The position numbers and the translations under genes are program-made. From a virus: DNA of 64,000 bases. The DNA lies in the IMG/VR virus record IMGVR_UViG_3300010413_002638, positions 48,805-112,804 of that record; one strand, given 5' to 3'. The stretch's first letter is position 1, and the number at the start of each line of letters is the position of its first letter. Positions 1 to 64,000 of the stretch are shown here, one piece after another. The notes below the pieces were generated by a model. The model searched no databases. It was given only the letters and a program-made list of their open reading frames with translations, and was not told the DNA's origin.

Positions 1-29
1 ACGAATATCTACATAACCAGATAGATGAA

Positions 30-443
30 ATGTTTGCGCTGAAAGCAGCCGAGCTGATACACGCCGACGGCGTATGCCAGGCATTTCACAAAGTCCACAG
101 CTACAAGTATCTGGACGATCCCTCATTCAAGACCGCCATGGAAAAAGAAATGGTGGCCCAAGGGATTCCAGCAGAAGAGCGGAACAAAGCCGCTGAATGG
201 ATTCCGCAAATAATCCAAGAACTCAGGGAAGAACAATCTGAATGGGCCGAGAAAGACCACGGCTTCCATCCAGATATGAAAGAAATTAAAGAAATGAGCC
301 AGCCCGACCAGCCGCTGGACTTCGCTGTCGAAGACGTCGAAGGCTGGCCCACCACCGCTAACGTCGAATGGGACAAAGGCAACGCCAGCCCCAGCCGCAC
401 CCCAGACGAAGCACAAAATACCAAAAATCGCCAAACAAAATGA
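30..443 (+). CDS. hypothetical protein (may be 5'-truncated by the window edge)
   Basis: 137 aa ORF whose stop overlaps the next start (ATGA at 440-443). Confidence 0.6.
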   Translation: MFALKAAELIHADGVCQAFHKVHSYKYLDDPSFKTAMEKEMVAQGIPAEERNKAAEWIPQIIQELREEQSEWAEKDHGFHPDMKEIKEMSQPDQPLDFAVEDVEGWPTTANVEWDKGNASPSRTPDEAQNTKNRQTK

Positions 444-718
444 GCGCCTATTGCGTCATAAGTGAATTCTTCCGCCAACTAAAAGAAATGGAAGAACTTC
501 TTCCGCAAGTTCAAGACATTGAACTCCGCGAGAAACTGGCCGCCATCCACGCTCATATGCACAAAGTAGTCCGTATTGGCGAAAGAGCAGCAATGGATCT
601 GGAACGAGGAGTCAAGCACGACTGCATGGTCATCCCCAGACCAGTGTTGGAGCGTCAAAACGACCTGTACAAACTCGATTACGACGTTGAAACCTATGAA
701 GCTCAGCCAGATCAATGA
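440..718 (+). CDS. hypothetical protein
   Basis: ATG at 440 coupled to upstream stop; helical sequence MSAYCVISEFF... Confidence 0.6.
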   Translation: MSAYCVISEFFRQLKEMEELLPQVQDIELREKLAAIHAHMHKVVRIGERAAMDLERGVKHDCMVIPRPVLERQNDLYKLDYDVETYEAQPDQ

Positions 719-938
719 AAATCTGATGATGCAACAGCTTCGCGGTGCTCTCTCCGCCAACGGACCATACTTCATGCGGCCCAACGTCCAACTAAGCAAC
801 AGCTATTCAGCTAATAGCGGATTCGATGCCGGTGCAAGAAATTCCGGCCTAACTATGCTACCCACCGGTATCCCCAGCAAACCCAGACATAGACAATATC
901 TGGGCCTCGAGCGGCGACCCGGCACCCTCCGGTTATGA
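696..938 (+). CDS. small hypothetical protein with N-terminus MKLSQINE (possible virion protein)
   Basis: In-frame ATG at 696 within ORF 576-938; stop overlaps the next start. Confidence 0.55.
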   Translation: MKLSQINENLMMQQLRGALSANGPYFMRPNVQLSNSYSANSGFDAGARNSGLTMLPTGIPSKPRHRQYLGLERRPGTLRL

Positions 939-1474
939 TGGAACACTTCTATCAGCTACCCCATATGGGTGAAGACTATTTCACCTACCCACACCTCTAT
1001 CGCGACATGGTTCAAGAGTTCGGTGACGGCAGCCATTTCGTAGAACTTGGCGGCTTCAAGGGCAAATCGACAGCCTATATGGCCGTCGAAATAATCAACT
1101 CTGGCAAGCGCATTCGCTTCGATTGCATAGACTTATTCATCGATTGTCCGCAAGGTAGCGGTGAATTCATCAAATCCTGTTTTTTGAATAATATCCAACC
1201 AGTAAAACACGTAGTCAATTTGTTTATCGGAGATTCAGCGGGAGCTGCTCGCTGTTACGTAGACGAATCGATCCATTTCATTTTTCTAGATGCCGACCAC
1301 ACCTACGAAGGCGTCGGCAGAGATATAACGTGCTGGCTACCAAAAATCGCTGTCGGTGGGATCTTAGCTGGCCACGATTATGAATGGACAGGTGTTAGAC
1401 AAGCAGTGTCAGAATTGCTACCACAAGCAACAAACTACAAACGAGACCCACACTGTTGGTTCGTCAGGAAGTAG
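935..1474 (+). CDS. class I SAM-dependent methyltransferase (Methyltransf_24-like)
   Basis: FVELGGFKGKS, FIFLDADHTYE and GGILAGHDY motifs. Confidence 0.9.
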   Translation: MMEHFYQLPHMGEDYFTYPHLYRDMVQEFGDGSHFVELGGFKGKSTAYMAVEIINSGKRIRFDCIDLFIDCPQGSGEFIKSCFLNNIQPVKHVVNLFIGDSAGAARCYVDESIHFIFLDADHTYEGVGRDITCWLPKIAVGGILAGHDYEWTGVRQAVSELLPQATNYKRDPHCWFVRK

Positions 1475-2243
1475 AAATAATACCACTGCCACCACACTTT
1501 GGACACACTTGTGTGTTTCGGCCCATTCTCACATCACCATCACCATGGCAGATCGGGCAAGTGGCAGTAGTATTGGCATAACCAGACCTAGCGAAATCCG
1601 GCGTCTGGTCGTGCATGGAATCAGCCGCCATCTTTTTGAACCGCTGTTGTAGCTTTCTGTCGTCTTCCGTCTTTTGGATACTGATTCTGGTCGTACCTGT
1701 GCCATCTACCCGTTGTTGCGGTACAGCAAGCGGCTGACCTTCCCGGCCTTCTACAACAGCCATCTTCACTTTTCCCTTAAGAGCATCGGCAGGGAGTTCA
1801 CCTTTCACGCTGGTCGTGTCATGGCTAGCATATGATTGTACGTTCCCGAGTGTAGTATTCCCTCCGACACTAGACATTGGTCGTGATCGATCAACTACGT
1901 CTGTGGATACCCAATCGCCGTCTTCTTCCTGTGCCACCGGCTGCGGTTGGGGCTTCGGTTGGGGCTCCGGCGTTGATGCTTCTTGTACCGGTTCGGGAGT
2001 TTGCTTTTCCGCGATTGCTATCCCACCAGACTCTGAGATATTCAAGCCCAGTGCTTTGGCTTGTTCGATAACTTCCTGGATTTTCTTTTGCTTATCCAAG
2101 AACGCGGCTTTGGCACTCTTGATACTGGCTTCTTCCGCATGTTCATCGCAAATATCGACTGTATGCTTAAGTCCATCATCAAGCGTAATGGTCAGCTGCG
2201 TATTTAAATTCTTGGAAGTACCGCAGTAGATACATTGCGACAT
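1464..2243 (-). CDS. hypothetical Zn-finger protein with C-terminal DnaJ-type CxxCxGxG repeats
   Basis: N-terminal CIYC...CDEH; C-terminal CPICHGDG...CPKCGGSG. Confidence 0.7.
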   Translation of the reverse strand: MSQCIYCGTSKNLNTQLTITLDDGLKHTVDICDEHAEEASIKSAKAAFLDKQKKIQEVIEQAKALGLNISESGGIAIAEKQTPEPVQEASTPEPQPKPQPQPVAQEEDGDWVSTDVVDRSRPMSSVGGNTTLGNVQSYASHDTTSVKGELPADALKGKVKMAVVEGREGQPLAVPQQRVDGTGTTRISIQKTEDDRKLQQRFKKMAADSMHDQTPDFARSGYANTTATCPICHGDGDVRMGRNTQVCPKCGGSGIISTS

Positions 2244-2270
2244 TTTCAATATTCTCCGAAGGACAAGCTA

Positions 2271-2678
2271 ATGGCAAAAGTATCTATCATCGAAGTTGAT
2301 CTAGGTTTCAGTGTATCCGATCTAATCAATGAAGACGTAGCCGGTCTGGTTGGCGAAGCACAAAAGGAATTAGAAACCGCCATTTCGACAGCCAAAAAAG
2401 CCAACGCACTACGAGAGCAAAAGGAAAGAGAAGCCCAAGAGTCAGTTGACAAAATTAGTGCAGTCATGGCCACGGCATACGACAATATCAAAACAGCCGG
2501 GGAAGAAGGAGTCCCAGCCGACCAAATCATGGCAGTCATAGATGGAGCAATCCCCAACATATCCGCCTTCACCTTACGAATGAAGAAAATCCTACGCGAC
2601 AACGGCAACGAATATGCCATCATCAAAAAGAAAAAAGGCGGAGTCCCGCATTATATATTTATACCCTTCAATCAATAA
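2271..2678 (+). CDS. hypothetical protein (coiled coil plus possible winged helix)
   Basis: ATG at 2271 after AAGGA; amphipathic helices. Confidence 0.65.
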   Translation: MAKVSIIEVDLGFSVSDLINEDVAGLVGEAQKELETAISTAKKANALREQKEREAQESVDKISAVMATAYDNIKTAGEEGVPADQIMAVIDGAIPNISAFTLRMKKILRDNGNEYAIIKKKKGGVPHYIFIPFNQ

Positions 2679-2905
2679 AAACCGTGATTTGCCAACACTT
2701 CATAAATACGGTCTATCGTTCTCTGACTCACACCATTAATAGTAAGTAATTGTTTCTTGGTGCGAGCGAGCAGCATGCCCAGATTATGAATTCCATTACT
2801 ATCCAAAATGCCTGCGATAGTAGCACTCAGACCAGCATCCTGACAAGGTATATCTAGCTTAGCTTCTAATTCTTCCCGAGAGAATTGTGAGTAGTGTTTT
2901 GCCAT
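2672..2905 (-). CDS. stand-alone RNA polymerase alpha C-terminal domain-like HhH protein
   Basis: GLSATIAGILDSNGIHNLGMLLARTKKQLLTINGVSQRTIDRIYEVLANHG parallels the alpha-CTD pattern. Confidence 0.75.
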   Translation of the reverse strand: MAKHYSQFSREELEAKLDIPCQDAGLSATIAGILDSNGIHNLGMLLARTKKQLLTINGVSQRTIDRIYEVLANHGFY

Positions 2906-3675
2906 TTGGTGCGTAAGACCTTAACCAATTCACACATCACTCTTATCTGATCCTCGAAAGCCGCCTTGCGGCTTCCATCGCGAAAATTAACCGGTGATGG
3001 GTGATAAATCGCAAAGACGCCCACGCCAAATTTCTCGCTCTTGGTAATCTTCTTCAGCGACGGGCCAAAATCAACACCAGGGCATAATTGCGTAAACGAT
3101 ACCGCCCCCAGCGCTATAATTAGTTTTGGCCGCAGCAAATTGATCTCCATACACAAGAAAGGCTCGCAACGATCCATATGACGCTGCGTCGGCCTCTGAT
3201 TTCCTTCCGTATAGCAACGCACCGTATTACAGATATAGAACCAATCCCTCGAAACACCGTGCTTCTTTATTTCCGTATCGAAATTATTACCAGCCGCCCC
3301 CACAAAAGGCTCATTCTTCTCCAATTCGTTCCAACCCGGATTCTGCCCCACGATAACAAAAGGTGAGGGATTCATATTACTCAGCACATGTGGGTCGCGG
3401 ATTTCATTTTTGCGTTCCGCACCTTTGATGCCAAGCTCGCACATACTACACGCTGTGCAAGTAGTAGAAAGCTGACGAAGCATACGCAATTTGCGATCTC
3501 GCCACGCTTCTTTACCGACGTCAAGAACGCTGATGAAATCTGGCACGAATACCTCGGCTGGTGCTGTGCTAGTGAAACCAAACCAATCGAAATTCCTCAG
3601 CTCATCCAGAGGATCACTGGGTTCAGGGGTCTCAATACAAGCGAATCTTTTTCGGTAGGCTTCATATTTTGACAT
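2866..3675 (-). CDS. uracil-DNA glycosylase family 4 (Fe-S)
   Basis: CSMC, VGQNPG, PFVGAAG, NTVRC and IYHPSP motifs. Confidence 0.9.
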   Translation of the reverse strand: MSKYEAYRKRFACIETPEPSDPLDELRNFDWFGFTSTAPAEVFVPDFISVLDVGKEAWRDRKLRMLRQLSTTCTACSMCELGIKGAERKNEIRDPHVLSNMNPSPFVIVGQNPGWNELEKNEPFVGAAGNNFDTEIKKHGVSRDWFYICNTVRCYTEGNQRPTQRHMDRCEPFLCMEINLLRPKLIIALGAVSFTQLCPGVDFGPSLKKITKSEKFGVGVFAIYHPSPVNFRDGSRKAAFEDQIRVMCELVKVLRTKWQNTTHNSLGKN

Positions 3676-4369
3676 GTCGTTTTACGAAAGCATCATATTC
3701 TTCGCGAGTATCAATACCAGCATGTAGTATGGAACGAGTGAGCACTTTAATTCGATAGCCAGCTTGCAACCAGGTTAATTGTTCTAGCGACTCGCCGGAA
3801 TACGTGGTTTTATCGAGCGTGGCCGTTGCCATCAATGTTTCGTACGTGAAAGCATAAATCCCCATATGCTTCAAAGCCGCTTCCGGCTGGTCATATGGAA
3901 TAGGGCAGCGACTAAAGTACATCGCCAGATCGTCATGATCCAAGACTGCTTTTACCACGTCTGGAGACTGGTATTCTTCCGACGTGGCCGATGCAGCTAG
4001 TGTCGCCACCTCCACGTCATGCCTCGTGCAAGCATACGCCAAATCCAACACGTGCAGCGGGTCTAATTCTGGTTCGTCGCCCTGCCAATTAACTATGATA
4101 GTATCATTATCAATATCCATATCTCCCGCCAATGCCGCTCTCACGCGCTCAGTGCCAGAAGAACAATTACCGGTCATGATGACTTCGGCAGACTTCCTAA
4201 CCACATCGCGAATTTGTTGGTTATCCGTAGCCACCACCACACGACCAAACCTCTCTTTGGCGGCCTGGACGGTATGCAAAATAAGCGGTTGCCCGGTTTC
4301 ACTCAACAATAATTTGTTGGGTAATCGGGAAGATTCTAGCCTAGCAGGAATTACTACAACAACTCTCAT
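3662..4369 (-). CDS. kdsB: 3-deoxy-manno-octulosonate cytidylyltransferase (CMP-Kdo synthetase)
   Basis: IPARLESSRLPNK, SGTER, NWQGDEP, YFSR, HMGIYAF, ESLEQL and GIDT motifs; ATG at 4369. Confidence 0.9.
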   Translation of the reverse strand: MRVVVVIPARLESSRLPNKLLLSETGQPLILHTVQAAKERFGRVVVATDNQQIRDVVRKSAEVIMTGNCSSGTERVRAALAGDMDIDNDTIIVNWQGDEPELDPLHVLDLAYACTRHDVEVATLAASATSEEYQSPDVVKAVLDHDDLAMYFSRCPIPYDQPEAALKHMGIYAFTYETLMATATLDKTTYSGESLEQLTWLQAGYRIKVLTRSILHAGIDTREEYDAFVKRHVKI

Positions 4370-5313
4370 GGCTTGATAATTTTCATAGTGGCTGGCTTGA
4401 ATTCGCGTTGAGCATATTTCAGAAGCCGCATAATGCAGGAACCGACATCCATGCACCAATCCCATTGGGCATAGCTACCAACGCAATAAATACCAGCACG
4501 CTCCACATTGTCCAATTTGGGAGTATGACCCATAGGCAAAGCATTTTCGATGGAAGTACCATCGATAATCTCAAAACGAGACGTAAACGCCATCAAATAA
4601 ACACCAGGAGTCGGAATCTCCTCATGACAGTAGAACAAATATCTATTCTTGGATATATTAGCCACCTTGAAGAAAGAAATAGGAGCATCAACAACCAATA
4701 ATTGATTAAAGCCTTCAAAATCAAGAGAGTCGGTCTCCACGTGCAAATAATGTAGTGTCTTCGACGGCAGTTCCACGTTAACGTTCATCAACTTACACAA
4801 CGCATCCAGCGGTATGGTGCTCACAGCATTATCAAAGTCAATTCTATTCCCATCACGTATGAAGAAATGATCACCTACTGCTGTTACTGCTCCCTTGGCA
4901 GCCTCTTCCTTCAAGTCTGACAAAAATTCATTCACCAACGATTGATATAAGCCGTTGACTCGAATATCATAAACAAACAAATTCATCCTGTTACTATGAT
5001 AAATCTCGCTCTGGGGCGGAACCACTGTTCCAAACATTTTGCTAAGCCAATCAGAGCATAACCCCGAACTATAGTCGGATATTATCTGCCCGGCTATTGA
5101 CCAAGCTCGCTTGTATACGTATACAGGCAACGACTTGCCATATAAGTCTTTGATGAATGGATCTAACTGTTCGTCCCGGATGATAAAGTTATCATCCAGT
5201 GCCGGGTTAAACGAGAAGAATCTACTACGATAAAACGGGATGACCTTCCAGGAAGGTCCTAGAATCTTCCGTGCCAATAATCCAACTATTCCAGACCCAA
5301 AGATTACGTTCAT
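4366..5313 (-). CDS. FAD-dependent oxidoreductase-like protein (UDP-galactopyranose mutase/HemY-like fold)
   Basis: N-terminal IFGSGIVGL Rossmann motif, VSTIPL, C-terminal VGSYAQWDW.MD. Confidence 0.65.
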   Translation of the reverse strand: MNVIFGSGIVGLLARKILGPSWKVIPFYRSRFFSFNPALDDNFIIRDEQLDPFIKDLYGKSLPVYVYKRAWSIAGQIISDYSSGLCSDWLSKMFGTVVPPQSEIYHSNRMNLFVYDIRVNGLYQSLVNEFLSDLKEEAAKGAVTAVGDHFFIRDGNRIDFDNAVSTIPLDALCKLMNVNVELPSKTLHYLHVETDSLDFEGFNQLLVVDAPISFFKVANISKNRYLFYCHEEIPTPGVYLMAFTSRFEIIDGTSIENALPMGHTPKLDNVERAGIYCVGSYAQWDWCMDVGSCIMRLLKYAQREFKPATMKIIKP

Positions 5314-6047
5314 TCTTCTGCTAAATCACTGTCATCGAAGTTGGCTGACTCTTCCTGCTCCTCCACTGGTCCCGCCGCGTCAATAAGCTTCTGCCAGGCT
5401 TCTTCGTTGGCGTCTTCGGCCATATCATCTGACGCCTGCTGTAGTGCATTACCAACGAAATCTGTACTGCTTGCCTTTTTCTTGGGGACCTTCTTAGGAG
5501 CCTTTTTGGCGGCTTTCTTAGCTGGCTTTTTCTTGGTACTCTTCGGCTTTTCCTCTTGCTCTTCTTTAGGCTCGAGAACGTCAATCAGGTCTTGGTCCAC
5601 CTCGGGCTCAGAATCGCTCGGAAGGGCTTCCGATGGCTCCTCGAGGGCCTCCGCCAAGTCATTTACATCGATTCTATCGCCAATGGGTTCCCCGGAGGGT
5701 GTTATCGGTTCATTAAAGTCATGCAACAAGGGGTCCAATTCTGACGCCGGAACCCTCCCGGATTCAATGGGATTATTAAATGGATCGTTGATGACCGGCT
5801 CAGGAGGAATACAATGCTCGCAAGAATAATGTACCGGCTGAAAAGGCGGGTCCATCAACTTCACATGCACGACCAATCCCTGCCCGCAATTGGGGCAAAC
5901 CGTCGATAATTTACTCGGCTTGACAATATTCCCAAAAGCATTTTCCATTGTGTTGTGGTCAGCGATCGGCGTGTCGAATTCGATCGGACGACCAAATATT
6001 TCAACGCCATTGATAACCATCGGAACCAAATCGTATGGATTGTACAT
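5310..6047 (-). CDS. hypothetical protein with Zn ribbon and acidic and Lys/Ala-rich tail
   Basis: CPNC...CEHC; KKKPAKKAAKKAPKKVPKKK. Confidence 0.7.
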   Translation of the reverse strand: MYNPYDLVPMVINGVEIFGRPIEFDTPIADHNTMENAFGNIVKPSKLSTVCPNCGQGLVVHVKLMDPPFQPVHYSCEHCIPPEPVINDPFNNPIESGRVPASELDPLLHDFNEPITPSGEPIGDRIDVNDLAEALEEPSEALPSDSEPEVDQDLIDVLEPKEEQEEKPKSTKKKPAKKAAKKAPKKVPKKKASSTDFVGNALQQASDDMAEDANEEAWQKLIDAAGPVEEQEESANFDDSDLAEE

Positions 6048-6054
6048 TTCTCAC

Positions 6055-6609
6055 CTATGATTGCGTGGACCACTTGCCAGCTGACTTGCGAATCTGCTCA
6101 GCCTTCTTACGTAGCCCCAAAAAGGAATCTTCTGACAAACTGAACTCCAAAAATCGATCATCAGTATGTATCGACGCTGGTTTTACATAATTTGTGTTGC
6201 CACACGAACAAGCCTTGTCCGCATCAAATGTCTTCTTTTGGCACTTAGTGCAAATATTCGGTTGCCCAGCCATTCTGACATCGACCTTGGTCGCAGTGCA
6301 ATAATAATAGCTGTAATTCGCCCCAAATTTTTCACCAGTGAGTTCACAAATATGTGGAGCACGTTGCCGTCGTGTTCCCGACATCACGAGCTTATAATTA
6401 TTGATTATTTGCTGACTCAGTGTTGAAAAACACGCCGTGCAGATGTCCAACGAAAACACAATTTGTGAGTGATACAGCGTATCCAAGCCAGGCATACGAC
6501 CGTCAGTCACTGTAATATGCCGGAAATCAAACGAATAATAGATAAAATCATTGCGATAAGAAGCACCACAATGATCGCAAGCTATCCCACTTCTGTCACT
6601 GGTTTGCAT
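6055..6609 (-). CDS. Cys-rich hypothetical protein (Zn-binding)
   Basis: Multiple CxxC pairs. Confidence 0.7.
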   Translation of the reverse strand: MQTSDRSGIACDHCGASYRNDFIYYSFDFRHITVTDGRMPGLDTLYHSQIVFSLDICTACFSTLSQQIINNYKLVMSGTRRQRAPHICELTGEKFGANYSYYYCTATKVDVRMAGQPNICTKCQKKTFDADKACSCGNTNYVKPASIHTDDRFLEFSLSEDSFLGLRKKAEQIRKSAGKWSTQS

Positions 6610-6623
6610 AAATAGTCTCCATA

Positions 6624-9368
6624 CTATTTATTCAACTTCTCCATCCTCTCCGCCTCATAGGCTTCTCTCCAACCACGATGGAGTAGTTTAATAATTACCT
6701 CACCTCGCACCAAAGTGAAGGTATTGCGCATCTCATCATATTCGACAAAGAGCTGCACACCAGTACCAGGTTGCTGGATCATCTCTAAATCCTGCATCAA
6801 CAGAGCCTTGCCAAAAAGCATCACCAGAGTGCTTTGGATGCCGTCACTAATCACCAGTCTACCGTATGGCTTGTTGTTCTTTGATTCCGCCATTTCAAAA
6901 CCTATGATAACGCCCTCCAATTTGGCCTCACCATTCTTAACGGAATTCACTTTCGCATCTTCAATAGTGCAACCGCCCTCTATCTCATACACATCCAAAG
7001 GAGAGTGTAAATAATATCCAAGATATTCCTTCTCGAACTCAAGCATTTGTTCAATAGTGAAGTCCTCTGGAAACAAGGACATTACTTTCTCGGGAGAATC
7101 ATCAGGGACCGGCTTCCAATTCTCCATTTTGGTCGGAACCTTGCGGCGATTTGGATATGCTTTGAAATATTCATCAATTTGGCGTTGACGTTCTTGTTCG
7201 ATAGCTTCGTCCGTCCAATCATCCAGCAGCAACAATTTTCGCCTTATCTCCTGGCGGAGCTTGGTGATGTCCTTGCCACTGCAATATTTGTACCTGTAAT
7301 ACTCCCAAGTCGCCTGAGCATTTTCGTATCCTGGAAACTGCCTGAATGACCCCAATTTGATGAAACGCTCAAAAACCGACTTGTCCTTCCCTGCCGAGTC
7401 AACCATATCATCCAAAGAAGTAAATTGCCGTTGGCTGGTCCATTTTTTAGCGGCAACATCGCCCAACCCCTTGATGCCAATCAAACCCTGGTTCACCACA
7501 TCGCCCGTAACCGTGAAATTGGCGGTCATATTCTCCACATTGATCGTGTCGAACTTCACGCCACGAGCACGTTGCTTCGGTTGGAACTTGCCACAATACG
7601 TGATATCCGTCGGTTCCCAGTTCTCAGACCGTGCCACGCCCATATAACGAACGAGTTTGTCCGGATGGCAATCGCTCATCACCGCCGCCCAGAACTCTGG
7701 CGCGAAATGAGCCTTCAACCATAAACATCGATGAGCCACCAGGCAATAACTGACAGCATGGCTGCGGTTAAACGCATATCGCCCAAACGTCTCCATCTTC
7801 GTCCACCACTGCTCCGCTTCCTGCTCACCCAAAACACGCGAAGCACCGCGTACCCATTTCTCCTTGATGGGCTTGAGCTTGTGCGTCCATTTCTTGGCTA
7901 CAGCCTTACGAGCCTCCTGAGCCTCCGGAGCCGTAAAACCAGCCACAAGCTGCCAAATAGCCTGCAACTGCTCCTGATAAACAATGACTCCATAAGTGTC
8001 TTTCAAGACACTAAGAATATCCGGATGTAATTTCTTCTGCCAACGGCCTGATGTATCATCGCGGTTTGCCACCGCATCCGGAATAGAGGCCATAGGACCA
8101 GGATGCCCCATGGCATTAAAGAGCATCAGATCCTCAAAATTCCGTACACCATTCTGCAAGATACTCTTGGCCAGATTCGTATCGAATTGAAAAACGCCAT
8201 CTGTCTTCTGGGCGTTTGCCAGTGCAAGCGCGTACTCGTCATTTAGGTCAATATATCGTTTATTCCCGTCGCCGTCGAAGAAATGACCAGCTCGGCTTTG
8301 TGTAGGATCAATATCATCCCATCCGTCCATGTTCTTGCCAAAAGAGATACCACGATTCCGCTCGATCAATTTGCAACATTCGAAGATATACTTGAGCGTC
8401 TTGAGACCGAGAATGTCCCACTTAACATAACCAAACTTGGACAGCTGTGTGTTACGGCCTTCCGTCCACATGCTGATCCAATAGCCACCCTTCTTGCTCT
8501 TAGCCAGCGGAATATTGCCGTAGAGAGAGCGATCGGCAATAATCAGGGCACCAGCGTGCATACCCATATTGCGAACGCGACCTACCAACTTGACCGCATA
8601 ATCAACGATCTTAGGGTGCTTCTTGGCGAATTTGAGGAGATCTTCATGGTCTCGCAGAAGTTTACCAATAGTAATTCCATCTGTGTCAGCAGATCCGCAT
8701 TTAGGGCACTTGGTAGCGTTATGCGAATGCCCACATTCAGTCTCTTCACCGGTATCTGCATTGACGACACGGCCCTTACAATTAGACTTGCCTCCATCCT
8801 TTAGATCATCCACTTCATCCGGCAGATTGGTCGTAAGTGATAAAATCTCCTGTTTATCCAGCCAGCCGGTGGCGGCACAGACATCGATAAGAGCAGATCG
8901 GAATTTGTAGGTTGTCCATGTGCCCACACTGCAGACAGCACCATAACCGTCTTTGATGTGCGCACCGAATTTCCGCATCGCATATTCTTTAATAGGATCA
9001 CGGGCTTCCGGTAGACAATCTATATCAATATCCGGTTGGTCTGGATCTTTGATGAGATCAGGCGGGATAAAGCCCTGGTCGCGCTTGAAATCTGATACCA
9101 CAGAAGCCCGCACGCTATTGAGCATGGGCGTGGTGCGAGCAGCAATCGGGTCTCCTTCGACCATTCCCAACAACCACGGCAACAAAAGAAAGTTGGGATT
9201 AGAAGAGAATTTCTTGCCGTCGTTGTAGAGATTCGTCCAGTAAGTGATAGCACCTTGCTTCTCAACTTCCTGGATTTCGAATTTCAGCCGTTCTTGATAC
9301 TCTTGGCCGTTCTTGCGATTTGCTTTGTTTGCTATCTCTTTGATTTCTTGCCAAGAGACTTCAGCCAC
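6624..9368 (-). CDS. dnaE: DNA polymerase III alpha subunit, C-terminal part (palm, thumb, fingers, HhH, OB)
   Basis: PDIDID, HAGALII, KWDILGLKTL, GVFQF, TYGVIVYQEQ, YAFNRSH and EKEYLGYY motifs. Confidence 0.95.
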   Translation of the reverse strand: MAEVSWQEIKEIANKANRKNGQEYQERLKFEIQEVEKQGAITYWTNLYNDGKKFSSNPNFLLLPWLLGMVEGDPIAARTTPMLNSVRASVVSDFKRDQGFIPPDLIKDPDQPDIDIDCLPEARDPIKEYAMRKFGAHIKDGYGAVCSVGTWTTYKFRSALIDVCAATGWLDKQEILSLTTNLPDEVDDLKDGGKSNCKGRVVNADTGEETECGHSHNATKCPKCGSADTDGITIGKLLRDHEDLLKFAKKHPKIVDYAVKLVGRVRNMGMHAGALIIADRSLYGNIPLAKSKKGGYWISMWTEGRNTQLSKFGYVKWDILGLKTLKYIFECCKLIERNRGISFGKNMDGWDDIDPTQSRAGHFFDGDGNKRYIDLNDEYALALANAQKTDGVFQFDTNLAKSILQNGVRNFEDLMLFNAMGHPGPMASIPDAVANRDDTSGRWQKKLHPDILSVLKDTYGVIVYQEQLQAIWQLVAGFTAPEAQEARKAVAKKWTHKLKPIKEKWVRGASRVLGEQEAEQWWTKMETFGRYAFNRSHAVSYCLVAHRCLWLKAHFAPEFWAAVMSDCHPDKLVRYMGVARSENWEPTDITYCGKFQPKQRARGVKFDTINVENMTANFTVTGDVVNQGLIGIKGLGDVAAKKWTSQRQFTSLDDMVDSAGKDKSVFERFIKLGSFRQFPGYENAQATWEYYRYKYCSGKDITKLRQEIRRKLLLLDDWTDEAIEQERQRQIDEYFKAYPNRRKVPTKMENWKPVPDDSPEKVMSLFPEDFTIEQMLEFEKEYLGYYLHSPLDVYEIEGGCTIEDAKVNSVKNGEAKLEGVIIGFEMAESKNNKPYGRLVISDGIQSTLVMLFGKALLMQDLEMIQQPGTGVQLFVEYDEMRNTFTLVRGEVIIKLLHRGWREAYEAERMEKLNK

Positions 9369-9730
9369 TTTTGATATTCCTCTAACTTGTCAGCATGATT
9401 ACTTTTTACATGCAGCGTCCGCCCACTAGTGCTAGACATAGGTTTGTTGCAAAATGGACAACACAGCTGATCGGTCGGAGCTGGTTCTGGTACTGGTTCC
9501 ACCTGTGTGGGTCTGGGAATAGTATCTGGGTCCAATTCCCATGGTTGTATGGCAACCAATCTACCCTGGCGTTTTTCCATAGGTGCAGAATAGAGACAAT
9601 AACCAGCCTCCACTGCCCTATTTAGCAGCTCCTGATACTCTGAGTTATTCTTTAGTTTGTGCTGCGATATAATGCGGCTCGGTGGTTTAACCAGAATGAA
9701 AGCAGTATGCTTGAAGTCAATCTTGTTCAT
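9332..9730 (-). CDS. C2H2 zinc-finger protein
   Basis: CPFCNKPMSSTSGRTLHVKSNH. Confidence 0.7.
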   Translation of the reverse strand: MNKIDFKHTAFILVKPPSRIISQHKLKNNSEYQELLNRAVEAGYCLYSAPMEKRQGRLVAIQPWELDPDTIPRPTQVEPVPEPAPTDQLCCPFCNKPMSSTSGRTLHVKSNHADKLEEYQKWLKSLGKKSKR

Positions 9731-10172
9731 CCGGCAAATGGTCCACAGTCTGTGAATCGTATTGTTGCTGAGATAGACAAATCCTGCTCGCTAGCGACCG
9801 GCAGACAGCAAGATTTTCGTTATTGGGCGAATCAACTACAAATCCGACATCTTCGAAGAACCCCACCCATCGTACGAACTCATCTATCTCCTGCTTGTAT
9901 CCTTTCACATCGCCCCTCAAATAATTTAATACTGTCTCGTCGGGGAAGTGCATAATTATTTTAAGTTTTCGACAGGCCGGATTAACAGCGGCCAAAGCCA
10001 ATTTAGCAGCCTGGATCTTAGCCCTATCGATCTCGGAACCACCTAGCCCAAAACCCAACAACCGACACCGCACCTGGTCATTAGAGCTAAACATTAGAAG
10101 AATACCACACGAACTCAATTGCATGACCTCGTTGGCATTCCTGATAGAAATCGCACAGAAAATATCGATCAT
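9717..10172 (-). CDS. RNase HI-fold protein, probably catalytically inactive
   Basis: Secondary-structure pattern IDIFCA..CGILL..RAKIQAAKLAL..IIMHFPDETV parallels RNase HI, but the acidic catalytic residues are altered. Confidence 0.5.
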   Translation of the reverse strand: MIDIFCAISIRNANEVMQLSSCGILLMFSSNDQVRCRLLGFGLGGSEIDRAKIQAAKLALAAVNPACRKLKIIMHFPDETVLNYLRGDVKGYKQEIDEFVRWVGFFEDVGFVVDSPNNENLAVCRSLASRICLSQQQYDSQTVDHLPDEQD

Positions 10173-10663
10173 AGTAGATTATTCTTGAGATCTCGGATCT
10201 CTGGGTAAGTCGATTTGGTATACGATTGTAGGGCACGCAACGCCTCAGCAATCCCCCGCAAAACAGCATTTTTTGCCGCTCGCTTGTCAGGTAGACCCCG
10301 CGACCTACCCACCAACACCAACAATTGATCGGCGTGAGCCTTCACGTTGTCCGGGAATGTCTCATCCTTGGCTTGGGCCTTTATCATCCGTTCATCAAAA
10401 GAACGCTGTAGCCAAATAGCCAAAGATTCAATCACGTGGAAAGACAAATCAGCACATTCTTTCTCCACCCTGGCGAGGCAAGTTTTTCTATTACCCTCAT
10501 TCTCCAAGGCGTTATACAAGTCATCCACCACATCAAGTAATTTCACCAGGAACACTGACAACTGGGGGCTTGGACCGCCCTGCAGCAGAACATGTGTATA
10601 GATGGAATGCTTCAATTCAGCAAGAGATTCGGTGGCCGACGGGCCAATAGGTGTCTGCATCAT
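10169..10663 (-). CDS. hypothetical helical protein
   Basis: 164 aa ORF translationally coupled on both sides. Confidence 0.7.
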   Translation of the reverse strand: MMQTPIGPSATESLAELKHSIYTHVLLQGGPSPQLSVFLVKLLDVVDDLYNALENEGNRKTCLARVEKECADLSFHVIESLAIWLQRSFDERMIKAQAKDETFPDNVKAHADQLLVLVGRSRGLPDKRAAKNAVLRGIAEALRALQSYTKSTYPEIRDLKNNLL

Positions 10664-12081
10664 TACTCACTCGGCATTTTGACGTTCAACATGTATCCAC
10701 CACGGCTCGACGCCAGGAACCGGTCAAACGAAAGACCCCACAACAATGGGTCCAAGACGTGAATCCCCAGCAGAAAACAAACCAGCGAACCGCCAGCACT
10801 TCCACGTGGACTGAAAGGCCAACCTCGTTTCTTTCCGTACTTAATAAGATCCTTGGTGATAAGGAAGTAGCTAGCGAACCCTTTATCAATAAACCGGTTC
10901 AATTCAATACTAGCCTGTTCCCTATAAGTCACCTCGCGGCCATCGATGAGAAATTTGGTCTTACATTTCTCCAATCCACGCCACCGCAATTCCTTAATGA
11001 CCAGTTTACACAACTCATTATCAGCATCAGATATCTCGGGATATTTGGGAGCAGTATCAACACCAAATTTCTCACAGCGATCGGCAACCATTAGGGTATT
11101 ATCGCACAATTGATCAAAAGTTCGGTTGTCTATGCCGTTACTGTAATTGCCGTTACGGAACGTGGCCCATAATTCTGCCCGCGACTTCATGAATTGTTCA
11201 TCACTATTGACATGGAATAGATCCGGCGAATCGATGGTTGTTTCCTGGGCGACAGCCATCATCAGTTTCTGCAATATGAAGTCAGCTCGATTGAGATAAT
11301 GACAATCATTGGTGAGTACAACAGGAATCTTGAAGAAATCAGCGATAGATATCAACTCACGAAATACCTTATCATCCTCTGGGATGCCAGGCATTTGAAC
11401 TTCAAGATAATAGTCCTGGCCGAATGCTTTCTTGAACTTCTTGATGTATTCGACAGCCGCGTCTAATCTGGCCTTCTTTTTCCGCTCGACCAGAACCTTT
11501 CCTTCTTTGTCGGTGAGCTGTTTATAGCGAAGCTCATGAGACACTGGCCCATTTAGACACCCAGACAACACTATGAGTCCTTCGCGAAACTCGCAAAGTT
11601 TATCGAACCAGATCCTATTGTATTGTGTACTACCCATACCGAATAGACCGGTCTCATAAGCTTGGGTTGTCAATCTTACGAGATTATGAAATCCGGTTTC
11701 ATTCTTGCAAAGGACCGTCAAATGTCTATTGCGCCTGATACGGCTGGAAGTGTCTGGATTTTCTTCCTGCCATTCTTTCGAGCGAAATTTGATTCCTTTT
11801 GCCACCAGTTCTTGTCGTAATGGTTCGAAGTCATTGAAGTAAATTTCGCAACCTGGGATGTACTTCAAGCCGTGCTTCTTGAAGGCGAGATACATGTCAG
11901 GCACGGAAGCCATATGGCCGTGCTCTGTAGCACTCATAGCGGAGTAGCCGCGAGCTGCACATTGCTCGGCATACTGTTCTGGCGTAGCCACGCCGTCCAG
12001 AGCTGAAAAGACGGTGTGATTGTGCAGGTGCACGAAATCAGAAGGGCCGGTATATTCTTCAGGACTGAATTCTTCTGACAT
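10663..12081 (-). CDS. dnaE: DNA polymerase III alpha subunit, N-terminal part (PHP domain plus start of palm)
   Basis: FVHLHNHT, TEHG, GCEIY, RHL, LSGC, TNDCHY and RGSAGGSLVCFLLGI motifs. Confidence 0.95.
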   Translation of the reverse strand: MSEEFSPEEYTGPSDFVHLHNHTVFSALDGVATPEQYAEQCAARGYSAMSATEHGHMASVPDMYLAFKKHGLKYIPGCEIYFNDFEPLRQELVAKGIKFRSKEWQEENPDTSSRIRRNRHLTVLCKNETGFHNLVRLTTQAYETGLFGMGSTQYNRIWFDKLCEFREGLIVLSGCLNGPVSHELRYKQLTDKEGKVLVERKKKARLDAAVEYIKKFKKAFGQDYYLEVQMPGIPEDDKVFRELISIADFFKIPVVLTNDCHYLNRADFILQKLMMAVAQETTIDSPDLFHVNSDEQFMKSRAELWATFRNGNYSNGIDNRTFDQLCDNTLMVADRCEKFGVDTAPKYPEISDADNELCKLVIKELRWRGLEKCKTKFLIDGREVTYREQASIELNRFIDKGFASYFLITKDLIKYGKKRGWPFSPRGSAGGSLVCFLLGIHVLDPLLWGLSFDRFLASSRGGYMLNVKMPSE

Positions 12082-12724
12082 TAGCCACTATTTCGTCGTT
12101 GATGTTGTACAATGACTGACTTCTAAACACTGTCTGGCACACTCGCTCGATCAACTCATTATCTAGGTCAGTCGTATCCGGGTAATTAGGCGTCGTTGGT
12201 TGTCTTCCCAAGCGGCGTATAAATCCTTCAAATATCGCTGCCGCGCTAGGCATATTAAAATTACAAGTTTGCCAAAATCTGCATAAGTAATTATATAGCC
12301 TATTTCTGCCACCTTTCTTCAATAACCTGTCGAAGTTATCAACAATAGATTTTACGTGGATCTCTTCTATTTTGGCGGGATCGATCAACTCGATAAAGTA
12401 AGACCTGGCGTAATCGTTGGTGAGATCTGTTTGAAAGATCGTTCGCCTGGACTCTATTACGGCTTGGGTAATTAATTGGCGAACGTTTTCTGCTGAAAGC
12501 CCACATGATAACCCAACGGAAAACGCCTTACTCATATCGCGTAGGCCACGCAACGAATGCCTTTGATCGGTCTTTGCTTGCAACCAATTATCGAGATTCG
12601 GCACCACCATCTTATGCAACGTATTATCAAATAGTTCTGGTAGATTCGCACTGTCGCGGAAATAAAATAGCTCTCCATCGATCTCGAAAACAGTCACCGT
12701 TTTCTCAACATATCTAATAATCAT
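12059..12724 (-). CDS. hypothetical protein
   Basis: ORF of about 220 aa leading the minus-strand replication gene run; start uncertain. Confidence 0.6.
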   Translation of the reverse strand: MIIRYVEKTVTVFEIDGELFYFRDSANLPELFDNTLHKMVVPNLDNWLQAKTDQRHSLRGLRDMSKAFSVGLSCGLSAENVRQLITQAVIESRRTIFQTDLTNDYARSYFIELIDPAKIEEIHVKSIVDNFDRLLKKGGRNRLYNYLCRFWQTCNFNMPSAAAIFEGFIRRLGRQPTTPNYPDTTDLDNELIERVCQTVFRSQSLYNINDEIVANVRRIQS

Positions 12725-13682
12725 GTTATCTAACAATCGAAGAAGAGAAATAAGCGTCGTTGTCGTTTGCGGCGACCAATACCACGATTATCTCCGAACA
12801 GCTATAGACAGCATTCGAAGACAAACCATTCAGCCAGATGAGATAATAATAGTATACGACAACACCGAGCCAAGTATGACCTCCTACCCATATCTACAAA
12901 CACACAATGACAACCCTCTCGCCAGCCGCAGGGACGGATTTGCCGCTACCAGCAAAGAAACAGTCTTTTTCCTAGACGCCGACGACTATATCAGCGATGA
13001 TTATATCGGTTCTGGTCTGGCCCTCAAAACCGACAACAACATAGTCTACTCAGACGTCCGCCTCTTCGGAACAATGAACAAAACATTACGTTATTCACCC
13101 AAATTCATGTCCCAAGAAAACTATCTGCATGTAGCCAGTCTCATCAGTCGCGACGCAATCGACATAGCAGACGCCTTCAACCCAATACCACCAGTCGATT
13201 GCCATGAAGACTGGGTATTCTGGCGGCGATTATTAAAAGCCGGATGCCCAACTATCAAACAACCTGGCATCCACTACCACCGAGAACATGAACACAACCG
13301 TTCCAAGAAAATCGTGCAACACGAATTTCCCATAGCCAAGGGAATCTGGTGTGATACTATTGGCTTCGTTCGCGCGGACGGCCAAGAACACGAAGAGCAA
13401 GTCTTACAACAATGGCCACCAGAACAGAGAGAATTATACACCATAGATAACCCGGATATCAGAGCAATCAACAAAATCCTCCAGAGAACAAACGCTGACT
13501 ATTTGTTATTCTATAGCACAAAAGACCTACAAATGATTAGAATGATGGCAGATCTAGACTACGGTGTGGCAATTGTCCAAGCCCGTGATTTACCAATGTG
13601 GTATGGAACACTCATCGTCGTTGACCTACTCAAAGCTCAATCACCGTCTTACACGTTTAACGGCAAATCGATACTGGTCTAA
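12723..13682 (+). CDS. glycosyltransferase family 2
   Basis: YLRTAIDSIRRQT, FLDADD and HEDW motifs. Confidence 0.85.
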   Translation: MLSNNRRREISVVVVCGDQYHDYLRTAIDSIRRQTIQPDEIIIVYDNTEPSMTSYPYLQTHNDNPLASRRDGFAATSKETVFFLDADDYISDDYIGSGLALKTDNNIVYSDVRLFGTMNKTLRYSPKFMSQENYLHVASLISRDAIDIADAFNPIPPVDCHEDWVFWRRLLKAGCPTIKQPGIHYHREHEHNRSKKIVQHEFPIAKGIWCDTIGFVRADGQEHEEQVLQQWPPEQRELYTIDNPDIRAINKILQRTNADYLLFYSTKDLQMIRMMADLDYGVAIVQARDLPMWYGTLIVVDLLKAQSPSYTFNGKSILV

Positions 13683-14428
13683 TGGTAAACAAGATTTCCA
13701 TATTGATGGCTATCTATAACTGTGCAGATTATCTGCCAGCGTCCATTGAAAGCATATTAGGCCAAACAGTAGGAGATTTCGAATTTATCATCATAGACGA
13801 CGGCTCAGACGAATCGGTAATGGAGATATTAGAATGGTACAACGACAGGCGTATCAAAATTATCAGAGTCGATGAGAATGTCGGCTTGACCCGTTGCCTA
13901 AACATCGCCTTAGACGTAGCTACTGGCAATATATTCGCACGTCATGACGGGGATGATATTGCATTACCAGACAGACTGGCAATAGAATTACCATTACTTA
14001 CTGGGCGTACCGGTCTAGTGAGCTGCTGGGCGGAGCCCATCAACGAAAATGGAGAGATAATCAAAGACGACTGGACAGAGCAAGAATTGCAAAGAGAAGC
14101 TGATGAAGTAGAAAAGTTGATGTCCCAAACAAACTGCGTGTTGGCCCCAGGAGCAATATTCACCAGAGAAGTGTTCGAACGAATAGGATATTTCGATCCA
14201 GAAGTCAGATATGCACAAGATTATAATTACTGGTTGCGATTGATGAACGAGTTTACCATCAACATCGTGCCAGAGGTATTAGTGCAAAAGAGAGTCCATA
14301 AAGAATCAGTGTGGGGCCAAGAAGAAGAGCACGACCAAGATTGGCGACAAATAGCCAAAGACAGAGCCACAACAGATCCAACGATTTTTCAAGTAGAGCA
14401 TCCCCCATTTCATTGGAGAAGGCATTGA
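13682..14428 (+). CDS. glycosyltransferase family 2
   Basis: ISILMAIYN, IIDDGS, ARHDGDD and AQDYNYWLR motifs. Confidence 0.92.
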   Translation: MVNKISILMAIYNCADYLPASIESILGQTVGDFEFIIIDDGSDESVMEILEWYNDRRIKIIRVDENVGLTRCLNIALDVATGNIFARHDGDDIALPDRLAIELPLLTGRTGLVSCWAEPINENGEIIKDDWTEQELQREADEVEKLMSQTNCVLAPGAIFTREVFERIGYFDPEVRYAQDYNYWLRLMNEFTINIVPEVLVQKRVHKESVWGQEEEHDQDWRQIAKDRATTDPTIFQVEHPPFHWRRH

Positions 14429-15618
14429 AACTTTCACATTACGTAGTTCGTACTTTTTCTGGTGAACAAGATATACTTTTTCATACAGTCACAAGAAAAG
14501 TGCTGCTAGCAGATGCCGATGAGAAAACATTGGCAGAGAATTTCTTTTATGCTGGCCAAGAGAAACAAGCTGTCCTGGCGAAACTCGCACAACCACCGGA
14601 TGGTTGGTTTCACTTTCATTTATCTCCGACCTGGGAATGCAACCTTCGCTGTACACATTGCATGGTACGACATAGACTCATCAAAGATGACACCAATATT
14701 CTAGAGGTCGCACCAGTAATTCGTTTAGCACAACAAAGCAAACAACTATTCGACGTACGTCGAATGTCAGTGAACTTCTTCGGTGGCGAAAGCATGCTAG
14801 CCATCGATAAATGCAACGAAATCGTCGATGCGTTCAACGGGATTGATCTTGAACTGATGCACTTTCAGTTGTTCACGAACCTCACCATGGAACTAACCGA
14901 CAAGCATCTTGAATTCTTCCGGCAAGTCGATAGTATCGGCGTCAGCATAGACGGTCTGGAACAGATACACAATGCTCAGCGTATGCCGATTTCTCCCATG
15001 AATCCATTCGAAAAAACGATGCAAAATCTCAAAATATTGGTCAAGCAAGGCTGGAAAGAAAAAATCTCGATACAAGCCTGCCTAAGCGACCAACATAATA
15101 CACTAGATAATAGAGTTTCGTTCTACAGAACCATTCTGCAATTTGGCATTCGTCCACATAGGATTATGATTGGAACTATCGCTCCAACCAAGACCAATCC
15201 CACACCAGGCGACCATTACAAAAAAGGATTGCATCAAGTCAAATTGACTGACGGATTCTGTTGTAAGTATAGATTAAATAATCTGGTCATCGACAACACT
15301 GGGAATGTCTTCTCAGATTATTATTCATACACCAAAATAGGCACAGTGAATGATGACTTATTGATGCTATTGGGTGAAAAAGAAAAAATTACATTAGAAA
15401 CAGCCCCGGCTCTAAATGATCCAAAATGTCAGAAATGCCCAGCACTAGGCTTTTGTTGGGGCGGTTGCTCTGTCACAGAAAATGATGCACCACTTAGTAC
15501 ATATTGTAACCAAGACGGCATCATAGCTGTTATTGAAGAGGCAGCCAAGCTCGGCCAATTTAAGTTAGGAAATGAAAATGGCCTCCCCATCGACAGCCAA
15601 ACCCACTTATTTCACTGA
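14425..15618 (+). CDS. radical SAM/SPASM-domain protein, putative peptide maturase
   Basis: TTG start at 14425 after GGAGAAGG; CNLRCTHC, FFGGE, VSIDG and SPASM-type CQKCPALGFCWGGC...C motifs. Confidence 0.9.
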   Translation: MKLSHYVVRTFSGEQDILFHTVTRKVLLADADEKTLAENFFYAGQEKQAVLAKLAQPPDGWFHFHLSPTWECNLRCTHCMVRHRLIKDDTNILEVAPVIRLAQQSKQLFDVRRMSVNFFGGESMLAIDKCNEIVDAFNGIDLELMHFQLFTNLTMELTDKHLEFFRQVDSIGVSIDGLEQIHNAQRMPISPMNPFEKTMQNLKILVKQGWKEKISIQACLSDQHNTLDNRVSFYRTILQFGIRPHRIMIGTIAPTKTNPTPGDHYKKGLHQVKLTDGFCCKYRLNNLVIDNTGNVFSDYYSYTKIGTVNDDLLMLLGEKEKITLETAPALNDPKCQKCPALGFCWGGCSVTENDAPLSTYCNQDGIIAVIEEAAKLGQFKLGNENGLPIDSQTHLFH

Positions 15619-15850
15619 ACAAGAGAGAAAAGAGCTTGGGCTTCCCGATGACCACGATATAGCCGTACTGTTAGACAGATGTAAGGCAAATGATTTATCC
15701 CCATTTGCTGCCGCCACCAACTCGCTGGGATATGATGTAACCGGCGAGCCGTACTGTTATTGTGGTTTCTGCAAACCAGAGTCCGGGATCAACGGAACCT
15801 GTAATGGCCCCTCGGCGTCTTTATCTGATACAATACCAATCCCACTCTAG
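15572..15850 (+). CDS. Cys-rich small protein, putative RiPP precursor 1
   Basis: 92 aa with core YCYCGFCKPESGINGTC; RBS AGGA; directly follows the rSAM gene; tandem paralog. Confidence 0.75.
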   Translation: MKMASPSTAKPTYFTEQERKELGLPDDHDIAVLLDRCKANDLSPFAAATNSLGYDVTGEPYCYCGFCKPESGINGTCNGPSASLSDTIPIPL

Positions 15851-15858
15851 GAAAGAAA

Positions 15859-16134
15859 ATGACACAATCCCCTACAATCGGCAGGCCCACCTATTTCACT
15901 GAACAAGAGAGAAAAGAGCTTGGACTCCCTGACGACCAAGATATCGCCATAATGTTAGACAGATGCAAAGCAAAGGATTTGTCTCCCTTTGCCGCAGCTA
16001 CTAATTCACTAGGGTATGACGTAACCGGCGAGCCATATTGTTATTGTGGCTTCTGCAAACCAGAATCTGGAATCAACGGAACCTGTGATGGTCCTTCGGC
16101 ATCATTATCACATTCAGTAGCCGGGCCAGAATAA
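15859..16134 (+). CDS. Cys-rich small protein, putative RiPP precursor 2
   Basis: 91 aa; 70/75 aa identical to precursor 1 over the shared region. Confidence 0.75.
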   Translation: MTQSPTIGRPTYFTEQERKELGLPDDQDIAIMLDRCKAKDLSPFAAATNSLGYDVTGEPYCYCGFCKPESGINGTCDGPSASLSHSVAGPE

Positions 16135-16146
16135 AAAGTACACCCT

Positions 16147-17274
16147 GTGATACATTCCTATCTGGAATATTATTCTCATCCGACAATCAAAAATGCCAAA
16201 CGATTGTGGGAATCTATCAGAGAATATGACTATCACGAACCACTAGATGACCTAATCGCTGCTCGCAAAGTCATCAAGCCCAAACTACACTTAGCCGATC
16301 GCTACCTGTTCAGCAACGGAACAGTAGGCAAAACAAGAGCATACCTGATAGGACCGCACGCGGACTTCTGGATCAAACAAATAGAAGACTTCGTAAAATA
16401 TCGAACCACCAGATATATCAATATCCTAGATCTATTATCCTTCAACCACCACAAAATAGCTCGAATGCCCGAGCCGATCACAGACGACTCATATTATTAT
16501 ATTGCTGCAGCAGACTACCGCCAAATTGACAAATTCATACAGGAATTAGCAAGACTCGGTAATTACGGCTTCAACGCCGCGCCGAACACATGGTTATATC
16601 TGCTCAGCCTACCGGCATTTCGAGAATTTCTATCATCCCGCCAGATAATATGCTTATCGACCGGCTGGGACGGATTCTATAAACAACCGCCAACCAATAT
16701 CCATATGAACGATAATATGGTAAATTGGACAACCGGGATGAATTTCTATACCTGCCAGTACGGAACCAGACACTACCTACAAACATTCGCAATCGCACCA
16801 GAAGGCATCGTCAATCTGTTAAACCTGGCTTGCCAACCAGTCTTGCCAGTCGATGATCTCATGCAGATCTCTCCGGTAGTCAAACGTTGTCAGTGTGGAA
16901 GAAATTTTCGCGAAATCTCTTATTTTCCGCATTATATCTGGTTGCCCAAATCATCTGACGGTGAAATAATTTATGATCTACAGCTGGCCGACCACTTTAA
17001 AGCTTCTTATCTGAACTTACAATTTATTCAGATCGGCCAAACAATTGATGTCTTGTATATCTCTAACAGTAACAACGACCTGTTAGAACATGACCAAAAC
17101 ATCATCACCACATTTTTCGAAAGCCATGGATTGGAGACGGTGTTCAAACGTGATAAATATCGTAGTATCAATCGCAAGTACCATGTTTTTCTTAGAATAG
17201 CAGCACCAACCACTTACAAATCCTGGAATCTGGTATGCACCAATTCGCAACCGTCATCACAGCCGACCATATAG
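16147..17274 (+). CDS. phenylacetate-CoA ligase (PaaK)-like adenylate-forming protein, divergent
   Basis: FSNGTVGKTR resembles the TSGTTG.P phosphate loop; DDL..I...RCQCGR resembles the PaaK C-terminal motif. Confidence 0.55.
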   Translation: MIHSYLEYYSHPTIKNAKRLWESIREYDYHEPLDDLIAARKVIKPKLHLADRYLFSNGTVGKTRAYLIGPHADFWIKQIEDFVKYRTTRYINILDLLSFNHHKIARMPEPITDDSYYYIAAADYRQIDKFIQELARLGNYGFNAAPNTWLYLLSLPAFREFLSSRQIICLSTGWDGFYKQPPTNIHMNDNMVNWTTGMNFYTCQYGTRHYLQTFAIAPEGIVNLLNLACQPVLPVDDLMQISPVVKRCQCGRNFREISYFPHYIWLPKSSDGEIIYDLQLADHFKASYLNLQFIQIGQTIDVLYISNSNNDLLEHDQNIITTFFESHGLETVFKRDKYRSINRKYHVFLRIAAPTTYKSWNLVCTNSQPSSQPTI

Positions 17275-18119
17275 ACAAGACGTTGGTGCTTCTTGAATCG
17301 CTCCGAACATTCAATGAAGCCGAATTACACGCACTAGTCATCGACTATAACCCGCGTATAATGGCCAGCGTCGATTTCGACCACTTGTACGTGCATGATC
17401 TCCAAGAATTACTAGGAGATAGAGATCACGGCGTTGTTGCCAGAATCATCGCCAACAAATATGCAAACTTGCGCGACGAATTACGCTGGGCACTCAAAGC
17501 CCCATTCATCAAAAGTTTACGCACAGAACATCCAGAAATCTGCTACGTCGATTGCGACCTATGCTTTTATGCCGACTACCAATTTCTGATGGATAAATTG
17601 GCTACCTCGGCTATCTTGCTCACGCCGCACTGGCGCGAAATAAACCCGATGACTATAGATTTCCGCTACAACTTCAAGCACGGAATCTATAATGCTGGCT
17701 TCGTCGGCTTCGGGAACGGGTGCGAAGAGATGCTCGATTGGTGGGAAGAAATGTGTGCTATCGAATGCACCAAATCCGATCGAGCCTTCACATACGTTGA
17801 CCAACGATATTTGGATCTGGTACCAATCTATTTCAACAATGTCGAAATCATACAACACTTTGGTTGTAATGTCGCAGCCTGGAACACCTCTTATCTCAAA
17901 CGTGAGGTGGTCGATGGAGAAACCTTAATCCAAGGCGAACCTATTATCTTTATCCATTACTCGCCAATCACCATCGATTATGTCGAGAATGGCAAAGATA
18001 ACGCTCTGTATGATTACTACAACCATTATCGACTAGCACTGCGACAAACCCGCAAGAAGCTGGTAGGATTGGGCCTAAAAGACTGCACATCCAAACCAGT
18101 CGAAGACCAAATATTGTAA
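17235..18119 (+). CDS. GT-A fold glycosyltransferase (GT8-like)
   Basis: ELRWALK, YVDCD, LLTPH, YNAGF, DQRYLD and GCNVAAWN motifs. Confidence 0.8.
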   Translation: MHQFATVITADHIDKTLVLLESLRTFNEAELHALVIDYNPRIMASVDFDHLYVHDLQELLGDRDHGVVARIIANKYANLRDELRWALKAPFIKSLRTEHPEICYVDCDLCFYADYQFLMDKLATSAILLTPHWREINPMTIDFRYNFKHGIYNAGFVGFGNGCEEMLDWWEEMCAIECTKSDRAFTYVDQRYLDLVPIYFNNVEIIQHFGCNVAAWNTSYLKREVVDGETLIQGEPIIFIHYSPITIDYVENGKDNALYDYYNHYRLALRQTRKKLVGLGLKDCTSKPVEDQIL

Positions 18120-19009
18120 TGAACCACTTTTCGACTGTTATAACAGCGAACCACCTCGACAAAACCCTCGTATTGCTGGATTCACTCAACGAATTCGGTG
18201 AAGCAACATTACATACCCTCGTTGTTGATGAAATCCCAAACATCCAATTCACCAATCTAATCATTTACAGCCTCAAAGACCTAGCAAAGAAACAATTGGC
18301 CGCCAGAACACTGGCAATAAAACACGCAGAAGAACAAGATGAATTACGATGGGCACTAAAACCCACATTCATGCTACATCTAATGCAAGAATACACCAAG
18401 CTCTGTCACGTAGACGCAGACATCTGCTTCTATGATGAATACCAATTTCTATTCGACGAATTGAACGATTATCCGGTAATCCTCACGCCGCACTGGCGTC
18501 AGATATATCAATATGGGCCAGATTATATCCATAATTTCAGCGACGGCTTGTACAACGCTGGGTTCATTGGGTTTAGCAGAACGGAACACAAGGGCTCGAA
18601 TATGGTGTCAGGTATGAGAGCACTTCGATGGTGGTCGAAAATCTGTGCTAAAGAATGCACGCAATCATCCGAAAATCACACTTACACCGACCAACGATAC
18701 CTGGACCTATTCCCGATCTACTTCCGAGCTAAAGTATTGCGACATTATGGATGTAATGTGGCTGGTTGGAACGCTAGCTATCTACAACGAACCAAGGAAG
18801 ACGAACACATCCTCGTTCGTGGCATGCCACTTATCTTCATCCACTTCTCTGAAATTACAGAACGCACCATCGCGGACGGTCTAGATGATTTATTACGCGA
18901 GCCATACAGAAAATATCTAATCGCATTACAGAAAAAACGCCAGCAGTTGGCAAAAGCAAAACTCGGCATGTGTATTTCTAAACAACGATATCCTTCTCAG
19001 GCAATCTGA
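18119..19009 (+). CDS. GT-A fold glycosyltransferase, tandem paralog of the upstream gene
   Basis: Same motifs (ELRWALK, HVDAD, YNAGF, DQRYLD). Confidence 0.8.
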   Translation: MNHFSTVITANHLDKTLVLLDSLNEFGEATLHTLVVDEIPNIQFTNLIIYSLKDLAKKQLAARTLAIKHAEEQDELRWALKPTFMLHLMQEYTKLCHVDADICFYDEYQFLFDELNDYPVILTPHWRQIYQYGPDYIHNFSDGLYNAGFIGFSRTEHKGSNMVSGMRALRWWSKICAKECTQSSENHTYTDQRYLDLFPIYFRAKVLRHYGCNVAGWNASYLQRTKEDEHILVRGMPLIFIHFSEITERTIADGLDDLLREPYRKYLIALQKKRQQLAKAKLGMCISKQRYPSQAI

Positions 19010-20324
19010 AAGGGATTTTCTTCAAATAGTAGCTAGGCTTGTCGCGAAAAGCAGAAATAAATGCTGAAAACGACGACATTCCAGCAACAAAAACATCAGC
19101 ATCTATCATGCTTTTAGCTACCCTATATAATCGCGGATAGACCTGATCGCAAATTTTTACGTTTTCACCGACAAAATCACCCACTAGGTCATTCACAGGG
19201 CCTTGCGTGTAATAAACGACATTCAATCGTTTGCCAGGATGGTCATCTCTCACACGATCCAACACCCTATCATACTCGCTCTTGGGAATGATTCTGCCAC
19301 CATTATCATGTAGCCGACCACCACCACGCACATAGACAGCCACATTCAACACACCAGCCGTCGCCTCGAAATCAGACGCAAAAAAATTATAGAAATTAGT
19401 CCGTTTAATAAGAGATTCCCACAACCGCAAATTCTTTTGATACAAACCCGGTAGTGTATCACCCTGCTGCTCAGCTTCGAACAATTGCTTGAAACCAAAA
19501 AACGTTGACCTCCTAAGAATAACGCTAGTTCCAGACGGAAGCCCCCGCAAATATTGTCTCGCCAACGTAAGTGGCATACCCCACCACTTCATCTTCTCAT
19601 CTGGCGTGTAAATGTCGCAAGCTGGTTCCTCAATGCTGTGCTTATCGAAAAAATCCGCGAAATTGAAATAATAGTTAAACATCTCCTCGCCCCATTCATG
19701 CGGATAAAAGCCAGTATAATGATACCCAAGACCAAAAATATCCGCCAAAATAGGGCCACTCACAATATCATTAAATTGATGACCTATGCGGCCCCATTCC
19801 GGGAGCATCGACAACCATATATTCCTAGGGTTCGTAACGGGTGGTAAAAACTCCAACAACTCCGACTCATCAATCACCCTTAACAGTTCGCCCTGGCGCT
19901 GCTCGAATTCTTGTTCATCAACACCCACCATCAGTCTTTTACTATTGGGGCGCTTCAAAACGATCATACCGGGTATGATAGTAACAGAATCGACTTCTTC
20001 CAGCCGCCTAATTTCTAGAATATCCCGCCATCTTTCGACGCACCTGATTATTAGCAAGCACCCATTATCATTTAAGCGCGAGATTGCTGCATGAAAGTTG
20101 TCCTGCACGACCACATCATTCAACAAAATAAGATCATACTTTCTGGCACAACTTGCAAAGAAACTAGAAGCAGAACCGCGAAAATTACCACCGGCTGTCG
20201 GATGAACACCAGTTTTATCTGTCAAACTTATCCGACTAAATATCGCATCGTCACACCCCAGCTCTAAATAGGACGAAAAAGAATATCTGTCGGCTAAAGA
20301 GTTCAATAGTTGGGTTATATTCAT
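18978..20324 (-). CDS. fusion of a degenerate methyltransferase-like domain and a GT11/GT23-like transferase domain
   Basis: N-terminal SYLELGC...YDLILL; C-terminal GRIGHQ, VAVYVRGG and ADVFVAGMSSFS. Confidence 0.6.
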   Translation of the reverse strand: MNITQLLNSLADRYSFSSYLELGCDDAIFSRISLTDKTGVHPTAGGNFRGSASSFFASCARKYDLILLNDVVVQDNFHAAISRLNDNGCLLIIRCVERWRDILEIRRLEEVDSVTIIPGMIVLKRPNSKRLMVGVDEQEFEQRQGELLRVIDESELLEFLPPVTNPRNIWLSMLPEWGRIGHQFNDIVSGPILADIFGLGYHYTGFYPHEWGEEMFNYYFNFADFFDKHSIEEPACDIYTPDEKMKWWGMPLTLARQYLRGLPSGTSVILRRSTFFGFKQLFEAEQQGDTLPGLYQKNLRLWESLIKRTNFYNFFASDFEATAGVLNVAVYVRGGGRLHDNGGRIIPKSEYDRVLDRVRDDHPGKRLNVVYYTQGPVNDLVGDFVGENVKICDQVYPRLYRVAKSMIDADVFVAGMSSFSAFISAFRDKPSYYLKKIPFRLPEKDIVV

Positions 20325-21304
20325 AAGACACTTTTGATGATATCTGCGAATCTTTTTGCTAGATATTTTTTGTCGCGACCTTTCATTGCATTTTGGAAGG
20401 CCAGCACTCGCATTTCATCATATTCAGGATAATTGGCTAGTATGTCAGCTAATATTTTCTCCAAGTCCGAAAAATCAGTCTTACATACAACATACGGAAT
20501 ATCAGGCCAAGAAACGGCAAAAGAAGTATCTGGCTTAATTAGAACCGCTCCCACCAGAGCGGCCTCAAAATCTCGAAAACACGTAATATCATATCCCCAA
20601 GGAGATAAACATACCTTGCTTCGTGTCATTATATCGAAATATTCTTGAAAATCAACAAACGTATCGCTGGATGGTATGCGAACTCTAACATTATATCTAT
20701 CCCGCAAATCACAAACAGTATTCACCGCCACCTGGCGATGAAGGCGAGTTTCGGCATCTGGATAGAATTCGCCTATGTCGCCAAGCATCATAGATATATC
20801 CAATTCCTTTTGTTGATCCAACACAAAAGGTAGTTTCTGATAAATGGGACGTTGGAAATGTTCCCAAGATATAAGATTAGCAAAAACATGTATCTTATCA
20901 GAAAGATGACTCACGCGAGGCTGTCGCATTAACGTTGGTTCGCGATCAGCCATTATTGCAACATGCTTCTTATAGCAGTAAAATTCCTTATCATAGTCCA
21001 ATGGATCTACGAATTTGGACGTCTTCATCATTGCCTTGACATTGTCGCGTATTAAGAATTCGCGTAGATTCCACCAATTGATCTCCGGACCCAAATAGAG
21101 ATCATGTAAAATAGTGGGTTTATCGTCGTCCAGCACGCGACGCACATAATCGACGTCCCGTGAGCCCTGAACTAATTTGATATCGCCTGGGCCGTCCGTA
21201 AAGATGATGCCCAGGGCACGTAATTCATCCTCTAGGCGTAGCCAGCATTGCAAATGAAAATTGAAATATCTAGCACAATTTGGTTTAATATCGAGCTTGA
21301 TCAT
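20321..21304 (-). CDS. GT-B glycosyltransferase (Glyco_trans_1_2-like)
   Basis: SKVCLSPWGY..CFRDFEAALVGAVLIKPD. Confidence 0.75.
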   Translation of the reverse strand: MIKLDIKPNCARYFNFHLQCWLRLEDELRALGIIFTDGPGDIKLVQGSRDVDYVRRVLDDDKPTILHDLYLGPEINWWNLREFLIRDNVKAMMKTSKFVDPLDYDKEFYCYKKHVAIMADREPTLMRQPRVSHLSDKIHVFANLISWEHFQRPIYQKLPFVLDQQKELDISMMLGDIGEFYPDAETRLHRQVAVNTVCDLRDRYNVRVRIPSSDTFVDFQEYFDIMTRSKVCLSPWGYDITCFRDFEAALVGAVLIKPDTSFAVSWPDIPYVVCKTDFSDLEKILADILANYPEYDEMRVLAFQNAMKGRDKKYLAKRFADIIKSVL

Positions 21305-22402
21305 CTAATCGACTATGCCTTTTTCAGCTGCCTCCAAACAGCCCGTAGCCACGCAATATAATGGTATATCAGAACAAGTAATCGTACCAATATCGAAGGG
21401 TACGTCCAATTCGTCAAACTTCTTGGAAACTCGTTTTACAAATCCCTTTGGTGAGCTAGTTCCACCGGCCATATAGACATTAATAGCTTCCCCGTCCAAC
21501 CGTGCCTCGGATTCATTCTCCTCGAATCCCTTGATGATCCCGTCAATCACCGTGCTTATCAGCACATCATAATGTAGTACGATATCCAAGCCGATCCGGT
21601 CGTCTGGTTCTTTGCCCGGCGTCAAATCAACACTCATTTTCCGCTTAGACACCGTGGTCGGCGTTTCTTTGGCTGTTTTCTTGCGAATCTTAGACGCCAA
21701 AGCACTGTAGCCATGCCTGATTGCGACTTGCTCATCAATCCAATCACCAGCACCGACCCAGCAGAAAGAGAAGATCTCGAGCCCATATTTCACGTAGCTG
21801 ACAGTGACAGTCCCGGCACCCCACGATATACCGATACCAGTACCATCTTGACTCATATTAATAACAATAGCGTGTGATTCACGAATGGCCTTGCGTTGAA
21901 TCTTCGCCTTGGTTTCATAGCCATCAATCACGATATCAACGACCCGCTCATGGTAATCGATATTCAGATCTTTATTAAGAGCTGGGGCAGTGGTGCAATA
22001 ACAGACCTTCAATTGATCACTGAACTTGCCAACTTCGTTCTCGGCCATTTCCATTAATCCCTGAACAATACTGCCCAGAATGGTCATGGCTTCTTCATCG
22101 GCGGAAATGCCACCTTCGGCCATCGGTCGGCGAAGAGTGTCGTTTTTAGCGTAAGCAAATTCTTCGGCATCTTGGCCCAACACGACGGCTTGACCATCTG
22201 GCATTTCGACCCATCTGGCTGCTCGTTTGGTTCCGTCGCTGCGGATTTTGTTGGGGTCATCGAGCATGTTTTTGATGAAGGGAGTGGCTCGCTCGAAGGG
22301 CCAATATCCGTTAATTTCGCTAATATAATGGACTTGACCTTCGTCGTCGCGGTAGGCGAGCACTACGGTGCGGGTGCCAATATCGATACCCAATTGTTTC
22401 AT
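21305..22402 (-). CDS. actin-family ATPase (MreB/MamK/ParM-like)
   Basis: LGIDIGT phosphate-1, RRPM..G, ESHA, GISWGAGT phosphate-2 and MAGGTS motifs; AGGAG RBS before ATG at 22402. Confidence 0.85.
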   Translation of the reverse strand: MKQLGIDIGTRTVVLAYRDDEGQVHYISEINGYWPFERATPFIKNMLDDPNKIRSDGTKRAARWVEMPDGQAVVLGQDAEEFAYAKNDTLRRPMAEGGISADEEAMTILGSIVQGLMEMAENEVGKFSDQLKVCYCTTAPALNKDLNIDYHERVVDIVIDGYETKAKIQRKAIRESHAIVINMSQDGTGIGISWGAGTVTVSYVKYGLEIFSFCWVGAGDWIDEQVAIRHGYSALASKIRKKTAKETPTTVSKRKMSVDLTPGKEPDDRIGLDIVLHYDVLISTVIDGIIKGFEENESEARLDGEAINVYMAGGTSSPKGFVKRVSKKFDELDVPFDIGTITCSDIPLYCVATGCLEAAEKGIVD

Positions 22403-22511
22403 TATACATCTCCTGCCGGTGTAAACATCACCAAGTCTATATACCTGGTAATTCTGTGTTGTGGTTATATCCAGCAAAAGCCCCTCAACCTGAGGGACGG
22501 CGACGGGGAGG

Positions 22512-22943
22512 TCACTTTCTTCGACGACGGGCTCCGGGAGGGGTTCCGGTGATATCACAACTGGCACCGGCGTCGGCGGGACCGGGGTCGGCGGGGTCGT
22601 CGGGGGTGGCATCACTGACCTGACCACCTTCACTTCCTGTTTCGCCACTGTTTCCTTGTTGAATTTGTAAATCGTCATCTGTACGAACTGCGGACCCGAA
22701 CCCGCCCCGTGGCCTTGGCGGTTTGAAGAGGTTGGGAGCGACGACTTCTGGTGGGAGTGGTTCGACTCTTCGAACCGTGATCGTTGAATCCTCTGTTGGA
22801 GATGAGACCGCAACTCCATCGCCAATTTTTTGCCGTTTGCTGAGAACATTCACCAGGGCCTCTAAAACATGGATAAGTCTAACTCCTAGATAGGCTAGAA
22901 CTCCAACAAAAGCAGCAGAAATGGCAACAAAAGTCCAAATCAT
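22512..22943 (-). CDS. single-pass membrane protein upstream of the actin-like gene
   Basis: N-terminal hydrophobic helix; start coupled to upstream stop. Confidence 0.6.
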   Translation of the reverse strand: MIWTFVAISAAFVGVLAYLGVRLIHVLEALVNVLSKRQKIGDGVAVSSPTEDSTITVRRVEPLPPEVVAPNLFKPPRPRGGFGSAVRTDDDLQIQQGNSGETGSEGGQVSDATPDDPADPGPADAGASCDITGTPPGARRRRK

Positions 22944-24358
22944 GCGTGATTAACTCGAAAGAGAGGAATACCTGAACTAAGAGCCAACTTACCAAGCTGA
23001 TCTATACCATTATCATAGAAAGCAAACCGCCTCCGTGTCTGCTCAGACTCCGTCCATATCTGTCCATCATTATAATAATCTAGCCTCGAAGTATGACTCT
23101 TTCCCTCTATAATTTTATTATCACAACCAAATAGAGAAATACTACGCGGCCCCAAGAACAACGCAAAATGAGTAGCCATATGCACACAACTACCAAAATC
23201 ACAAAACGGCGGATTAACCGACCTCAACACACCAATATCACCAATCTCAAACTGAACAGCACCCGGCACCACATGCCCGGCAAAAACATACTCTCCAGCC
23301 GTCTGATGTTCCAAAACATACGGAACAATAAAGCGTTGCTCAGGATATTTCTCACGCAGCTCGGAAATCACCTGCACGGAATTAGTCACCACATAGTCAG
23401 CATCCACCAACAAACCCACATAATCCACAGCAATCACAATATCATGATTATTGATCTGTGACAGATTCAAATAATCCAATGACGGACCATCTCCCACCAC
23501 AGCAATCCGTTTACCATGAGCTGTATTCCGCAACAAATAGACACCCAACAACTCCGGCTGCAAATGCTCCAACCACCACTGCGATGACCGCTCCGCCGAT
23601 TCCGCAAACCTCACCAGCTCATCGATCCGACCAATATCAACCGAGCCTGGTTCCAACTCGCATGCCTCATAGAAATGCGTGATATGCTTCGGGAACCAAG
23701 CTTCCATCATCCGTGCCAGATTACGCCTCGCTTCTGATTCCACCTCGGGGATTACTGCAATATAGCTATCATCCACCACCAATACTTCGCCACCGGCCAT
23801 CCACGTCTTCAACGATAGACAAATATTATCGCCTGGGCCTGGGCTAGCATCGTCATCAAATCCACCAATTTCGTCAAAGAATTTCTTATTAATTGCTAAG
23901 CAGAACGCGGCCAACGGCGATTTATCGCCAAATCGCCGATTATACATTGCCATGCTCCATCGCATGCCATACCGTCGCCACCCTCTATCCTCTGTAGCCC
24001 ACAGATTAGTGTCAAGAGAAAATGCGAGAGGGCTTACAAGTCTTTTCTCAGCTAGTTCACTAACGACTGGTAAGAACCAATCTTTTCCGAACTTAACAGG
24101 AGCGGTAAGAAATACAAGCTGTTCGGAGGTGGCCAGTTTGGCAGCGGTATTCCAGGCTCGAGATCTACCCACTTGTTCTGTTTTAGATATAATATCCCAA
24201 TCGTTCCACGGAAAACCGTGATCTTCCAGCGGAATGGCGTTTGTTTCATCACAAAGAATGATTTGTTCGACGTACTGTGGAGGAGTTTTGTCGATTAAGT
24301 CATTCAAAGTGCGTTCTATATGATCGCTGTTGCGACAGTAGATTATAAAAGTGGCCAT
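22940..24358 (-). CDS. fusion of a GT2/GalNAc-T-like domain and a DUF115/Maf-like domain
   Basis: FDEIGGFD...LSLKTWMAGG; IAVVGDGPSL...ISLFGCD. Confidence 0.75.
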   Translation of the reverse strand: MATFIIYCRNSDHIERTLNDLIDKTPPQYVEQIILCDETNAIPLEDHGFPWNDWDIISKTEQVGRSRAWNTAAKLATSEQLVFLTAPVKFGKDWFLPVVSELAEKRLVSPLAFSLDTNLWATEDRGWRRYGMRWSMAMYNRRFGDKSPLAAFCLAINKKFFDEIGGFDDDASPGPGDNICLSLKTWMAGGEVLVVDDSYIAVIPEVESEARRNLARMMEAWFPKHITHFYEACELEPGSVDIGRIDELVRFAESAERSSQWWLEHLQPELLGVYLLRNTAHGKRIAVVGDGPSLDYLNLSQINNHDIVIAVDYVGLLVDADYVVTNSVQVISELREKYPEQRFIVPYVLEHQTAGEYVFAGHVVPGAVQFEIGDIGVLRSVNPPFCDFGSCVHMATHFALFLGPRSISLFGCDNKIIEGKSHTSRLDYYNDGQIWTESEQTRRRFAFYDNGIDQLGKLALSSGIPLFRVNHA

Positions 24359-24375
24359 GAAAATATATACATCAC

Positions 24376-24515
24376 CTAGAATTTGTAACCGAAGAATTCA
24401 ATAGATTCTGCATATCCCTCGGCTACTCTTTCTCGCATTTCGTCAGTGTACGCTTCTTGATATGGTCGGTCAGAAAAGCAATTGACACGTGGCAAGATGC
24501 GTTGAGCAATATCTA
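24376..24515 (-). pseudogene. C-terminal remnant of a sulfotransferase family 2 gene
   Basis: PYQEAYTDEMRERVAEGYAESIEFFGYKF resembles the end of 54952-55557 (YHQYYTNEMIEIVGNHFHDDIVNFGYQY); no N-terminal domain. Confidence 0.5.
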
Positions 24516-26204
24516 GATTATCATATTCCACTTCTTGTTGCCCATCGATAGGGCACCAGTTCCTATCGATGGTCTCTTGGTCCTCCGGTGCACGTCCTGC
24601 GAGCGCAGGGATGCCGATACTTCTGGAGATGCGCAATCAAGAGGTGGGTCTTGCACGTTAGGACACCAGAACCAGGAATCCTCACAGCATTCGTCTTCTT
24701 CTGGTTCACCCCCGATAATGAGATCCCATGGATAAATTCCTGGGCGGGAGGCATCCAAACCGTACCAAACTGCTCCATCAGAACACGCTTCAACGTCCGT
24801 GCTAGGTATCCAACGAAATTCGTGTTTAGCATAATGTCTCTGCGTTACACAGCCAGGTTGAGGGTCCCAGTGCACAAGTTCCAACTCGGGAGACTCATCA
24901 CTTTCAAGCTCAACCTCATAACGATTGACATATTTGCACTCCTCTAAAGTCATCTGGGCAGAAGCAAAAACACTCTTCAATGTCGTCGCGTCAGATAACG
25001 TGTTCGAATTCGGGAGCAAGCTGATCTTATCAACACATAATTCCTCCAGCAGATCAGCACAAATAGTGTAAATAATATCCAAATCACAATCAAGACGAGC
25101 ATTAATGATCGGACAACTGACTGTAACATTCGTGTCATCAATAGTACACTCAACAATCCGCAAATAACACTCGCCCGGATCACCCGTCAGCCCATCCGGA
25201 CCCTTCTGACGCGATTTCACACACCAATCATTCGAAACATCAGCCCAATTGAAACCATTCAAAAAGACCGAACCACAAATGATATTCGTAGTCAGATCAT
25301 ACTGAATACTCGCCTTCGTCGCCGCCTCATCCACATCCAAATCAGAAATAATCGTAATATCAGTAGGATCAACCGGGCTCACCTCTATCGTCACCGAAGG
25401 CGAACTCTCAACTACCGCCCCGCCCGTAATTATCGCCACTTTGCTCAGCGGAATATCACACAAACTCTCTGAATATTTCTCACCAAGAGCCCGCTTCAAC
25501 AACAAATCACGAGTATGCTGGAAACTAGGCAACACCTCCGGATGAAACTTGTTATAAACAATCGCCATATGTTGCATCTGATCGACTGCCTTCGACTCCT
25601 CGACAGTCTCCTCAGAAATCTTATACAAGCGAACTGATATTTCCGGCACATGACGATTCGGATACTCGATAGGACCGCCCGGCAAAATAGGTGTCGGCGT
25701 ATGAATAGCAAAATCTAACCGAGTTTGTTGAATTTCCGATGGATAATAACAAACCTCCGGAGCACCAGGAACGCCATCTCGTCCCTTATCCCCCTTCGGC
25801 CCATTTGCACCACGTGCGCCAGGACAAATCTGCTTCATCAATATCTGAAACAGACGCCCCCTATCCACTTCGACACGAAGAGCGGATTCACCCTCGGGTG
25901 AAAACCGAAAAAGCTTGTCGCTCGAGCGGAAATAATACCAATAGGCGTCAACACCAGGATAAAGCTTGAGTGGACGAATATCGACGCCCGTTTTGAGATA
26001 AGCATCTAATTTGCTTAATCGCGAATAGATATCCGAATCGATTATACCGTTGTTGTTTTCAGTAACAACAGCCGGAGCTATCACGACGCCCTTGGAAATC
26101 CAAGCGTCGCTTTCGGCAGTATATTGCCAGCGGTTTCCGTAGACATCGGATACTTGATCTCCGTCAGTCGGATTTCGCGGAAATTTTCCGATGTTTGTGG
26201 CCAT
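24513..26204 (-). CDS. Cys-rich putative virion structural protein with short collagen-like repeats
   Basis: FPRNPTDG...WQY N-terminal module; GARGANGPKGDKGRDGVPGAP and GPDGLTGDPG. Confidence 0.7.
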   Translation of the reverse strand: MATNIGKFPRNPTDGDQVSDVYGNRWQYTAESDAWISKGVVIAPAVVTENNNGIIDSDIYSRLSKLDAYLKTGVDIRPLKLYPGVDAYWYYFRSSDKLFRFSPEGESALRVEVDRGRLFQILMKQICPGARGANGPKGDKGRDGVPGAPEVCYYPSEIQQTRLDFAIHTPTPILPGGPIEYPNRHVPEISVRLYKISEETVEESKAVDQMQHMAIVYNKFHPEVLPSFQHTRDLLLKRALGEKYSESLCDIPLSKVAIITGGAVVESSPSVTIEVSPVDPTDITIISDLDVDEAATKASIQYDLTTNIICGSVFLNGFNWADVSNDWCVKSRQKGPDGLTGDPGECYLRIVECTIDDTNVTVSCPIINARLDCDLDIIYTICADLLEELCVDKISLLPNSNTLSDATTLKSVFASAQMTLEECKYVNRYEVELESDESPELELVHWDPQPGCVTQRHYAKHEFRWIPSTDVEACSDGAVWYGLDASRPGIYPWDLIIGGEPEEDECCEDSWFWCPNVQDPPLDCASPEVSASLRSQDVHRRTKRPSIGTGALSMGNKKWNMII

Positions 26205-26274
26205 ATGGTAATCCCATTTATGGTATTTTTGGTGGACACCGGCACACAAATATTTATCTATTAGGATTAGATAG

Positions 26275-26529
26275 TTAGGGTTCCTCGCCGTGGACCCAAC
26301 TAACATGCTTGTTATGTTCTTTATAGATCTGCTTCACGTCCTCCGGTATGAAATCTATCGGCCCTTCCCAAGCTAATTTACCATTGTAGAGGATGCGAAT
26401 CCAACGACCGTGCTGATAACAGATTATTTCTTCTGCGTTGAGCTTTTCTTCTTTGGGCTTTGAGAAGAGTTTCTGGAGTATTTTACGCAATATCTTCATA
26501 TAGTGGTGCTCCCCCGTCCTCATCATCAT
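26275..26529 (-). CDS. hypothetical protein
   Basis: Short basic ORF; likely start at MKILRK after GGAG. Confidence 0.5.
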   Translation of the reverse strand: MMMRTGEHHYMKILRKILQKLFSKPKEEKLNAEEIICYQHGRWIRILYNGKLAWEGPIDFIPEDVKQIYKEHNKHVSWVHGEEP

Positions 26530-26589
26530 AATAAAATCTTTTTTAATTCTTAAGATTCTCTATTTTAAGATTCTCTTAAGAATTTGATG

Positions 26590-27240
26590 ATTCGGCACTC
26601 TTTAGCGAACACTGTCACTTCAAGATCACAGCAAGCACCAGAACTATTACCAGTTCGCAGGGGGAGGCTAGCACATCCTGGTCGAAATCTGCGTCCATGT
26701 TCCCGCCGTCATCACTTCCTTCCCAGGAAGCCGCTGTACTCTACCAGTTTCGGTACCTCGGGAACTTCGAGTTCTCTGATTATCACCCCAACAAGTATCC
26801 TACCTCATTATCACTGCCAATGCTCCCGGCTTCGTCAAGGCTACGCACATCAAACTCACATAACAATCAAACAAATTTCGCACTGTCAACATTCTTGCCA
26901 CTATGGGCGCTTCAACTAATTTCGCAAAAATCAGACAATTCAGGCGGTTCAACTTTCAGACAATTAATGAGTGCCTCGCCCCACCGTTGGTACATTGGGG
27001 GTGTCAATAATAGATAACCAGGTCCGGGTCCTCAGCCTAATTCATTCGTTTTTGGACGCTTGTCATCCTGAGGCGCGGCGTAGGACATGGGGGCTCTCAT
27101 TGCTGAGCCCAGGCCCAAAAGGACCCTAAACGAACTATAACAAACCACTGTTGTCCAGGCCGACTGAGGTTCAACGGAACACCAACTGTGGCAATTTGGG
27201 CCACTATGTACGACGGGATTGACTACACCGTCGGTAGCTA
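26590..27240. ncRNA. candidate structured non-coding RNA region
   Basis: About 700 nt without a convincing ORF; many hairpins, GNRA-capped stems on the minus strand, nested long-range pairings at 27025-27180. Confidence 0.45.
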
Positions 27241-27290
27241 AATACCAGAGCAACGCACCACAACAACAAATCCAATTTGTCGAGGATCAT

Positions 27291-28286
27291 ATGAGCTGTT
27301 GGAATCCCTTCGAAGAGCTGCGTTGCAACCCAACCGTCTACACCACCTGTTGCCCACCCTGGTTGGACAAGAAAATGTGGTATGGCGAATGGGAAAACTA
27401 CGACACACCAGCCCTAGAAGCAAGCCCCTGGGAAGTCTGGAACAACCCCGTACTTCAAGAACTCCGCAAAGCCATCCTCAATTACGACTATAGTAATTGC
27501 ACCAACTGTGCCAAAGTCTTCGCCGGGCACCTCGAAAAAGTCATCGAACCCTGGATGAAGCCTATTCTGGAAGTACCACCACGGCGCTTATGGCTCGAAC
27601 ACGACCGCCACTGCCAACTAAAATGCCCCAGTTGTCGTCCCGCCTTTGTCATGCACACCGTCCAGCAAGACAAACGCGACACCAAAATCAAAGAAATCTG
27701 TGAAGAATTCATGCCCACCGCGCTCTGGATCATCCTTATGAGCAGCGGAGAACCATTAGTCAGTCGCTCGACTCTTGAGATTATCTCTTGGGTCCAGAAA
27801 TATCCTGAACTAGAAATGGAACTCTATACCAATGGTCTTCTTCTACCGGAGAGATGGGACCTATTGCCAGAGGAACAGATAGGCAAGATCAATATCAGTA
27901 TCGATGCCGCCAGTAAAGAGACTTATGAGGATGTGCGGCGGCCAGGCAAATGGGCCAAATTATTACAGAGCCTTGCTCTCGTAGCCGAGAAAAGAAGATC
28001 GGGTCTTATTCCGGAATTTCAGGCGAATTTCGTAGTTCAAGCCAAAAATTTCCGAGAAATACCTGACTTTGTTCGCCTCTGCATCAATCACAATGTTACC
28101 TATTGCGTTTTCGCACCATATAATCAACTACACCATACCGATGAAGAATTTGCCGAGATCAATATCTTCAATCCCGATCATCCAGAACATTCGGAATTCG
28201 TAAAGGTGCTGGCCGATCCTATTATTGCGGATGATTCGGTCTGGTGTCCGGATTTCTGGCAATTCGAACCGAGCTTGAAGAAATAA
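27291..28286 (+). CDS. radical SAM protein with N-terminal SPASM/Twitch-like domain
   Basis: TTCC...CTNC at N-terminus; CQLKCPSC, SSGEPL, TNG and ISIDA motifs. Confidence 0.88.
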   Translation: MSCWNPFEELRCNPTVYTTCCPPWLDKKMWYGEWENYDTPALEASPWEVWNNPVLQELRKAILNYDYSNCTNCAKVFAGHLEKVIEPWMKPILEVPPRRLWLEHDRHCQLKCPSCRPAFVMHTVQQDKRDTKIKEICEEFMPTALWIILMSSGEPLVSRSTLEIISWVQKYPELEMELYTNGLLLPERWDLLPEEQIGKINISIDAASKETYEDVRRPGKWAKLLQSLALVAEKRRSGLIPEFQANFVVQAKNFREIPDFVRLCINHNVTYCVFAPYNQLHHTDEEFAEINIFNPDHPEHSEFVKVLADPIIADDSVWCPDFWQFEPSLKK

Positions 28287-28297
28287 AATATACAGAT

Positions 28298-28852
28298 ATG
28301 AAACTCTTCCATATCACCGAGCAGCGCCGTTGTCCTTCTTGCGGAAAACCGTTCAAGAAGGATGAGCCATATCCCGATGTAGAGAATTGTGAAGTCTGTG
28401 AGCGCTTCGGCCCACCAAAAACAGTCAAAGAAGATTTTAATTATGAGACTCCAGCTAAGGTGATGTGGCGGGACCTCATTCGAGACGCGATGAAAGAGTT
28501 TGATGTATCGTTCGACCTAGAGAACGATGATAAGGTGGTTGGTCGCGATATCAAAATAGGCGAAGATAATAAATTCTATTGTGAATTATGGAAAGCTGGT
28601 GGAGATTGGCAGAATCCTATCGCCTATTTCCGCTGCGAACTAAAAGACGGTTATCTGGAGAATCCCCTTCATTCTCAATATAATGATCCACATTTCGTTT
28701 TCATCCCCGGCGTGGACGAGGGAAACCCACACCTAGTCCGCACCAAGAACGGTAAGTGGTCCGCTCCTGACAACCAGGACGACGATGAGGGCGAACCGGA
28801 TGAAAAGCTATGTTGGAAGTCATTAAACGAATATCTCCAGAGTCTTGAATAA
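28298..28852 (+). CDS. hypothetical protein with N-terminus MKLFHITE and Zn ribbon
   Basis: ATG at 28298; CPSC...CEVC. Confidence 0.7.
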   Translation: MKLFHITEQRRCPSCGKPFKKDEPYPDVENCEVCERFGPPKTVKEDFNYETPAKVMWRDLIRDAMKEFDVSFDLENDDKVVGRDIKIGEDNKFYCELWKAGGDWQNPIAYFRCELKDGYLENPLHSQYNDPHFVFIPGVDEGNPHLVRTKNGKWSAPDNQDDDEGEPDEKLCWKSLNEYLQSLE

Positions 28853-29629
28853 ATGGTAATACCCGAACTTGTTGACGGTTGTCAACTACGCTGTGCCCTA
28901 TGCTGGAATCGTTCCCGCGTACCATCCAATAATCAGATGTCAATGGAGGTCTTTGATAAAGTTCTAGAGAAATATGGGCGTGCTTCGCGGATAGACTGGT
29001 TCAATTGGGGTGAACCACTTTTACATAAAGAATTTCTTACTATTGCCGAACGGCTTCGTGATACTAATTCTCGCATCAGCACCAATTTTTCACTTCCAGT
29101 GTCTGACGAATACTTAGAGGCTCTTAACAATTTCAAGATTGTTTATATTTCTCTGTCTGGTATGACCGAGCAGGTGTATCGAATTTATCACAAAGGTGGG
29201 GATCACGGGTTAGTATTTGATAACATTAAACGATTCATGGCTCGTGCGACGACGCATGTACGAGTTCGTTGGTTGATACACAAACATAATCAGCATCAGT
29301 GGCATTGGTGTCGCAAATTCTGTAATTTACGGGGAATTAGATTCGAGCCAATACCATTAAATGCGGAAGTAGAAAACTTGCTCGAGGAGAGCTTCTCACA
29401 CGATCTTTATGCGAAGACAGAGAAACGAGAGAAACGAACTACGTGTCATATCATAGAGTGGCTGCCGATAGGCTGGGATGGCCGTTATTACCTATGTTGT
29501 GCGAGCCATAACGTAGATACTGGGTATACTGTGTTTGATGATATCACACCGACCCAATTGATAGATATCAAGAAGAAATTACCACTCTGTCAAGAGTGTC
29601 AGAAGTACGAGATCTGGAAATATTTCTGA
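28853..29629 (+). CDS. radical SAM protein with C-terminal Twitch/SPASM-like domain
   Basis: CQLRCALC, NWGEPLL, DGRYYLCC and CQEC motifs. Confidence 0.88.
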   Translation: MVIPELVDGCQLRCALCWNRSRVPSNNQMSMEVFDKVLEKYGRASRIDWFNWGEPLLHKEFLTIAERLRDTNSRISTNFSLPVSDEYLEALNNFKIVYISLSGMTEQVYRIYHKGGDHGLVFDNIKRFMARATTHVRVRWLIHKHNQHQWHWCRKFCNLRGIRFEPIPLNAEVENLLEESFSHDLYAKTEKREKRTTCHIIEWLPIGWDGRYYLCCASHNVDTGYTVFDDITPTQLIDIKKKLPLCQECQKYEIWKYF

Positions 29630-30219
29630 TGCAACGCATTCATGAAATTGTCTGCAAGAAGTTTGATATTGATGCTCGCTATGATAATCTGCCTTTGGCT
29701 GGAGTGACAGGTACCCGCAATGACCTGGCTGAGCTGTTCGCTGAGTTCGGATACAAGAAAGGTGCTGAAGTTGGTGTATGCGAGGGCATCTATTCAGAGA
29801 TTTTATGTAAAGCTAATCCTGAACTTGAGCTAATTTGTATTGATCCGTGGGAACCCACTTTCAAGTATACACCACGTAAAGTAAGGCGACTCCAAAAAGA
29901 AGCTACAGAAAGATTGGCTCCTTATAAGGCTACATTGATAAAAGGTTATAGCTTAGAAGTAGTAAAAACTATCCCGGACAAGTCGTTAGATTTTGTTTAT
30001 ATAGATGCCTTACACGAATTTGATCCGGTGATAATGGATATTATCAATTGGATACCAAAGATTCGTCGTGGTGGCATTATCGCTGGCCACGATTTTTGTC
30101 ACTTCAAGTATGGCGGTGTGGTATTTGCTGTGGAAGCATATACTCGTGCACACCGAATTGATCCGTGGTACGTGACACGATGTGACAGAGAACCATCCTG
30201 GTTTTGGGTGGTTCAATGA
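29629..30219 (+). CDS. class I SAM-dependent methyltransferase (Methyltransf_24-like)
   Basis: GAEVGV, DFVYIDALH and GGIIAGHD motifs. Confidence 0.9.
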   Translation: MQRIHEIVCKKFDIDARYDNLPLAGVTGTRNDLAELFAEFGYKKGAEVGVCEGIYSEILCKANPELELICIDPWEPTFKYTPRKVRRLQKEATERLAPYKATLIKGYSLEVVKTIPDKSLDFVYIDALHEFDPVIMDIINWIPKIRRGGIIAGHDFCHFKYGGVVFAVEAYTRAHRIDPWYVTRCDREPSWFWVVQ

Positions 30220-30395
30220 GTGCCGCTGCAGACACAAGTGGGTTCGTAACCGGTACAAATGTCTGCGTATTGTTGGCACTGCATCTCTTTGTCGATGAGA
30301 TCCCACATTTCTTCGAGGTCGATCTGACCGTTACGAAACATTTCGACGAGAGAAGTTATCAGCATAGTTCCTGTGTGATCTAATGAATTGAACAT
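30213..30395 (-). CDS. small hypothetical protein
   Basis: 60 aa preceded by GGAGG RBS. Confidence 0.5.
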   Translation of the reverse strand: MFNSLDHTGTMLITSLVEMFRNGQIDLEEMWDLIDKEMQCQQYADICTGYEPTCVCSGTH

Positions 30396-30486
30396 GGCCT
30401 CCGTCCTCCTATGGTCGGAGTTGCACCAGAACTTGCAAGAGCACCGATTCCAAACTATCTTTGGTCATATGCTAGCATCGCTAAAA

Positions 30487-31581
30487 CTAAGATTCTGCTT
30501 GTTCAACAGCGTATAATTCGTCGCCCTCTACGACTACTTCGTTGTGAACCGAGAATAACACTTTCTTGTCTAATTCTTTGTGGCCCTTTTTGTCCGCATC
30601 ATACCACGCCACAAAGAGATCCTTGTGTTGAGGAGCGTCCGGTTTGGTCTCTTCTTCCGTCTTCTTTTGTTTGATATCCAACCAACGTACCGACTTAGCA
30701 CCCAGATCAACCAAGCGTTTCTTGATGACTTGTTTCTCGGCAGCCGTATAATCGCGCTGGAGAGCGACCCGAATCATATTGCCAGCAATATGACTCTCAG
30801 TCTTTTCCGGCAACAATTCATCTAACAACGTACAGAACTGTGGCGGAGCTTCTTCATCTGGTAAGAACCGCTCGCCAGCCTTCCAAATGTTGATGAATTT
30901 GTGAGTATCAGTTTCCAGATCAAGACAATAGAAACCATGGGCTATATCACCTTCATCGAACTTGAAGGGAATAGGTGAACCCGGATACCACACATTTTCA
31001 CCTATTTGTTGCTTGTTGTGAAAATGGCCGGTGTAGATGCGATTGAAAGGCAGGTCCTCAAAATCGATGGTGGTCCAATTTTGGAGTAGGAAGCAGGTAT
31101 TCATGGTGGCTCCATGAATACCGATGTGTGTCAGCAAATTGTCACCGGGCTGTACCTGGTCCCTAATAGCCTTCAATACCCGCATATAGGATTTCTCGTA
31201 GGTGATGAACGGAAGAATCCAAAAGCGAGTGTCATCCACTTTGACTATTTTCACGTCTTCGACGACGGTGATGTGTTTGCGGAGGGCGGTTAGGCTGTTG
31301 ATTTCCCAAGAGTGGCGGAGGAACATGTCGTGGTTACCGGGGAAGGCGATCCATTTTTGGTGGTAATCATCGACTGTTTCTTCGAAGAAGCGGGAAACGT
31401 GGGAGAGTACTTCGATGTCTAGGCTGCGCCGGTCGTGAAAGAGATCACCGAGTATGAATACTGTGTCGATATTGGCTGCGTGGCAATATTCACGCATGAC
31501 TCGGCAGGCCCAGAGAATGTCTTGGAGGCGGCCTGGAACGCCGAAGTGAATATCAGCAGTGATGAGCAGTTTGGACATCAT
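30487..31581 (-). CDS. Mre11/SbcD-family (gp47-like) nuclease
   Basis: ADIH, LGDLFH, GNHD, GHFH and YPGSP motifs. Confidence 0.92.
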   Translation of the reverse strand: MMSKLLITADIHFGVPGRLQDILWACRVMREYCHAANIDTVFILGDLFHDRRSLDIEVLSHVSRFFEETVDDYHQKWIAFPGNHDMFLRHSWEINSLTALRKHITVVEDVKIVKVDDTRFWILPFITYEKSYMRVLKAIRDQVQPGDNLLTHIGIHGATMNTCFLLQNWTTIDFEDLPFNRIYTGHFHNKQQIGENVWYPGSPIPFKFDEGDIAHGFYCLDLETDTHKFINIWKAGERFLPDEEAPPQFCTLLDELLPEKTESHIAGNMIRVALQRDYTAAEKQVIKKRLVDLGAKSVRWLDIKQKKTEEETKPDAPQHKDLFVAWYDADKKGHKELDKKVLFSVHNEVVVEGDELYAVEQAES

Positions 31582-31850
31582 TTTCCTCTGTCTTTATATA
31601 CCAGATAGACTAAACGTTCGTACATTGAATTGGTGGGATGTCGCAACATCTTATTAATACGTATTTAGTATTTTGTAACAGTAGATGGGTACTATTATGA
31701 AAGAAAAGCGACTACCAAAGCGTGAAAAACGCAGAAAGATATATCGCTCTGACAGAGCCAATTGACCTAATAGAATATATGACAAATTATTTTCAGCGGA
31801 GATTCATTGAAAGATACCAAGGGATGTTCGAAACACACTAGGAGAAGAAA

Positions 31851-32378
31851 ATGTTTGACGCATTACTAATATCACTAGCTGATGGCCAATCCTACAAACA
31901 CGTGCGTATCTTGGAAGACCAAGATATCCAAGCTAGCGATTTCCCGAAGCTCTTCGAAGAATACACTTCCGCCTTCCACACCGATGACGGTCGTTTCGTC
32001 ATCTGCCACAATTGGGGCATCAAACTAATCCACCTAGATCGTCATCAACGTGGGACTCGAACAGGATTGAAAGTAGAAAGAATATTGGTGTCAGGAGACG
32101 CTCTGTATGCTCCGGCTACGATACTTCCAGGTGAATCCTGGTATGATAACGGAGTACCCTACTACTTCCTGAATACTAGTGGGATTACCGGTCAGTTTGT
32201 ATTTTCTACAGTAGAGGGCACGTTCCTTACCGCCGACAAGAACGTGGTAAGCGTCATATTCCCAGCGATGCCCAAACGAGCTATTACTAGCAGTGAGAAC
32301 GTCCAAAAATCCTTCGTTACTATGCGTAAGCGATCAGCAATACCTGATACTGTCAGTGGCAAGATACAACATACATGA
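31851..32378 (+). CDS. hypothetical protein
   Basis: AGGAG RBS; 175 aa. Confidence 0.7.
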   Translation: MFDALLISLADGQSYKHVRILEDQDIQASDFPKLFEEYTSAFHTDDGRFVICHNWGIKLIHLDRHQRGTRTGLKVERILVSGDALYAPATILPGESWYDNGVPYYFLNTSGITGQFVFSTVEGTFLTADKNVVSVIFPAMPKRAITSSENVQKSFVTMRKRSAIPDTVSGKIQHT

Positions 32379-32719
32379 GCGGTCTGGTCGATCTAATATA
32401 CCAATATCTGATGAACCATGAGGTGGTTGAGAGCTTGAATCCTACCGGGTTCGGTCTATCGCCACTAGCACATATTTCGTCCTCATACTACATTATTGAA
32501 TTTGTAGTGTCGGTGGAGATGCGGCGGGAGCCACCTGTCCCGTTGCTGTATCATATAAATCTTGATTCTGACAGAGCTATTCTGACTGTTTTAGATGGTA
32601 TACATGTACAAGTTTACCGATATTGTGATCCTGAGTTCCCACAAAATCTCCTCCAAGCACTCTCAAACATAAAGACCAATGTTGAACGATTTAGCAATCA
32701 CCGAACCAGTACACTTTGA
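32375..32719 (+). CDS. hypothetical protein
   Basis: Coupled start; C-terminal DPEFPQNL, similar to NPEFPTNL in 34798-35181. Confidence 0.55.
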   Translation: MSGLVDLIYQYLMNHEVVESLNPTGFGLSPLAHISSSYYIIEFVVSVEMRREPPVPLLYHINLDSDRAILTVLDGIHVQVYRYCDPEFPQNLLQALSNIKTNVERFSNHRTSTL

Positions 32720-34460
32720 TCTTGACGCGATCGATGCTTCTTTCCCTAAGCCTAGTTATCGCGACGGACAAAAAGAGGCCATCGAGTTCGCCCTCGAGTC
32801 CTTCAACGCCGGAAAACGCATAGTCATCCTCGAGTGCCCTACCGGCAGCGGCAAATCAGCCATCGGGATGACCATTGCGGACATGGTGGAACGATCTTAC
32901 TACATCACCATCACCAAAATCCTTCAAGACCAGCTTGTTGGTGACTTCGGTGATACCATCGTTAATCTCAAGGGACGAAACGCATATCCATGCACTTTCT
33001 ACAACCGAGAAGGGCAGAAGTTGGTTGATAGGAAGCTTTGGACAGCCCAAAAACTCAAGGAGGCTGTCAATGCCCGACCGACTTGTGCCACTGGTTTCTG
33101 CCGTACCAAGACTAACAGGGATATGCCCGGAGCATCTTCAAGTCATTGCTCCATGTGCTTCACAACAGATGGTCCTTTCGGAACCGGTAGACCGAAAGGT
33201 GATTTGCATGATTTGCCATATGGCATGTCATATTCTGCCTGCCCATATTACGAGACTGTCTACTCGGCCATCCAATCTCGCAAAGTGGTCATGAACTTTT
33301 CGAGCTTTCTCTATCAAACGAGCTTGACCAAGCGATTTGATGAACCGCGCGATCTGATGATTGTGGACGAGTGTCATAATATTGAGCCACAATTATTGGA
33401 CTTCGTGGCCTTTACGATTAGTGACCAGCACTTGCAGCAGTATGGCATCTTTATTCCACAATTAGCCAGTCCATATGATTATTATGTCTGGCTGGTGGAC
33501 ACTAGAGTTGCCCACTTGCTGTACGATATTATCAAGCAAGCCGAGGATGAAGAGAACCACAAGCTGGCCGACGAATTGAAATACACCTTGAAGAAGTTCC
33601 AGCTTTTCATTCATCGGATCGAAGAATCCGATGATGACCGGAATACCGAGTGGGTGGCCGATTATACGGAGAAATTGAACAGCTCTGGTGACATTCAACA
33701 CCGGTCCGTCACAATCAAACCGGTCTACGCCAACGCTTTTGCCCAACCTTTGTTGTTCAGATACGCCAAGCGGATTCTGCTGATGTCGGCGACGGTGTTG
33801 GACGTGAACGTGGTTTGTCGTTCTTTGGGTCTAAATAAGTCCGAGATAGCCGCGAAAAGGCTCAAGAACCGCTTTCCGGTCGAGAACCGTCCGATCTACC
33901 TGAATACCGTCGCGAAGATGACGGGAGGCAAGGAAGCTATGTCCAAGTGGGCTCCCGCCCTAGTATCTGGTGTCAACGAAATCGTAGAGAAGCACAAAGG
34001 CGAAAAAGGAATAATTCATACCCATAACTTCGCCATTATGGACCATCTGTTGGTTCGGTGCAAGCCGAGCGTCAAGGCTCGATTTCTCTGCCAGCGGGAT
34101 TTCATGAATAAGACGGAGATGCTGGCGGAGCATGAAAGGTTAGAGGATTCGGTGTTGATAGCTCCGGCGATGCACGAGGGTGTAGATCTCGTGGATGCTT
34201 TGAGCCGGTTCCAAATCATCTGCAAGGTACCATTTGCCAATTTCTTCGACAATCAACAATTGGCTAGGCGTGTGGAAGTCGATCGGAAATACTATATCTG
34301 GCTCACGGCACTGAAATTGGTCCAATCTTACGGGCGGAGTGTCCGTAGTGAAGATGACTACGCGGTGACTTATATTCTGGATGAGAGCATTCATCGCTTT
34401 CTGAAAGATGCGAGGAAGATGTTACCAACCTGGTTTACAGAAGCTATAAAGGACGAATAA
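32679..34460 (+). CDS. DinG/XPD (Rad3)-family ATP-dependent helicase
   Basis: PTGSGKS, LKGR..Y.C, CPY, DECHN, LMSAT, EGVD and QSYGRSVR motifs. Confidence 0.92.
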   Translation: MLNDLAITEPVHFDLDAIDASFPKPSYRDGQKEAIEFALESFNAGKRIVILECPTGSGKSAIGMTIADMVERSYYITITKILQDQLVGDFGDTIVNLKGRNAYPCTFYNREGQKLVDRKLWTAQKLKEAVNARPTCATGFCRTKTNRDMPGASSSHCSMCFTTDGPFGTGRPKGDLHDLPYGMSYSACPYYETVYSAIQSRKVVMNFSSFLYQTSLTKRFDEPRDLMIVDECHNIEPQLLDFVAFTISDQHLQQYGIFIPQLASPYDYYVWLVDTRVAHLLYDIIKQAEDEENHKLADELKYTLKKFQLFIHRIEESDDDRNTEWVADYTEKLNSSGDIQHRSVTIKPVYANAFAQPLLFRYAKRILLMSATVLDVNVVCRSLGLNKSEIAAKRLKNRFPVENRPIYLNTVAKMTGGKEAMSKWAPALVSGVNEIVEKHKGEKGIIHTHNFAIMDHLLVRCKPSVKARFLCQRDFMNKTEMLAEHERLEDSVLIAPAMHEGVDLVDALSRFQIICKVPFANFFDNQQLARRVEVDRKYYIWLTALKLVQSYGRSVRSEDDYAVTYILDESIHRFLKDARKMLPTWFTEAIKDE

Positions 34461-34801
34461 TGTGCACATATTATCCCTATCAACCACAAGATGCTAAATC
34501 TAATCTCGACTCTACTCTCGGCAAGGTGGAGATGGAACACGCCGCTGCTGTGATTATCCAACAAGCCCAAAAGCAGGGCAATTGGAATGTGCGTGTTCTT
34601 TTGTGTGGTTATTCTAATCATGATACTGTATATGGTATGGAACTACTTGCTGGCTACGGCTGGTTAATATTTTTACCCGACGAGGAACGATGGACTATTA
34701 CGCCTGAATTCATCAAGCGAGTCTGTCAGAGTACCGAAGATCGGGATCTACACCGAGCTATCCAAGACTACGACGTGAAACCAGATGATTATTCACCATG
34801 A
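34460..34801 (+). CDS. hypothetical protein
   Basis: Translationally coupled ORF. Confidence 0.6.
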   Translation: MCTYYPYQPQDAKSNLDSTLGKVEMEHAAAVIIQQAQKQGNWNVRVLLCGYSNHDTVYGMELLAGYGWLIFLPDEERWTITPEFIKRVCQSTEDRDLHRAIQDYDVKPDDYSP

Positions 34802-35181
34802 CAATTGATAATATCACGATAGAACGTGCTGCCTCTAAGCTCATCGAAGAAGGTCTAGAGGTGGCAGATATTTCTGGTCATTTCAATGTAAGGCGTGAAG
34901 GGTATCGCCGAATTATTATCTCCGGTCCCGGAGAATCTCATTGTGACAATCACAGGGAAGGTGTTTGGATCTATACCTATACCCATTGTTCTCGCGTCCG
35001 CACTAATCCTTTCCGAGAGTTAAATGAAGACCGGTACTTCGAGCATTCTAATCCTGAGTTCCCCACGAATTTAATCAGATATGTGGAGCTTGCCACATGT
35101 TCTTGGGCGGATTGGTGGGAGGTCTTCGAGAGGGAAGAAGGGGAGCGTGAACAATGCGAGTCTATCGACTCTTGCGAATAG
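34798..35181 (+). CDS. hypothetical protein
   Basis: Translationally coupled ORF. Confidence 0.6.
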   Translation: MTIDNITIERAASKLIEEGLEVADISGHFNVRREGYRRIIISGPGESHCDNHREGVWIYTYTHCSRVRTNPFRELNEDRYFEHSNPEFPTNLIRYVELATCSWADWWEVFEREEGEREQCESIDSCE

Positions 35182-35489
35182 GGCGGCTCAAACAACGAAT
35201 GGTGCCGTACAAACGTGCCCTAGACGATAAAGCATTACCCGCTGATCGGCGTATTATCGCCCTAACCGAAGATGGGTTGGACAATCCACGAGCCGAACCG
35301 GTCATTATCACTGATGACAGCTTGGTTCTCTTCGCAGATGGCCAAATCTGGCATCTAGGCGGTACCGCTTCTCTGGAAACGTGCCAGATACCCGATGGTT
35401 ATCGACCTTCTTACAATTGGCAGGCGGACCAACCTCGGCGATCATATAAGTGTTATATGATCTGGCAATCATTTCAATCTACTCCGTAG
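35154..35489 (+). CDS. hypothetical protein
   Basis: 111 aa ORF. Confidence 0.5.
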   Translation: MRVYRLLRIGRLKQRMVPYKRALDDKALPADRRIIALTEDGLDNPRAEPVIITDDSLVLFADGQIWHLGGTASLETCQIPDGYRPSYNWQADQPRRSYKCYMIWQSFQSTP

Positions 35490-36143
35490 CCACTCCCGCC
35501 AAGGTCGGATGCTGGGACGGTAGTGGATATTTTCTTTTTCCGCCTTGTCCGCTATAACCACGCAACGTTTCGCTTGCCATTCCCAGATTTTATTCAGCTC
35601 TTCGCGGTCTTTGTAGTTGGCTGGTACCATTTCTTTTAGGACGTGGCAATAATAGCCGAACTCACAGGCCCGCTCGATTTCTAACCAGGCCGGTTCGCGT
35701 ACTCTGCTGTAGACAGCGACGGCAGCACCATTAGTATATGCAGTCCATTCGTCATATACATATAATGCTGTTTCATCCCAATATCTCTGTTGCTCGCAGA
35801 GGTAGCAGGGATAGCCACCGCCGCGATATCTGACGCATCGTGCTAGTTGGGACAAGCGAATGCCGGTCTTGGAGACTTTGACGAATCGTTTCTGTCCAAC
35901 ATAATAACATTGAGCACCGTATTGATTTCGCAGTATACTATTGATCCCATGTGTTGATTCATGTACGGTGGTGAGTGTACTCCCACTTTTGTAGATGGAA
36001 GGAGCATTTGCCAAGGAGTATGGTGATTGGAAGAATGTTTGTCCTTCTAATGGGTTGAAATAAGCCAAGCAAAATGGTATTAGTTGTAACACCATGATAC
36101 GAAGCGATACCTCGGGTCTAAACATCTGTTCCTCGCTTGCCAA
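35469..36143 (-). CDS. putative secreted zincin-like metallopeptidase
   Basis: Hydrophobic N-terminus, VHESTHG (HExxH) and downstream DEWTAY. Confidence 0.5.
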   Translation of the reverse strand: MASEEQMFRPEVSLRIMVLQLIPFCLAYFNPLEGQTFFQSPYSLANAPSIYKSGSTLTTVHESTHGINSILRNQYGAQCYYVGQKRFVKVSKTGIRLSQLARCVRYRGGGYPCYLCEQQRYWDETALYVYDEWTAYTNGAAVAVYSRVREPAWLEIERACEFGYYCHVLKEMVPANYKDREELNKIWEWQAKRCVVIADKAEKENIHYRPSIRPWREWLRSRLK

Positions 36144-36210
36144 TGGGATTATTGAGAGTCCCGTCTTGTGGCGTATTTATGGGTAAAACACTCCCGTCCG
36201 AGGTATACCC

Positions 36211-38040
36211 ATGCTTGAATTAAGAAGCGTTTCCTGGCGTAATTTCATGTCCTATGGTGATTATGTCTCTACACTTGATCTCACCACTCTGGGACAATGC
36301 CTTATTACCGGAGAGGTTATTGAGTCTGACGTCAAGGAAACATATGATTCTGCTAACCCAATTCCAATAAGGAAGTCCAACGGGGCTGGCAAATCAACAA
36401 TCCCTAGCGTGATTCAGTGGGTGCTCTTTGGACGCACCATGCACTCGGCGAATCCAGGCTCAAAAGTAGTCAATCATTTCACAGGGAAGGACTGTTGGGC
36501 CAAAATCGAGTTCAAGAACGGGGACAGTATCACCCGCACTAGAAATTTGGACGGAACCAACGAACTTATCTACGTCCTCAACGGCGACGAAAACGTCGTC
36601 ACTGCCAACACCCTGTCAACCGTCCAAAACCAACAAAAACAACTCGCCCGTGCTTTCAACCTCGATTGGGAAATGTTCTGCGGCAGTGTCTTCTTCAACC
36701 AGTATAGCAAGCCATGGATGGAAATGGCTGACCAGTCCCGCAAGAAAGCCATCGAACGAGCCCTCCACGTCGATCGATTCGAATATTACGCCAAAATAGC
36801 CAAAGGCAAACTAGCCAAAATCGAAGCCGACGTAGAAGCCAGCGACCTCAAAGTACAAGGTATCCTCAACGAGATCGAACGAATTAAAGCATCCATCGGA
36901 AGACTCCAAGCATCCGCCGCGTCCTTCGAAGACAACAAGAAAGAACGCAAGAAAGATCTCCTCCTCCGCGCCAAACGAGTCAAGGAAGAACGAGATGCCA
37001 TGGAACTACCCGATCTAGACAAACTCAAAGCCAAATGGACAGTAGTAGACAAAATCAACAAAAAGCTAGGCGAATATCGAGCCGAAGCAAACCGCATCAC
37101 CAGCGATATAGCCGAACTGAAAGGCACCAAATCTTCGCTCGAGCGAAAAATCGGCCTCTGGAATGACAAGAGCGGCACGATCTGCACCAGTTGTGAACAG
37201 ACCGTGCCAGCGGGCCACGTGGCCGCCCGCGTGGAGCCACTACAAAAATCGCTCGAAGAAACCATCGCCGAAATAGAGATCAAAGAGGCCGAACTAGGTC
37301 AGATCAGAGATACCATCGCCAAAACTCAGCAAATAGTGGCCCAAAAACAACCATCTTTGTCCACACGCGATGCTGAATCTATTCATTCTAGGCACAAGTC
37401 CAGAACAACAGAAATCAAACGACTCAAAGAACAAGCCGTTGCTATCGATGATGAAACTAATCCACATCACCAATCCATTACTGATGCCGAAAAGACGATG
37501 GAGGACCGGCAGGCAGCACTAGAGAAGATCAAAGAAGACAACGAAAAGAAGACATACCTTAGCCAACACTACCAGTACGTGTACAAAGCGTACAATGACC
37601 GGACGAAAATCAAGAGCTATGTCTTCCAGGAGCATATCCCATATATTAATGAGCGGATCAAGCATTATCTGGAGGTTTTTGGGCTTGACGTGCATATCGA
37701 GCTGACTTCTTCGCTAGGAATATCTAGTAATCTTTGGGGTTACGAATTTGAGTCCGGTGGTGAGCGAAAGCGGACAGATGTAGCCTTCATGCTGGCAATG
37801 TTTGACTTCCACGAGCAAATGTATGGTCGCCAATGTAATATTCTGGTTCTAGACGAAGTCGATGGCCGCTTGGACGATGACGGTATTGATTCTCTGATAA
37901 ATATTATCAAGGATGATCTTAGCTCCAAGGTAGAATCTATTCTGGTTATCTCCCATCGTGAGTTGATGTGGGATACGTTCGCCAATGAGGTGAAGGTCAC
38001 CAGGAAAGATAGGTTTTCGCACCTGCGGTTAGCAATATAG
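36211..38040 (+). CDS. Rad50/SbcC-family (gp46-like) ATPase
   Basis: NFMSYG, NGAGKST, coiled coil with CTSC hook, SGGE, and LDEVDGRLD...ISH. Confidence 0.93.
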   Translation: MLELRSVSWRNFMSYGDYVSTLDLTTLGQCLITGEVIESDVKETYDSANPIPIRKSNGAGKSTIPSVIQWVLFGRTMHSANPGSKVVNHFTGKDCWAKIEFKNGDSITRTRNLDGTNELIYVLNGDENVVTANTLSTVQNQQKQLARAFNLDWEMFCGSVFFNQYSKPWMEMADQSRKKAIERALHVDRFEYYAKIAKGKLAKIEADVEASDLKVQGILNEIERIKASIGRLQASAASFEDNKKERKKDLLLRAKRVKEERDAMELPDLDKLKAKWTVVDKINKKLGEYRAEANRITSDIAELKGTKSSLERKIGLWNDKSGTICTSCEQTVPAGHVAARVEPLQKSLEETIAEIEIKEAELGQIRDTIAKTQQIVAQKQPSLSTRDAESIHSRHKSRTTEIKRLKEQAVAIDDETNPHHQSITDAEKTMEDRQAALEKIKEDNEKKTYLSQHYQYVYKAYNDRTKIKSYVFQEHIPYINERIKHYLEVFGLDVHIELTSSLGISSNLWGYEFESGGERKRTDVAFMLAMFDFHEQMYGRQCNILVLDEVDGRLDDDGIDSLINIIKDDLSSKVESILVISHRELMWDTFANEVKVTRKDRFSHLRLAI

Positions 38041-38082
38041 TTATCAAATATAAAAGGAACAGTTGACTCCGGGAGCTACTCT

Positions 38083-38628
38083 ATGGATTCCCATACTACT
38101 GAACATATCAAGCACGTCACGAACACCGAAGTTGTTCGACGCTTGCTTATCCGCTATTTTATGGAAAAGGGATTCACGGAGAGCTTCGACCGGCATCTCT
38201 ATCCTGCCCTTCTCCAAGATCTGACACTTCGTGTTCCACAACTCACCACGAAGATCGAAATAGTTCCCTTTGCCGAAGAAGTGGATACATTCCAGGGTAA
38301 AGCCATCTTGGGTTGGAACCTCTTCGTCCTCGGGAATCAACGGATGTACCTGGGGCAGACCTACCATAACGATTTGCGGAGTCTAGCTCGGCAACTCCAA
38401 ACGGGAATGGTAGTTATTCCTGAGGGAAGTGTTATTAATGCCCGCCGTCAGACGACGCCACGCAGAGTAGTAACTTTCATTACTCGCGTGTTGGAGTCGC
38501 ACGAGGCTGGTTATGTGGATTTGTCGGTTGCTACAAATCCGAAGAAGATTGGCGAGCCATATGCCACGAAGAATAGCCTAATGGGCATGCCGCAGCAATT
38601 TTTTACACGTAGTGGGTACGGCGTGTGA
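38083..38628 (+). CDS. hypothetical protein
   Basis: 181 aa, GGAG RBS. Confidence 0.7.
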   Translation: MDSHTTEHIKHVTNTEVVRRLLIRYFMEKGFTESFDRHLYPALLQDLTLRVPQLTTKIEIVPFAEEVDTFQGKAILGWNLFVLGNQRMYLGQTYHNDLRSLARQLQTGMVVIPEGSVINARRQTTPRRVVTFITRVLESHEAGYVDLSVATNPKKIGEPYATKNSLMGMPQQFFTRSGYGV

Positions 38629-38670
38629 AAGAACAGTTTCGTCATGTAAATATAACATGGAGGTTATATT

Positions 38671-39402
38671 ATGCACGAAACTATCAACGAATCAGGAAAT
38701 GTCTACGGCAAATGGATAGTACTATCGAAGTACAAATCCACCACTTCTTCTGCCGCTTGGCTTTGCCGCTGTGAATGCGGGTACGAACGACCAATTCTTG
38801 GCGTCGATCTCCGTCGTAATAAACTGCCGTTGTGTACTAATTGTTGTCGCGTTTGTGGCAAGACCAGGAACGAAACCGAGTTCAAGGGTAATAAACGTAT
38901 CTGTAAAGAATGCGACAAACGGCGAATAAAAGAATGGAAAACGGCTACGAACTATCAGAAGCAATATATGAACCCCTGGCTTAAAAGGAATCCAGAAGCT
39001 GTTGCCAGGCACAAAGAAACAGAACGAGATCGCTTACAGTCAGATCCGTACATTTTCCTTTGTTATAAATTGAAGGATATACGTAGGAAAATCAAGAGAG
39101 CCGATAAAAATCTATCTCTTGGCACTAAACAAAGATCTAGGCTAATTGACCGCGAGGTCACTATAACCGAAGAAGAACTTATCGCTCTTTGGGACAAGCA
39201 GAATGGGTTATGTGCTATTTCTGGTATGCCGATGGCTCACGAGTTCAAGAATCTTCGGTCTGCTAGTATTGATCGGATTGATAGTAGTAAGGGATATGTG
39301 CCTGGGAATGTCCAATTGGTATGTCAGTGGGTGAACTACGCTAAGAATAACCATGCCGACGCGGAAATAAGAGAGGTATTGGCCGAATATGGCAAAGCGT
39401 AG
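38671..39402 (+). CDS. HNH-like (homing) endonuclease
   Basis: YGKWIVL...WLCRCECG N-terminal module; SIDRIDSSKGYVPGNVQLVC...N..KN. Confidence 0.8.
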   Translation: MHETINESGNVYGKWIVLSKYKSTTSSAAWLCRCECGYERPILGVDLRRNKLPLCTNCCRVCGKTRNETEFKGNKRICKECDKRRIKEWKTATNYQKQYMNPWLKRNPEAVARHKETERDRLQSDPYIFLCYKLKDIRRKIKRADKNLSLGTKQRSRLIDREVTITEEELIALWDKQNGLCAISGMPMAHEFKNLRSASIDRIDSSKGYVPGNVQLVCQWVNYAKNNHADAEIREVLAEYGKA

Positions 39403-39682
39403 AAAGCAAAAACGACAGAAGGGTTGGAAACAACCAAAATATCACCAATATATTAAATCAAAGGCTTGGCGCAATAGACGAAAACAAGCATTGATTGCGG
39501 CTAATTTTCGTTGTGAGATATGTGGTAGCACCGAAGACTTGCACGTTCACCATCTTAATTACAAGAGAGTTGGCAGAGAAAAGAAAGAAGATCTACAAGT
39601 ATTATGCGATCAGTGCCACAAAAACGAACATGATATACCAACATTTCTCGATGAGGAGTATGCCGCCATTGTCGGCGATTAG
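39389..39682 (+). CDS. HNH endonuclease
   Basis: CEICG...LHVHH...LCDQCH..EH. Confidence 0.85.
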   Translation: MAKRRKQKRQKGWKQPKYHQYIKSKAWRNRRKQALIAANFRCEICGSTEDLHVHHLNYKRVGREKKEDLQVLCDQCHKNEHDIPTFLDEEYAAIVGD

Positions 39683-39729
39683 CAAATTTATTGTATGAAG
39701 CTCTCTGCTAGGCTATGGTGTATGATTAA

Positions 39730-40374
39730 ATGAGACTTGCCCTCATCAACGAGCGTATCGACTCTTTACACGATCAAAGGGTAAAGACCCTCAAGAATAT
39801 CGCTCCATTTGTAAGAAAAATCGCTGCCAGATTTGTCAATGGCGATAAGGAATATGCTGATCTCAAAAGCGCAAGATATACACCGTCTGATGAAGACGAC
39901 CTCTATCAAGTGGGACTCATGGCTCTCTGGAATTATTTAAGCAAAGTCGAAAGAAAAGAAGACGGTCGCTTGGATGTCAGTTTCAGCCGCGTAAAACAAG
40001 AGATATTTTCTGCTATGGCGCGAGGTGGCAACGCAGAATATCAAGTATTTGGTGATATACCATTCCAGATATCCTCAGACGTGTATAAAAGAGACAAAGA
40101 TTATACCGGTGTTGATCCTACTTATGATGTCTCTGATTTCGCTCAACCTGAAGGCAACAGAAGACATATGTTGGCTTCCAGAGCTGTGGATAACGCCAAT
40201 ATACCAGAGAGAGCTAAGATGGTCTTCCGTAAGCTCTTATCTGGTATGCAACAAGCAGAAGTTGCTCGTGAATTGAACGTCAGCAAAGTTGCTGTTCATA
40301 AGACGGTAAAGAAATATATGCCACAAGTACAGGCTGCTCTAGAAGAGGCGAAAATTGCTAATGCGATTCTATGA
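39730..40374 (+). CDS. sigma-70 family (ECF-like) sigma factor
   Basis: Region 2-like EDDLYQVGLMALW; region 4 HTH QQAEVARELNVSKVAVHK. Confidence 0.75.
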   Translation: MRLALINERIDSLHDQRVKTLKNIAPFVRKIAARFVNGDKEYADLKSARYTPSDEDDLYQVGLMALWNYLSKVERKEDGRLDVSFSRVKQEIFSAMARGGNAEYQVFGDIPFQISSDVYKRDKDYTGVDPTYDVSDFAQPEGNRRHMLASRAVDNANIPERAKMVFRKLLSGMQQAEVARELNVSKVAVHKTVKKYMPQVQAALEEAKIANAIL

Positions 40375-40837
40375 ATTTGGCCAGCCTACCAACACTGTCT
40401 GAAAGGTCTTTGACTTGATTACTAATGGTATACCGGCTATTGCTAAATTGCATACACCAGTAATAGCGTCCATTCCATTGATAGCAGGCAGCACCAGTGT
40501 AGCGGTAATTACCCAACATTATCGAACGATGGCCGCGACTGTTCATCCAACTCTGTATTGCTTCTCCTACTGTGCGTTGGCCGGAGGCGATAATCTCCGC
40601 AGCGCCACTACTGTGAGTGAGAGAGTTGCTCCTGACCATCCACTTAGTGTGGTTGGATGCCCGTAGCATTAGGCCATAATCCGCTTGGACTGGTTGTAAT
40701 CCATATCTGGCCCGTTGAGCATTTGCTTGGTCGATCATCGCCACGAAAGCTGGCTGGTATTTGGTGGCGGCGGTAGCGTTGATCCGTTCATTCATGTTGT
40801 CGGACGCTATGGCCCAGAGAATCAATAGCATACCCAT
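40358..40837 (-). CDS. CAP (SCP-like) domain protein
   Basis: NAQRARYGL, EIIASG, WMNSRGHRSIML and YWCMQF motifs. Confidence 0.88.
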   Translation of the reverse strand: MGMLLILWAIASDNMNERINATAATKYQPAFVAMIDQANAQRARYGLQPVQADYGLMLRASNHTKWMVRSNSLTHSSGAAEIIASGQRTVGEAIQSWMNSRGHRSIMLGNYRYTGAACYQWNGRYYWCMQFSNSRYTISNQVKDLSDSVGRLAKFIESH

Positions 40838-40863
40838 GTCAAGCTCCTAGAAATAGTGGCGTC

Positions 40864-41121
40864 CTAACTTTGACCCACTATTTCCTGAGCCCAACTGGCA
40901 AGATATGCTCTGGCACACCGCCCTTCTTTCCCGGATTGCCAACCGTCTACTATCAGATAGCGGCAGCAATCATCGTCCAGTTGCGGCTCGTAGCGACGCA
41001 AATGGGTACCGACTTCTAGCACTTCTCGTACTTGAAATCTTAATGTGCCGCGAGGGGTTCGCCATGTTCGCTTAAGACGGGCACCGACGGTGATGAGATC
41101 ATGCTTTATTGGCCACATCAA
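40864..41121 (-). CDS. hypothetical protein
   Basis: Short ORF in a minus-strand gene run. Confidence 0.45.
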   Translation of the reverse strand: MMWPIKHDLITVGARLKRTWRTPRGTLRFQVREVLEVGTHLRRYEPQLDDDCCRYLIVDGWQSGKEGRCARAYLASWAQEIVGQS

Positions 41122-41500
41122 TCTCGAACTCCGGTTCTGGCACCAATTTGAATAGACCCTTTAATTCATTACACCAGGTGAGGCTGTCTTCTTTGGTGAA
41201 GATGCAATAATATTGTTCTTTGACGTCTGAATAAAGGATTTCGAGAACAGCCAAATCTTGACCAGGTGCGTTATACCAGTACCAGCCTTCGGCGTTCAGT
41301 TCTTCGGCTGGTATCCATTTGCCCTGTAGTCTCATGAATGTTTGCAGGGCGGCATTATAGAGGATTTGTCGGGCAGTACTGATAATGTTGCGTTCTTTCA
41401 AGTAGGTGGCATACGCGGCCCAAAAGGACGTGAGGTCGCCCTTGTTTAATAGTTGTGCCAGTGCCAGCCACCATTCTTGTTCTGTGCGTGCCATGGTCAA
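41099..41500 (-). CDS. hypothetical protein
   Basis: 133 aa ORF. Confidence 0.6.
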   Translation of the reverse strand: MTMARTEQEWWLALAQLLNKGDLTSFWAAYATYLKERNIISTARQILYNAALQTFMRLQGKWIPAEELNAEGWYWYNAPGQDLAVLEILYSDVKEQYYCIFTKEDSLTWCNELKGLFKLVPEPEFEIDVANKA

Positions 41501-41560
41501 AGCTAGGTTGGGTATAGAACGGGCGAAACGTGATGTGTGCTTGAGCCAGCCTCGGATATT

Positions 41561-41974
41561 TTATTCGGGGCTGGCTTTTTTTATATATGCTTCGACAATT
41601 CCTATGATCCACTTTTCTAATTCACTAATCGAATCCGGGTGGACAAGATCAAAGATCTTGGAGCGGTTCGCTTCGGAGAGATGATTTCCTTCTTTCACTA
41701 CTACACTGCGGGCCACTAAGCGATCGTCGCTTGATTCTTCTGAGGTAGTTTTAGCAGCAAAAAATTTGAATGTTACGGAGTTCTCACCATCAGCTACTAC
41801 CAATAATGGTGGAGTGAGGAGGCTTTTGGTGGCACCGCTGGGGCCGACGACTATTTTGTTTGGCCCGATTACCGCTGGGTGGCCTTCAATGCGGAGGTTT
41901 GAGTATTTCTTGCGTAGATCTCTTGCGAGGGATTTGACGATGACGTCGCGGATAGAATGTGGTTTCTTGACCAT
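41561..41974 (-). CDS. hypothetical protein
   Basis: 137 aa ORF. Confidence 0.6.
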   Translation of the reverse strand: MVKKPHSIRDVIVKSLARDLRKKYSNLRIEGHPAVIGPNKIVVGPSGATKSLLTPPLLVVADGENSVTFKFFAAKTTSEESSDDRLVARSVVVKEGNHLSEANRSKIFDLVHPDSISELEKWIIGIVEAYIKKASPE

Positions 41975-42009
41975 GTTGGTCTGTTGCGAGCCAAGACGCA
42001 GTGTTAATA

Positions 42010-42180
42010 AGCTGAGGCCCCGCAGCGCCTTTTGAGCACCACGGGGCCGGTTGTGGAATTTTTAGCTTTTAATTTTCAGTTCTAAACCGGTCCGGACCCT
42101 ACCCGGCATCCCCCCGCTCGATTACGAGGTGGCTTGGACTTAGCCCACGCAAGTCATGTGACTGGTCTCAACCAGTATCG
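42010..42180 (-). ncRNA. candidate structured RNA or leader
   Basis: Dense hairpins; the 42016-42048 stem pairs continuously only on the minus strand, via G-U pairs. Confidence 0.45.
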
Positions 42181-42267
42181 TCAAACAATATTTTTCTCAT
42201 GTCAACGATCCTATATCTTTTGTGCATTCAGTAGTATCTCTGCCCCTAAAATACATCTAGTGTATTT

Positions 42268-43509
42268 TTAGCTAACGGGTGCGAGGCCGTTTAGGTGACA
42301 ATGAATACGGATTTGTTCGTGGCACTGTCCAATTGTTCTGTTGGGGACTCCTAAGAATTCTGCCATGTGGCATTTTCGGGGGTCACCATTTCCATAGATG
42401 TCGCTGAATTCCCGGTAGGTCTGTCCTTGACCGCTCTGAATGTCAAAAACGGCCTTACAGGTACCATCCGGTAAGGCGGCTCGTATTGCCTCCATGACAT
42501 CCCTATTATCTACTACTGCAACATGATCGTCTTGGTCCATTCTAGCTCCCTCAATCGTACGATAACCAATTTGTTTGATGGTAAATCCATTCTCATCAGC
42601 TTCATTTTCCTCCTGAAACATCACGTGCTCTGGCATACTCACGCGCGTGGTCATGCTGCGAGCATTACTATTCTTCAATACGCGAACAGCATTGCTCGTG
42701 GTTTCAATGGCTACCTCCTCCTTCAACGCCCGCTGACGGAGGAGAGCTAGTTCCACCGTGAATTCCGGTGGTGTCAAAAGGCCGACAACATATACTTCGA
42801 AGACTTTCTCGTCATAGTTCTCGGGGTCATAGCGGAAGTCAAGCTTCATCTTCCGGCAGATTGCCAAAAGCTCCTGCAAAATGACTTCGTCCGCCCGAGC
42901 GATAACGGTTCGCGGGGTCTTCCGGTGTTCCGCTCGTTCGTTCTCACGGATTTGTTGGCGAACGTAATTCCAGCCATATTCGCCAAAGAATTTGCTACGT
43001 TGGACCGGATCGTTGATGATCGACATGGGATCATCGTAGAATTTCTCGCCGGTCACATATTTGATGGCCGAACGGCATCGCGGGGGACGTTCATCATCGC
43101 CATATTGGGCAACGATTGCCTGGAACTGCTCATAGGGTAGGAATTGCCCTTTGGTTAGTTCTTCGCTGTCGCCAGGGTCCTTGATCTGAACGTGATCGCA
43201 GTTGGGGCAACGGAGCTGTTGGCGATCGATGGAGGCGACTTTGTTCCGTTTGGTGACGTAGCAGGAGCTACCACAGGCTTGGCAACGGAACTTGTATTTG
43301 CAGTGATAGAAGAGGTTGACGACACCTCGCCATACGGCGATATACCATTCTTGGTCGGCTATGGTGCGGTCGTCCCTGTAATCCCAGCCGATGGTTGCGC
43401 CAAGGCCGCGAATGATGCTGGCACGCTTGGCTTGCATGTCTGGATCGTTGACAATCGCGCGTACGATTTCATCGATTCGAACTCGGTCTTCCTCCGTGAG
43501 ATTCGCCAT
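42268..43509 (-). CDS. divergent sigma-70-like factor with Zn-ribbon insertion
   Basis: ADQEWYIAVWRGV (region 2.2-like), CQAC...CPNC insert, FFGEYGWNYVRQQIR, C-terminal HTH HMAEFLGVPNRTIGQ. Confidence 0.55.
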   Translation of the reverse strand: MANLTEEDRVRIDEIVRAIVNDPDMQAKRASIIRGLGATIGWDYRDDRTIADQEWYIAVWRGVVNLFYHCKYKFRCQACGSSCYVTKRNKVASIDRQQLRCPNCDHVQIKDPGDSEELTKGQFLPYEQFQAIVAQYGDDERPPRCRSAIKYVTGEKFYDDPMSIINDPVQRSKFFGEYGWNYVRQQIRENERAEHRKTPRTVIARADEVILQELLAICRKMKLDFRYDPENYDEKVFEVYVVGLLTPPEFTVELALLRQRALKEEVAIETTSNAVRVLKNSNARSMTTRVSMPEHVMFQEENEADENGFTIKQIGYRTIEGARMDQDDHVAVVDNRDVMEAIRAALPDGTCKAVFDIQSGQGQTYREFSDIYGNGDPRKCHMAEFLGVPNRTIGQCHEQIRIHCHLNGLAPVS

Positions 43510-43684
43510 CGTAATGTTGGCGATACTGCCACGCAGGCACAACTTGGGCAGCTGTCGTTGTAGCGGCATACAAAACTCCTAAACCAACGTTGCACAAAGA
43601 AAAGAGGTATATCTCGTTGATTCGGGAGTTCACCGTATTGGTGAGAACAAGATACACCCCATACACTGTTGCAAAGGAAATACA

Positions 43685-44440
43685 ATGGGTCAATACTGTG
43701 ATAGCCAAAAGCTAGAACATTACTGGTACCATTGGATATTAAGCTCATCCGTGCCAGCTTTGGAAGAATACCGCCGAAGAGGAATACTTTGGACCAAAGT
43801 GATTGGCTTTGCCCAACACGACGGGCAATTGCTACTGTCCAACGGAAAACCATTGCCAGACCCATCTCATCCAACCAGGTTGCATTGTTTGGCATTGGAT
43901 TATCCCCTATTCTTTCGGACAGAGGAAGGAATGCCAACAGCACCTATCTCCAATTTCGGACGGAATTTACGAGAATCGCCCGGTGAGATAAAATTCAAGT
44001 ATAAGAATTTAGCTCGCCGCCAAGCATCTGCGGACGAGGAATTGTTTGCTGAATTGAAGCGACTTGGGTACGCAAAAGAGTACACGACCGACCACAGTTG
44101 GCATAATATGTTGGAGGATATCAGGAATATATGTAATGGTATAGCGATGAAGTTTCGACTTAGCAGCGAAGATGAGCAATTGGACTTAGCGTCCGACGCC
44201 CTTCTCCAGGTCGTAAACAAGCTAGATTCAGGAAGGCTTGTGTACATGCCAGGCCGAGCCCCTGTCTTCAACCTGCTAACCACGACGACTTACAGAATTA
44301 TGTATAGTATTCTGAACAAAAAGAATGGTCAGAAGTATAGCATCCGAAAGCTTATAGATGATGCTGCGGCGGGTGTCTTGCCTGATTCTGGGCGAAGCAT
44401 CCGTGTGCCCACCATCCGATCTCCTATTAGATCACACTAA
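43685..44440 (+). CDS. T4 gp55-like late sigma factor
   Basis: YCDSQKL start; ICNGIAMKF..DLASDALLQVV..APVFNLLTT..YSILNK parallels the gp55 region-2 pattern; no region 4. Confidence 0.55.
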   Translation: MGQYCDSQKLEHYWYHWILSSSVPALEEYRRRGILWTKVIGFAQHDGQLLLSNGKPLPDPSHPTRLHCLALDYPLFFRTEEGMPTAPISNFGRNLRESPGEIKFKYKNLARRQASADEELFAELKRLGYAKEYTTDHSWHNMLEDIRNICNGIAMKFRLSSEDEQLDLASDALLQVVNKLDSGRLVYMPGRAPVFNLLTTTTYRIMYSILNKKNGQKYSIRKLIDDAAAGVLPDSGRSIRVPTIRSPIRSH

Positions 44441-44642
44441 CCATTTCTTGTCAAGTAGACACAGCCGTCGGTGTGTCGTCACCACAATACTCAAAAGGAG
44501 TTAGAGAACCTATTCTTAATTCCTGTCGATGTATTGTACACAACAGATATTGTGCTAGCATGCACACCCAATATTAAGGGGACTTCTGGCAAAAAGGAGG
44601 CTACGTTAATCGGATCGAAAGGTTTTAACTCGAAGGGGAACA

Positions 44643-44903
44643 ATGTCTACCCAAACCCACAAGGAAGGTCAAGTATCGGAGGAGATCAAGCAAATATTTC
44701 AACAACATCGAGAAGCTATCATCATCACAGTTGACCCCGTTGCAGAATCAGAAGAAACAGCCGTGAACGCTTTCGTCAAAATGCTAGATAAAAATAAAGG
44801 CGGGAAACTGGCCTCCCTGCTGGATAGCATTTTGACCAACCTGAAAGCGACCTATGGCGAAAAACGTGGTGGTATGCCGAGTTCGTCCGCAGCTCATCCG
44901 TAA
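44643..44903 (+). CDS. hypothetical protein
   Basis: AAGGGG RBS; 86 aa. Confidence 0.55.
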   Translation: MSTQTHKEGQVSEEIKQIFQQHREAIIITVDPVAESEETAVNAFVKMLDKNKGGKLASLLDSILTNLKATYGEKRGGMPSSSAAHP

Positions 44904-45789
44904 GCGGACTATCATCAAGACGGTGCCAACTGTCCAGGTCATCGCTAAACCGGCACAGCAGAAAGTCCTAAAACTACAGGATATTCGGCCACCCAGCCCT
45001 CCAATCCCACAGAACTCAGCTGCCGTCGTTCAGCCAAAGAACGTCAAACGCCAGCGGAATATCCGGAAAAAGACCCACGTCCGTTACCAAACTCGCGACC
45101 CACTACCAGGATCACTGGAACGGACTAAGGCTATACAGGGTATGGGTCGTGGTAAGGTCCTCATCATTATTGGCAACGGCCCTTCCATATCAGAAGCGCC
45201 ACTAGACCAATTAGTTGGCGTACCTAATATCGAAATAATGTCAGTCAATCGACCTGACGAACGAATTTGGCCAACTACTTATTGGTCTTTCTTTGACCTC
45301 TCTCAAATGCGACGGCACGAGAAATTGTGGGAGAATTATGAAGGCTATATCTTCAATTCCACAGCTATTCGTCGCCAAAAAGCCAAATCTATTCAATTCA
45401 AGAATATAATGGGCCAAGGTTGGAGTCGAGATCTAACCAAAGGTATCCATATTGGTCGATCTTCTGTCTACGCTTCTATGCAGATAGCTATGTGGATGCA
45501 ATTCGCACATGTTTATGTCTTCGGGTGTGACATGAACCCCGACGGAATAAATGGTCAGTTGCATTTCTATGGTGTGAATCCTGATGTTGAACCCAACATC
45601 AGAGCGCAGCGATTCTTAAAGGAGTCAGAGTTCTACGTTAACGCCGCCGAGGTATTAACGGAAGAAGAACGAGCGAAGTTTACCTTTGCCACTGACTACA
45701 ACCCATGGGATTTTGTACATAAATACAATCAAATGTCGCACAAATCCATGGGTCCCATAATTGAACACGCTGCATCCCTAACACCATGA
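44854..45789 (+). CDS. DUF115/Maf-like protein (GNGPS motif) with basic N-terminal extension
   Basis: IIIGNGPS, SVN, SSVY.SMQIA.WM and VFGCDM motifs. Confidence 0.75.
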   Translation: MAKNVVVCRVRPQLIRKRTIIKTVPTVQVIAKPAQQKVLKLQDIRPPSPPIPQNSAAVVQPKNVKRQRNIRKKTHVRYQTRDPLPGSLERTKAIQGMGRGKVLIIIGNGPSISEAPLDQLVGVPNIEIMSVNRPDERIWPTTYWSFFDLSQMRRHEKLWENYEGYIFNSTAIRRQKAKSIQFKNIMGQGWSRDLTKGIHIGRSSVYASMQIAMWMQFAHVYVFGCDMNPDGINGQLHFYGVNPDVEPNIRAQRFLKESEFYVNAAEVLTEEERAKFTFATDYNPWDFVHKYNQMSHKSMGPIIEHAASLTP

Positions 45790-46319
45790 CAAACAACCAA
45801 TCTGTTCCGCTCGGAAGAGTATATATTGCTTCTAGTCTGCACAACGCCGAGCGAGTAAAACACATCAAACAAAAGCTCGAATCATTGGGCGTAATGGTCA
45901 CTTATGATTGGACCGTGCACGGCCAAGTCTTCGACAAAGAGGAATTGATAAGAATAGCCATAGCAGAGGAACAGGGAGTAAGCGACGCGGACGTGTTCTT
46001 AATGGTATTTCCTGGTCGGACCGGTACGCACGTCGAGTTTGGGCTTGCTCGCGGATTGGGTATTCCGATCGTGCTGTTGGAAGAAGTAGAAGTAGAACAG
46101 AAATCATTTTATTATCTGCCTGGCCTCCATAAGACCCAAACGGAAGAAGAGGCCATCAGAGCAGTGTTGCGTATTTTGCAAGACAAAAATAGCTGGCCAA
46201 GCAGCGTCCCTAAAACCGTGGGTGAAGTGCTGCAACTGGTACCAAAGATCTTAGAATCGCTGAGGAGTGATAATGTCGATTTTCCACAAGCTCGAACTGG
46301 ATGTAATGCAGACCAATGA
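45786..46319 (+). CDS. nucleoside 2-deoxyribosyltransferase / dNMP N-glycosidase family protein
   Basis: VYIASS, GVSDADVFL and GTHVEFGLA (catalytic Glu) motifs. Confidence 0.8.
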   Translation: MTNNQSVPLGRVYIASSLHNAERVKHIKQKLESLGVMVTYDWTVHGQVFDKEELIRIAIAEEQGVSDADVFLMVFPGRTGTHVEFGLARGLGIPIVLLEEVEVEQKSFYYLPGLHKTQTEEEAIRAVLRILQDKNSWPSSVPKTVGEVLQLVPKILESLRSDNVDFPQARTGCNADQ

Positions 46320-46965
46320 ATTGGAAGATGCTGCTAAAATAGCGGTCAAGTATAACTTCCAGGCTATGGTCGTACACCCGCTGATTGTCACCGATGCCAT
46401 TTTCCTACGTGGTCGAACTCAGGGTAGGTATAAGATAATCACACCAGTTGATTGGCCCAAAGGCGAGAACTTTGGTATGGTCAAATTACGTGGTTTGTCC
46501 TCCGACGCCCTGGACGTCGATGGTTTCGAGATATTATTGACCGGCGATAAAACTCTGGTCGAGACCCGCAACGAAGCCAAGGTGTTGACCAATTTCATCA
46601 AGCAACAATTATCAGAATTGGTCGAAGTGCGATTTGTACTTGGCACGTCCCTGCGGACACCGGAAAATGTCGCTCACATGATGGAAGCGTTCAAGGATGT
46701 GAGAATTCCAGCTTATATCCGCAACGACCACCATCTAAAGTTGCAAGTGAGCAAGGCCAACGCCGACACGCATAATGCCTTTATGGACAAATTGTTCGAG
46801 ATATTTCGGGCACCGGTCAAGCTGAGTGGCAATATTAATACTGTCAGAGCGATTACCTCTTGTGATCGTGCACAACGGTTTGCCGTAAATATCAATCAAG
46901 CACGGACAATAATCAAAGAAGTCCACCAGCAACCAGAAGAATTGAAGTCAATTCTAGATGCTTGA
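46273..46965 (+). CDS. deoxyribose-phosphate aldolase (DeoC)-like TIM barrel, divergent
   Basis: KYNFQAMVVHP, ITPVDWPKG, DGFEILL and VKLSGNINT motifs; the Schiff-base Lys position reads YIRND. Confidence 0.6.
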   Translation: MSIFHKLELDVMQTNELEDAAKIAVKYNFQAMVVHPLIVTDAIFLRGRTQGRYKIITPVDWPKGENFGMVKLRGLSSDALDVDGFEILLTGDKTLVETRNEAKVLTNFIKQQLSELVEVRFVLGTSLRTPENVAHMMEAFKDVRIPAYIRNDHHLKLQVSKANADTHNAFMDKLFEIFRAPVKLSGNINTVRAITSCDRAQRFAVNINQARTIIKEVHQQPEELKSILDA

Positions 46966-47302
46966 AGCAATTTGCCCGGAGTGTGGCATAACCAATTCTT
47001 TCGACGAATCACAAGTAATCTACGAATTTGACTTCGTATATGTTCTTTGTTATAATTGCGGTAGCACGATAAAAATACAATGCGAGACAATAATCCCAGG
47101 AAGGTGTTCCGCAGAAATAAGTGCTCCCGTATTAGAAATTGGTGAAATTGTAAAAATAACTAATAGAGAACACGCCTGGTATGACGAAATCGCAATAATC
47201 CGCGCCAAGAAATTCAAGCATTATCGCATCGAAATACACGGTCAATTAATTTGGGTTCCAGAACACTGGGTAATATCCGATGAGCCTGATGACATTGATT
47301 AA
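46958..47302 (+). CDS. Zn-ribbon plus SH3/KOW-like hypothetical protein
   Basis: CPECG...CYNCG; EIGEIVKI. Confidence 0.55.
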   Translation: MLEAICPECGITNSFDESQVIYEFDFVYVLCYNCGSTIKIQCETIIPGRCSAEISAPVLEIGEIVKITNREHAWYDEIAIIRAKKFKHYRIEIHGQLIWVPEHWVISDEPDDID

Positions 47303-47651
47303 CGATCTTGGTGACAACGCCGATCTTCTGGTAAGGAGCGACGCTTGGCTCGAAAATGAGCGTCGATCCACCGCAGCAGAATTAGACCGATGCTGCAACG
47401 AACTGCGAGCCATTCAACTCGCCCAACGGATCAAGCGTGCGCTGCAACAAAAGAATATAGTAGCAGTGCAAGAATTAATCCATGACATAGATGGTAACAT
47501 ACAAGATATAGTAGTAAGAATACTAGATCTGCCCAAGGCTATCCAAAAGCTGAATGGCAAAGTCCCACAAGACACTCTAGACGCCATCAATTCTATGGCC
47601 CAAATCAAGGGCTGGCGGTCCGACGGCTACGACGTCGATCTCTTTCTCTAA
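47280..47651 (+). CDS. hypothetical helical protein
   Basis: 123 aa ORF. Confidence 0.55.
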   Translation: MSLMTLINDLGDNADLLVRSDAWLENERRSTAAELDRCCNELRAIQLAQRIKRALQQKNIVAVQELIHDIDGNIQDIVVRILDLPKAIQKLNGKVPQDTLDAINSMAQIKGWRSDGYDVDLFL

Positions 47652-47752
47652 TCATCGTGCTCACAAGTATCATGTCAGCCACCAGACGTGAATGAGTATT
47701 TAAACGATGATGATCGATTGTCGGTACGGACATCCAAACAGGAGCACAAGAG

Positions 47753-48937
47753 ATGTTGAGGACCAACGAAGTTGGTGGCCGAGTAGTAGTAACCGCTGAT
47801 GGTGGAGCCGGAAGTAGTGGCAAAGGAGCCTTCAACGCCTGGCTCGCTGACAAATATCCATTCGATGTTGCCACCAACAATTGGGCCACTAACGCCGGTC
47901 ACTTCGTAGAATGGATCGACAAAGATGGCAACAGACAACGAGTGCTCAACCAGCACATCTGCTCTGCCTTCGTCAACCCAAACACCGAGCTGCACATCAA
48001 CCCCGGTGCATCCCTCGACATCAAAACACTGTTGGACGAAATCGAGACACTAGAAAATCTCGGCTTCGAGATCAAAGACCGATTGAGTATCCATCCTCTG
48101 GCCAACGTCATTACGGAAGAAGACAAACTACAAGAAAAGGAAATCATCAAGAGCGGCAGTACCTTCAAGGGATGCGGAGCGGCCTTGGCCCGTAAAACAC
48201 TGCGAATTCCAGGACAAAAACTAGCTCGCGATTATGACGAGCTGCGGCCATTCATCGCAGATCGCACTCTTGACGTTCTCAACGCAATCGAAAAGGGTGC
48301 CAAAGTCCTCGTCGAAGGTGCTCAAGGTATCGACCTCGACATCAATTTTGCCGAATTCCCGCACGTCACCAGTCGTCAAACTCATCCAACACAACTCATG
48401 GCCGACGCCGGGCTCCCTTGTCAAGCTGTTACCAACACCATCATCAACCTGCGGACCAATCCTATCCGTATCAGCAACGTATCAGCGGCCAACGAAAATG
48501 AGCTGTGCTATACCGGCAATTACTGGGACGCCAAGGAAATCACCTGGGAAATCGTGGCAGAAAGAGCCGGATATGCCACATTCGAAGAATTCGTGAAGGA
48601 ATACGAATTTGCTATGATGACCTCGGTGACCAAAAAAGTCAGGCGAATCTTCGAATTCCCCAAGGTCCGTATGGAATTCCTGCATGCCCTGGTCGGCGGA
48701 AACCTGCCAGACAGCAGCGTTCTTTACAGCCTGAACTTCATGAATTTCATCGACCGAACGGTACGCGGCGTCAAGACCGAAGAAGAACTACTGACAGAAA
48801 AAGTTCGGGATTGGTTGCATACGAACCTCTCCGCCTCGGTGAGAAGCAAGTTGCGCTGGATTAGAACCGGTCCAGAACACACCGAAATCGTGGAACTTGT
48901 CGATTTCGCAGCCAAAGAAGCCAGCGTTCCAGTCTAG
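47753..48937 (+). CDS. purZ: adenylosuccinate synthetase family, PurZ-type (2-amino-dAMP pathway)
   Basis: GSSGKG (Ser at the PurA catalytic Asp of GDEGKG), NAGH, EGAQG, TSR, RTNPIRI, TSVTKKVRR, and NFMN in place of PurA TKLD. Confidence 0.8.
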   Translation: MLRTNEVGGRVVVTADGGAGSSGKGAFNAWLADKYPFDVATNNWATNAGHFVEWIDKDGNRQRVLNQHICSAFVNPNTELHINPGASLDIKTLLDEIETLENLGFEIKDRLSIHPLANVITEEDKLQEKEIIKSGSTFKGCGAALARKTLRIPGQKLARDYDELRPFIADRTLDVLNAIEKGAKVLVEGAQGIDLDINFAEFPHVTSRQTHPTQLMADAGLPCQAVTNTIINLRTNPIRISNVSAANENELCYTGNYWDAKEITWEIVAERAGYATFEEFVKEYEFAMMTSVTKKVRRIFEFPKVRMEFLHALVGGNLPDSSVLYSLNFMNFIDRTVRGVKTEEELLTEKVRDWLHTNLSASVRSKLRWIRTGPEHTEIVELVDFAAKEASVPV

Positions 48938-48968
48938 GCTTCCAGGTACGTAGACCTGGAGAAAACCT

Positions 48969-49769
48969 ATGATCGAAAATCTCAAGGTCGCTGCGTATCT
49001 AGAAGACGCCGGTGAAGATCCGGCGTCAGCTTGCAAGACCATCAAGGATGCCGGTATAAACTATGTCATAATCCGGCATGTTTGGACATCCAATATCAAG
49101 GATTTATCGGATAGCGGCTGCGTCAAACTGCGCAAGATAATGTCCGATAACGGCGTAGCACCCGCCGCCATCTTATCCACAATAAGTGATGTTCCCGCCT
49201 CGGATTTGCCCAAAATAGATGACAAAACCGTAGACAGAACATTTAATCTTGCCAAATATTTTGGCGTGCCCATGATAGGGCTCACATGTGGTCTCAAGAC
49301 GGCTAATCAAGCTGATAAACAAATTGACCAATGGCTATACCGAATCACTAGCCAGGCCGCTTCTCTCAACATCAATTGTCTGATCGAGACGACCACCAAA
49401 AGCCACATATATGCTGCTGGTGAACTAGCTATGCTGTTAACCAAACACAAAACAATCAAATTAATATACGACCCAGCTCAACTTATCATTAGACAAAACA
49501 TCGATCCATTCATAAAATATTGGACTTTATTGAAGCAGTATGTCCGCGCCATCGATGTGCGCGACTACAAGATCGGACGTGGCTTCAAGCCAGCAGGACA
49601 CGGTGATACACACATTATCCGAACAGCGATGGATGCGATCAATTCAAATTATAATGGGTGGTTCTTTTTTGAGCCGTCTTTGGGCCGAAAACACGGTACT
49701 GCACAATCCAAAAGCGATGTTTTCAAAATGGCATTCACAGCCTTTAAGGACGCTCTTGGTCAAAGTTAA
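48969..49769 (+). CDS. xylose isomerase-like TIM barrel (sugar phosphate isomerase/AP endonuclease 2 superfamily)
   Basis: LIE, LIYDPAQ, AIDVRD, PAGHGD and YNGWFFFEP motifs. Confidence 0.75.
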   Translation: MIENLKVAAYLEDAGEDPASACKTIKDAGINYVIIRHVWTSNIKDLSDSGCVKLRKIMSDNGVAPAAILSTISDVPASDLPKIDDKTVDRTFNLAKYFGVPMIGLTCGLKTANQADKQIDQWLYRITSQAASLNINCLIETTTKSHIYAAGELAMLLTKHKTIKLIYDPAQLIIRQNIDPFIKYWTLLKQYVRAIDVRDYKIGRGFKPAGHGDTHIIRTAMDAINSNYNGWFFFEPSLGRKHGTAQSKSDVFKMAFTAFKDALGQS

Positions 49770-49780
49770 AGGGGATAATT

Positions 49781-49993
49781 ATGCCGATCAATTTCAATGA
49801 GACTATCCAACGGATCAAGCAAGCTGGCTCTACGGGTGTCCGCTCCGTCCCCATGCCCAATCAACCGATCGATGGTGACTACCAGATCGAAATTCTGACA
49901 GAGGGCAACTGGACACCGCTCGTCACCGGTATCAATAAAAAGACAGCCGAAGACATTATTAGCCAAGCCACAAACCGAGTGATCCTTGGATGA
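49781..49993 (+). CDS. small hypothetical protein
   Basis: AGGGG RBS; 70 aa. Confidence 0.65.
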   Translation: MPINFNETIQRIKQAGSTGVRSVPMPNQPIDGDYQIEILTEGNWTPLVTGINKKTAEDIISQATNRVILG

Positions 49994-50418
49994 AACGGAA
50001 AGTCACCTCCGTACTAGAATTGGCACGGTATAAAGTAGGCACAGTGGCCTACTGGTTGGCACTACGTACCAACGCTCCCGTGCCAGATCTAAGAGAGGAA
50101 GACGTCTGGCTAACCAACGTACACCCAAAACAACTATACAAAGGACCATACAAGAAACTCTGGCCGACTCACGCCAAACTACCAAAGCTACATCACGTAG
50201 ATTTCAACACTCTCGTGACAGTACTCGTATCAGAACTCTGCGTAGAAGAATTTCGAGTTGTCGAAATAATCAGAAGCAACGACACCGGAGAATTCTTCTA
50301 CAGCAACGAAGATGACGAATGGATGCCAGAAACTAATCTGTTCGACACCGTGACAGCAGCCCGCAAAGAACGATCACGCATCCTCGGCATGATACGCAAA
50401 TGGGCCAAAGACAATTAA
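49990..50418 (+). CDS. hypothetical protein
   Basis: Coupled start. Confidence 0.65.
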   Translation: MKRKVTSVLELARYKVGTVAYWLALRTNAPVPDLREEDVWLTNVHPKQLYKGPYKKLWPTHAKLPKLHHVDFNTLVTVLVSELCVEEFRVVEIIRSNDTGEFFYSNEDDEWMPETNLFDTVTAARKERSRILGMIRKWAKDN

Positions 50419-50960
50419 AGCTTTCTAGCCATAATCATGCCCACACTATCCGGCTTCGTCAGATACGCCTCGATCTGCCATTCTGACGAACTCTCCAAGT
50501 AAGGCCGCAATAATTTCGCCTTCACCGAGAACACACCGGCTTCTCGCACGTCCATATCCCAATCATGCATCCCATAGATAGCACCCTGTCGTAAGCGGGG
50601 TGCTATTAACAAGAAATCATTAAGATTAAGTTCCGGCTCTTCTGGCCCGTCGTTGAATACAAAATCCGGGATGATATTAGTACCCAACAAATGATTAATC
50701 ATATCTGTTGAAGCCATATAATGACACTCAACAATGTTTCGCCACGCACCTGAATAAATCCCCCTAGCCTCTTCGTAGAAGACCCGGTTCGTTTCACACG
50801 TGTATAGCTTGCCAGCCCCCAATTGTCGTAGTGCCGTTGCTATTTGATAAGTTGAACCACCACCTTTCCAGGTACCGATTTCTAATACTACTTGCGGCTT
50901 GACGCGCAAGACAGTATCAAAGAGCAACTTGCGTTCTGCGGGATATAATTGACCTTCCAT
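50415..50960 (-). CDS. class I SAM-dependent methyltransferase
   Basis: VLEIGTWKGGGST, DFVFNDG and MHD motifs. Confidence 0.85.
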   Translation of the reverse strand: MEGQLYPAERKLLFDTVLRVKPQVVLEIGTWKGGGSTYQIATALRQLGAGKLYTCETNRVFYEEARGIYSGAWRNIVECHYMASTDMINHLLGTNIIPDFVFNDGPEEPELNLNDFLLIAPRLRQGAIYGMHDWDMDVREAGVFSVKAKLLRPYLESSSEWQIEAYLTKPDSVGMIMARKL

Positions 50961-51673
50961 TATTGCCTCTTCGCGATAAAATATCCGTCGTTCTCATACA
51001 ATATCTCCATACCACTCTTGAACTCGTTCAGTACAACGGACTTTACTCGAATTGGGTGGCCCACATCGTACAAATTATCGATGTTTAGATCATCGTAAGT
51101 TCGCTCACCCATGATGATCAAGCCGCCAGGCCGTAGAGCTAATTTAATATTTCGCAACACTGCGGCCACATCACGAACGTGCTCAAGCACATTGATGCAG
51201 ATTATCGTATCGAACTCTTCCAACCGTCGCAAATTCTCTGCCGGAAGCGGAACAAGACGAGGACTTGGTCGTAAATTCCAGTAAGCACAGTTGGGATGAT
51301 GCTTATAGTGCTCAATGAGTGGATCAGCTAACGTTATAGAACGTGCTGTATGTCCTTTCGACAGGATGAATCTTGTCTGTGTAAACGGGCCGCAACCAAC
51401 TTCTAGTATATCGCCTAGATTATCCGGTAAGACGTGGTAATCATTAAAGAGTGCTGCGTGTTCTGTGTCGCGATCAGATGATGCGTCTCTGGCATGCTGC
51501 AACCAAGTAGCTAATTCATACGCTTGCGCTTTCTTCCAGCGTTCATCGTCTACTTTGACGATACCATTCGTGTCGTTCCAATACTTAGCATCACTCTCTG
51601 CTCGCAGAGCATCTGTAGCGTCTTGTCCGCGTCGTACGTCAACTGGTGAACCGATCCAAATAGGATTATCCAT
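50960..51673 (-). CDS. class I SAM-dependent methyltransferase
   Basis: ILEVGCGP, FDTIICINVLEHV and LRPGG motifs. Confidence 0.9.
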   Translation of the reverse strand: MDNPIWIGSPVDVRRGQDATDALRAESDAKYWNDTNGIVKVDDERWKKAQAYELATWLQHARDASSDRDTEHAALFNDYHVLPDNLGDILEVGCGPFTQTRFILSKGHTARSITLADPLIEHYKHHPNCAYWNLRPSPRLVPLPAENLRRLEEFDTIICINVLEHVRDVAAVLRNIKLALRPGGLIIMGERTYDDLNIDNLYDVGHPIRVKSVVLNEFKSGMEILYENDGYFIAKRQ

Positions 51674-51711
51674 TTTTACCTCTCTACGGATATATAATTT
51701 GGAGTCTAATC

Positions 51712-51990
51712 ATGAACCAAGGCTGTATGCGATTAGGCGGGATGACGCCCGCTGAATGTTGTTATGATTTACCAACGACATTTCACATATCAAAGATCTT
51801 GGAATCTGAAAATTTGCTGACATTCTTTTGTAATCATAACGACTTCACGGGCAAAGAGCTAGTATGGGAGTCTAAAGAATCGATTAGGATAGATGGCAGA
51901 TCGATCCCGCTTCATTGTTCCCCATCTTATCGTACCAGCTGGTGTACTTTCACTATACGGCCTCTGACTCTGTTCGAGGACAACATATGA
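51712..51990 (+). CDS. hypothetical protein
   Basis: GGAG RBS; stop coupled to the next start. Confidence 0.45.
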   Translation: MNQGCMRLGGMTPAECCYDLPTTFHISKILESENLLTFFCNHNDFTGKELVWESKESIRIDGRSIPLHCSPSYRTSWCTFTIRPLTLFEDNI

Positions 51991-52613
51991 GATCAGCGAT
52001 AATATTAAGCGGCCAACTAAGAAATTTTGACGAATGCTACCCATCACTCAAAGAGCATATTCTCGACCACAATGATTGCCATATCTACATGCACACCTAT
52101 CTGGACACCGAGCCAGAAAAACTGCAACAAGCGATATCTTTGTATCAACCACAAAAACTGTTACTAGAACAACCAGAAAAAGATTTCTCCATTTGTGAAC
52201 AGTGTGGACCAGACAGAGAACCAATGTACTGGATGTGGCGAAACGTGCGGGTCGCTTTCTGTTTGATCCCCGAGTATTACGAATGCATCGTCAAAGCACG
52301 TTATGACTTGAAGTACACACAACCAATTGTCTTTGCAGACCATGATATGGCCGCTATAAACATACCCTCTGGTGGTAACTTCCTGAACGGCATTAATGAT
52401 CTTTTCGCGTTTGGCTCCCCCACAAACATGGAATATTATTGTTCCATGATCGACGTAATCGACCAATATGTCTCAGAAGAAGGAATTACATGCCATCCAG
52501 AAACGTTGCTTAGGCATCATCTTCGCGACAAACAAGTAGACAGGCCAGTGTTTCCTATTATTCTCCGCGACGTTATTATGACGGACCACTATCCCAATGA
52601 CAACCCAAATTAA
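51987..52613 (+). CDS. putative glycosyltransferase-like protein (SGQLR...RYD...ND.FAFG family)
   Basis: AIILSGQLR, KARYD, NDLFAFGS and HPETLL motifs. Confidence 0.65.
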   Translation: MRSAIILSGQLRNFDECYPSLKEHILDHNDCHIYMHTYLDTEPEKLQQAISLYQPQKLLLEQPEKDFSICEQCGPDREPMYWMWRNVRVAFCLIPEYYECIVKARYDLKYTQPIVFADHDMAAINIPSGGNFLNGINDLFAFGSPTNMEYYCSMIDVIDQYVSEEGITCHPETLLRHHLRDKQVDRPVFPIILRDVIMTDHYPNDNPN

Positions 52614-53142
52614 AATGATCGTCTTAGACGTAGACGGCGTAATGACCGACGGTAAGAAGTACTACGACCGGAAAGGTGCAGTAGTCGTCAAGTCCTTCTG
52701 CGACAAAGATTGGACTGCTATCAAAAGGTTTCGTGCGATCGGCATCAACGTCGTCTGCATTACCGGAGACGGATTTAATGCCGCAATCCTCGCCAATCGA
52801 AACATCCCAGTAATCATTTGCCGCACCGACAATGCTCATACTGACAAATCCAACTACCTGGCTGGCATCATTGAAGAATATGATTGCACTTATGACGAAG
52901 TCTGCGTAGTCGGCGACGATCTATTTGATCTAAAGCTGATGATGATGGTTAAGCATCGTTTCTGTCTGCTAGATTCGCCATCTGTGGTTAAGCAATACTG
53001 CGACGTGCTTGGATGCAAAGGTGGAGAAAATGCGATCGCTGTCTTGTTTGATCGCTTAGAAGGATTTGAATTAATTCCTAAGGTTCCCTGGCAAGAAGCC
53101 ATGGACAAGATTTATGAAATAGATGCCAAAGAAAGATTCTGA
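52597..53142 (+). CDS. KdsC-like HAD phosphatase
   Basis: LDVDGVMTDG, ITGD, VGDDLFD and KGGE motifs. Confidence 0.85.
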   Translation: MTTQIKMIVLDVDGVMTDGKKYYDRKGAVVVKSFCDKDWTAIKRFRAIGINVVCITGDGFNAAILANRNIPVIICRTDNAHTDKSNYLAGIIEEYDCTYDEVCVVGDDLFDLKLMMMVKHRFCLLDSPSVVKQYCDVLGCKGGENAIAVLFDRLEGFELIPKVPWQEAMDKIYEIDAKERF

Positions 53143-53807
53143 TGCTGCTGCACGACGGCACATGCGCGATCATAATAAGTGGTTATTTGCGAGATTTCGT
53201 AAAATACTTCCCGTCATTCAAGGAGTGTATTCTCGACCACAACAACTGTCATATTTATATGCAAATATATGCCTCCGAATTGGACAGAATACAAAAAGCA
53301 GTACAACTATACAAGCCACAAAGGATATTGGTAGAAGAACCCATAAAAGACTTCGTTTTTGAAGGAGAATGGAATACCTATACAAACCGAGAGGGATATT
53401 ATTGGCAATGTAAGAATCTGAAGACTGCGTTCGGGCTAGTACCAGATTATTACCCCTGCGTAGTTCGAACACGATACGATTTGAAATATACCTCACCAAT
53501 AAAGTTCCTGAGTTTTAACCTACACCACATACATATCCCAGCCCATAGGATAGGATTATATGGTTACCAAGGAAATGGCATCACAGATGTTTTTGCATTT
53601 TCTTCCTACGAAAACATGCGATATTATACTTCTCTCTATGATTATATCAATCATTACGTGAAACAAGGGGTGGAATGCACACCCGAAGTGCTACTGATGC
53701 ATCATTTAAGAGACAAATCTTTAGTTAGACCAATTTTTCCCATCTTTCTGAGAGACATGTGTATGACCACGCCGCACGGTCATCACGAATTTTTGGTGGT
53801 AACATGA
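53142..53807 (+). CDS. paralog of 51987-52613 (glycosyltransferase-like)
   Basis: IISGYLR, RTRYDLKY, TDVFAF and PEVLL motifs. Confidence 0.65.
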   Translation: MLLHDGTCAIIISGYLRDFVKYFPSFKECILDHNNCHIYMQIYASELDRIQKAVQLYKPQRILVEEPIKDFVFEGEWNTYTNREGYYWQCKNLKTAFGLVPDYYPCVVRTRYDLKYTSPIKFLSFNLHHIHIPAHRIGLYGYQGNGITDVFAFSSYENMRYYTSLYDYINHYVKQGVECTPEVLLMHHLRDKSLVRPIFPIFLRDMCMTTPHGHHEFLVVT

Positions 53808-54961
53808 AGAAATACAATCTCGTACTCCCGATCTCCGGCAGAGCCCAACGCTTTATCGATGCTGGCTACAAAATGCCCAAACCACTCATTCTGGTCAAGG
53901 ACAAGCACGTCATCGACTTGGCGCTGGAATCAATGGACATCTCGGATTGTAATTTAATCTTCATAGTGAGACTCGACCACATCTATGATTTCAGTATCGA
54001 TCAGATACTAAAACAGAAGTACGGAGATGATATAACTATAGTCGTAGTTGATAGGATAACCAGAGGTGCACTTGAAACCTGCACCCTTGCTGCTGAGCAT
54101 ATCAACAATGACATCCCACTCATCATTTACACGCCAGATGTCAGCTTTTTCCCGCAATTCAACCCCAACGCTATCAGCGAAGAAGCCGATGGATTTCTAC
54201 TAACTTTCGCCGCCAATAGCCCTTCTCACAGCTATTCTGTGATTAATGACGGCATTGTATCCAAAGTGGCCGAGAAAGAAGTAATTTCCAATGACGCCAA
54301 TGTTGGCATTTATCATTTCAAATCTGGAAGCCTATTCCTGAAATATGCTAACGTTATGCTCGAGCAGAACATAACGGCTAAAAATGAATTCTATATTGCC
54401 CCAATTTACAATCTGATGATAGCCGATGGCTTGATGGTAAAAGCATTCGGCGTCGAAAAAATGTACGTTCTTGGCACGCCAGACTCATTCCAATTCTTCT
54501 GCAACCATATCATGCGAAAGCCATTCGACAAGCCAATCGCCCTAGCAGCAGATCATTCCGGATACGCTCAAAAAGAATCTACCAAAAGATTAATGGATAA
54601 AGATGGTATTCAATATATTGACGTCGGCACTTATGTCAACAAGTCCTGTGATTATGTTGATTATCTTAGTCAATCTGTGGCCCTCATCAGAGACAATCAT
54701 TGCAACTTTGCGATATCGTTCTGTCGATCTGGACAAGGAATGAACATTGCGGCAAACAAACATGATGGAATTATCTCAGCTCTCGTATTCGACGCACATA
54801 GTGCCGAATATGCTATCCGCCATAACTGTTGTAATCACTTCGCAATACCCGCCAGAAACAGCAACGCATTTCTCATGGCGGAAGTACTAGAAATGCTGAA
54901 GAAGCATTCGTTCGAAGGCGGAAGACACTACACGAGACTACAAAAGTTCTTATGTTTATAG
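53804..54961 (+). CDS. fusion of a sugar-phosphate nucleotidyltransferase and an RpiB/LacAB isomerase
   Basis: ISGRAQRF..PKPLI and EFYIAP motifs; C-terminal AADHSG, CRSGQGMNIAANK, HN and FEGGRH. Confidence 0.88.
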   Translation: MKKYNLVLPISGRAQRFIDAGYKMPKPLILVKDKHVIDLALESMDISDCNLIFIVRLDHIYDFSIDQILKQKYGDDITIVVVDRITRGALETCTLAAEHINNDIPLIIYTPDVSFFPQFNPNAISEEADGFLLTFAANSPSHSYSVINDGIVSKVAEKEVISNDANVGIYHFKSGSLFLKYANVMLEQNITAKNEFYIAPIYNLMIADGLMVKAFGVEKMYVLGTPDSFQFFCNHIMRKPFDKPIALAADHSGYAQKESTKRLMDKDGIQYIDVGTYVNKSCDYVDYLSQSVALIRDNHCNFAISFCRSGQGMNIAANKHDGIISALVFDAHSAEYAIRHNCCNHFAIPARNSNAFLMAEVLEMLKKHSFEGGRHYTRLQKFLCL

Positions 54962-55557
54962 ATCACCAGCAGAAGTTCCTCTTCGTAGCAGTCCCGAAGA
55001 CGGCAAGCGGGTCAGTCCATTTTTATTTCAACCAGCCGCCGCTCTACGATGGCTTCCATGTCTATTTCATGGAAAAGTATCATTACCCATATCGGTGGAT
55101 TCTAACCGACCATCCAGAAGCTGCTGATTATTTCAGTTTCGGGTTCACCAGAAATCCGTGGGACAGAATGGTATCATCTTGGTTTGATTTCACCAATAGC
55201 CAAGGACATAGAAAGATATGGAGCGAAAGGCTAACATTATACAAAGACTTCCAACAATTCATAATGGAATTCCCGAATAGCGAATGGGCACAAGAGATCC
55301 ATTTCCAACCGGCATCCTGGTACTTAGGGCATGGAACAGAACAGGTTGATTTCACAGGCCGGTACGAAAGCATCGATGAAGACTTCGGACACATCCTACG
55401 GAAACTAGGCAGGCCAGAATTCGCCCTCACAAGCAAACAAAAGCTTAGAAAATCGGCCAGAAACGCCGATTATCACCAATATTACACCAATGAAATGATA
55501 GAGATAGTCGGGAACCATTTTCATGATGACATTGTCAACTTCGGATATCAATACTAA
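54952..55557 (+). CDS. sulfotransferase family 2
   Basis: VPKTASGS, RNPWDRMVS, HFQP and GRYE motifs. Confidence 0.88.
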   Translation: MFIDHQQKFLFVAVPKTASGSVHFYFNQPPLYDGFHVYFMEKYHYPYRWILTDHPEAADYFSFGFTRNPWDRMVSSWFDFTNSQGHRKIWSERLTLYKDFQQFIMEFPNSEWAQEIHFQPASWYLGHGTEQVDFTGRYESIDEDFGHILRKLGRPEFALTSKQKLRKSARNADYHQYYTNEMIEIVGNHFHDDIVNFGYQY

Positions 55558-56371
55558 TGCCTGTATTCTACTATCGCATGTCTTCATACAACCAAACGAA
55601 CTACACAAAAGACAAATAGTCGAATTGGCCGCTAAGCACTATCGCTTGCACAATCCCGATAGCTATCTTATCCTAACCGGCCATGGATTAATGCCATCAC
55701 CGGCAACAGTAGAGCTTTGCGATTTCGTTTACTGGGATACAAAAATCGATCGGCGAGAAATAGGCGTCGGACATCCCAAATTAGTCAATGTCGGTATCAA
55801 ACACGCAATGGAGAAAGGGTATAAGTGGTTATTTAAATGCCGAGCGGATGGCGTTATTCTTCGTTCTGGCATTCTCACCTATTGCCACCAATTGCTGGAA
55901 AATAAGCAAATTCTGCTAACCCAACAAACAGAGTTTGCCAGACCTCGTGCTGGCGATTTGTTCATGTATGGCCCCATAGATTTTCTGCAACAGTGCTGGG
56001 ATATTACAACGTGGTATCCAACAGACACTGGCCTCACCAGCTTCGCCAAGAATATTATGCTAACTACGGGTGAGACAGATTGGGTCCGATGCCTATTGGG
56101 CCATGCAGCGTTCGTTGATATTTATAACATCAAATGGATTGACTTGTATTACAACTGGAATACATTACACCAAAGAAGCGCTGATATTCTTAAGAATCAG
56201 CTAGATGACTTCGAGAAATATTTATGGGGCACGAAAGAAGGTGCTCACACTTTCGACGCTACTGGGGATATGACAGCGTATATCGGCCCCATTATTTGTG
56301 AAAAAGATTGGCGAAAGAGGTTGAATGAAAATCATAGCACATCGCGGAAACTTGATGGGTCCAAATCATGA
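55523..56371 (+). CDS. putative glycosyltransferase-like protein
   Basis: FKCRAD motif; lies inside the glycan cluster. Confidence 0.5.
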   Translation: MMTLSTSDINTNACILLSHVFIQPNELHKRQIVELAAKHYRLHNPDSYLILTGHGLMPSPATVELCDFVYWDTKIDRREIGVGHPKLVNVGIKHAMEKGYKWLFKCRADGVILRSGILTYCHQLLENKQILLTQQTEFARPRAGDLFMYGPIDFLQQCWDITTWYPTDTGLTSFAKNIMLTTGETDWVRCLLGHAAFVDIYNIKWIDLYYNWNTLHQRSADILKNQLDDFEKYLWGTKEGAHTFDATGDMTAYIGPIICEKDWRKRLNENHSTSRKLDGSKS

Positions 56372-56846
56372 GGCCGAAAACACAACCAACGCTATCGATG
56401 ATTGCATTGGCAGAGGCTACGACGTCGAAATAGACGTTTACGTTTCAGCAGGCACGATCTGGCTGGGGCATGATAACCGACATAACCAGGTCGAGTTAGA
56501 ATATTTGCTCGCTCGCAAAGACAAATTGTGGGTGCATGCGAAGAATATCGTCGCGGCAGAATTGTTATCTGATACAGATCTCCACTGGTTTTGGCATGAT
56601 CGAGATGCAATGACTATAACCAGCAAGGGTGTTATTTGGTGCCACTACGCTTTTATCAAGAATGGTATTACTATACTCCATACTGCCAGAGAAATAGATC
56701 ATCTTAAACCTAATATAAATGGCATCGTGCCAAACATAGGTGGTATCTGCACAGATTATCCAACGCTGGCGAGGTTGGTAATAAATGAAAATATCCGGCC
56801 TGACAATAATCAGAAATGCGTTCACGAACGGATACCCTATCGCTGA
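56325..56846 (+). CDS. glycerophosphodiester phosphodiesterase-like protein
   Basis: IAHRGN, EN, DVEIDV, LGHD, HAKN and GICTDY motifs. Confidence 0.85.
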   Translation: MKIIAHRGNLMGPNHEAENTTNAIDDCIGRGYDVEIDVYVSAGTIWLGHDNRHNQVELEYLLARKDKLWVHAKNIVAAELLSDTDLHWFWHDRDAMTITSKGVIWCHYAFIKNGITILHTAREIDHLKPNINGIVPNIGGICTDYPTLARLVINENIRPDNNQKCVHERIPYR

Positions 56847-57573
56847 GGTTATCGACAACCTCGCCCTAATCTCAGACGAAATAATCGTCTGTGACGGATA
56901 TTCAACAGACGGCACCACTCAATATCTGCAAAGCCGAAACGATATTACCCTATACCAAGATCGTTGGAATCTTCAATCCAAAAATGGCCTCGAATTCGCC
57001 AATATCACCAACTGCGGCGTAGAACGATGCAGCGGGGATTATGTCTTCTATCTGCAAGCGGATGAAATAATGCACCCATCAGATACGCTCTTATTGCGAG
57101 ATCTGATAGAAGAGGATCGATATAACGCTATTTTCTGCGATTTCTACCATATCCGGTATGATTTCGATTACGTGCTCACTGGCGGCTACAAAAGTGCCAT
57201 TAGAGCGATCAGAAACAAATGCGGTATCTCTTCAGAATACGATGGTTTCAGCTTCTTGGGAAACATTGTTCCATCTTTTCATTCTGGGTTGATGGTATAC
57301 CATTTTGGTTATGTCTTCTTGCGGAATATCTTCCGCAAAATGATTAATCACGCCGACTGCTTCTACCATGAAGCTAAGAATTACCATCGCCGGAAAGAGC
57401 TGGCTCTTGATTATCTCGCCAAATTGGATAATGGCGAAACCCTAGATCCCCTAGAGGTACAACGAGTGTTGGAGCCAGAATATTCACTCCACAAACACAA
57501 CACAGTCATTCCCGCATGTATGGAACGGCTGCGAGGAGCGATTTCCTACACTCTGCCGGAAAGAGAAGCATGA
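56785..57573 (+). CDS. glycosyltransferase family 2
   Basis: CDGYSTDGT, YLQADE and YHFGYV motifs. Confidence 0.85.
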   Translation: MKISGLTIIRNAFTNGYPIAEVIDNLALISDEIIVCDGYSTDGTTQYLQSRNDITLYQDRWNLQSKNGLEFANITNCGVERCSGDYVFYLQADEIMHPSDTLLLRDLIEEDRYNAIFCDFYHIRYDFDYVLTGGYKSAIRAIRNKCGISSEYDGFSFLGNIVPSFHSGLMVYHFGYVFLRNIFRKMINHADCFYHEAKNYHRRKELALDYLAKLDNGETLDPLEVQRVLEPEYSLHKHNTVIPACMERLRGAISYTLPEREA

Positions 57574-58370
57574 CATTCAAACCCAGTCGATTATACACTG
57601 AGATGACTATAGTGATGGTCTGCCGCAATTGGGCTTCACTATATTATCCATTCGTAGAAGCTATTTGGTCCACCATGCCGCTGGGATGCCGATACTTGAT
57701 AGGCATCTTCGACACTACCGACAACACGATGGATTATCTTAACGTCATCGGTCAATACGTTCCTATCGAGTACTATCACAGTACATGGCGATACCAGAAC
57801 AAGTTAGGGGCGATTGGCGTGGCCACACACGAAACATGGCAACAAGCCACTACCACCGCCCGCTTTAACCTCCAAGGCAACGAAGTGTTGCTCGACGATG
57901 GTCCCGAGAAAATTTTTGCGTATTTTGACGAATACTGGCCTAGCCCGGTCGATCCCAAGGTACACGGTGGTCTAGAATTTCGGCACTTTTGGGGCGATTT
58001 TCATTTTGAGGGGTGTAAAGCCGGTGGTGCATATAATTTCGCTCGACGGATAGGCAATGCCCGTGATGATTATATTCACGGCAGTGGTGATGGTTGTTAT
58101 CCGAATCCGCCCAGTGCTCATCCTACCGGTGCCACTCTTCATCGCTATAGCTATTGTTGGGACAATCAACTCGAAGCCAAACACCGTAATCATTCCAAGA
58201 TTATCGATGGCAGAGACGCGGCTTATCACATCGCCGGGTGCAAAAATCTTCGCAATATGTCGAATTATGATGGTGACCATCCGAGCTACGTACAACATTT
58301 GAAAGACCAGCGTAATTACAATATAGACAAAAGCATGCAAATCTTTCTAGCAGCAATGAACGATGTATAA
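57570..58370 (+). CDS. GT2-like glycosyltransferase, divergent
   Basis: YPFVEAI, LQGNE and HFWG motifs; similar to the upstream gene. Confidence 0.65.
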   Translation: MTFKPSRLYTEMTIVMVCRNWASLYYPFVEAIWSTMPLGCRYLIGIFDTTDNTMDYLNVIGQYVPIEYYHSTWRYQNKLGAIGVATHETWQQATTTARFNLQGNEVLLDDGPEKIFAYFDEYWPSPVDPKVHGGLEFRHFWGDFHFEGCKAGGAYNFARRIGNARDDYIHGSGDGCYPNPPSAHPTGATLHRYSYCWDNQLEAKHRNHSKIIDGRDAAYHIAGCKNLRNMSNYDGDHPSYVQHLKDQRNYNIDKSMQIFLAAMNDV

Positions 58371-59922
58371 AGTACTCATTCCGTCAGCCGGTCTAGGCAC
58401 TCGACTCGGGCCACACTGTGCTCATCTCAACAAAGCGATGGTCGCAGTCAACAACAAACCAGTCATATCTTATATCATAGAAAAATTTCCAGTCGATACA
58501 GTTATCGTGGTAGCTTTAGGTTACAAAGGTGATCTGCTTCGACAATTCTTGATGTGCGCGTATCCAGACAGATACTTTCTATTTGTAGAAATCGACCCAT
58601 TTGAAGGTGAAGGCTCAGGTCTCGGCTATTCGATACTGCAATGCAGAGATTTATTGGATTGTCCATTTGTCTTTTGTGCCAATGACACTATCGTCCTGGA
58701 AGAGGTACCGGAGCCGACAGAAAATTGGATCGGTGTCAGTTATATTAATGATATTACCAATTACCGAACTGTCTCATTACGCGACGATAAAGTAATCTCC
58801 CTGAACGAGAAAGGTACGCCCGGCCTAGGATTGTTGCCGTATATTGGCCTGGCAGGAATCGCAGACTATGAAAAATTCTGGGCAGAAATGGAAAGTGGAC
58901 GTAATTACGGCTCCATTACAGAAGGAGAAAGTTACGGTCTCAAGCACCTCATAAGCACTTGCTCCACGACAGTCAAAGAATTCACATGGTATGACATCGG
59001 CAACCTCCAACAATTAGAGAACACAGAAAAATATTTCCGCACCGAGCATTCACCAGCGATCCTGCCCAAAGTAGGCGAGGCAATCTGGTTCGTCAACAAG
59101 AGAGTGATCAAATATTCAGCCGATACTGAATTTATCTCCAAGCGAGCCAAGAGAGCCAAGTTACTTAACGGTTTTGTGCCAGAAATAATATATTCTACCG
59201 ACAACATGTATGCCTATCGTGAGGTGGCAGGGCAGACATTAGCACGAGTTTGTAATGCTACGATCTTTCGGAATTTTTTGAATTTCATGCGTGGGTTATG
59301 GGTACAAGTCGATAATCCGGATTTGAAAGAACAATGCGAAATTTTTTATCGCGATAAAACCATCAAAAGAATAGAGCAGTATTTCGCTAGATTTCCAGAT
59401 CAGATCGACGCTCGCGAAACAATCAATGGCGTGACTATCCCCAAGATGGAAACCTTTATCCAACGATTAGACTGGGACAATATCTGCAACGGAGTGTCAT
59501 GCCAAATCCACGGCGATCTTCATTTCGAAAATATTTTGCTGACCGAGACCGGCACATTTGTATTGCTCGATTGGCGACAAGACTTCGGTACTAAATTGAA
59601 TAACTTTGATATTTATTACGATTTTGCCAAACTATTACATGGGTTGATCGTATCCCACGAGATCGTGCAACAAGGGCGCTTTTTATACCACGAAGATAAC
59701 GGCATTGTGGATATTGATATTCCCATTTCATTTCGCCTGCTTGAATTCCAACGCATCTTGGAGGAATTCGCACTAAATCTGCAACTGTCGTGGGATAAAA
59801 TCAGGCTACTCACAGCGATCGTTTTCATCAACAATGCCCCACTTCATGAAGAGATGTATGGCAAGTTCCTATTTCATCTCGGAAAGTATCTGTTATGGAG
59901 CGGAATGAACTCCCATTGCTGA
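58363..59922 (+). CDS. fusion of a nucleotidyltransferase and an APH/choline-kinase-like domain
   Basis: AGLGTRL..NKAM and WYDIG; C-terminal IHGDLHFENIL, LDWR and YYDFAKL. Confidence 0.88.
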   Translation: MYKVLIPSAGLGTRLGPHCAHLNKAMVAVNNKPVISYIIEKFPVDTVIVVALGYKGDLLRQFLMCAYPDRYFLFVEIDPFEGEGSGLGYSILQCRDLLDCPFVFCANDTIVLEEVPEPTENWIGVSYINDITNYRTVSLRDDKVISLNEKGTPGLGLLPYIGLAGIADYEKFWAEMESGRNYGSITEGESYGLKHLISTCSTTVKEFTWYDIGNLQQLENTEKYFRTEHSPAILPKVGEAIWFVNKRVIKYSADTEFISKRAKRAKLLNGFVPEIIYSTDNMYAYREVAGQTLARVCNATIFRNFLNFMRGLWVQVDNPDLKEQCEIFYRDKTIKRIEQYFARFPDQIDARETINGVTIPKMETFIQRLDWDNICNGVSCQIHGDLHFENILLTETGTFVLLDWRQDFGTKLNNFDIYYDFAKLLHGLIVSHEIVQQGRFLYHEDNGIVDIDIPISFRLLEFQRILEEFALNLQLSWDKIRLLTAIVFINNAPLHEEMYGKFLFHLGKYLLWSGMNSHC

Positions 59923-60587
59923 GAGATCTGGTGATTCTCAACGAATGCCGAAAGATAGTAGAAGTAGGGGTCTGGGAAGGGCAGGCCACTAGTTTTCTTT
60001 GTCAAGCTGCCATCCAAACCGGTGGCCACGTCTGGGGATTTGACTGTTGGGCAAGACATGGATTACGCGGACAATTTCGGCCTCGTGGAACAGCCGCACC
60101 AGAAGCAGTCATCGCCAAATTAGCAGCCCAACAAATCTCACCGGAAATCTATGACCTAATCAAGATTGACACAAGAGCCGAGAATATCAAGTTCCGACAG
60201 TATCTTGTTGATAATTGTGCACCAATTGACTTCTGTTTCATAGACGGGTGTCACTCTTACGTTGGTGTGAGCAACGATTTCTTTACTGTCTACCCTCTCT
60301 TGTCCGAGACCGGTGTTATCGCATTTCATGACACCTACGTCATTGATGGTTGTAGAGAATTCATGCTCGACCTGCGGACTAAATATTACGACGGTACATA
60401 TGATATAGTTGATTTCCCCTTCGGATTCGGCAAAAGAAATTGTGGTATCAGTTTGTTGGTCAAGCGATCATACCACAAACTAGGCAGACCAATGGACGAA
60501 GTCTGCAATCTAGAGGACAAGCGCGAAGAAATAGAGAGACGCGAACGTGAGTATTTCCGGGAGCAAGAGAGATTATACCAATCCTAG
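59895..60587 (+). CDS. class I SAM-dependent methyltransferase (Methyltransf_24-like)
   Basis: VEVGVWEG, FIDGCHSY and AFHD motifs. Confidence 0.88.
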   Translation: MERNELPLLRDLVILNECRKIVEVGVWEGQATSFLCQAAIQTGGHVWGFDCWARHGLRGQFRPRGTAAPEAVIAKLAAQQISPEIYDLIKIDTRAENIKFRQYLVDNCAPIDFCFIDGCHSYVGVSNDFFTVYPLLSETGVIAFHDTYVIDGCREFMLDLRTKYYDGTYDIVDFPFGFGKRNCGISLLVKRSYHKLGRPMDEVCNLEDKREEIERREREYFREQERLYQS

Positions 60588-61530
60588 CCTATTCATAAGC
60601 CCCATATCTAAAAATATCATCGACGCAGTATTATATTGTCGCAACGCCTACGACTTCAACATCGGGATGGCAGCCACTCGCCGCCAAATAGACAATAAAC
60701 ATTACTACGTGCTCGACACCTACCAATTCGTAGAATATGCTACAACAATAGCAGATATAGTGCTGGAACGTGACCATGGCGGACCCTGGCAGGGCGGCGT
60801 CAAAGACGACGGAGTCGTATCTATCGCTAACGACGTAGAATGTGGCATTGGTCTTATTCACTTAGACCCATTTAAAGCATTTCCAGATATTATCGCAGCC
60901 GCTAATTGGACCAACAACATGATCCAGTATGTTGAGGATAGAAACGATCATGTCCGATTCGAAGTGGGTACAGAAGAAGCAATAAAACCGTACAAACTCA
61001 ATGATCTGGCCACTTTTGTGGCGTTTCTGCACCCCAAGCTATACAAAGTGGATTACATTGTCGTGCAAACTGGGGCCAAAATTCAAGGCCGAAGCAATAC
61101 AGATACATTAGATCCCGACAAAGCCAGAGAAATGATCGACTTTTGCCACGCGAACGGAGCAAGAGCCAAAGAACACAACGGCGACTTTTTATCGGATGAG
61201 TCTATTAAACAGAGGTTTCAGCTCGGGTTAGACGCAATCAACATAGGGCCAGAGTTAGGGTTGCTTGAAACAGCCACCATCCTGGACACCATATCACCAC
61301 AGGACGCTGAAATACTGACTACTCTGTTCGTAGACAGCGATAAATGGAAGCGTTGGCTGCCAGAAGATAGTCCCAGATCAGAAAAAGCTGAGTTTGCGGG
61401 GCATTATCTCTACAGTAATCAAACATTTTTGCGAATCAAGTATAAATACCCAACACTAGACCATCTAATCACTATTCGCCTAATAAATAAAATCAAAACC
61501 AGATACGAGGCCACATTATGCGAAAAGTAA
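60547..61530 (+). CDS. GatZ/KbaZ (tagatose-phosphate epimerase)-like TIM barrel
   Basis: ATRRQID, RDHGGPWQ, IHLDP, EVGTEE, KEHNGD and NIGPE motifs. Confidence 0.75.
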   Translation: MSISGSKRDYTNPSLFISPISKNIIDAVLYCRNAYDFNIGMAATRRQIDNKHYYVLDTYQFVEYATTIADIVLERDHGGPWQGGVKDDGVVSIANDVECGIGLIHLDPFKAFPDIIAAANWTNNMIQYVEDRNDHVRFEVGTEEAIKPYKLNDLATFVAFLHPKLYKVDYIVVQTGAKIQGRSNTDTLDPDKAREMIDFCHANGARAKEHNGDFLSDESIKQRFQLGLDAINIGPELGLLETATILDTISPQDAEILTTLFVDSDKWKRWLPEDSPRSEKAEFAGHYLYSNQTFLRIKYKYPTLDHLITIRLINKIKTRYEATLCEK

Positions 61531-61865
61531 TTTTTCTCGATATTGATGGTACAATTCTCCGCCACCCTAACGCCGGTTTGTCATCGGTCCTCACAGAACA
61601 ACCGGAAGTGTTGCCAGGCACGATCGAAAAGTTCAATGAATGGGAAGCAAAACAATATAGAATAATACTTATCACTGGACGCGCGGAGAGCATGCGGAAG
61701 TTCACAGAAGACCAATTACAATCGCTAGGCATATTCTATAGTGCCTTGATAATGGAAGTAACTGGTGATAGGATATTGGTAAACGACAAAAAACCAGACG
61801 GGCGAGAAGCAGCACTCGCGATCAATATTGACAGAAATCAAGGTATCAGGGAGCTGAATATATGA
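61518..61865 (+). CDS. HAD-family phosphatase
   Basis: FLDIDGTI, ITGR and VND motifs. Confidence 0.85.
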   Translation: MRKVIFLDIDGTILRHPNAGLSSVLTEQPEVLPGTIEKFNEWEAKQYRIILITGRAESMRKFTEDQLQSLGIFYSALIMEVTGDRILVNDKKPDGREAALAINIDRNQGIRELNI

Positions 61866-62314
61866 GCAAGGAAAAGCCCAAACGCCGAAAAGAGCCACAC
61901 CCAACCTTCTTCGTGCTCGAAGGAGCAATCCGCTGCTATGAAGACGGATCTATGCTAGAACTATATTCTCAGATCAAGTCGGATGAGTGGGAGGTAATAG
62001 TCTCCGAGACCGTCCATTACAAAGTCTTCCTTGAATGTTTAAAACAAGTAGCTTGCCCGATTCTCGAAGAACCCTGGACGAAAGAAGATGATTATTTCCT
62101 AGTCCAGATGGAAGTAGCCGTGTCCCGTATGCGCAATATTGATGCGTTGTTGGTTGCCAGCATCGACCAGAAGAAAATACTGCGGGCCTATACTAAAAAG
62201 GCCCAAGTGAATGCACAAGCACTAAAAGCGGAAATTAACGAACTTAAGCAGCAGCGAGCCAAACTATTGCTAGATCTACAGGATGGGGACATCACAAAAG
62301 TGTCAGATCTCTAG
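61862..62314 (+). CDS. hypothetical protein with C-terminal coiled coil
   Basis: 150 aa ORF. Confidence 0.6.
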   Translation: MSKEKPKRRKEPHPTFFVLEGAIRCYEDGSMLELYSQIKSDEWEVIVSETVHYKVFLECLKQVACPILEEPWTKEDDYFLVQMEVAVSRMRNIDALLVASIDQKKILRAYTKKAQVNAQALKAEINELKQQRAKLLLDLQDGDITKVSDL

Positions 62315-62356
62315 TACTCAAATCTAAAAATAGATTCCTCCCCATACGAGGTTAAT

Positions 62357-64000
62357 ATGAGTACTGACCCGTTCGATGATGTCAAACGACCGATCTCAGG
62401 TGAATACCAAGAGATATCTCAATCTACCTTTGTGGAACTAATATCCGCTAAGAGAGAGTATATTTCGCCAGTCATAAGATCAGCAACTCCCTCCGTCAAT
62501 AATTCCTTGGCACGAGTAGCCTTCGGTCGCAGCTGTGCTGGTACCACCAAAGATCCGTCCACGCACAATCAGATAATTGCTATCCCTCAACAAACACAAA
62601 GCCTATCTTATACGCTACAAGCCGATGCCCAAGCATACCACAAAAAGGTCGCCGGATTGGCAGCTGCCAAATCCAACACTGACATTCGATCATTAGTGTT
62701 CAATTCCTTAGTGGCCGGTGTTTGCCCGCTTATGCCGGAAGATCCATGCTTTGAGGCACCCTGCCCCATTGATTTTGTACTATGTCTTGATAATTCTAGA
62801 AATGGACTTCCTTCTTTTGATAATGTAAAACAAGGTATTGAAGACTTCATCTTCGCGTTGGCCGATGTAGTCGATGAGAATATGCGATTGGGGATAGTAA
62901 CATTCGCGGATTATCTATCAGTTAAACGATATCTTTGGTATACACATGTAGCTGGGCGTACCGAATACCAGTGTATAGATGCCCTAAATGGCTTCGTCAG
63001 CATACTGCGATATCTGGAACTTCAACCACATGGTTATGATCCAACAATAGGTAATTGGTCTGCTCATGCTGTGCGGAGAGTACTGGAAGGCTTATGTGGC
63101 CCCTGGCGTGTACCATCCACAGTTGCCTATCCAATCAACAAAATCATCATGGTGGTCACACCAACATATAACGACGATTATACTGGTGATACGGCACTCA
63201 GTGCTGCTATACATGCCAGAGATTGTGGCGTCAAAGTAATCTACGTACTAGTGCCAGCTGGTGAATTGTTTACACCACCCAAAGATCCGGCAATCATCGA
63301 AACGATGATTGCAGAAGGAGAAACTTATGAAGCCTATACTGGTGGCCCATTTATTCATGTCAACGCCAATGGTACTGGTATTCCCGAAGCTTTAGAATCT
63401 TGGGTTGACTTGCAATGCGATGTTGACGTTGATCCTTGTGTGCCGGGAGAGGACGACGTTTGTTCGGTGGACCTGGCCATTGTCTTGGACGACACCGGAA
63501 GCATGAGTGGTACTATTAATGGCCTGAAGGACGGTATCCCGGAAGTAATCAGCATATTGCAAGAAGCTATAGGTAACAACTTTCGATTGTCGTTGACTAC
63601 TTTCAAGGATAACGTCACAACACGCGAACCATTTAGTAATAAATGTGGTACTGACTCATATAACGCTTTCACGGCGGCTCTAAGCCCAGTTTATGCTTCT
63701 GGTGGCGGTGGTATTGATGAGTATTCTGCTGCGGCCATCAAGCATGTTGCTGAGGGCAATTCAGGCGCGTGGCGTACCAGCGCCTTACGTGCTATGTTGG
63801 TGCTGACAGATGCACCAAACAACATCAGTTCTGGCGTCACCTATATTCAGGCTGCAGCAGCAGCCGCAGCCCAGGGCATTAAAATAGCGTATGCTGGAAC
63901 GCCATTTCATGACGCCACGCAGCGAACCGAAGGTGAGTATTATGCTGCTACCACAGAGGGTATTGTCGTAGAGACCAACAACGCTGGTGACAACCTAAAG
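62357..64000 (+). CDS. large protein with tandem vWA domains, running off the window end (absent from the ORF track)
   Basis: GAGG RBS and ATG at 62357; my translation gives IDFVLCLDNS...LGIVTFAD, then VDLAIVLDDTGSM...LTTFKD...VLTDA. Confidence 0.8.
   Translation, partial: MSTDPFDDVKRPISGEYQEISQSTFVELISAKREYISPVIRSATPSVNNSLARVAFGRSCAGTTKDPSTHNQIIAIPQQTQSLSYTLQADAQAYHKKVAGLAAAKSNTDIRSLVFNSLVAGVCPLMPEDPCFEAPCPIDFVLCLDNSRNGLPSFDNVKQGIEDFIFALADVVDENMRLGIVTFADYLSVKRYLWYTHVAGRTEYQCIDALNGFVSILRYLELQPHGYDPTIGNWSAHAVRRVLEGLCGPWRVPSTVAYPINKIIMVVTPTYNDDYTGDTALSAAIHARDCGVKVIYVLVPAGELFTPPKDPAIIETMIAEGETYEAYTGGPFIHVNANGTGIPEALESWVDLQCDVDVDPCVPGEDDVCSVDLAIVLDDTGSMSGTINGLKDGIPEVISILQEAIGNNFRLSLTTFKDNVTTREPFSNKCGTDSYNAFTAALSPVYASGGGGIDEYSAAAIKHVAEGNSGAWRTSALRAMLVLTDAPNNISSGVTYIQAAAAAAAQGIKIAYAGTPFHDATQRTEGEYYAATTEGIVVETNNAGDNLK

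What the first reader, a model, noticed from the sequence alone, without database searches (positions are those of the whole stretch)
14425..17274. Candidate phage-encoded RiPP system: rSAM/SPASM maturase, two tandem Cys-rich precursors and a PaaK-like ligase
Seen: a radical SAM enzyme (CNLRCTHC; SPASM-type CxxCxxxxxCxGGC) with a short N-terminal extension. It is followed directly by two ~90-aa ORFs that share an acidic leader-like region and an identical core, EPYCYCGFCKPESGINGTC. A divergent adenylate-forming PaaK-like gene follows. Known: SPASM radical SAM enzymes next to short Cys- or aromatic-rich peptides install thioether (ranthipeptide/sactipeptide) or C-C (cyclophane) crosslinks. Inference: this is an apparently undescribed RiPP class on a phage, possibly further acylated by the ligase or glycosylated by the flanking GT genes. 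No exporter or protease is adjacent, so the product could be intracellular, released at lysis or virion-bound.
Basis: partly seen in the sequence, partly recalled or inferred. Interest (0 to 1): 0.9.

Follow-up and report, generated by a model that had tools for sequence, protein, structure and literature searches.

The report
Huge-phage radical-SAM peptide maturation cassette
A fragment of a very large uncultured phage carries a conserved three-part gene unit (a radical-SAM/SPASM enzyme, one or two small cysteine-bearing peptides, and a new kind of ATP-dependent ligase) that looks like a pathway for a chemically modified peptide that I found described nowhere.

Summary
At 14425-17274 there is a radical SAM/SPASM enzyme, two 90-aa peptide genes (84% identical; dN/dS 0.08) and a 375-aa protein.

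The 375-aa protein matches no Pfam, NCBIfam or PHROG family. Its predicted fold is that of PaaK-type adenylate-forming ligases (VIA-align Z 13.4 to PaaK1).

The same unit of rSAM, Cys peptide and ligase recurs in 8 further loci on uncultured huge-phage or metagenome contigs, at 22-46% identity. A ninth locus has peptide and ligase before its contig ends, and one locus has the ligase alone.

- Seven peptide lineages keep a leader motif, (F/Y/L)T(E/D)xE...P (one further, 5'-cut peptide keeps only its end), and a core CxC motif, and vary elsewhere.
- rSAM and ligase diverge in step (r = 0.83).
- A complex model places the leader on the rSAM (ipSAE 0.74, best control 0.00).
- The nearest solved enzyme is the thioether-forming CteB, not a sulfatase maturase.

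I read it as a phage RiPP-like cassette of an undescribed class. The chemistry, the ligase's substrate and the biological role are untested. No cultured phage holds the ligase; GTDB genomes showed only one rSAM homologue, and no paper I could search describes the unit. This scan had already found the same kind of cassette on another phage genome (e1-5961784).

The parts
12723..13682 (+). GT2 glycosyltransferase, first gene of the operon (context; lineage-specific accessory)
   Evidence: Pfam Glycos_transf_2 1.9e-11. Syntenic in L003.
13682..14428 (+). GT2 glycosyltransferase, translationally coupled to the rSAM gene (TTGA overlap)
   Evidence: Pfam Glycos_transf_2 1.4e-24. Overlap read. Syntenic in L003.
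14425..15618 (+). Radical SAM/SPASM peptide-maturase-type enzyme, 397 aa, TTG start, with a short three-strand/two-helix N-terminal extension
   Evidence: Pfam PF04055 and NCBIfam TIGR04085 above cutoffs. CteB is the best solved relative by sequence and by fold. AF2 model pLDDT 77.
15578..15850 (+). Precursor-like peptide A, 90 aa (alternative ATG at 15572): leader TYFTEQERKELGLPDD..., core YCYCGFC...C
   Evidence: dN/dS 0.08. Family alignments. Complex model puts the leader on the rSAM.
15859..16134 (+). Precursor-like peptide B, 91 aa, an old paralogue of A (84% identity, dS > 1)
16147..17274 (+). 375-aa member of an unannotated family with a PaaK-type (ANL) adenylate-forming fold. Invariant W194, C203, H209, D237, C248, C250, K344.
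   Evidence: No HMM family. Fold matches. Family of 217 representatives. Invariant columns. Sequence bridge to TIGR02304 through a paralogue.
17235..18119 (+). Probable GT8-like glycosyltransferase (context; overlaps the ligase stop)
   Evidence: Atlas neighbours only, a lead. No Pfam hit. Syntenic in L003.
18119..19009 (+). Paralogue of the previous gene, last gene of the + strand operon
   Evidence: Sequence similarity seen by eye. No Pfam hit.

Best explanation
This is a phage-encoded RiPP-like maturation cassette of an undescribed class. The two peptides are ribosomal precursors. Their N-terminal leader, (F/Y/L)T(E/D)xE...P, is recognised by the radical SAM/SPASM enzyme. That enzyme then uses SAM-derived radical chemistry on the Cys-bearing core around the invariant CxC motif. 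By analogy with its closest solved relative, CteB, the most likely result is Cys-to-carbon thioether crosslinks. The PaaK-fold protein is an ATP-dependent adenylate-forming tailoring enzyme that always travels with the rSAM. It activates a carboxylate, either on the peptide or on a small acid that is then joined to it. In this phage lineage the cassette sits inside one tightly packed operon with four glycosyltransferase-like genes, which may add sugars. No protease or exporter is encoded nearby, so the product may act inside the infected cell or be released at lysis.

Shown: gene content, folds, conservation and co-inheritance of the unit, and purifying selection on the peptides.
Modelled: leader binding to the rSAM.
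Inferred: the modification itself, thioether chemistry, the ligase's substrate, glycosylation and the biological role.
For: Family and fold.
- The rSAM and SPASM domains score above curated cutoffs.
- The best solved relative is the thioether-forming RiPP maturase CteB, by sequence (4.8e-16, against anSME at 1e-8) and by fold.
- The ligase fold is PaaK-like: Foldseek E 5e-7; Z 13.4 with 300 residues aligned, PaaK subfamily above other ANL enzymes.
- A paralogue bridges the family by sequence to the F390-synthetase-related TIGR02304 (1e-8; hhalign 97%).

Conservation of the unit.
- The triad recurs in L003, L005, L006, L010, L008, L115, L114 and L118. L119 holds peptide plus ligase before its contig ends.
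- Every family rSAM in four huge-phage records lies next to a family ligase.
- Peptides of seven lineages keep the leader motif and CxC while the rest varies; an eighth, 5'-cut peptide (L114) keeps only the end of the leader.
- The twin peptides have dN/dS 0.08, and 0.01 in the core.
- rSAM and ligase identity matrices correlate (r = 0.83, Mantel p about 0.001) and their trees are largely congruent. The two cassettes of one phage (G004) fall in different clades for both genes.

Binding model.
- rSAM plus peptide scores ipSAE 0.74 against a best control of 0.00. That mark was reached by 58 of 80 solved complexes and 2 of 110 mismatched pairs. Run agreement is at least 41% and partner pLDDT at least 51.
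- The confident contacts are leader residues 10-43 with rSAM residues 199-249 and 271-272.
Against: - No modification has been observed; everything about the chemistry is by analogy.
- The rSAM reaches no equivalog cutoff (PapB 67 of 340 bits, SCIFF maturase 45 of 425).
- The N-terminal extension is shorter than a canonical RRE, and the model puts the leader on barrel helices instead.
- No protease, exporter or immunity gene is nearby.
- At 57-92 aa with no recognisable cleavage site, the peptides could stay as small modified proteins.
- One locus (L007) has the ligase without any rSAM within 6 kb, next to GT-like genes.
- In the window the cassette is embedded in a glycosyltransferase operon, which also fits a glycan-related role.
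- The ligase matches no adenylate-forming HMM directly. Only its P-loop aligns, weakly, to E. coli PaaK.
Confidence: 0.7

Rival explanations
1. The peptide is not a cleaved natural product. It is either a small protein subunit or a scaffold for a cofactor. The subunit case would resemble QhpC of quinohaemoprotein amine dehydrogenase, which is cross-linked by the SPASM enzyme QhpD. The scaffold case would resemble PqqA/PQQ or MftA/mycofactocin, with the ligase adding or activating a building block. The product would serve a phage enzyme or process inside the cell.
For: No protease or exporter is nearby. The peptides are long, 57-92 aa. The last 8 codons evolve freely while the rest is constrained. 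The QhpD family is among the rSAM's partial NCBIfam hits. In mycofactocin a GT2 enzyme decorates the product (my own knowledge), and GT2 genes precede the rSAM here.
Against: No conserved C-terminal residue or motif like those of PqqA or MftA exists; the C-termini differ in every lineage. No candidate partner enzyme is conserved with the unit. The peptide models as largely disordered (partner pLDDT 51-53).
Confidence: 0.15
2. The rSAM and the ligase work on a sugar, a nucleotide-sugar, a surface glycan or modified DNA, as part of the surrounding glycosyltransferase and methyltransferase island. The small Cys ORFs would then be unrelated small metal-binding proteins or accessory factors.
For: The window operon is GT2-GT2-rSAM-peptides-ligase-GT-like-GT-like, with overlapping stops and starts. 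GT or methyltransferase genes flank most related loci. L007 has the ligase beside GT-like genes and no rSAM.
Against: In L005 the unit sits away from any GT. The peptide always sits immediately beside the rSAM, the ligase or both, with a conserved leader. The rSAM's nearest relatives are peptide maturases, not sugar-modifying SPASM/twitch enzymes such as BtrN or DesII, which rank lower. The complex model scores well above its controls.
Confidence: 0.1
3. The rSAM is an anaerobic-sulfatase-maturase-like oxidase. It would turn a core Cys into formylglycine, an aldehyde, which the ligase or another enzyme then uses.
For: anSME families are among the partial hits (62 bits). anSME structures align over the core with the lowest rmsd (about 6 A). 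The core contains C-K-P-E-S, which resembles the first part of the C-x-P-x-R sulfatase motif.
Against: The score is far below the anSME cutoff (62 of 349 bits). CteB is a much better match. The C-x-P motif is absent from the other lineages and the Arg is missing. The enzyme has an N-terminal extension, which, from my own knowledge, anSME lacks.
Confidence: 0.05

Closest known systems
SCIFF/CteB and PapB-type thioether (ranthipeptide/sactipeptide) maturase systems
   Same: A SPASM radical SAM enzyme is encoded next to a short Cys-rich peptide with leader and core. CteB is the best solved relative by sequence and fold, and PapB is the best NCBIfam hit.
   Different: Scores are far below the family cutoffs. 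The N-terminal extension is about 60 aa instead of a full RRE. The peptide family is unrelated to known precursors. An obligatory PaaK-fold ligase partner is present. The hosts are uncultured huge phages.
TIGR04463 / CefB / CcpM-type Cys-rich-peptide radical SAM maturases
   Same: Same logic of rSAM/SPASM plus Cys-rich peptide. A related phage (G002, L019) carries a full-length TIGR04463-like enzyme (2.3e-57) with a 67-aa Cys-rich peptide and a distant paralogue of the same ligase family.
   Different: The window's rSAM matches these models only over the core (about 50 bits). I found no report of a ligase partner for these families.
PaaK-family adenylate-forming ligases (PaaK1, BT_0428, NatL2/AjiA1, ClxA; F390-synthetase-related TIGR02304)
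   Same: Two-domain fold: Z 12-13, about 300 residues aligned. A P-loop-like SNGTxG..R aligns with SSGTTGKP. The invariant Asp, Gly-Arg/Lys and Lys have the spacing of ANL motifs A7, A8 and A10 (D237, R252, K344; my inference).
   Different: About 60 residues shorter. There is no direct HMM match to AMP-binding, CapK or PaaK models. It has an invariant Cys-His-Cys-Cys set (C203, H209, C248, C250) that I do not know from PaaK enzymes. Its genomic partners are a peptide and an rSAM, not an aromatic-acid pathway.
Phage-borne bacteriocin and RiPP clusters of temperate phages
   Same: A biosynthetic cluster for a ribosomal peptide carried by a phage. A survey found BGCs of phage origin mostly in temperate phages of commensals and pathogens (bioRxiv 10.1101/2020.10.01.322628, abstract).
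   Different: Here the carriers are uncultured huge phages (fragments of 92-354 kb). The cassette lies next to replication genes. It has no exporter or immunity gene and belongs to no catalogued RiPP class.

Membership tests
Radical SAM superfamily (PF04055) | CX3CX2C cluster motif and a profile score above the gathering cutoff | tested here: met
   CNLRCTHC at residues 72-79, invariant in 6 homologues. PF04055 scores 40.9 bits against 29.5.
SPASM-domain radical SAM enzymes (TIGR04085) | C-terminal auxiliary-cluster domain with the CX2CX5CX3C block and further Cys ligands | tested here: met
   TIGR04085 scores 35.4 bits against 27. Conserved C279, C280, C335, C338, C344, C348 and C361. The usual GX4C cysteine is replaced by an adjacent CC pair.
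Ranthipeptide/SCIFF maturases (PapB NF047865, TIGR03974) | Whole-protein score above the equivalog cutoff | tested here: not met
   PapB 66.8 bits against 340; TIGR03974 44.7 bits against 425. It works like them at best; it is not a member.
Anaerobic sulfatase maturases (TIGR03942) | Equivalog score, and a substrate with the C/S-x-P/A-x-R motif | tested here: not met
   62.4 bits against 349. The peptides lack a conserved C-x-P-x-R. CteB is a far better match than anSME.
RiPP systems (general definition) | A gene-encoded precursor with a recognition (leader) part and a variable core, encoded beside its modifying enzyme | tested here: met
   The leader motif and core CxC are conserved across seven lineages (an eighth, 5'-cut peptide keeps only the end of the leader), and the peptide is adjacent to the rSAM and ligase in 8 further loci. 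The complex model supports leader binding: ipSAE 0.74 against a best control of 0.00.
RiPP systems (general definition) | The peptide is actually modified after translation | not testable with these tools
   Needs co-expression and mass spectrometry.
RRE (PqqD-like) leader-binding domain | Winged helix-turn-helix of three strands and three helices that binds the leader | tested here: inconclusive
   The model shows strands at 7-12, 15-20 and 26-28 and helices at 33-38 and 46-54 before the barrel, one helix short. The confident leader contacts in the complex model are on residues 199-249, not on this extension. No RRE-specific HMM was on hand.
ANL / PaaK-type adenylate-forming enzymes | Two-domain ANL fold | tested here: met
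   Foldseek prob 1.00, E 5e-7. VIA-align Z 13.4, rmsd 5.1, 300 residues aligned to PaaK1, covering model residues 21-354. The model is of medium quality (pLDDT 72.7).
ANL / PaaK-type adenylate-forming enzymes | Sequence membership (AMP-binding, PaaK, CapK or F390 models) and the core motifs A3, A7, A8 and A10 | tested here: inconclusive
   None of 93 members has a relevant Pfam hit, and no NCBIfam hit was found. Only the P-loop aligns to E. coli PaaK (E 0.031). A paralogue links the family to TIGR02304. Assigning D237, R252 and K344 to motifs A7, A8 and A10 rests on spacing only.

The most novel reading that the evidence does not exclude
Huge lytic phages make, inside the infected cell, a new class of radical-SAM-crosslinked CxC peptide. 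Its second obligatory enzyme is a previously unrecognised branch of ANL ligases, carrying an invariant Cys3His site, that acts directly on the peptide. It might form a peptidyl-adenylate, a thioester/thiolactone or an acyl conjugate. The product would be a phage weapon or counter-defence molecule, not a secreted bacteriocin.
Probability: 0.25. Interest if true: 0.85.

Novelty: new variant of a known kind. Interest (0 to 1): 0.7.

Why it matters
Modified ribosomal peptides made by radical SAM enzymes are a large source of antibiotics and signalling molecules. Almost all known ones come from bacteria or their prophages. Here the pathway is a conserved, duplicated, co-evolving unit of uncultured huge phages. 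It is paired with an ATP-dependent ligase family of about 200 sequence clusters that no database names.

If the peptide is modified as proposed, three things follow:
- a new RiPP class;
- a new enzyme partnership, SPASM enzyme plus PaaK-fold ligase;
- a new question about what a lytic phage gains from such a molecule when it encodes no exporter.

The unit is small (three or four genes, under 3 kb) and can be tested directly by co-expression in E. coli.

Tried and rejected
Searches that found nothing or could not run:
- A DNA-level search of 6.4 kb against 50,697 phage records found no match.
- tblastn of the ligase against the same records found no match. The rSAM had only a 24% hit, in Agrobacterium phage Atu_ph07.
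- Single-sequence scans of viral contigs with the peptide and with the ligase found nothing.
- The first metagenome scan and the GTDB scan with the ligase profile found nothing. Each rests on one or two back-translated patterns, so this is weak evidence of absence.
- The HMM of the ligase family against PDB sequences gave only a chance hit.
- The promoter and terminator scan of 12000-19500 was not above its shuffles.
- No tRNA genes lie in the window.
- tblastn with the DnaE fragment gave only about 31-32% hits to actinophage DnaE, which says nothing about the host.

Readings I rejected:
- The small ORFs are stand-alone PqqD-like RRE proteins. They have no Pfam hit, vary from 57 to 92 aa, have a hypervariable Cys core, and model as mostly disordered.
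- The small ORFs are chance ORFs. dN/dS is 0.08.
The family keeps an invariant Asp, Lys and Cys/His set across 93 diverse members, which argues for a working enzyme.

Literature: searches for SPASM or radical SAM together with jumbo or huge phages, adenylate-forming enzymes, F390 synthetase or phenylacetate-CoA ligase found no description of this unit.
Full report
WHAT IS THERE

The window is part of a 112.8-kb IMG/VR viral record that CheckV rates as 32% complete, so it is a fragment of a huge phage. On the + strand, from 12723 to 19009, eight genes are packed with overlapping or nearly touching stops and starts:
- two GT2 glycosyltransferases;
- a 397-aa radical SAM enzyme;
- two peptide genes of 90 and 91 aa;
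- a 375-aa protein;
- two paralogous 295-aa proteins whose nearest Atlas clusters are GT8-like, which is a lead only.

A simple promoter and terminator scan found nothing above its shuffles inside this block, which is consistent with a single operon.

THE ENZYME

The rSAM starts at a TTG at 14425 that overlaps the TGA of the preceding GT2 gene. Four homologues begin at the aligned position.
- It has CNLRCTHC and passes Pfam Radical_SAM (40.9 against 29.5 bits) and the SPASM model TIGR04085 (35.4 against 27 bits).
- Seven C-terminal Cys are conserved, arranged CC...CX2CX5CX3C...C.
- It reaches no equivalog cutoff. The top partial hits are PapB (67 bits), HxsB (63) and anSME (62), followed by many other RiPP maturases.
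- Against solved structures, CteB is clearly best by sequence (4.8e-16; ChlB and anSME follow at about 1e-8). CteB is also best by Foldseek on an AF2 model of pLDDT 77, ahead of TigE, anSME and SuiB.
- The first 60 residues model as three strands and two short helices, which is shorter than a canonical RRE.

THE PEPTIDES

The two copies are 84% identical at protein level, but synonymous sites are saturated (dS 1.18).
- dN/dS is 0.08 overall and 0.01 over the 35-codon core. It is about 1.3 over the last eight codons.
- Both are therefore old, translated and constrained, with a free C-terminal tail. This confirms by computation two first-reader notes (e1-5991340, e1-5991351).
- They match no Pfam, NCBIfam or PHROG family. 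In 5.8 billion proteins, a profile found only five relatives besides the twin, all from metagenomes.

THE THIRD PROTEIN

No HMM library recognises it. None of 93 family members has a relevant Pfam hit. The family profile finds nothing real among PDB sequences.
- An AF2 model built from eight sequences (pLDDT 72.7) matches PaaK-family ligases: Foldseek E 5e-7, prob 1.00.
- VIA-align gives Z 13.4, rmsd 5.1 A and 300 aligned residues to PaaK1. The PaaK subfamily (BT_0428, NatL2, AjiA1, HCL, ClxA) scores Z 10-13, above other ANL enzymes at Z 8-9.6.
- Atlas neighbours include AMP-binding, CapK_C and phenylacetate-CoA ligase clusters.
- hhalign against E. coli PaaK aligns only SNGTVGKTR with SSGTTGKPT, weakly.
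- A sequence bridge exists. A distant paralogue in a related phage (L019:5864-6967) matches the family profile (hhalign 97%) and also matches NCBIfam TIGR02304, an F390-synthetase-related adenylate-forming protein (1e-8).

A full HMMER pass over 1.84 billion representatives found 217 family members, 185 of them at E <= 1e-10 and nearly all 340-400 aa. Ten that I sampled come only from metagenome sources and carry no informative name; the longest contig is 439 kb.

Across 93 members the invariant residues are W194, C203, H209, D237, C248, C250 and K344. The spacing D237 - 15 residues - R252 - 92 residues - K344 is what I expect for ANL motifs A7, A8 and A10. That assignment is my inference, not a residue-level structural alignment. 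The Cys-His-Cys-Cys set suggests a metal site that I do not know from PaaK enzymes.

IS THE UNIT CONSERVED?

Yes. Profile-guided scans recovered the following loci.

| Locus | Source | Arrangement |
|---|---|---|
| L003 | Two near-identical contigs (L003/L004) | Fully syntenic with the window, GT genes included |
| L005 | Same 92.5-kb contig as L003 | Second cassette, beside a methyltransferase and away from GT genes |
| L006 | 340-kb contig | rSAM, 57-aa peptide, ligase |
| L010 | 354-kb, 98%-complete record | rSAM, 66-aa peptide, ligase |
| L008 | Same 354-kb record | Peptide upstream of the rSAM |
| L115 | Metagenome contig | rSAM, peptide, ligase |
| L114 | Metagenome contig | Peptide, ligase, rSAM |
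| L118 | Metagenome contig | Convergent, with a 2OG-Fe(II) oxygenase between rSAM and ligase |
| L119 | Metagenome contig | Peptide and ligase, then the contig ends |

- In four huge-phage records, every rSAM of this family lies next to a ligase of this family.
- The one exception is L007, a 245-kb record rated 48% complete. There the ligase sits among GT-like genes with no rSAM within 6 kb or elsewhere in the record.
- L116 and L117 are too short to judge.
- Peptides of seven lineages keep (F/Y/L)T(E/D)xE...P near the N-terminus (the 5'-cut L114 peptide keeps only its end), and all but one keep CxC in the core (L119 carries its CxC just upstream of the aligned column). Nothing else is constant.
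- The L008/L118 clade has a different peptide type, with a Lys-rich leader and a GGC...C core, placed upstream of the rSAM.

rSAM and ligase identities track each other across seven complete cassettes (Pearson 0.83, Mantel p about 0.001), and the two trees are largely congruent. The two cassettes of the 354-kb phage fall in different clades for both genes. So the correlation reflects inheritance of the unit, not only the relatedness of the phages. Seven taxa is a small sample.

BINDING MODEL

One complex job was run: the rSAM alignment with the peptide alignment, with three 4Fe-4S clusters and SAM riding along.
- It scored ipSAE 0.74 against a best control of 0.00. That mark was reached by 58 of 80 solved complexes and 2 of 110 mismatched pairs.
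- The runs share at least 41% of their contacts, and the partner's pLDDT is at least 51.
- The calibration holds only roughly here, because I supplied my own alignments and small molecules.
- The confident contacts are leader residues 10-43 with rSAM residues 199-249 and 271-272. In the single-chain model these are two outer helices and strands of the barrel, not the N-terminal extension.
- The core is not confidently placed, so the model says nothing about which residue is attacked.
- Solved rSAM-leader complexes exist (SuiB, CteB, ChlB). Part of the score may therefore come from likeness to them.

HOW IT MOST LIKELY WORKS

Shown:
- a SPASM radical SAM enzyme of the peptide-maturase type;
- constrained peptides with a conserved leader and a CxC core;
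- a PaaK-fold protein;
- the three inherited as a unit in huge phages.

Modelled:
- the leader docks on the rSAM.

Inferred:
- the rSAM crosslinks or otherwise oxidises the core at CxC, with thioether formation the most likely chemistry by analogy with CteB and PapB;
- the ligase adenylates a carboxylate of the peptide, or of an acid that it then attaches;
- in the window's lineage the operon's glycosyltransferases decorate the product.

The cores of the window, L003, L005 and L006 each hold an N-x-S/T sequon (NGT, NGT, NQT, NST). That could be chance and was not tested. With no protease or exporter nearby, the product may keep its leader and act inside the cell.

RIVALS

The rivals are a protein-subunit or cofactor-scaffold role, a glycan- or DNA-modification role in which the peptides are bystanders, and an anSME-like Cys-to-formylglycine oxidation. 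Each is given with its evidence in its own section. None fits the conserved leader, the strict adjacency and the CteB-like affinity as well as the main reading.

WHAT IS KNOWN

The searchable library holds no paper that describes a SPASM enzyme paired with a PaaK- or F390-type ligase and a peptide. It also holds none on radical SAM peptide maturation in jumbo or huge phages. A 2020 preprint reports that BGCs of phage origin lie mostly in temperate phages (10.1101/2020.10.01.322628, abstract).
- No cultured phage in INPHARED holds the ligase.
- Among 185,579 GTDB species genomes, the pattern scan found only one close rSAM homologue (34% identity). It lies at the cut end of an Acidobacteria MAG contig and is followed by a bacterial gene.

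This scan had already reported the same kind of cassette, in two copies, on another phage genome (e1-5961784). That record probably corresponds to the contig I reached independently as L003/L005. It agrees with my reading but is not independent evidence.

VERDICT

This is a new variant of a known kind: a radical-SAM RiPP-type pathway with a new precursor family, a new ligase family and an unusual carrier. Interest is 0.7, for three reasons: the chemistry and role are unknown, the unit is small, and it is directly testable.

Noticed in passing
L019:5864-8476 (IMGVR_UViG_3300035208_008180, same record as L006): A second, distant cassette lies 1-2 kb from the first. It has a 67-aa Cys-rich peptide ending CGCSGCCSNMVA, a full-length TIGR04463-like rSAM/SPASM maturase (2.3e-57), and a convergent 367-aa ligase. 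That ligase hits both the new family profile and the F390-synthetase-related TIGR02304.
   Followed up: partly
L008:4158-4358 and L118:6273-6464 (-): One clade of the cassette uses a different peptide type, with a Lys-rich leader and a GGC...C core, placed upstream of the rSAM instead of between rSAM and ligase.
   Followed up: partly
L118:4476-5036 (-): A 2OG-Fe(II) oxygenase gene sits between the rSAM and the convergent ligase in one metagenome cassette. SAM methyltransferases flank the cassettes in L005, L006 and L008. These are candidate tailoring enzymes.
   Followed up: no
window 15578-16134; L003:9730-10008; L005:9775-9987; L006:9822-9995: The peptide cores of four lineages each contain an N-x-S/T sequon (NGT, NGT, NQT, NST) while glycosyltransferase genes lie nearby. 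This may be chance.
   Followed up: no
window 6624-9368 (-) and 10663-12081 (-): The DnaE-type Pol III alpha appears split into two genes separated by three small genes. The 472-aa PHP-domain part is about 31-32% identical to actinophage DnaE. An earlier first-reader note (e1-5991342) describes the split.
   Followed up: no
window 17235-19009 (+), 18978-21304 (-): There are two paralogous 295-aa GT8-like proteins (Atlas lead). On the other strand are a 448-aa protein with no family hit and a 327-aa protein with a weak RXYLT1_C match. Together with the two GT2 genes they form a glycosylation island around the cassette.
   Followed up: partly
L032:1-1041 (Acidobacteria MAG contig JANTFM010000002.1): The only close cellular-genome homologue of the rSAM (34% identity) lies at the cut 5' end of a 42-kb MAG contig. 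It is followed by a 1110-aa protein that looks bacterial to me by eye (not searched against any family). This may reflect gene transfer, a prophage remnant or mis-binning.
   Followed up: no
L007:5941-7071 (IMGVR_UViG_3300045256_000050): A ligase-family member stands without any rSAM in its 245-kb record, between a weak GT2-like gene and two 340-350-aa proteins with no family hit. The ligase family may have a second, rSAM-independent use.
   Followed up: partly

Follow-up and report, generated by a model that had tools for sequence, protein, structure and literature searches.

The purZ gene of the IMG/VR contig IMGVR_UViG_3300010413_002638, part of the genome of an uncultured giant phage, lies close to a gene of the N-deoxyribosyltransferase (NDT) superfamily, and the question raised by this locus is whether both belong to a module that excludes adenine from the nucleotide pool in place of DatZ. 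A sequence-only reading had proposed that the NDT protein destroys dAMP or exchanges bases and thereby replaces DatZ in depleting dATP.

Gene organization of the locus and its PurZ

We studied positions 45786-49769 of a 64,000-nucleotide stretch of this contig (the window); the contig itself is only 32% complete. Four co-oriented genes had been recognized there and their coordinates and strand proved correct: an NDT-superfamily protein (45786-46319, 177 aa, with a core of ~130 aa and a C-terminal tail; PF05014), a TIM barrel of the DERA/DeoC fold forming a separate family (46267-46965, 232 aa, with a likely ATG at 46273), a PurZ of the 2-aminoadenylosuccinate synthetase type (47753-48937, 394 aa) and a xylose-isomerase-like TIM barrel (48969-49769, 266 aa). 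These and all the genes described next are in the positive strand. Two small genes located between the DeoC-like gene and purZ were absent from the earlier description: zn114 (46958-47302, 114 aa), with a zinc ribbon and a conserved C-terminal beta domain, and p123 (47280-47651, 123 aa), small and helical. The unit also runs beyond the extent previously given, through p70 (49781-49993, 70 aa, small and conserved) to p142 (49990-50418, 142 aa, conserved), the downstream limit of what travels with purZ; sugar-modifying genes come immediately after it. The zn114 gene was kept in the relatives and travels with purZ; p123 lies directly 5' of purZ throughout the clade (see below) and had no family match in Pfam or PHROG-type searches. 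Upstream lies an MptE-like gene (44854-45789) whose product (311 aa) has a basic tail at its N terminus; the stop codon of this gene and the NDT start share 4 nt. Its PF01973 matches were weak but consistent (E 8e-4 to 2e-5 in the window and three relatives, all sub-cut-off), and this gene is probably a syntenic neighbour outside the nucleotide unit. The DERA-like ORF, in turn, overlaps the NDT stop by ~50 nt.

The identity of purZ was well supported: the protein matched phrog_1211 (E 9e-43) and PF00709 (E 2e-25), its best PDB match was the phiVC8 PurZ (6fko, E 7e-28), and it carries the diagnostic serine, Ser21 in GSSGKG, at the position of PurA Asp13. This serine was present in 85/85 PurZ homologues and the threonine in 84 of them, along with the motif LNFxN[YF]. 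Residues S21, T290, F329 and F332 of the window protein correspond to PurZ S14, T262, F295 and Y298, the last with a Tyr to Phe change. The Ser-for-Asp replacement and the NTP-site motif are shared with the PurZ of the purZ-datZ-mazZ(-dpoZ) clusters of phiVC8, S-2L and SH-Ab 15497, and as in these clusters the window gene lies within a replication and nucleotide-metabolism region; of S-2L, PMC8065100 describes a phage with no selective polymerase. In PurZ, F12 and T262 accommodate the 2-amino group while F295 and Y298 stack the NTP base (bioRxiv 10.1101/2025.10.22.683976). F12 is replaced by alanine (Ala19) in the window, in the divergent contig L004 and in the L059-62 lineage, and the window/L004 type of PurZ forms a long branch with two insertions. 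These departures would fit an enzyme whose product is not the dZ precursor, or a partial Z substitution, with the module serving a different purine modification; all the remaining PurZ-specific and catalytic residues are kept, and we regard such an alternative product as improbable.

PurZ would condense dGMP and aspartate, and host PurB and host kinases would then carry the product on to dZTP, a step known for members of the PurZ family and predicted here from the conserved residues. The clade very probably writes 2-aminoadenine (Z) into its DNA, a Z content that we infer. The window purZ is 61-64% identical to that of one lineage, and its neighbours are 47-64% identical to those of another, a pattern indicating that this allele was swapped in place by a distant one.

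Linkage with purZ and exclusivity with DatZ

The order MptE-like, NDT, DERA-like, zn114, p123, PurZ, barrel, p70, p142 was found in ~25 huge-phage contigs, so that the gene order is indeed conserved among relatives, and it persists through rearrangements. In L004 the genes run NDT, DERA-like, dCMP deaminase and PurZ, with zn114 located after purZ. In contig 3300010885_055964 the stretch from the DERA-like gene through PurZ and the barrel to p142 was relocated as one block, and the MptE-like gene remained with sigma-like genes. In the complete genome G006, purZ is 175 kb distant and the NDT and DERA-like genes are nevertheless present. Within IMG/VR the DERA-like gene occurred only in contigs holding purZ, the sole exception being a contig truncated ahead of where purZ would lie. 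The phages hosting the module have genomes of 230-410 kb, and all of them form one broad clade; no clade member without purZ was found.

A conserved order in a single clade could also be inherited synteny devoid of functional meaning, in which case both barrels may serve the sugar and glycosylation chemistry encoded so abundantly in other parts of the genome. The block does include sigma-like, MptE-like and small uncharacterised genes, the Rad50-like and helicase genes upstream are syntenic too, sugar-modifying genes lie directly 3' of it, and the phyletic test has no contrast since purZ-less members were not encountered. Nonetheless, NDT, DERA-like and PurZ genes stand together in L004, outside the block of the clade, the breakpoint in the rearranged contig falls exactly between the MptE-like gene and the remainder, and purZ was exchanged in place by the distant allele. 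Taking both sides, we give mere synteny little credence.

The exclusivity with datZ was also borne out. In 80 PurZ loci, DERA-like genes were present in 18 and DatZ in 27, and never both (Fisher p 4e-4, a value inflated by the shared ancestry of the carriers); each of the 18 DERA-like loci had an NDT-like gene nearby, adjacent in nearly all. Neither datZ nor mazZ was found in these 18 loci, nor were homologues of DatZ or MazZ found in the complete relatives G001, G002 and G006 (354-408 kb); G001 and G002 also had no HD, HD_3 or YfbR-like genes. The contig of the window, at 32% completeness, presented no datZ, mazZ or HD-family gene, and the absence of datZ from its whole genome is inferred from the relatives. 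In this respect the locus differs from the classical Z cluster, the two types being mutually exclusive. The idea that the NDT protein replaces DatZ is supported as far as linkage, exclusivity and the lack of DatZ and MazZ in three complete relatives are concerned, but not as an explanation of how dATP is depleted: removal of dAMP leaves dATP, a dAMP glycosidase alone cannot deplete it, and no dATP-hydrolysing enzyme was identified in the 32% complete contig.

The NDT-family protein and its probable substrate

The NDT protein matched PF05014 at E 4e-7 (30.6 bits; cut-off 28.8). The catalytic Glu, said to be kept in the first reading, is E84, invariant in 60/60 distinct homologues as are Y13, G80 and A88. 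E84 corresponds to the nucleophile and Y13 to the Tyr that positions it, a pair characteristic of N-glycosidases acting on 2'-deoxynucleotides. Searched against the PDB, the profile of the family recovered 15 NDT-superfamily sequences (E 7e-7 to 3e-3), the best of which were the CMP N-glycosidases 4jen, BlsM (5vto) and MilB (4jem; E 7e-7 to 1e-4), followed by NDTs. These nearest solved relatives are nucleotide and not nucleoside glycosidases, in line with the proposed action on a nucleotide. With MilB, BlsM, 4jen and the dNMP N-glycosidase DNPH1/Rcl the phage protein shares the nucleophile motif P-x-x-G-T/S-H-V-E-x-G. MilB and BlsM, however, act on ribonucleotides in antibiotic pathways, whereas the phage family has its own invariant YDWTxHG and the Tyr associated with deoxy-specificity; a Tyr at the catalytic site has been linked to exclusion of ribo-substrates (PMC12884076). 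Since Tyr13 is kept, unlike in MilB and BlsM, deoxy-substrates are predicted, and from these sequence features the protein is a predicted 2'-deoxynucleoside 5'-monophosphate N-glycosidase. Its base specificity is not readable from sequence.

The idea of adenine exclusion by an NDT-type enzyme is plausible but already published, for DmtZ (PMC12884076) and for NDT-M2 (bioRxiv 10.1101/2025.10.22.683976). DmtZ, reported in 2026 (Poubanne et al., NAR, PMC12884076), is the NDT-family dAMP glycosidase and dR5P transferase of PurZ0 phages and, together with DutZ, accompanies PurZ0 in actinophages Ghobes and Wayne; its second activity moves deoxyribose 5-phosphate from dAMP onto free Z base, and its Asp12 reads the adenine 6-amino group (PMC12884076). 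Both systems join a PurZ-type synthetase with an NDT-superfamily enzyme in place of DatZ, retain the catalytic Tyr and Glu, and would share the logic of removing dAMP at the monophosphate level, which for the window is predicted. We also considered the window NDT as an orthologue within the monophyletic DmtZ group and rejected it: BLAST and HMM searches gave nothing significant, and hhalign gave E 0.028 with a probability of 1.8% over 59 columns, so that the two are related at the level of the superfamily only. The WTxHG motif, in the sole aligning stretch, is common to the window family and DmtZ. The position equivalent to D12 is H19, which is variable (H, E, S, K or D), and the third residue of the triad, Asp or Asn in NDT-superfamily enzymes of the dNMP N-glycosidase type, appears to be Glu (E61 in 53/60 homologues) where DmtZ has Asn, N77, in an approximate alignment. 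The window furthermore has no adjacent Dut-like gene and adds the DERA-fold partner and the epimerase-like barrel, and the module resides in 230-410 kb phages while DmtZ belongs to 45-kb siphophages.

By analogy with DmtZ, dAMP is the most likely substrate; against it, the enzymes of known structure nearest to this protein act on CMP or hmCMP. This last point favours an alternative in which the NDT/DERA-like pair edits a different part of the pool (e.g., dCMP, dUMP or modified pyrimidine nucleotides) or clears host dNMPs in general, and is close to purZ simply through shared nucleotide metabolism. The dCMP deaminase gene that separates purZ from the DERA-like gene in L004 is consistent with this, and so are the NDT homologues (31-45% identity) found also in purZ-less phages, some of them adjoining ThyX and DNA methylase genes. 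We nevertheless consider it unlikely, although the strongest of the competing explanations, given the near-complete restriction of the DERA-like gene to purZ contigs in IMG/VR, the exclusivity of the pair with DatZ, and the deoxy-substrates predicted by Tyr13.

The NDT protein may otherwise be mainly a phosphodeoxyribosyl transferase passing the sugar of dAMP or another dNMP to free Z base, i.e., a dZMP salvage enzyme, in which case the DERA-like protein would not act beside it in catabolism. DmtZ has precisely such an activity (PMC12884076), the WTxHG motif is held in common, and the arginine at the Schiff-base position of the DERA-like protein (see below) speaks against simple DERA catabolism. 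A transferase, however, would need a supply of free Z base. The closest relatives of known structure are hydrolases, and so close a coupling to a DERA-fold protein that has a phosphate loop better fits the release of free sugar phosphate. Transfer as the main function thus seems to us rather improbable, slightly more so than the editing of another pool.

The two barrel proteins and the proposed pathway

The DeoC-like assignment held for the fold and only in part for the active site. The protein had no Pfam match and no PDB sequence match at E up to 10, and a full-library HMMER search defined its family as a closed set of 218 representatives, separate in sequence from DERA/DeoC. Its AlphaFold model (pLDDT 82, pTM 0.81) retrieved only DERA/DeoC structures among the best 50 Foldseek matches listed (E 4e-10, TM up to 0.73), and its phosphate loop and FP-x-G strand resemble those of DERA. 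In hhalign with E. coli DeoC, D85, R152 and K185 were paired with D102, K167 and K201. R152 is on model strand 6, at the position of the Schiff-base Lys K167, which is Arg in 128/135 full-length members; D85 was present in 122 and K185 in 124 of these 135, and K73 is conserved too. Residues 152 and 185 covary among the 135 (the window protein counted), Lys occurring at 152 only where the K201 position is hydrophobic. From this pattern the lysine appears to have been relocated to the next strand, from 6 to 7. Because of the Arg at the Schiff-base position, aldol cleavage by this protein is not assured.

The barrel downstream of purZ matched PF01261 at E 3e-10 (40.5 bits; cut-off 31.1), and its model (pLDDT 86) gave Foldseek matches at E 1.5e-11 and TM 0.72-0.78 that included 4ovx, D-tagatose 3-epimerase, UlaE (3cqj, TM 0.78) and Art22. 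As modelled, it most resembles ketose and ketose-phosphate 3-epimerases in its fold, together with the L-xylulose-5-phosphate 3-epimerase UlaE. The full metal site of PF01261 barrels is Glu-Asp-His-Glu. With positions assigned by motif and not by superposition, E140 and D168 were invariant, the His of DxxH was Gln and E235 was not conserved in the relatives, so that the metal site reads as incomplete; in this, and in its phage nucleotide context, the protein is unlike the epimerases. Of the proposed xylose-isomerase/AP-endonuclease-2 fold, the PF01261 barrel remains and the AP endonuclease does not: the likeness is to a sugar epimerase, and the metal set seems incomplete. We found no published description of this partner set, i.e., a DERA-like protein with Arg at the Schiff-base position and an epimerase-like barrel whose metal site seems incomplete.

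We propose, with a probability of about 45%, that the module is a nucleotide-pool editing unit of this huge-phage clade in which the NDT/DERA-like pair replaces DatZ and MazZ. The pair, translationally coupled, would be kept in place of the DatZ dATPase and MazZ; the NDT enzyme would split a 2'-deoxynucleoside 5'-monophosphate into free base and deoxyribose 5-phosphate, and the DERA-fold barrel would bind or cleave the released sugar phosphate, rendering the reaction irreversible. The epimerase-like barrel would be a further sugar-phosphate enzyme; the direction of flux, like the substrate, is our prediction. A bolder version is doubtful: a three-enzyme line for adenine demolition, in which a dAMP N-glycosidase would act with a DERA-derived aldolase, its catalytic lysine now on strand 7, and with the metal-poor epimerase-like barrel. 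Such a line would fully replace DatZ/MazZ and return deoxyribose carbon to host metabolism.

The apparent Lys/Arg swap across neighbouring strands in the DERA-like family offers a clean natural example of active-site migration. Z-DNA phages are a model for the viral rewriting of genome chemistry and a source of enzymes for Z-DNA production. Two helper sets are known, DatZ/MazZ and DutZ/DmtZ/DUF5664; if our proposal is true, the module described here would be the third and the first such set in phages of 230-410 kb, and would provide two new enzyme families with directly testable chemistry.

Layout of the module and its surroundings

The source contig in IMG/VR is a single linear sequence of 112,804 bp, the window being its final 64 kb; CheckV estimated its completeness at 32%, so it represents part of a phage genome of roughly 350 kb. 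The ORF listing and family scans bore out the four genes picked out by the sequence-only reading: an NDT-family gene at 45786-46319 (PF05014, barely over the cut-off), an overlapping gene for a 232-aa DeoC-like protein, here called DERA-like, at 46267-46965, purZ at 47753-48937 (phrog_1211, E 9e-43) and a barrel at 48969-49769, whose match to PF01261 agrees with the xylose-isomerase-type fold proposed for it. An MptE-like gene (44854-45789) lies upstream of the NDT gene, and the ORF listing placed two small genes between the DERA-like gene and purZ (zn114, 46958-47302; p123, 47280-47651) and two more after the barrel (p70, 49781-49993; p142, 49990-50418). Starts and stops overlap by 4 to about 50 nt at every junction in 44854-47651 and at the start of p142 (49990), and the other intergenic gaps in the module measure 11-101 nt. 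A scan of the operon for promoters and terminators gave no signal over shuffled background, a nucleotide search with 44800-50500 found no match among GenBank phages, and an ESM Atlas search with p142 (142 aa) yielded only scores below 0.85.

The block is headed by a divergent gene pair kept in all relatives: 42268-43569 (minus strand, 433 aa) and 43685-44440 (plus strand, 251 aa). Inspection by eye shows a zinc ribbon in the 433-aa protein, together with a C-terminal helix-turn-helix resembling sigma region 4, and in the 251-aa protein a stretch that looks like sigma region 2; neither had a Pfam match. The stretch that separates the block from the conserved Rad50-like/p181 genes is variable and holds Endonuclease VII/HNH-type homing endonuclease genes (38671-39402 and 39389-39682). 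Also on this side are a weak sigma region 4 match (39730-40374), a CAP-domain protein (40358-40837, minus strand) and a calcineurin-like, possibly Mre11-like, phosphoesterase (30487-31581, minus strand). Immediately downstream of the module, 50415-57573 holds a sugar-modification gene set: two methyltransferases (minus strand), DUF7796, a HAD hydrolase, a nucleotidyltransferase-RpiB fusion, a sulfotransferase and a GT2 glycosyltransferase.

Gene order among relatives and the origin of purZ

The NDT family, the DERA-like family, PurZ and the MptE-like protein served as the four queries with which loci were gathered. Conservation of gene order, which the sequence-only reading had named as a check, was found in about 25 huge-phage contigs, where the recurrent order is sigma-like (minus), sigma-like (plus), MptE-like, NDT, DERA-like, zn114, p123, PurZ, barrel, p70 and p142. 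The flanks of this block vary; farther upstream, the genes for a DEAD_2/XPD-type helicase (32679-34460) and an SMC/Rad50-like ATPase (36211-38040) are syntenic with it in relatives. Because synteny inside one clade is weak evidence alone, the rearrangements weigh most. Locus L004, a contig of 9 kb that also encodes a portal and a Nudix protein and whose PurZ is 60% identical to that of the window, has an order of its own: divergent NDT, DERA-like, dCMP deaminase, PurZ and zn114. Contig 3300010885_055964 has a disrupted block, in which the sigma-like and MptE-like genes have kept their place, DERA-like, zn114, p123, PurZ, barrel and p142 have been relocated jointly, and NDT lies about 7 kb off. 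The complete 370-kb genome G006, with terminal repeats, keeps the NDT and DERA-like genes, and its purZ is 175 kb from the block. Five DERA-like loci (L004, L077, L090, L155 and L163) were blank with the first NDT profile; iterated search revealed a second NDT subtype adjoining their DERA-like genes.

The top solved structure for the window PurZ was phiVC8 PurZ (6fko, E 7e-28). Ser21 stands in place of PurA Asp13; a Ser at this site was universal in 85 aligned PurZ homologues, and the same Ser has been found in all 147 phage PurZ surveyed (NAR 2026; PMC12884076). Counterparts of T262, W252, Y244 and P233 are retained, and the NTP-site motif is LNFMNF vs LNFxNY of known PurZ. The protein departs from known PurZ in one further residue, at the F12 position, where the window, L004 and the lineage of loci L059-62 share Ala19. 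The window purZ is 61-64% identical to those of L059-62 and 31-34% to those of loci L005, L007 and L008, whereas its neighbours show the reverse pattern (47-64% vs 29-46%). These opposite patterns show that the window purZ derives from another lineage than the flanking genes, the allele having been swapped at the same position. In the PurZ tree, DatZ-bearing and module-bearing PurZ occupy separate parts, the module carriers forming two clades. At locus L006, in one relative, the PurZ (13378-15750, 790 aa) and MptE-like (7899-9947, 682 aa) frames are about double the normal length, with homology in two pieces, which suggests inteins or inserted homing elements.

The NDT, DERA-like and barrel proteins

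The window NDT protein falls in a tight family of ~130-aa proteins in which Y13, G80, E84 and A88 never vary and YDWTxHG is almost invariant (60 distinct sequences). The family profile matches CMP N-glycosidases first (4jen, BlsM, MilB) and true NDTs next. The Tyr/Glu pair has been tied to covalent catalysis and exclusion of ribo-substrates in the study of DmtZ, a dAMP-specific N-glycosidase and phosphodeoxyribosyl transferase of PurZ0 phages (PMC12884076); NDT-M2, an NDT preferring dA, comes from dZ-enriched metagenomes (bioRxiv 10.1101/2025.10.22.683976). Ghobes gp53 was identified as DmtZ because it agrees with all the residue numbers of the paper; gp51 was rejected. The earlier proposal that an NDT-family enzyme removes dAMP alongside PurZ is, as a general concept, already published as DmtZ (PMC12884076); the window protein itself is linked to DmtZ at the superfamily level only (hhalign E 0.028), in an alignment that is short yet spans WTxHG and the nucleophile, and the adenine-reading Asp12 of DmtZ falls opposite a variable position in the window family. 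The NDT component adds one more member to a theme already known.

For the DERA-like protein, sequence methods returned no family match. The listed matches of its AlphaFold model (pLDDT 82, from 13 homologues) in the Foldseek top 50 were exclusively deoxyribose-phosphate aldolases. An hhalign alignment with E. coli DeoC was statistically weak but fitted the succession of strands in the model; it set D85 opposite D102, R152 opposite K167 (the Schiff-base lysine) and K185 opposite K201, and it also kept the phosphate loop and the FPxG strand in register. HMMER over 1.84 billion representatives delimited the family as a closed set of 218 clusters. Across the 135 members of full length (the window protein and 134 representatives), K73 was invariant, position 152 was Arg in 128 and Lys in six, and position 185 was Lys in 124; none of the six Lys152 members had Lys at 185 (five hydrophobic residues, one Thr). 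The DeoC-like label therefore holds for the predicted fold and fails for canonical DERA, given this Arg/Lys pattern, with Arg at the Schiff-base position in 128/135. Active-site geometry was derived from alignments and DSSP alone; the covariation of residues 152 and 185 suggests that most members have their catalytic lysine on strand 7 and a minority have it on strand 6.

The barrel model (pLDDT 86) was nearest to D-tagatose/psicose 3-epimerases, UlaE and Art22 (TM 0.72-0.78). Relatives conserve E140, D168-P169, R198-D199, K201 and several glycines in the glycine-rich loop that comes next, but neither the last Glu nor the His of the usual DxxH. The AP-endonuclease identity suggested earlier was dropped because the structural matches listed in the top 50 all belong to sugar epimerases or isomerases, and the model is unlike endonuclease IV.

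Relation to DatZ and other pool enzymes

In a survey of 80 PurZ loci (10 kb per side), DERA-like genes occurred at 18, DatZ at 27, MazZ at 17 and DutZ-like (Dut-family) genes at seven. DERA-like and DatZ were never found together (0/80; Fisher p 4e-4, relatedness ignored). NDT homologues with 31-45% identity were present also in purZ-less phages, beside methylases, ThyX and replication genes, which leaves the DERA-like gene as the purZ-specific partner. The mutual exclusion of NDT and datZ envisaged by the sequence-only reading was borne out in part, for DERA-like and DatZ; at the DatZ-bearing locus L102, a weak NDT-like ORF (9610-10008; E 2e-4, iterated search) lies directly upstream of purZ, so outside the huge-phage clade the exclusion between NDT and DatZ is not strict. 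Co-occurrence of NDT and DatZ has already been reported, in agreement with L102.

By tblastn, DatZ from two phages was not found in the whole 112.8-kb contig, and a MazZ match (E 0.027, window about 35837-36016, minus strand) proved spurious by direct comparison, Pfam and PHROGs. The HD, MazG and dUTPase Pfam families were likewise absent from the 112.8-kb contig, an uninformative result because the contig is 32% complete; gene-absence claims for its own genome therefore rest on more complete relatives. The near-complete genomes G001 (408 kb) and G002 (354 kb) had no HD, HD_3 or YfbR-like match above family cut-offs, and G001, G002 and G006 had no DatZ or MazZ homologue. Two dUTPase-family genes each were present in G001, G002 and the related genome G003; the second carries all the trimeric Dut motifs plus a ~40-aa insertion near the N-terminus, and the one dUTPase-family match in relative G005 is of this same type (loci L040-L043 in the four genomes). 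The product of this gene type is a candidate, as a lead only, for the dATP/dGTP-hydrolysing DutZ role.

Literature searches on PurZ with aldolase or jumbo phages found no description of the module. The module is real, conserved and functionally coherent, and it brings in two new families, the DERA-like and the epimerase-like proteins. The best interpretation is a third way of controlling the nucleotide pool in phages with putative Z (2-aminoadenine) genomes, dAMP being the candidate substrate of the NDT protein.

Follow-up and report, generated by a model that had tools for sequence, protein, structure and literature searches.

A divergent PurZ-type synthetase in a conserved gene module of jumbo phages with a two-piece DnaE

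We found that a 394-aa protein of a large phage is, as judged from its residues and its position in a phylogenetic tree, a divergent, ATP-type member of the PurZ clade. For a jumbo phage with such an enzyme, DNA containing 2-aminoadenine (Z) would be the most likely outcome; from the sequence analysis we put the probability of this reading at about 0.6. The gene resides in a 64-kb stretch of DNA (the window), which is the final part of the linear IMG/VR record G000 (112,804 bp). Completeness of this record was estimated by CheckV as 32%, and the full phage genome should therefore be about 350 kb long.

Homologs of the query gene with 60–64% identity were observed in four IMG/VR contigs of 234–388 kb (G001–G004), two of which (G002 and G003) were 99–100% complete. 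More distant homologs, with 30–34% identity, designated as group B, were located on many further large IMG/VR contigs, among them G005 (355,825 bp, with terminal repeats). The complete relatives used for the checks of partner genes had sizes of 356–388 kb. A preliminary description of the window had proposed a jumbo-type genome, and both the CheckV estimate and the sizes of the relatives agree with it.

The gene itself is as follows.

47753..48937, plus strand: PurZ-type succino-aminodeoxyadenylate synthase homolog, 394 aa (evidence: PF00709, PHROG 1211, 6FKO, tree, residues)

The ORF was intact, with an ATG start and a Shine-Dalgarno site, AGGAG, 9 nt upstream. The protein matched Pfam PF00709 (the adenylosuccinate-synthetase fold, E=2e-25) and PHROG 1211, ‘2-aminooxy adenylosuccinate synthetase’ (E=9e-43). 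In a search of the PDB, the closest solved structure was PurZ of phage phiVC8 (6FKO, E=6.8e-28), followed by P. horikoshii PurA (1.7e-24), 7VF6 (4e-19) and S-2L PurZ (4.5e-17). The entry 7VF6 bears the title ‘PurA-like adenylosuccinate synthetase’. The NCBIfam PurZ model NF038379 was the top model for the query, yet with a score of 158.7 bits compared to the cut-off of 300, a result that we counted against the PurZ and Z reading. The archaeal-type PurA model NF003295 scored 146 bits.

All the motifs quoted in the preliminary description were present in the protein, namely GSSGKG (residues 20–25), RTNPIRI (234–240), TSVTKKVRR (290–298) and NFMN (328–331). In one alignment the query was set beside E. 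coli PurA, four characterised PurZ and three proteins that were PurZ0 or PurZ0-like. For the residues by which PurZ differs from PurA, given in phiVC8 numbering, we relied on solved structures and the metaGPA study (bioRxiv 10.1101/2025.10.22.683976). Ser21 of the query corresponds to S14 of phiVC8 and stands where PurA has the catalytic Asp13, while Thr290 corresponds to T262. The residues P233, Y244, W252 and P144 of phiVC8 were matched as well, by P237, Y257, W265 and P153, respectively. The adenine-stacking motif of phiVC8, N294-F295-x-N297-Y298, appeared in the query as N328-F329-M-N331-F332, with a conservative change of Tyr to Phe. Across 22 relatives, S21, T290, P237, W265 and N328-F329 were invariant. 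The base motif of PurZ0 keeps an Asp (LSFADQ, LTMLDQ), as does TKLD of PurA; the query motif has no Asp, which argues for the ATP type.

Several departures from phiVC8 were counted against the PurZ and Z reading. At the position of Phe12 the query and its entire subclade have Ala (Ala19 in the query), Gly256 and Ser273 are replaced by Ala269 and Glu301, respectively, and about 20 extra residues are inserted ahead of T290 in the query.

A phylogeny with PurA, PurZ and PurZ0 had been suggested as a check of the PurZ-type assignment. The tree had 65 rows and was built by IQ-TREE under LG+C20+F+G4 with ultrafast bootstrap and SH-aLRT supports; it was rooted on E. coli PurA, with plasmid-borne short PurA-like proteins as the further outgroup, and archaeal PurA was left out. 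Fifty-seven of the rows formed one clade (support 100/100), in which the query stood with all canonical PurZ (phiVC8, S-2L, PMBT28 and SH-Ab 15497) and all metagenomic phage proteins. Outside of it were E. coli PurA, the plasmid-borne proteins and PurZ0, the latter in a clade of its own (100/100). One half of the PurZ clade (87/83) held the canonical PurZ, Flavobacterium phage MaF61 and the jumbo group B. The other half (93/89) held Bacillus phage vB_BpsS-140, DnaE phages of 63 kb and the query family, group A; it was thus sister to the half with the canonical enzymes. The PurZ-type assignment is therefore upheld by the residues and the tree. We also considered PurZ0 as an identity for the query and rejected it, given GSSGKG in place of GSEAKG, the NFMNF motif free of Asp and a position outside the PurZ0 clade.

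A phmmer search among 1.84 billion representative proteins produced 2354 matches at E<=0.001, 86 of them at E<=1e-30. In the best 150 clusters (at 50% identity) the position of Asp13 was occupied by Ser in 138 clusters, that is, in every readable P-loop, and by Asp in none. The pattern NFx(N/Q)(Y/F/W/H) was carried by 84 of these 150 clusters.

The query gene belongs to one co-linear block common to about 20 jumbo loci. The order in the block is a 181-aa ORF, a 433-aa ORF (minus strand), a 251-aa ORF, the MptE-like gene, the NDT-like gene, the gene of a 232-aa protein, two small ORFs, PurZ, a TIM barrel and a 142-aa ORF. The following features surround PurZ in the window.

43685..44440, plus strand: conserved 251-aa protein, upstream of the block; syntenic in 19 loci, no Pfam, PHROG or PDB match
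44854..45789, plus strand: MptE-like domain protein, 311 aa, first of the co-linear block; PF01973 at 7.8e-4, under the cut-off; syntenic in 19 loci
45786..46319, plus strand: NDT-superfamily, nucleotide N-glycosidase-like protein, 177 aa; PF05014 at 4e-7
46267..46965, plus strand: DERA-fold (deoxyribose-phosphate-aldolase-like) TIM barrel, 232 aa; AF2 model with pLDDT 92, Foldseek
46958..47302, plus strand: small conserved ORF, 114 aa; homologs in the equivalent place of 9 jumbo loci, no family match
47280..47651, plus strand: small conserved ORF, 123 aa; homologs in the equivalent place of 13 jumbo loci, no family match
48969..49769, plus strand: sugar-phosphate isomerase/epimerase-type TIM barrel, 266 aa; PF01261 at 3e-10
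49990..50418, plus strand: conserved 142-aa ORF, downstream of the block; syntenic in 13 loci, no family match

The PF01261 barrel was situated immediately 3' of PurZ in 17 loci; its Atlas feature and structure neighbours all belonged to PF01261 (TM 0.88). The Atlas neighbours of the MptE-like protein were viral MptE-like clusters. Profiles of the 251-aa, 433-aa and 181-aa neighbours run against the PDB gave nothing informative. The genes flanking the module are those of replication and repair: an SbcCD-like pair, a helicase and DnaE.

The NDT-like gene was located 1.4 kb upstream of PurZ; in about 18 jumbo loci, an NDT-fold gene and PurZ were 1–2.5 kb apart. Among PDB entries, the profile of the NDT-like protein ranked the CMP N-glycosidases BcmB (8.5e-6), BlsM and MilB first, ahead of nucleoside deoxyribosyltransferases. 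The best Foldseek matches of its AF2 model (pLDDT 87) were MilB, BcmB, NDT and DNPH1, and Y13 and E84, for the catalytic Tyr and Glu of the NDT fold, were invariant. That the nearest solved relatives are CMP N-glycosidases was counted against the Z reading. DmtZ, which is of the NDT family, acts on dAMP as a hydrolase and passes the deoxyribose 5-phosphate to the Z base (PMC12884076), and dZ-resistant contigs were reported to be enriched for NDT genes (bioRxiv 10.1101/2025.10.22.683976). This experimental link of the family to Z pathways, along with the closeness of an NDT-fold gene to PurZ, was counted in favor of the Z reading. Since NDT enzymes have been published in Z pathways, a purge of adenine by an N-glycosidase is a known idea. 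We rejected the NDT-like protein as an ortholog of DmtZ and counted this, too, against the Z reading; blastp comparisons with Ghobes gp53 and the Wayne N-terminal domain gave E>1, and there was no adjoining Dut gene.

For the 232-aa protein, no family match was found at the sequence level. The Foldseek matches listed were all DERAs, except for two titled just ‘aldolase’, with the best TM of 0.76–0.82 and E=6e-12. At the end of beta6, a nearly invariant R152 would occupy the position of the DERA Schiff-base Lys, a mapping derived from strand register, by which K185 is kept on beta7. Judging from the model, Arg appears to stand in place of the DERA catalytic Lys, and this was counted against the Z reading. 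The DERA-fold and isomerase partners have no counterpart among known Z pathways.

Comparison of the loci pointed to a change of the PurZ gene within an otherwise preserved block. The window's flanking genes had 46–69% identity to those of the group B locus L029, except for one small ORF with 41%, and only 28–45% identity to those of the loci L008–L011. PurZ of the window ran opposite, with 61% identity to L008–L011 and 31% to L029. In the tree of the DERA-fold neighbour, the window grouped with L029, L026, L031 and L028, while L008–L011 made a separate 100% clade. By this reversal, along with the DERA-fold tree, PurZ has been replaced in place by the other subclade at least once. Two PurZ subclades in one slot of the module argue for the same job of both, and group B, one of the two, groups with the canonical PurZ (87/83). 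The swap in situ shows that retention of PurZ in the module is under strong selection.

DnaE had been named in the preliminary description as the visible polymerase. A family C polymerase is indeed present, as two genes separated by three small ORFs; a PolA-like ORF was found just outside of the window.

10663..12081, minus strand: DnaE N-terminal part, 472 aa; PF07733 positions 12–98, E=1e-21
6624..9368, minus strand: DnaE C-terminal part, 914 aa; PF07733 positions 100–260, E=5e-18
G000:43218-44411, 4.4 kb before the window start: PolA-like ORF, 397 aa

DnaE is therefore not the sole polymerase-like gene of the phage. The PolA-like ORF was rejected as a DpoZ, with 20.7 bits on NF038380 compared to the cut-off of 500. 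All complete or near-complete jumbo genomes carried DnaE in its split form plus a PolA-like gene (about 400 aa); one or both of them were missing from a few short fragments.

The absence of DatZ, MazZ and DpoZ from the window, noted in the preliminary description, extended to the whole 112.8-kb record and to the complete relatives. A search for HD-domain dATPase and MazG-like genes had also been proposed there; profile searches across the 112.8-kb record detected no HD/DatZ, YfbR-like, MazG, DUF550, DUF5664 or dUTPase gene. In the complete genomes G002, G003 and G005, no HMM match to HD_3, DUF550 or MazG was above the cut-off. With tblastn queries from phiVC8, S-2L, PMBT28, SH-Ab 15497, Ghobes and Wayne, neither DatZ, MazZ, DUF5664-DUF550, DpoZ nor DmtZ had matches in G000, G002 and G005 at E<=0.01; the same set returned Dut-family genes and PurZ only. 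We counted the missing DatZ, MazZ, DUF550, DUF5664, DmtZ and DpoZ in these three genomes against the Z reading. Dut-family genes were present in every complete relative, two each in G002, G003 and G017, and none was found in G000.

PurB and guanylate kinase were absent from all the jumbo genomes, and the host would take over the later steps of the synthesis, as it does for known Z phages. Canonical Z phages rely on a host lyase too, and we counted this agreement in favor of the Z reading.

The composition of palindromes was considered as a possible trace of Z. In G000, seven of the eight 6-bp palindromes made of G and C only were missing (O/E 0.07), while the sites with 4–6 A/T letters were near expectation (O/E 0.93 and 0.84). 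Palindromes with two A/T letters were partly avoided, with GTCGAC, GAGCTC, GGATCC, ACGCGT and AGGCCT absent; the enzyme SalI (GTCGAC) was reported to cut dZ-DNA (PMC12944874). Proven Z phages showed the same gradient as G000, but it also appeared in lambda, P22 and ICP1, none of them a Z phage, where the A/T-containing sites were depleted somewhat more. With the gradient common to Z and non-Z phages, palindrome avoidance as a proxy for Z is at most weakly suggestive, and we gave it no weight as evidence.

How Z might arise in such a phage can be outlined as follows. The PurZ-type enzyme would join dGMP and aspartate, driven by ATP, to make N6-succino-2-amino-2'-deoxyadenylate, which would presumably become dZTP through adenylosuccinate lyase and nucleotide kinases of the host. 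2-Aminoadenine would then enter the jumbo phage DNA, fully or partly. Adenine nucleotides would more likely be removed by the conserved neighbours of PurZ than by the DatZ, MazZ and DpoZ set. From dAMP, the NDT-fold enzyme may release adenine and deoxyribose 5-phosphate; this sugar phosphate may be further processed by the DERA-fold and sugar-phosphate-isomerase barrels, and dATP may be turned into dAMP by a Dut-family dNTPase that occurs in complete relatives. The replication would be carried out by the split DnaE, by the short PolA-like enzyme or by both. We offer only tentatively the full picture of a freshwater-type jumbo clade (230–390 kb) that has Z-DNA without the known helpers, breaks down dAMP by an NMP N-glycosidase-like enzyme with a re-tooled DERA-fold protein and an isomerase, and copies its Z-genome by a two-piece family C polymerase.

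Other readings of the same genes have to be weighed against Z-containing DNA. It seems to us unlikely that PurZ-like chemistry serves, along with the NDT-fold, DERA-fold, isomerase and MptE-like proteins, the making of a modified purine nucleotide or nucleoside with no wholesale replacement of A by Z; the product could be, for example, a 2-aminoadenine derivative at the ribonucleotide level or a small molecule against host defence. Another modified purine had been named as an alternative in the preliminary description as well. Such a role would fit a co-linear module of 9–11 genes kept while every known Z helper is missing, and the NDT-like relatives MilB, BlsM and BcmB do act as CMP N-glycosidases in nucleoside-antibiotic pathways. 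It would also fit a subclade that has no Phe12 and carries an insertion adjoining the substrate loop, as well as the NF038379 score under the PurZ cut-off. On the other hand, at Ser21, at Thr290 and in the ATP motif the query fully agrees with the PurZ that use dGMP and ATP, the gene was interchangeable with a subclade nearer to canonical PurZ, and the flanks (the SbcCD-like pair, helicase and DnaE) are replication and repair genes. A small-molecule pathway of this kind is not known in phages.

We regard as improbable an active PurZ that achieves partial Z replacement only, with no enzyme to destroy dATP and with non-selective polymerases. The NDT-fold gene and the Dut paralogs of the complete relatives could remove dA nucleotides and thus speak against it; DatZ and DpoZ, conversely, are missing in these phages. 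In E. coli with PurZ, MazZ and DatZ and no matching polymerase, the substitution reached just 9–28% (PMC12944874), a figure in favor of partial replacement. The partial avoidance in G000 of palindromes with two A/T letters, five of them absent, could be read in the same way, though non-Z phages show the same gradient. Finally, an ordinary auxiliary metabolic gene of the PurA type, which would supply more AMP from IMP with GTP, could be invoked from the membership in PF00709, the closeness of the NF003295 score to that of the PurZ model (146 vs 158.7 bits) and the match to P. horikoshii PurA (1.7e-24). However, Asp13 is changed to Ser in every family member, with Asp in none of the best 150 clusters, the guanine-specifying (T/N)KxD is replaced by NFxNF, and the protein is placed by the tree within the PurZ clade. 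The PurA reading is thus rejected from residues and phylogeny and has hardly any probability left.

Under the full picture outlined above, the jumbo phages would offer the first case of a DnaE-type polymerase replicating Z-DNA, along with the largest known Z genomes. If these phages do carry Z, the substitution would scale to genomes roughly eight times larger, the bacterial-type replicase DnaE would be able to copy Z-DNA, and a third, undescribed route of adenine exclusion would exist. In the literature searched, we found no paper tying PurZ to jumbo phages or to DnaE.

To our knowledge, the phages with proven Z-DNA are all small (about 40–50 kb) and have either PurZ with DatZ, MazZ and DpoZ, or PurZ0 with DutZ and DmtZ. 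With the PurZ of phiVC8 (6FKO/6FM1), S-2L (7ODX), PMBT28 and SH-Ab 15497 the query shares the fold, the Ser for Asp13 and the equivalent of Thr262, along with the motifs GSTxKG, TSR, RxxPIR, TVTKKxRR and LNFxN(Y/F) and the 100/100 clade. Still, its identity to the canonical PurZ is only 26–32%. It is about 30–50 residues longer than the PurZ of phiVC8, S-2L and PMBT28 and near in length to that of SH-Ab 15497 (387 aa). Its phage is a jumbo of about 350 kb with a split DnaE, compared to canonical phages of 40–50 kb with DpoZ or PrimPol, and, unlike in those phages, neither datZ nor mazZ is adjacent to the synthetase gene. The archaeal-type short PurA (P. horikoshii 2D7U/5K7X; NF003295) has the same short form of the fold and comparable HMM scores; in contrast to the query, it keeps both Asp13 and the guanine-binding motif.

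The pathway of PurZ0 and DmtZ resembles that of the query phage in having an NDT-superfamily enzyme near the synthetase, a Dut (here in complete relatives) and no DatZ or MazZ. The differences are that the query synthetase is on the PurZ (ATP) side and the NDT-like protein has no detectable sequence similarity to DmtZ. Moreover, Dut is non-adjacent and was not found in G000, and nothing in the PurZ0 and DmtZ pathway corresponds to the DERA-fold and TIM-barrel partners.

The closest cultured relative is vB_BpsS-140 (MH884512), whose protein is 36% identical to the query and shares its half of the PurZ clade. Both vB_BpsS-140 and MaF61 (PQ858689, 168 kb) share the Ser P-loop and have the motifs LNFANY and MNFVNY, respectively. 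Their gene neighbourhoods differ from that of the query, with an HNH endonuclease and RecA in vB_BpsS-140 and scaffold and terminase genes in MaF61. No DNA composition was reported for either phage in the literature searched; with these two relatives in culture, the question of Z is directly testable.

The family C polymerase DnaE is encoded in this jumbo-phage fragment by two separate genes. We found that DnaE is split at 6624-12081 of the window, on the minus strand, into an N part (472 aa) and a C part (914 aa), which are separated by three small ORFs. The two-piece form (about 475 aa and 910-940 aa) is common to all of the jumbo relatives with complete or near-complete genomes, whereas in the 63-kb PurZ phages DnaE is a single gene of about 983 aa. 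A second polymerase-like gene is located 4.4 kb ahead of the window start, in the whole record G000:

G000:43218-44411, minus strand, PolA-like ORF of 397 aa (PF00476)

The PF00476 match covers the C-terminal two-thirds of this ORF only, and the gene is kept at about 400 aa across the complete or near-complete genomes of the jumbo relatives. As a candidate for DpoZ, the ORF was rejected.

The block of co-linear genes around PurZ also encodes three strongly conserved proteins:

38083-38628, plus strand, 181-aa protein
42268-43569, minus strand, 433-aa protein
43685-44440, plus strand, 251-aa protein

Profile searches with these proteins produced no family match and nothing informative in PDB. 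A four-Cys zinc-ribbon-like segment is present in the 433-aa protein, and the stretch PGRAPVFNLLTTT is invariant in the 251-aa protein.

Immediately past the PurZ module, the stretches 50415-51673 (minus strand) and 51915-57573 (plus strand) encode two class I SAM methyltransferases and a series of sugar-nucleotide genes, which includes the following fusion:

53759-54961, plus strand, nucleotidyltransferase-RpiB fusion

Judged by gene content, this combination suggests that the region 50415-57573 may be a glycan or sugar-modification cluster.

With respect to palindromes, the whole record has no copy of seven of the eight 6-bp sites built from G and C alone, each expected about 19 times; GTCGAC, GAGCTC, GGATCC, ACGCGT and AGGCCT likewise have zero occurrences there, and the observed-to-expected ratio of GCGC is 0.39. 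These compositional patterns indicate strong restriction pressure on G000 at unmodified G/C sites.

Short PurA-like paralogues were observed on plasmids of Agrobacterium, Burkholderia, Sinorhizobium and Rhizobium (loci L051-L054). Three of them carry the P-loop Ser, two of these three with a fused N-terminal P-loop kinase-like domain, while one with Asp is flanked by folE and purB.

Among phages, complete genomes of about 63 kb (G006-G012, loci L012-L018) form a separate group in which a PurZ-like gene occurs together with Dut and a full-length DnaE, and in which PolA, NDT and HD genes are absent. PurZ-like proteins from metagenomes, about 510 aa long (P0115, P0119, P0120, P0113), carry a fused NUDIX (PF00293) or acetyltransferase domain, and the NUDIX domain could fill the MazZ/DatZ role. 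PurZ-clade genes were also found in two cultured phages, Flavobacterium phage MaF61 (168 kb; L047:7968-9311, motifs GSSGKG/MNFVNY) and Bacillus phage vB_BpsS-140 (55 kb; L043:5902-7023, motifs GSEGKG/LNFANY). Neither DatZ nor MazZ is annotated near these genes. Both phages are ready test cases for Z-DNA beyond the canonical small phages.
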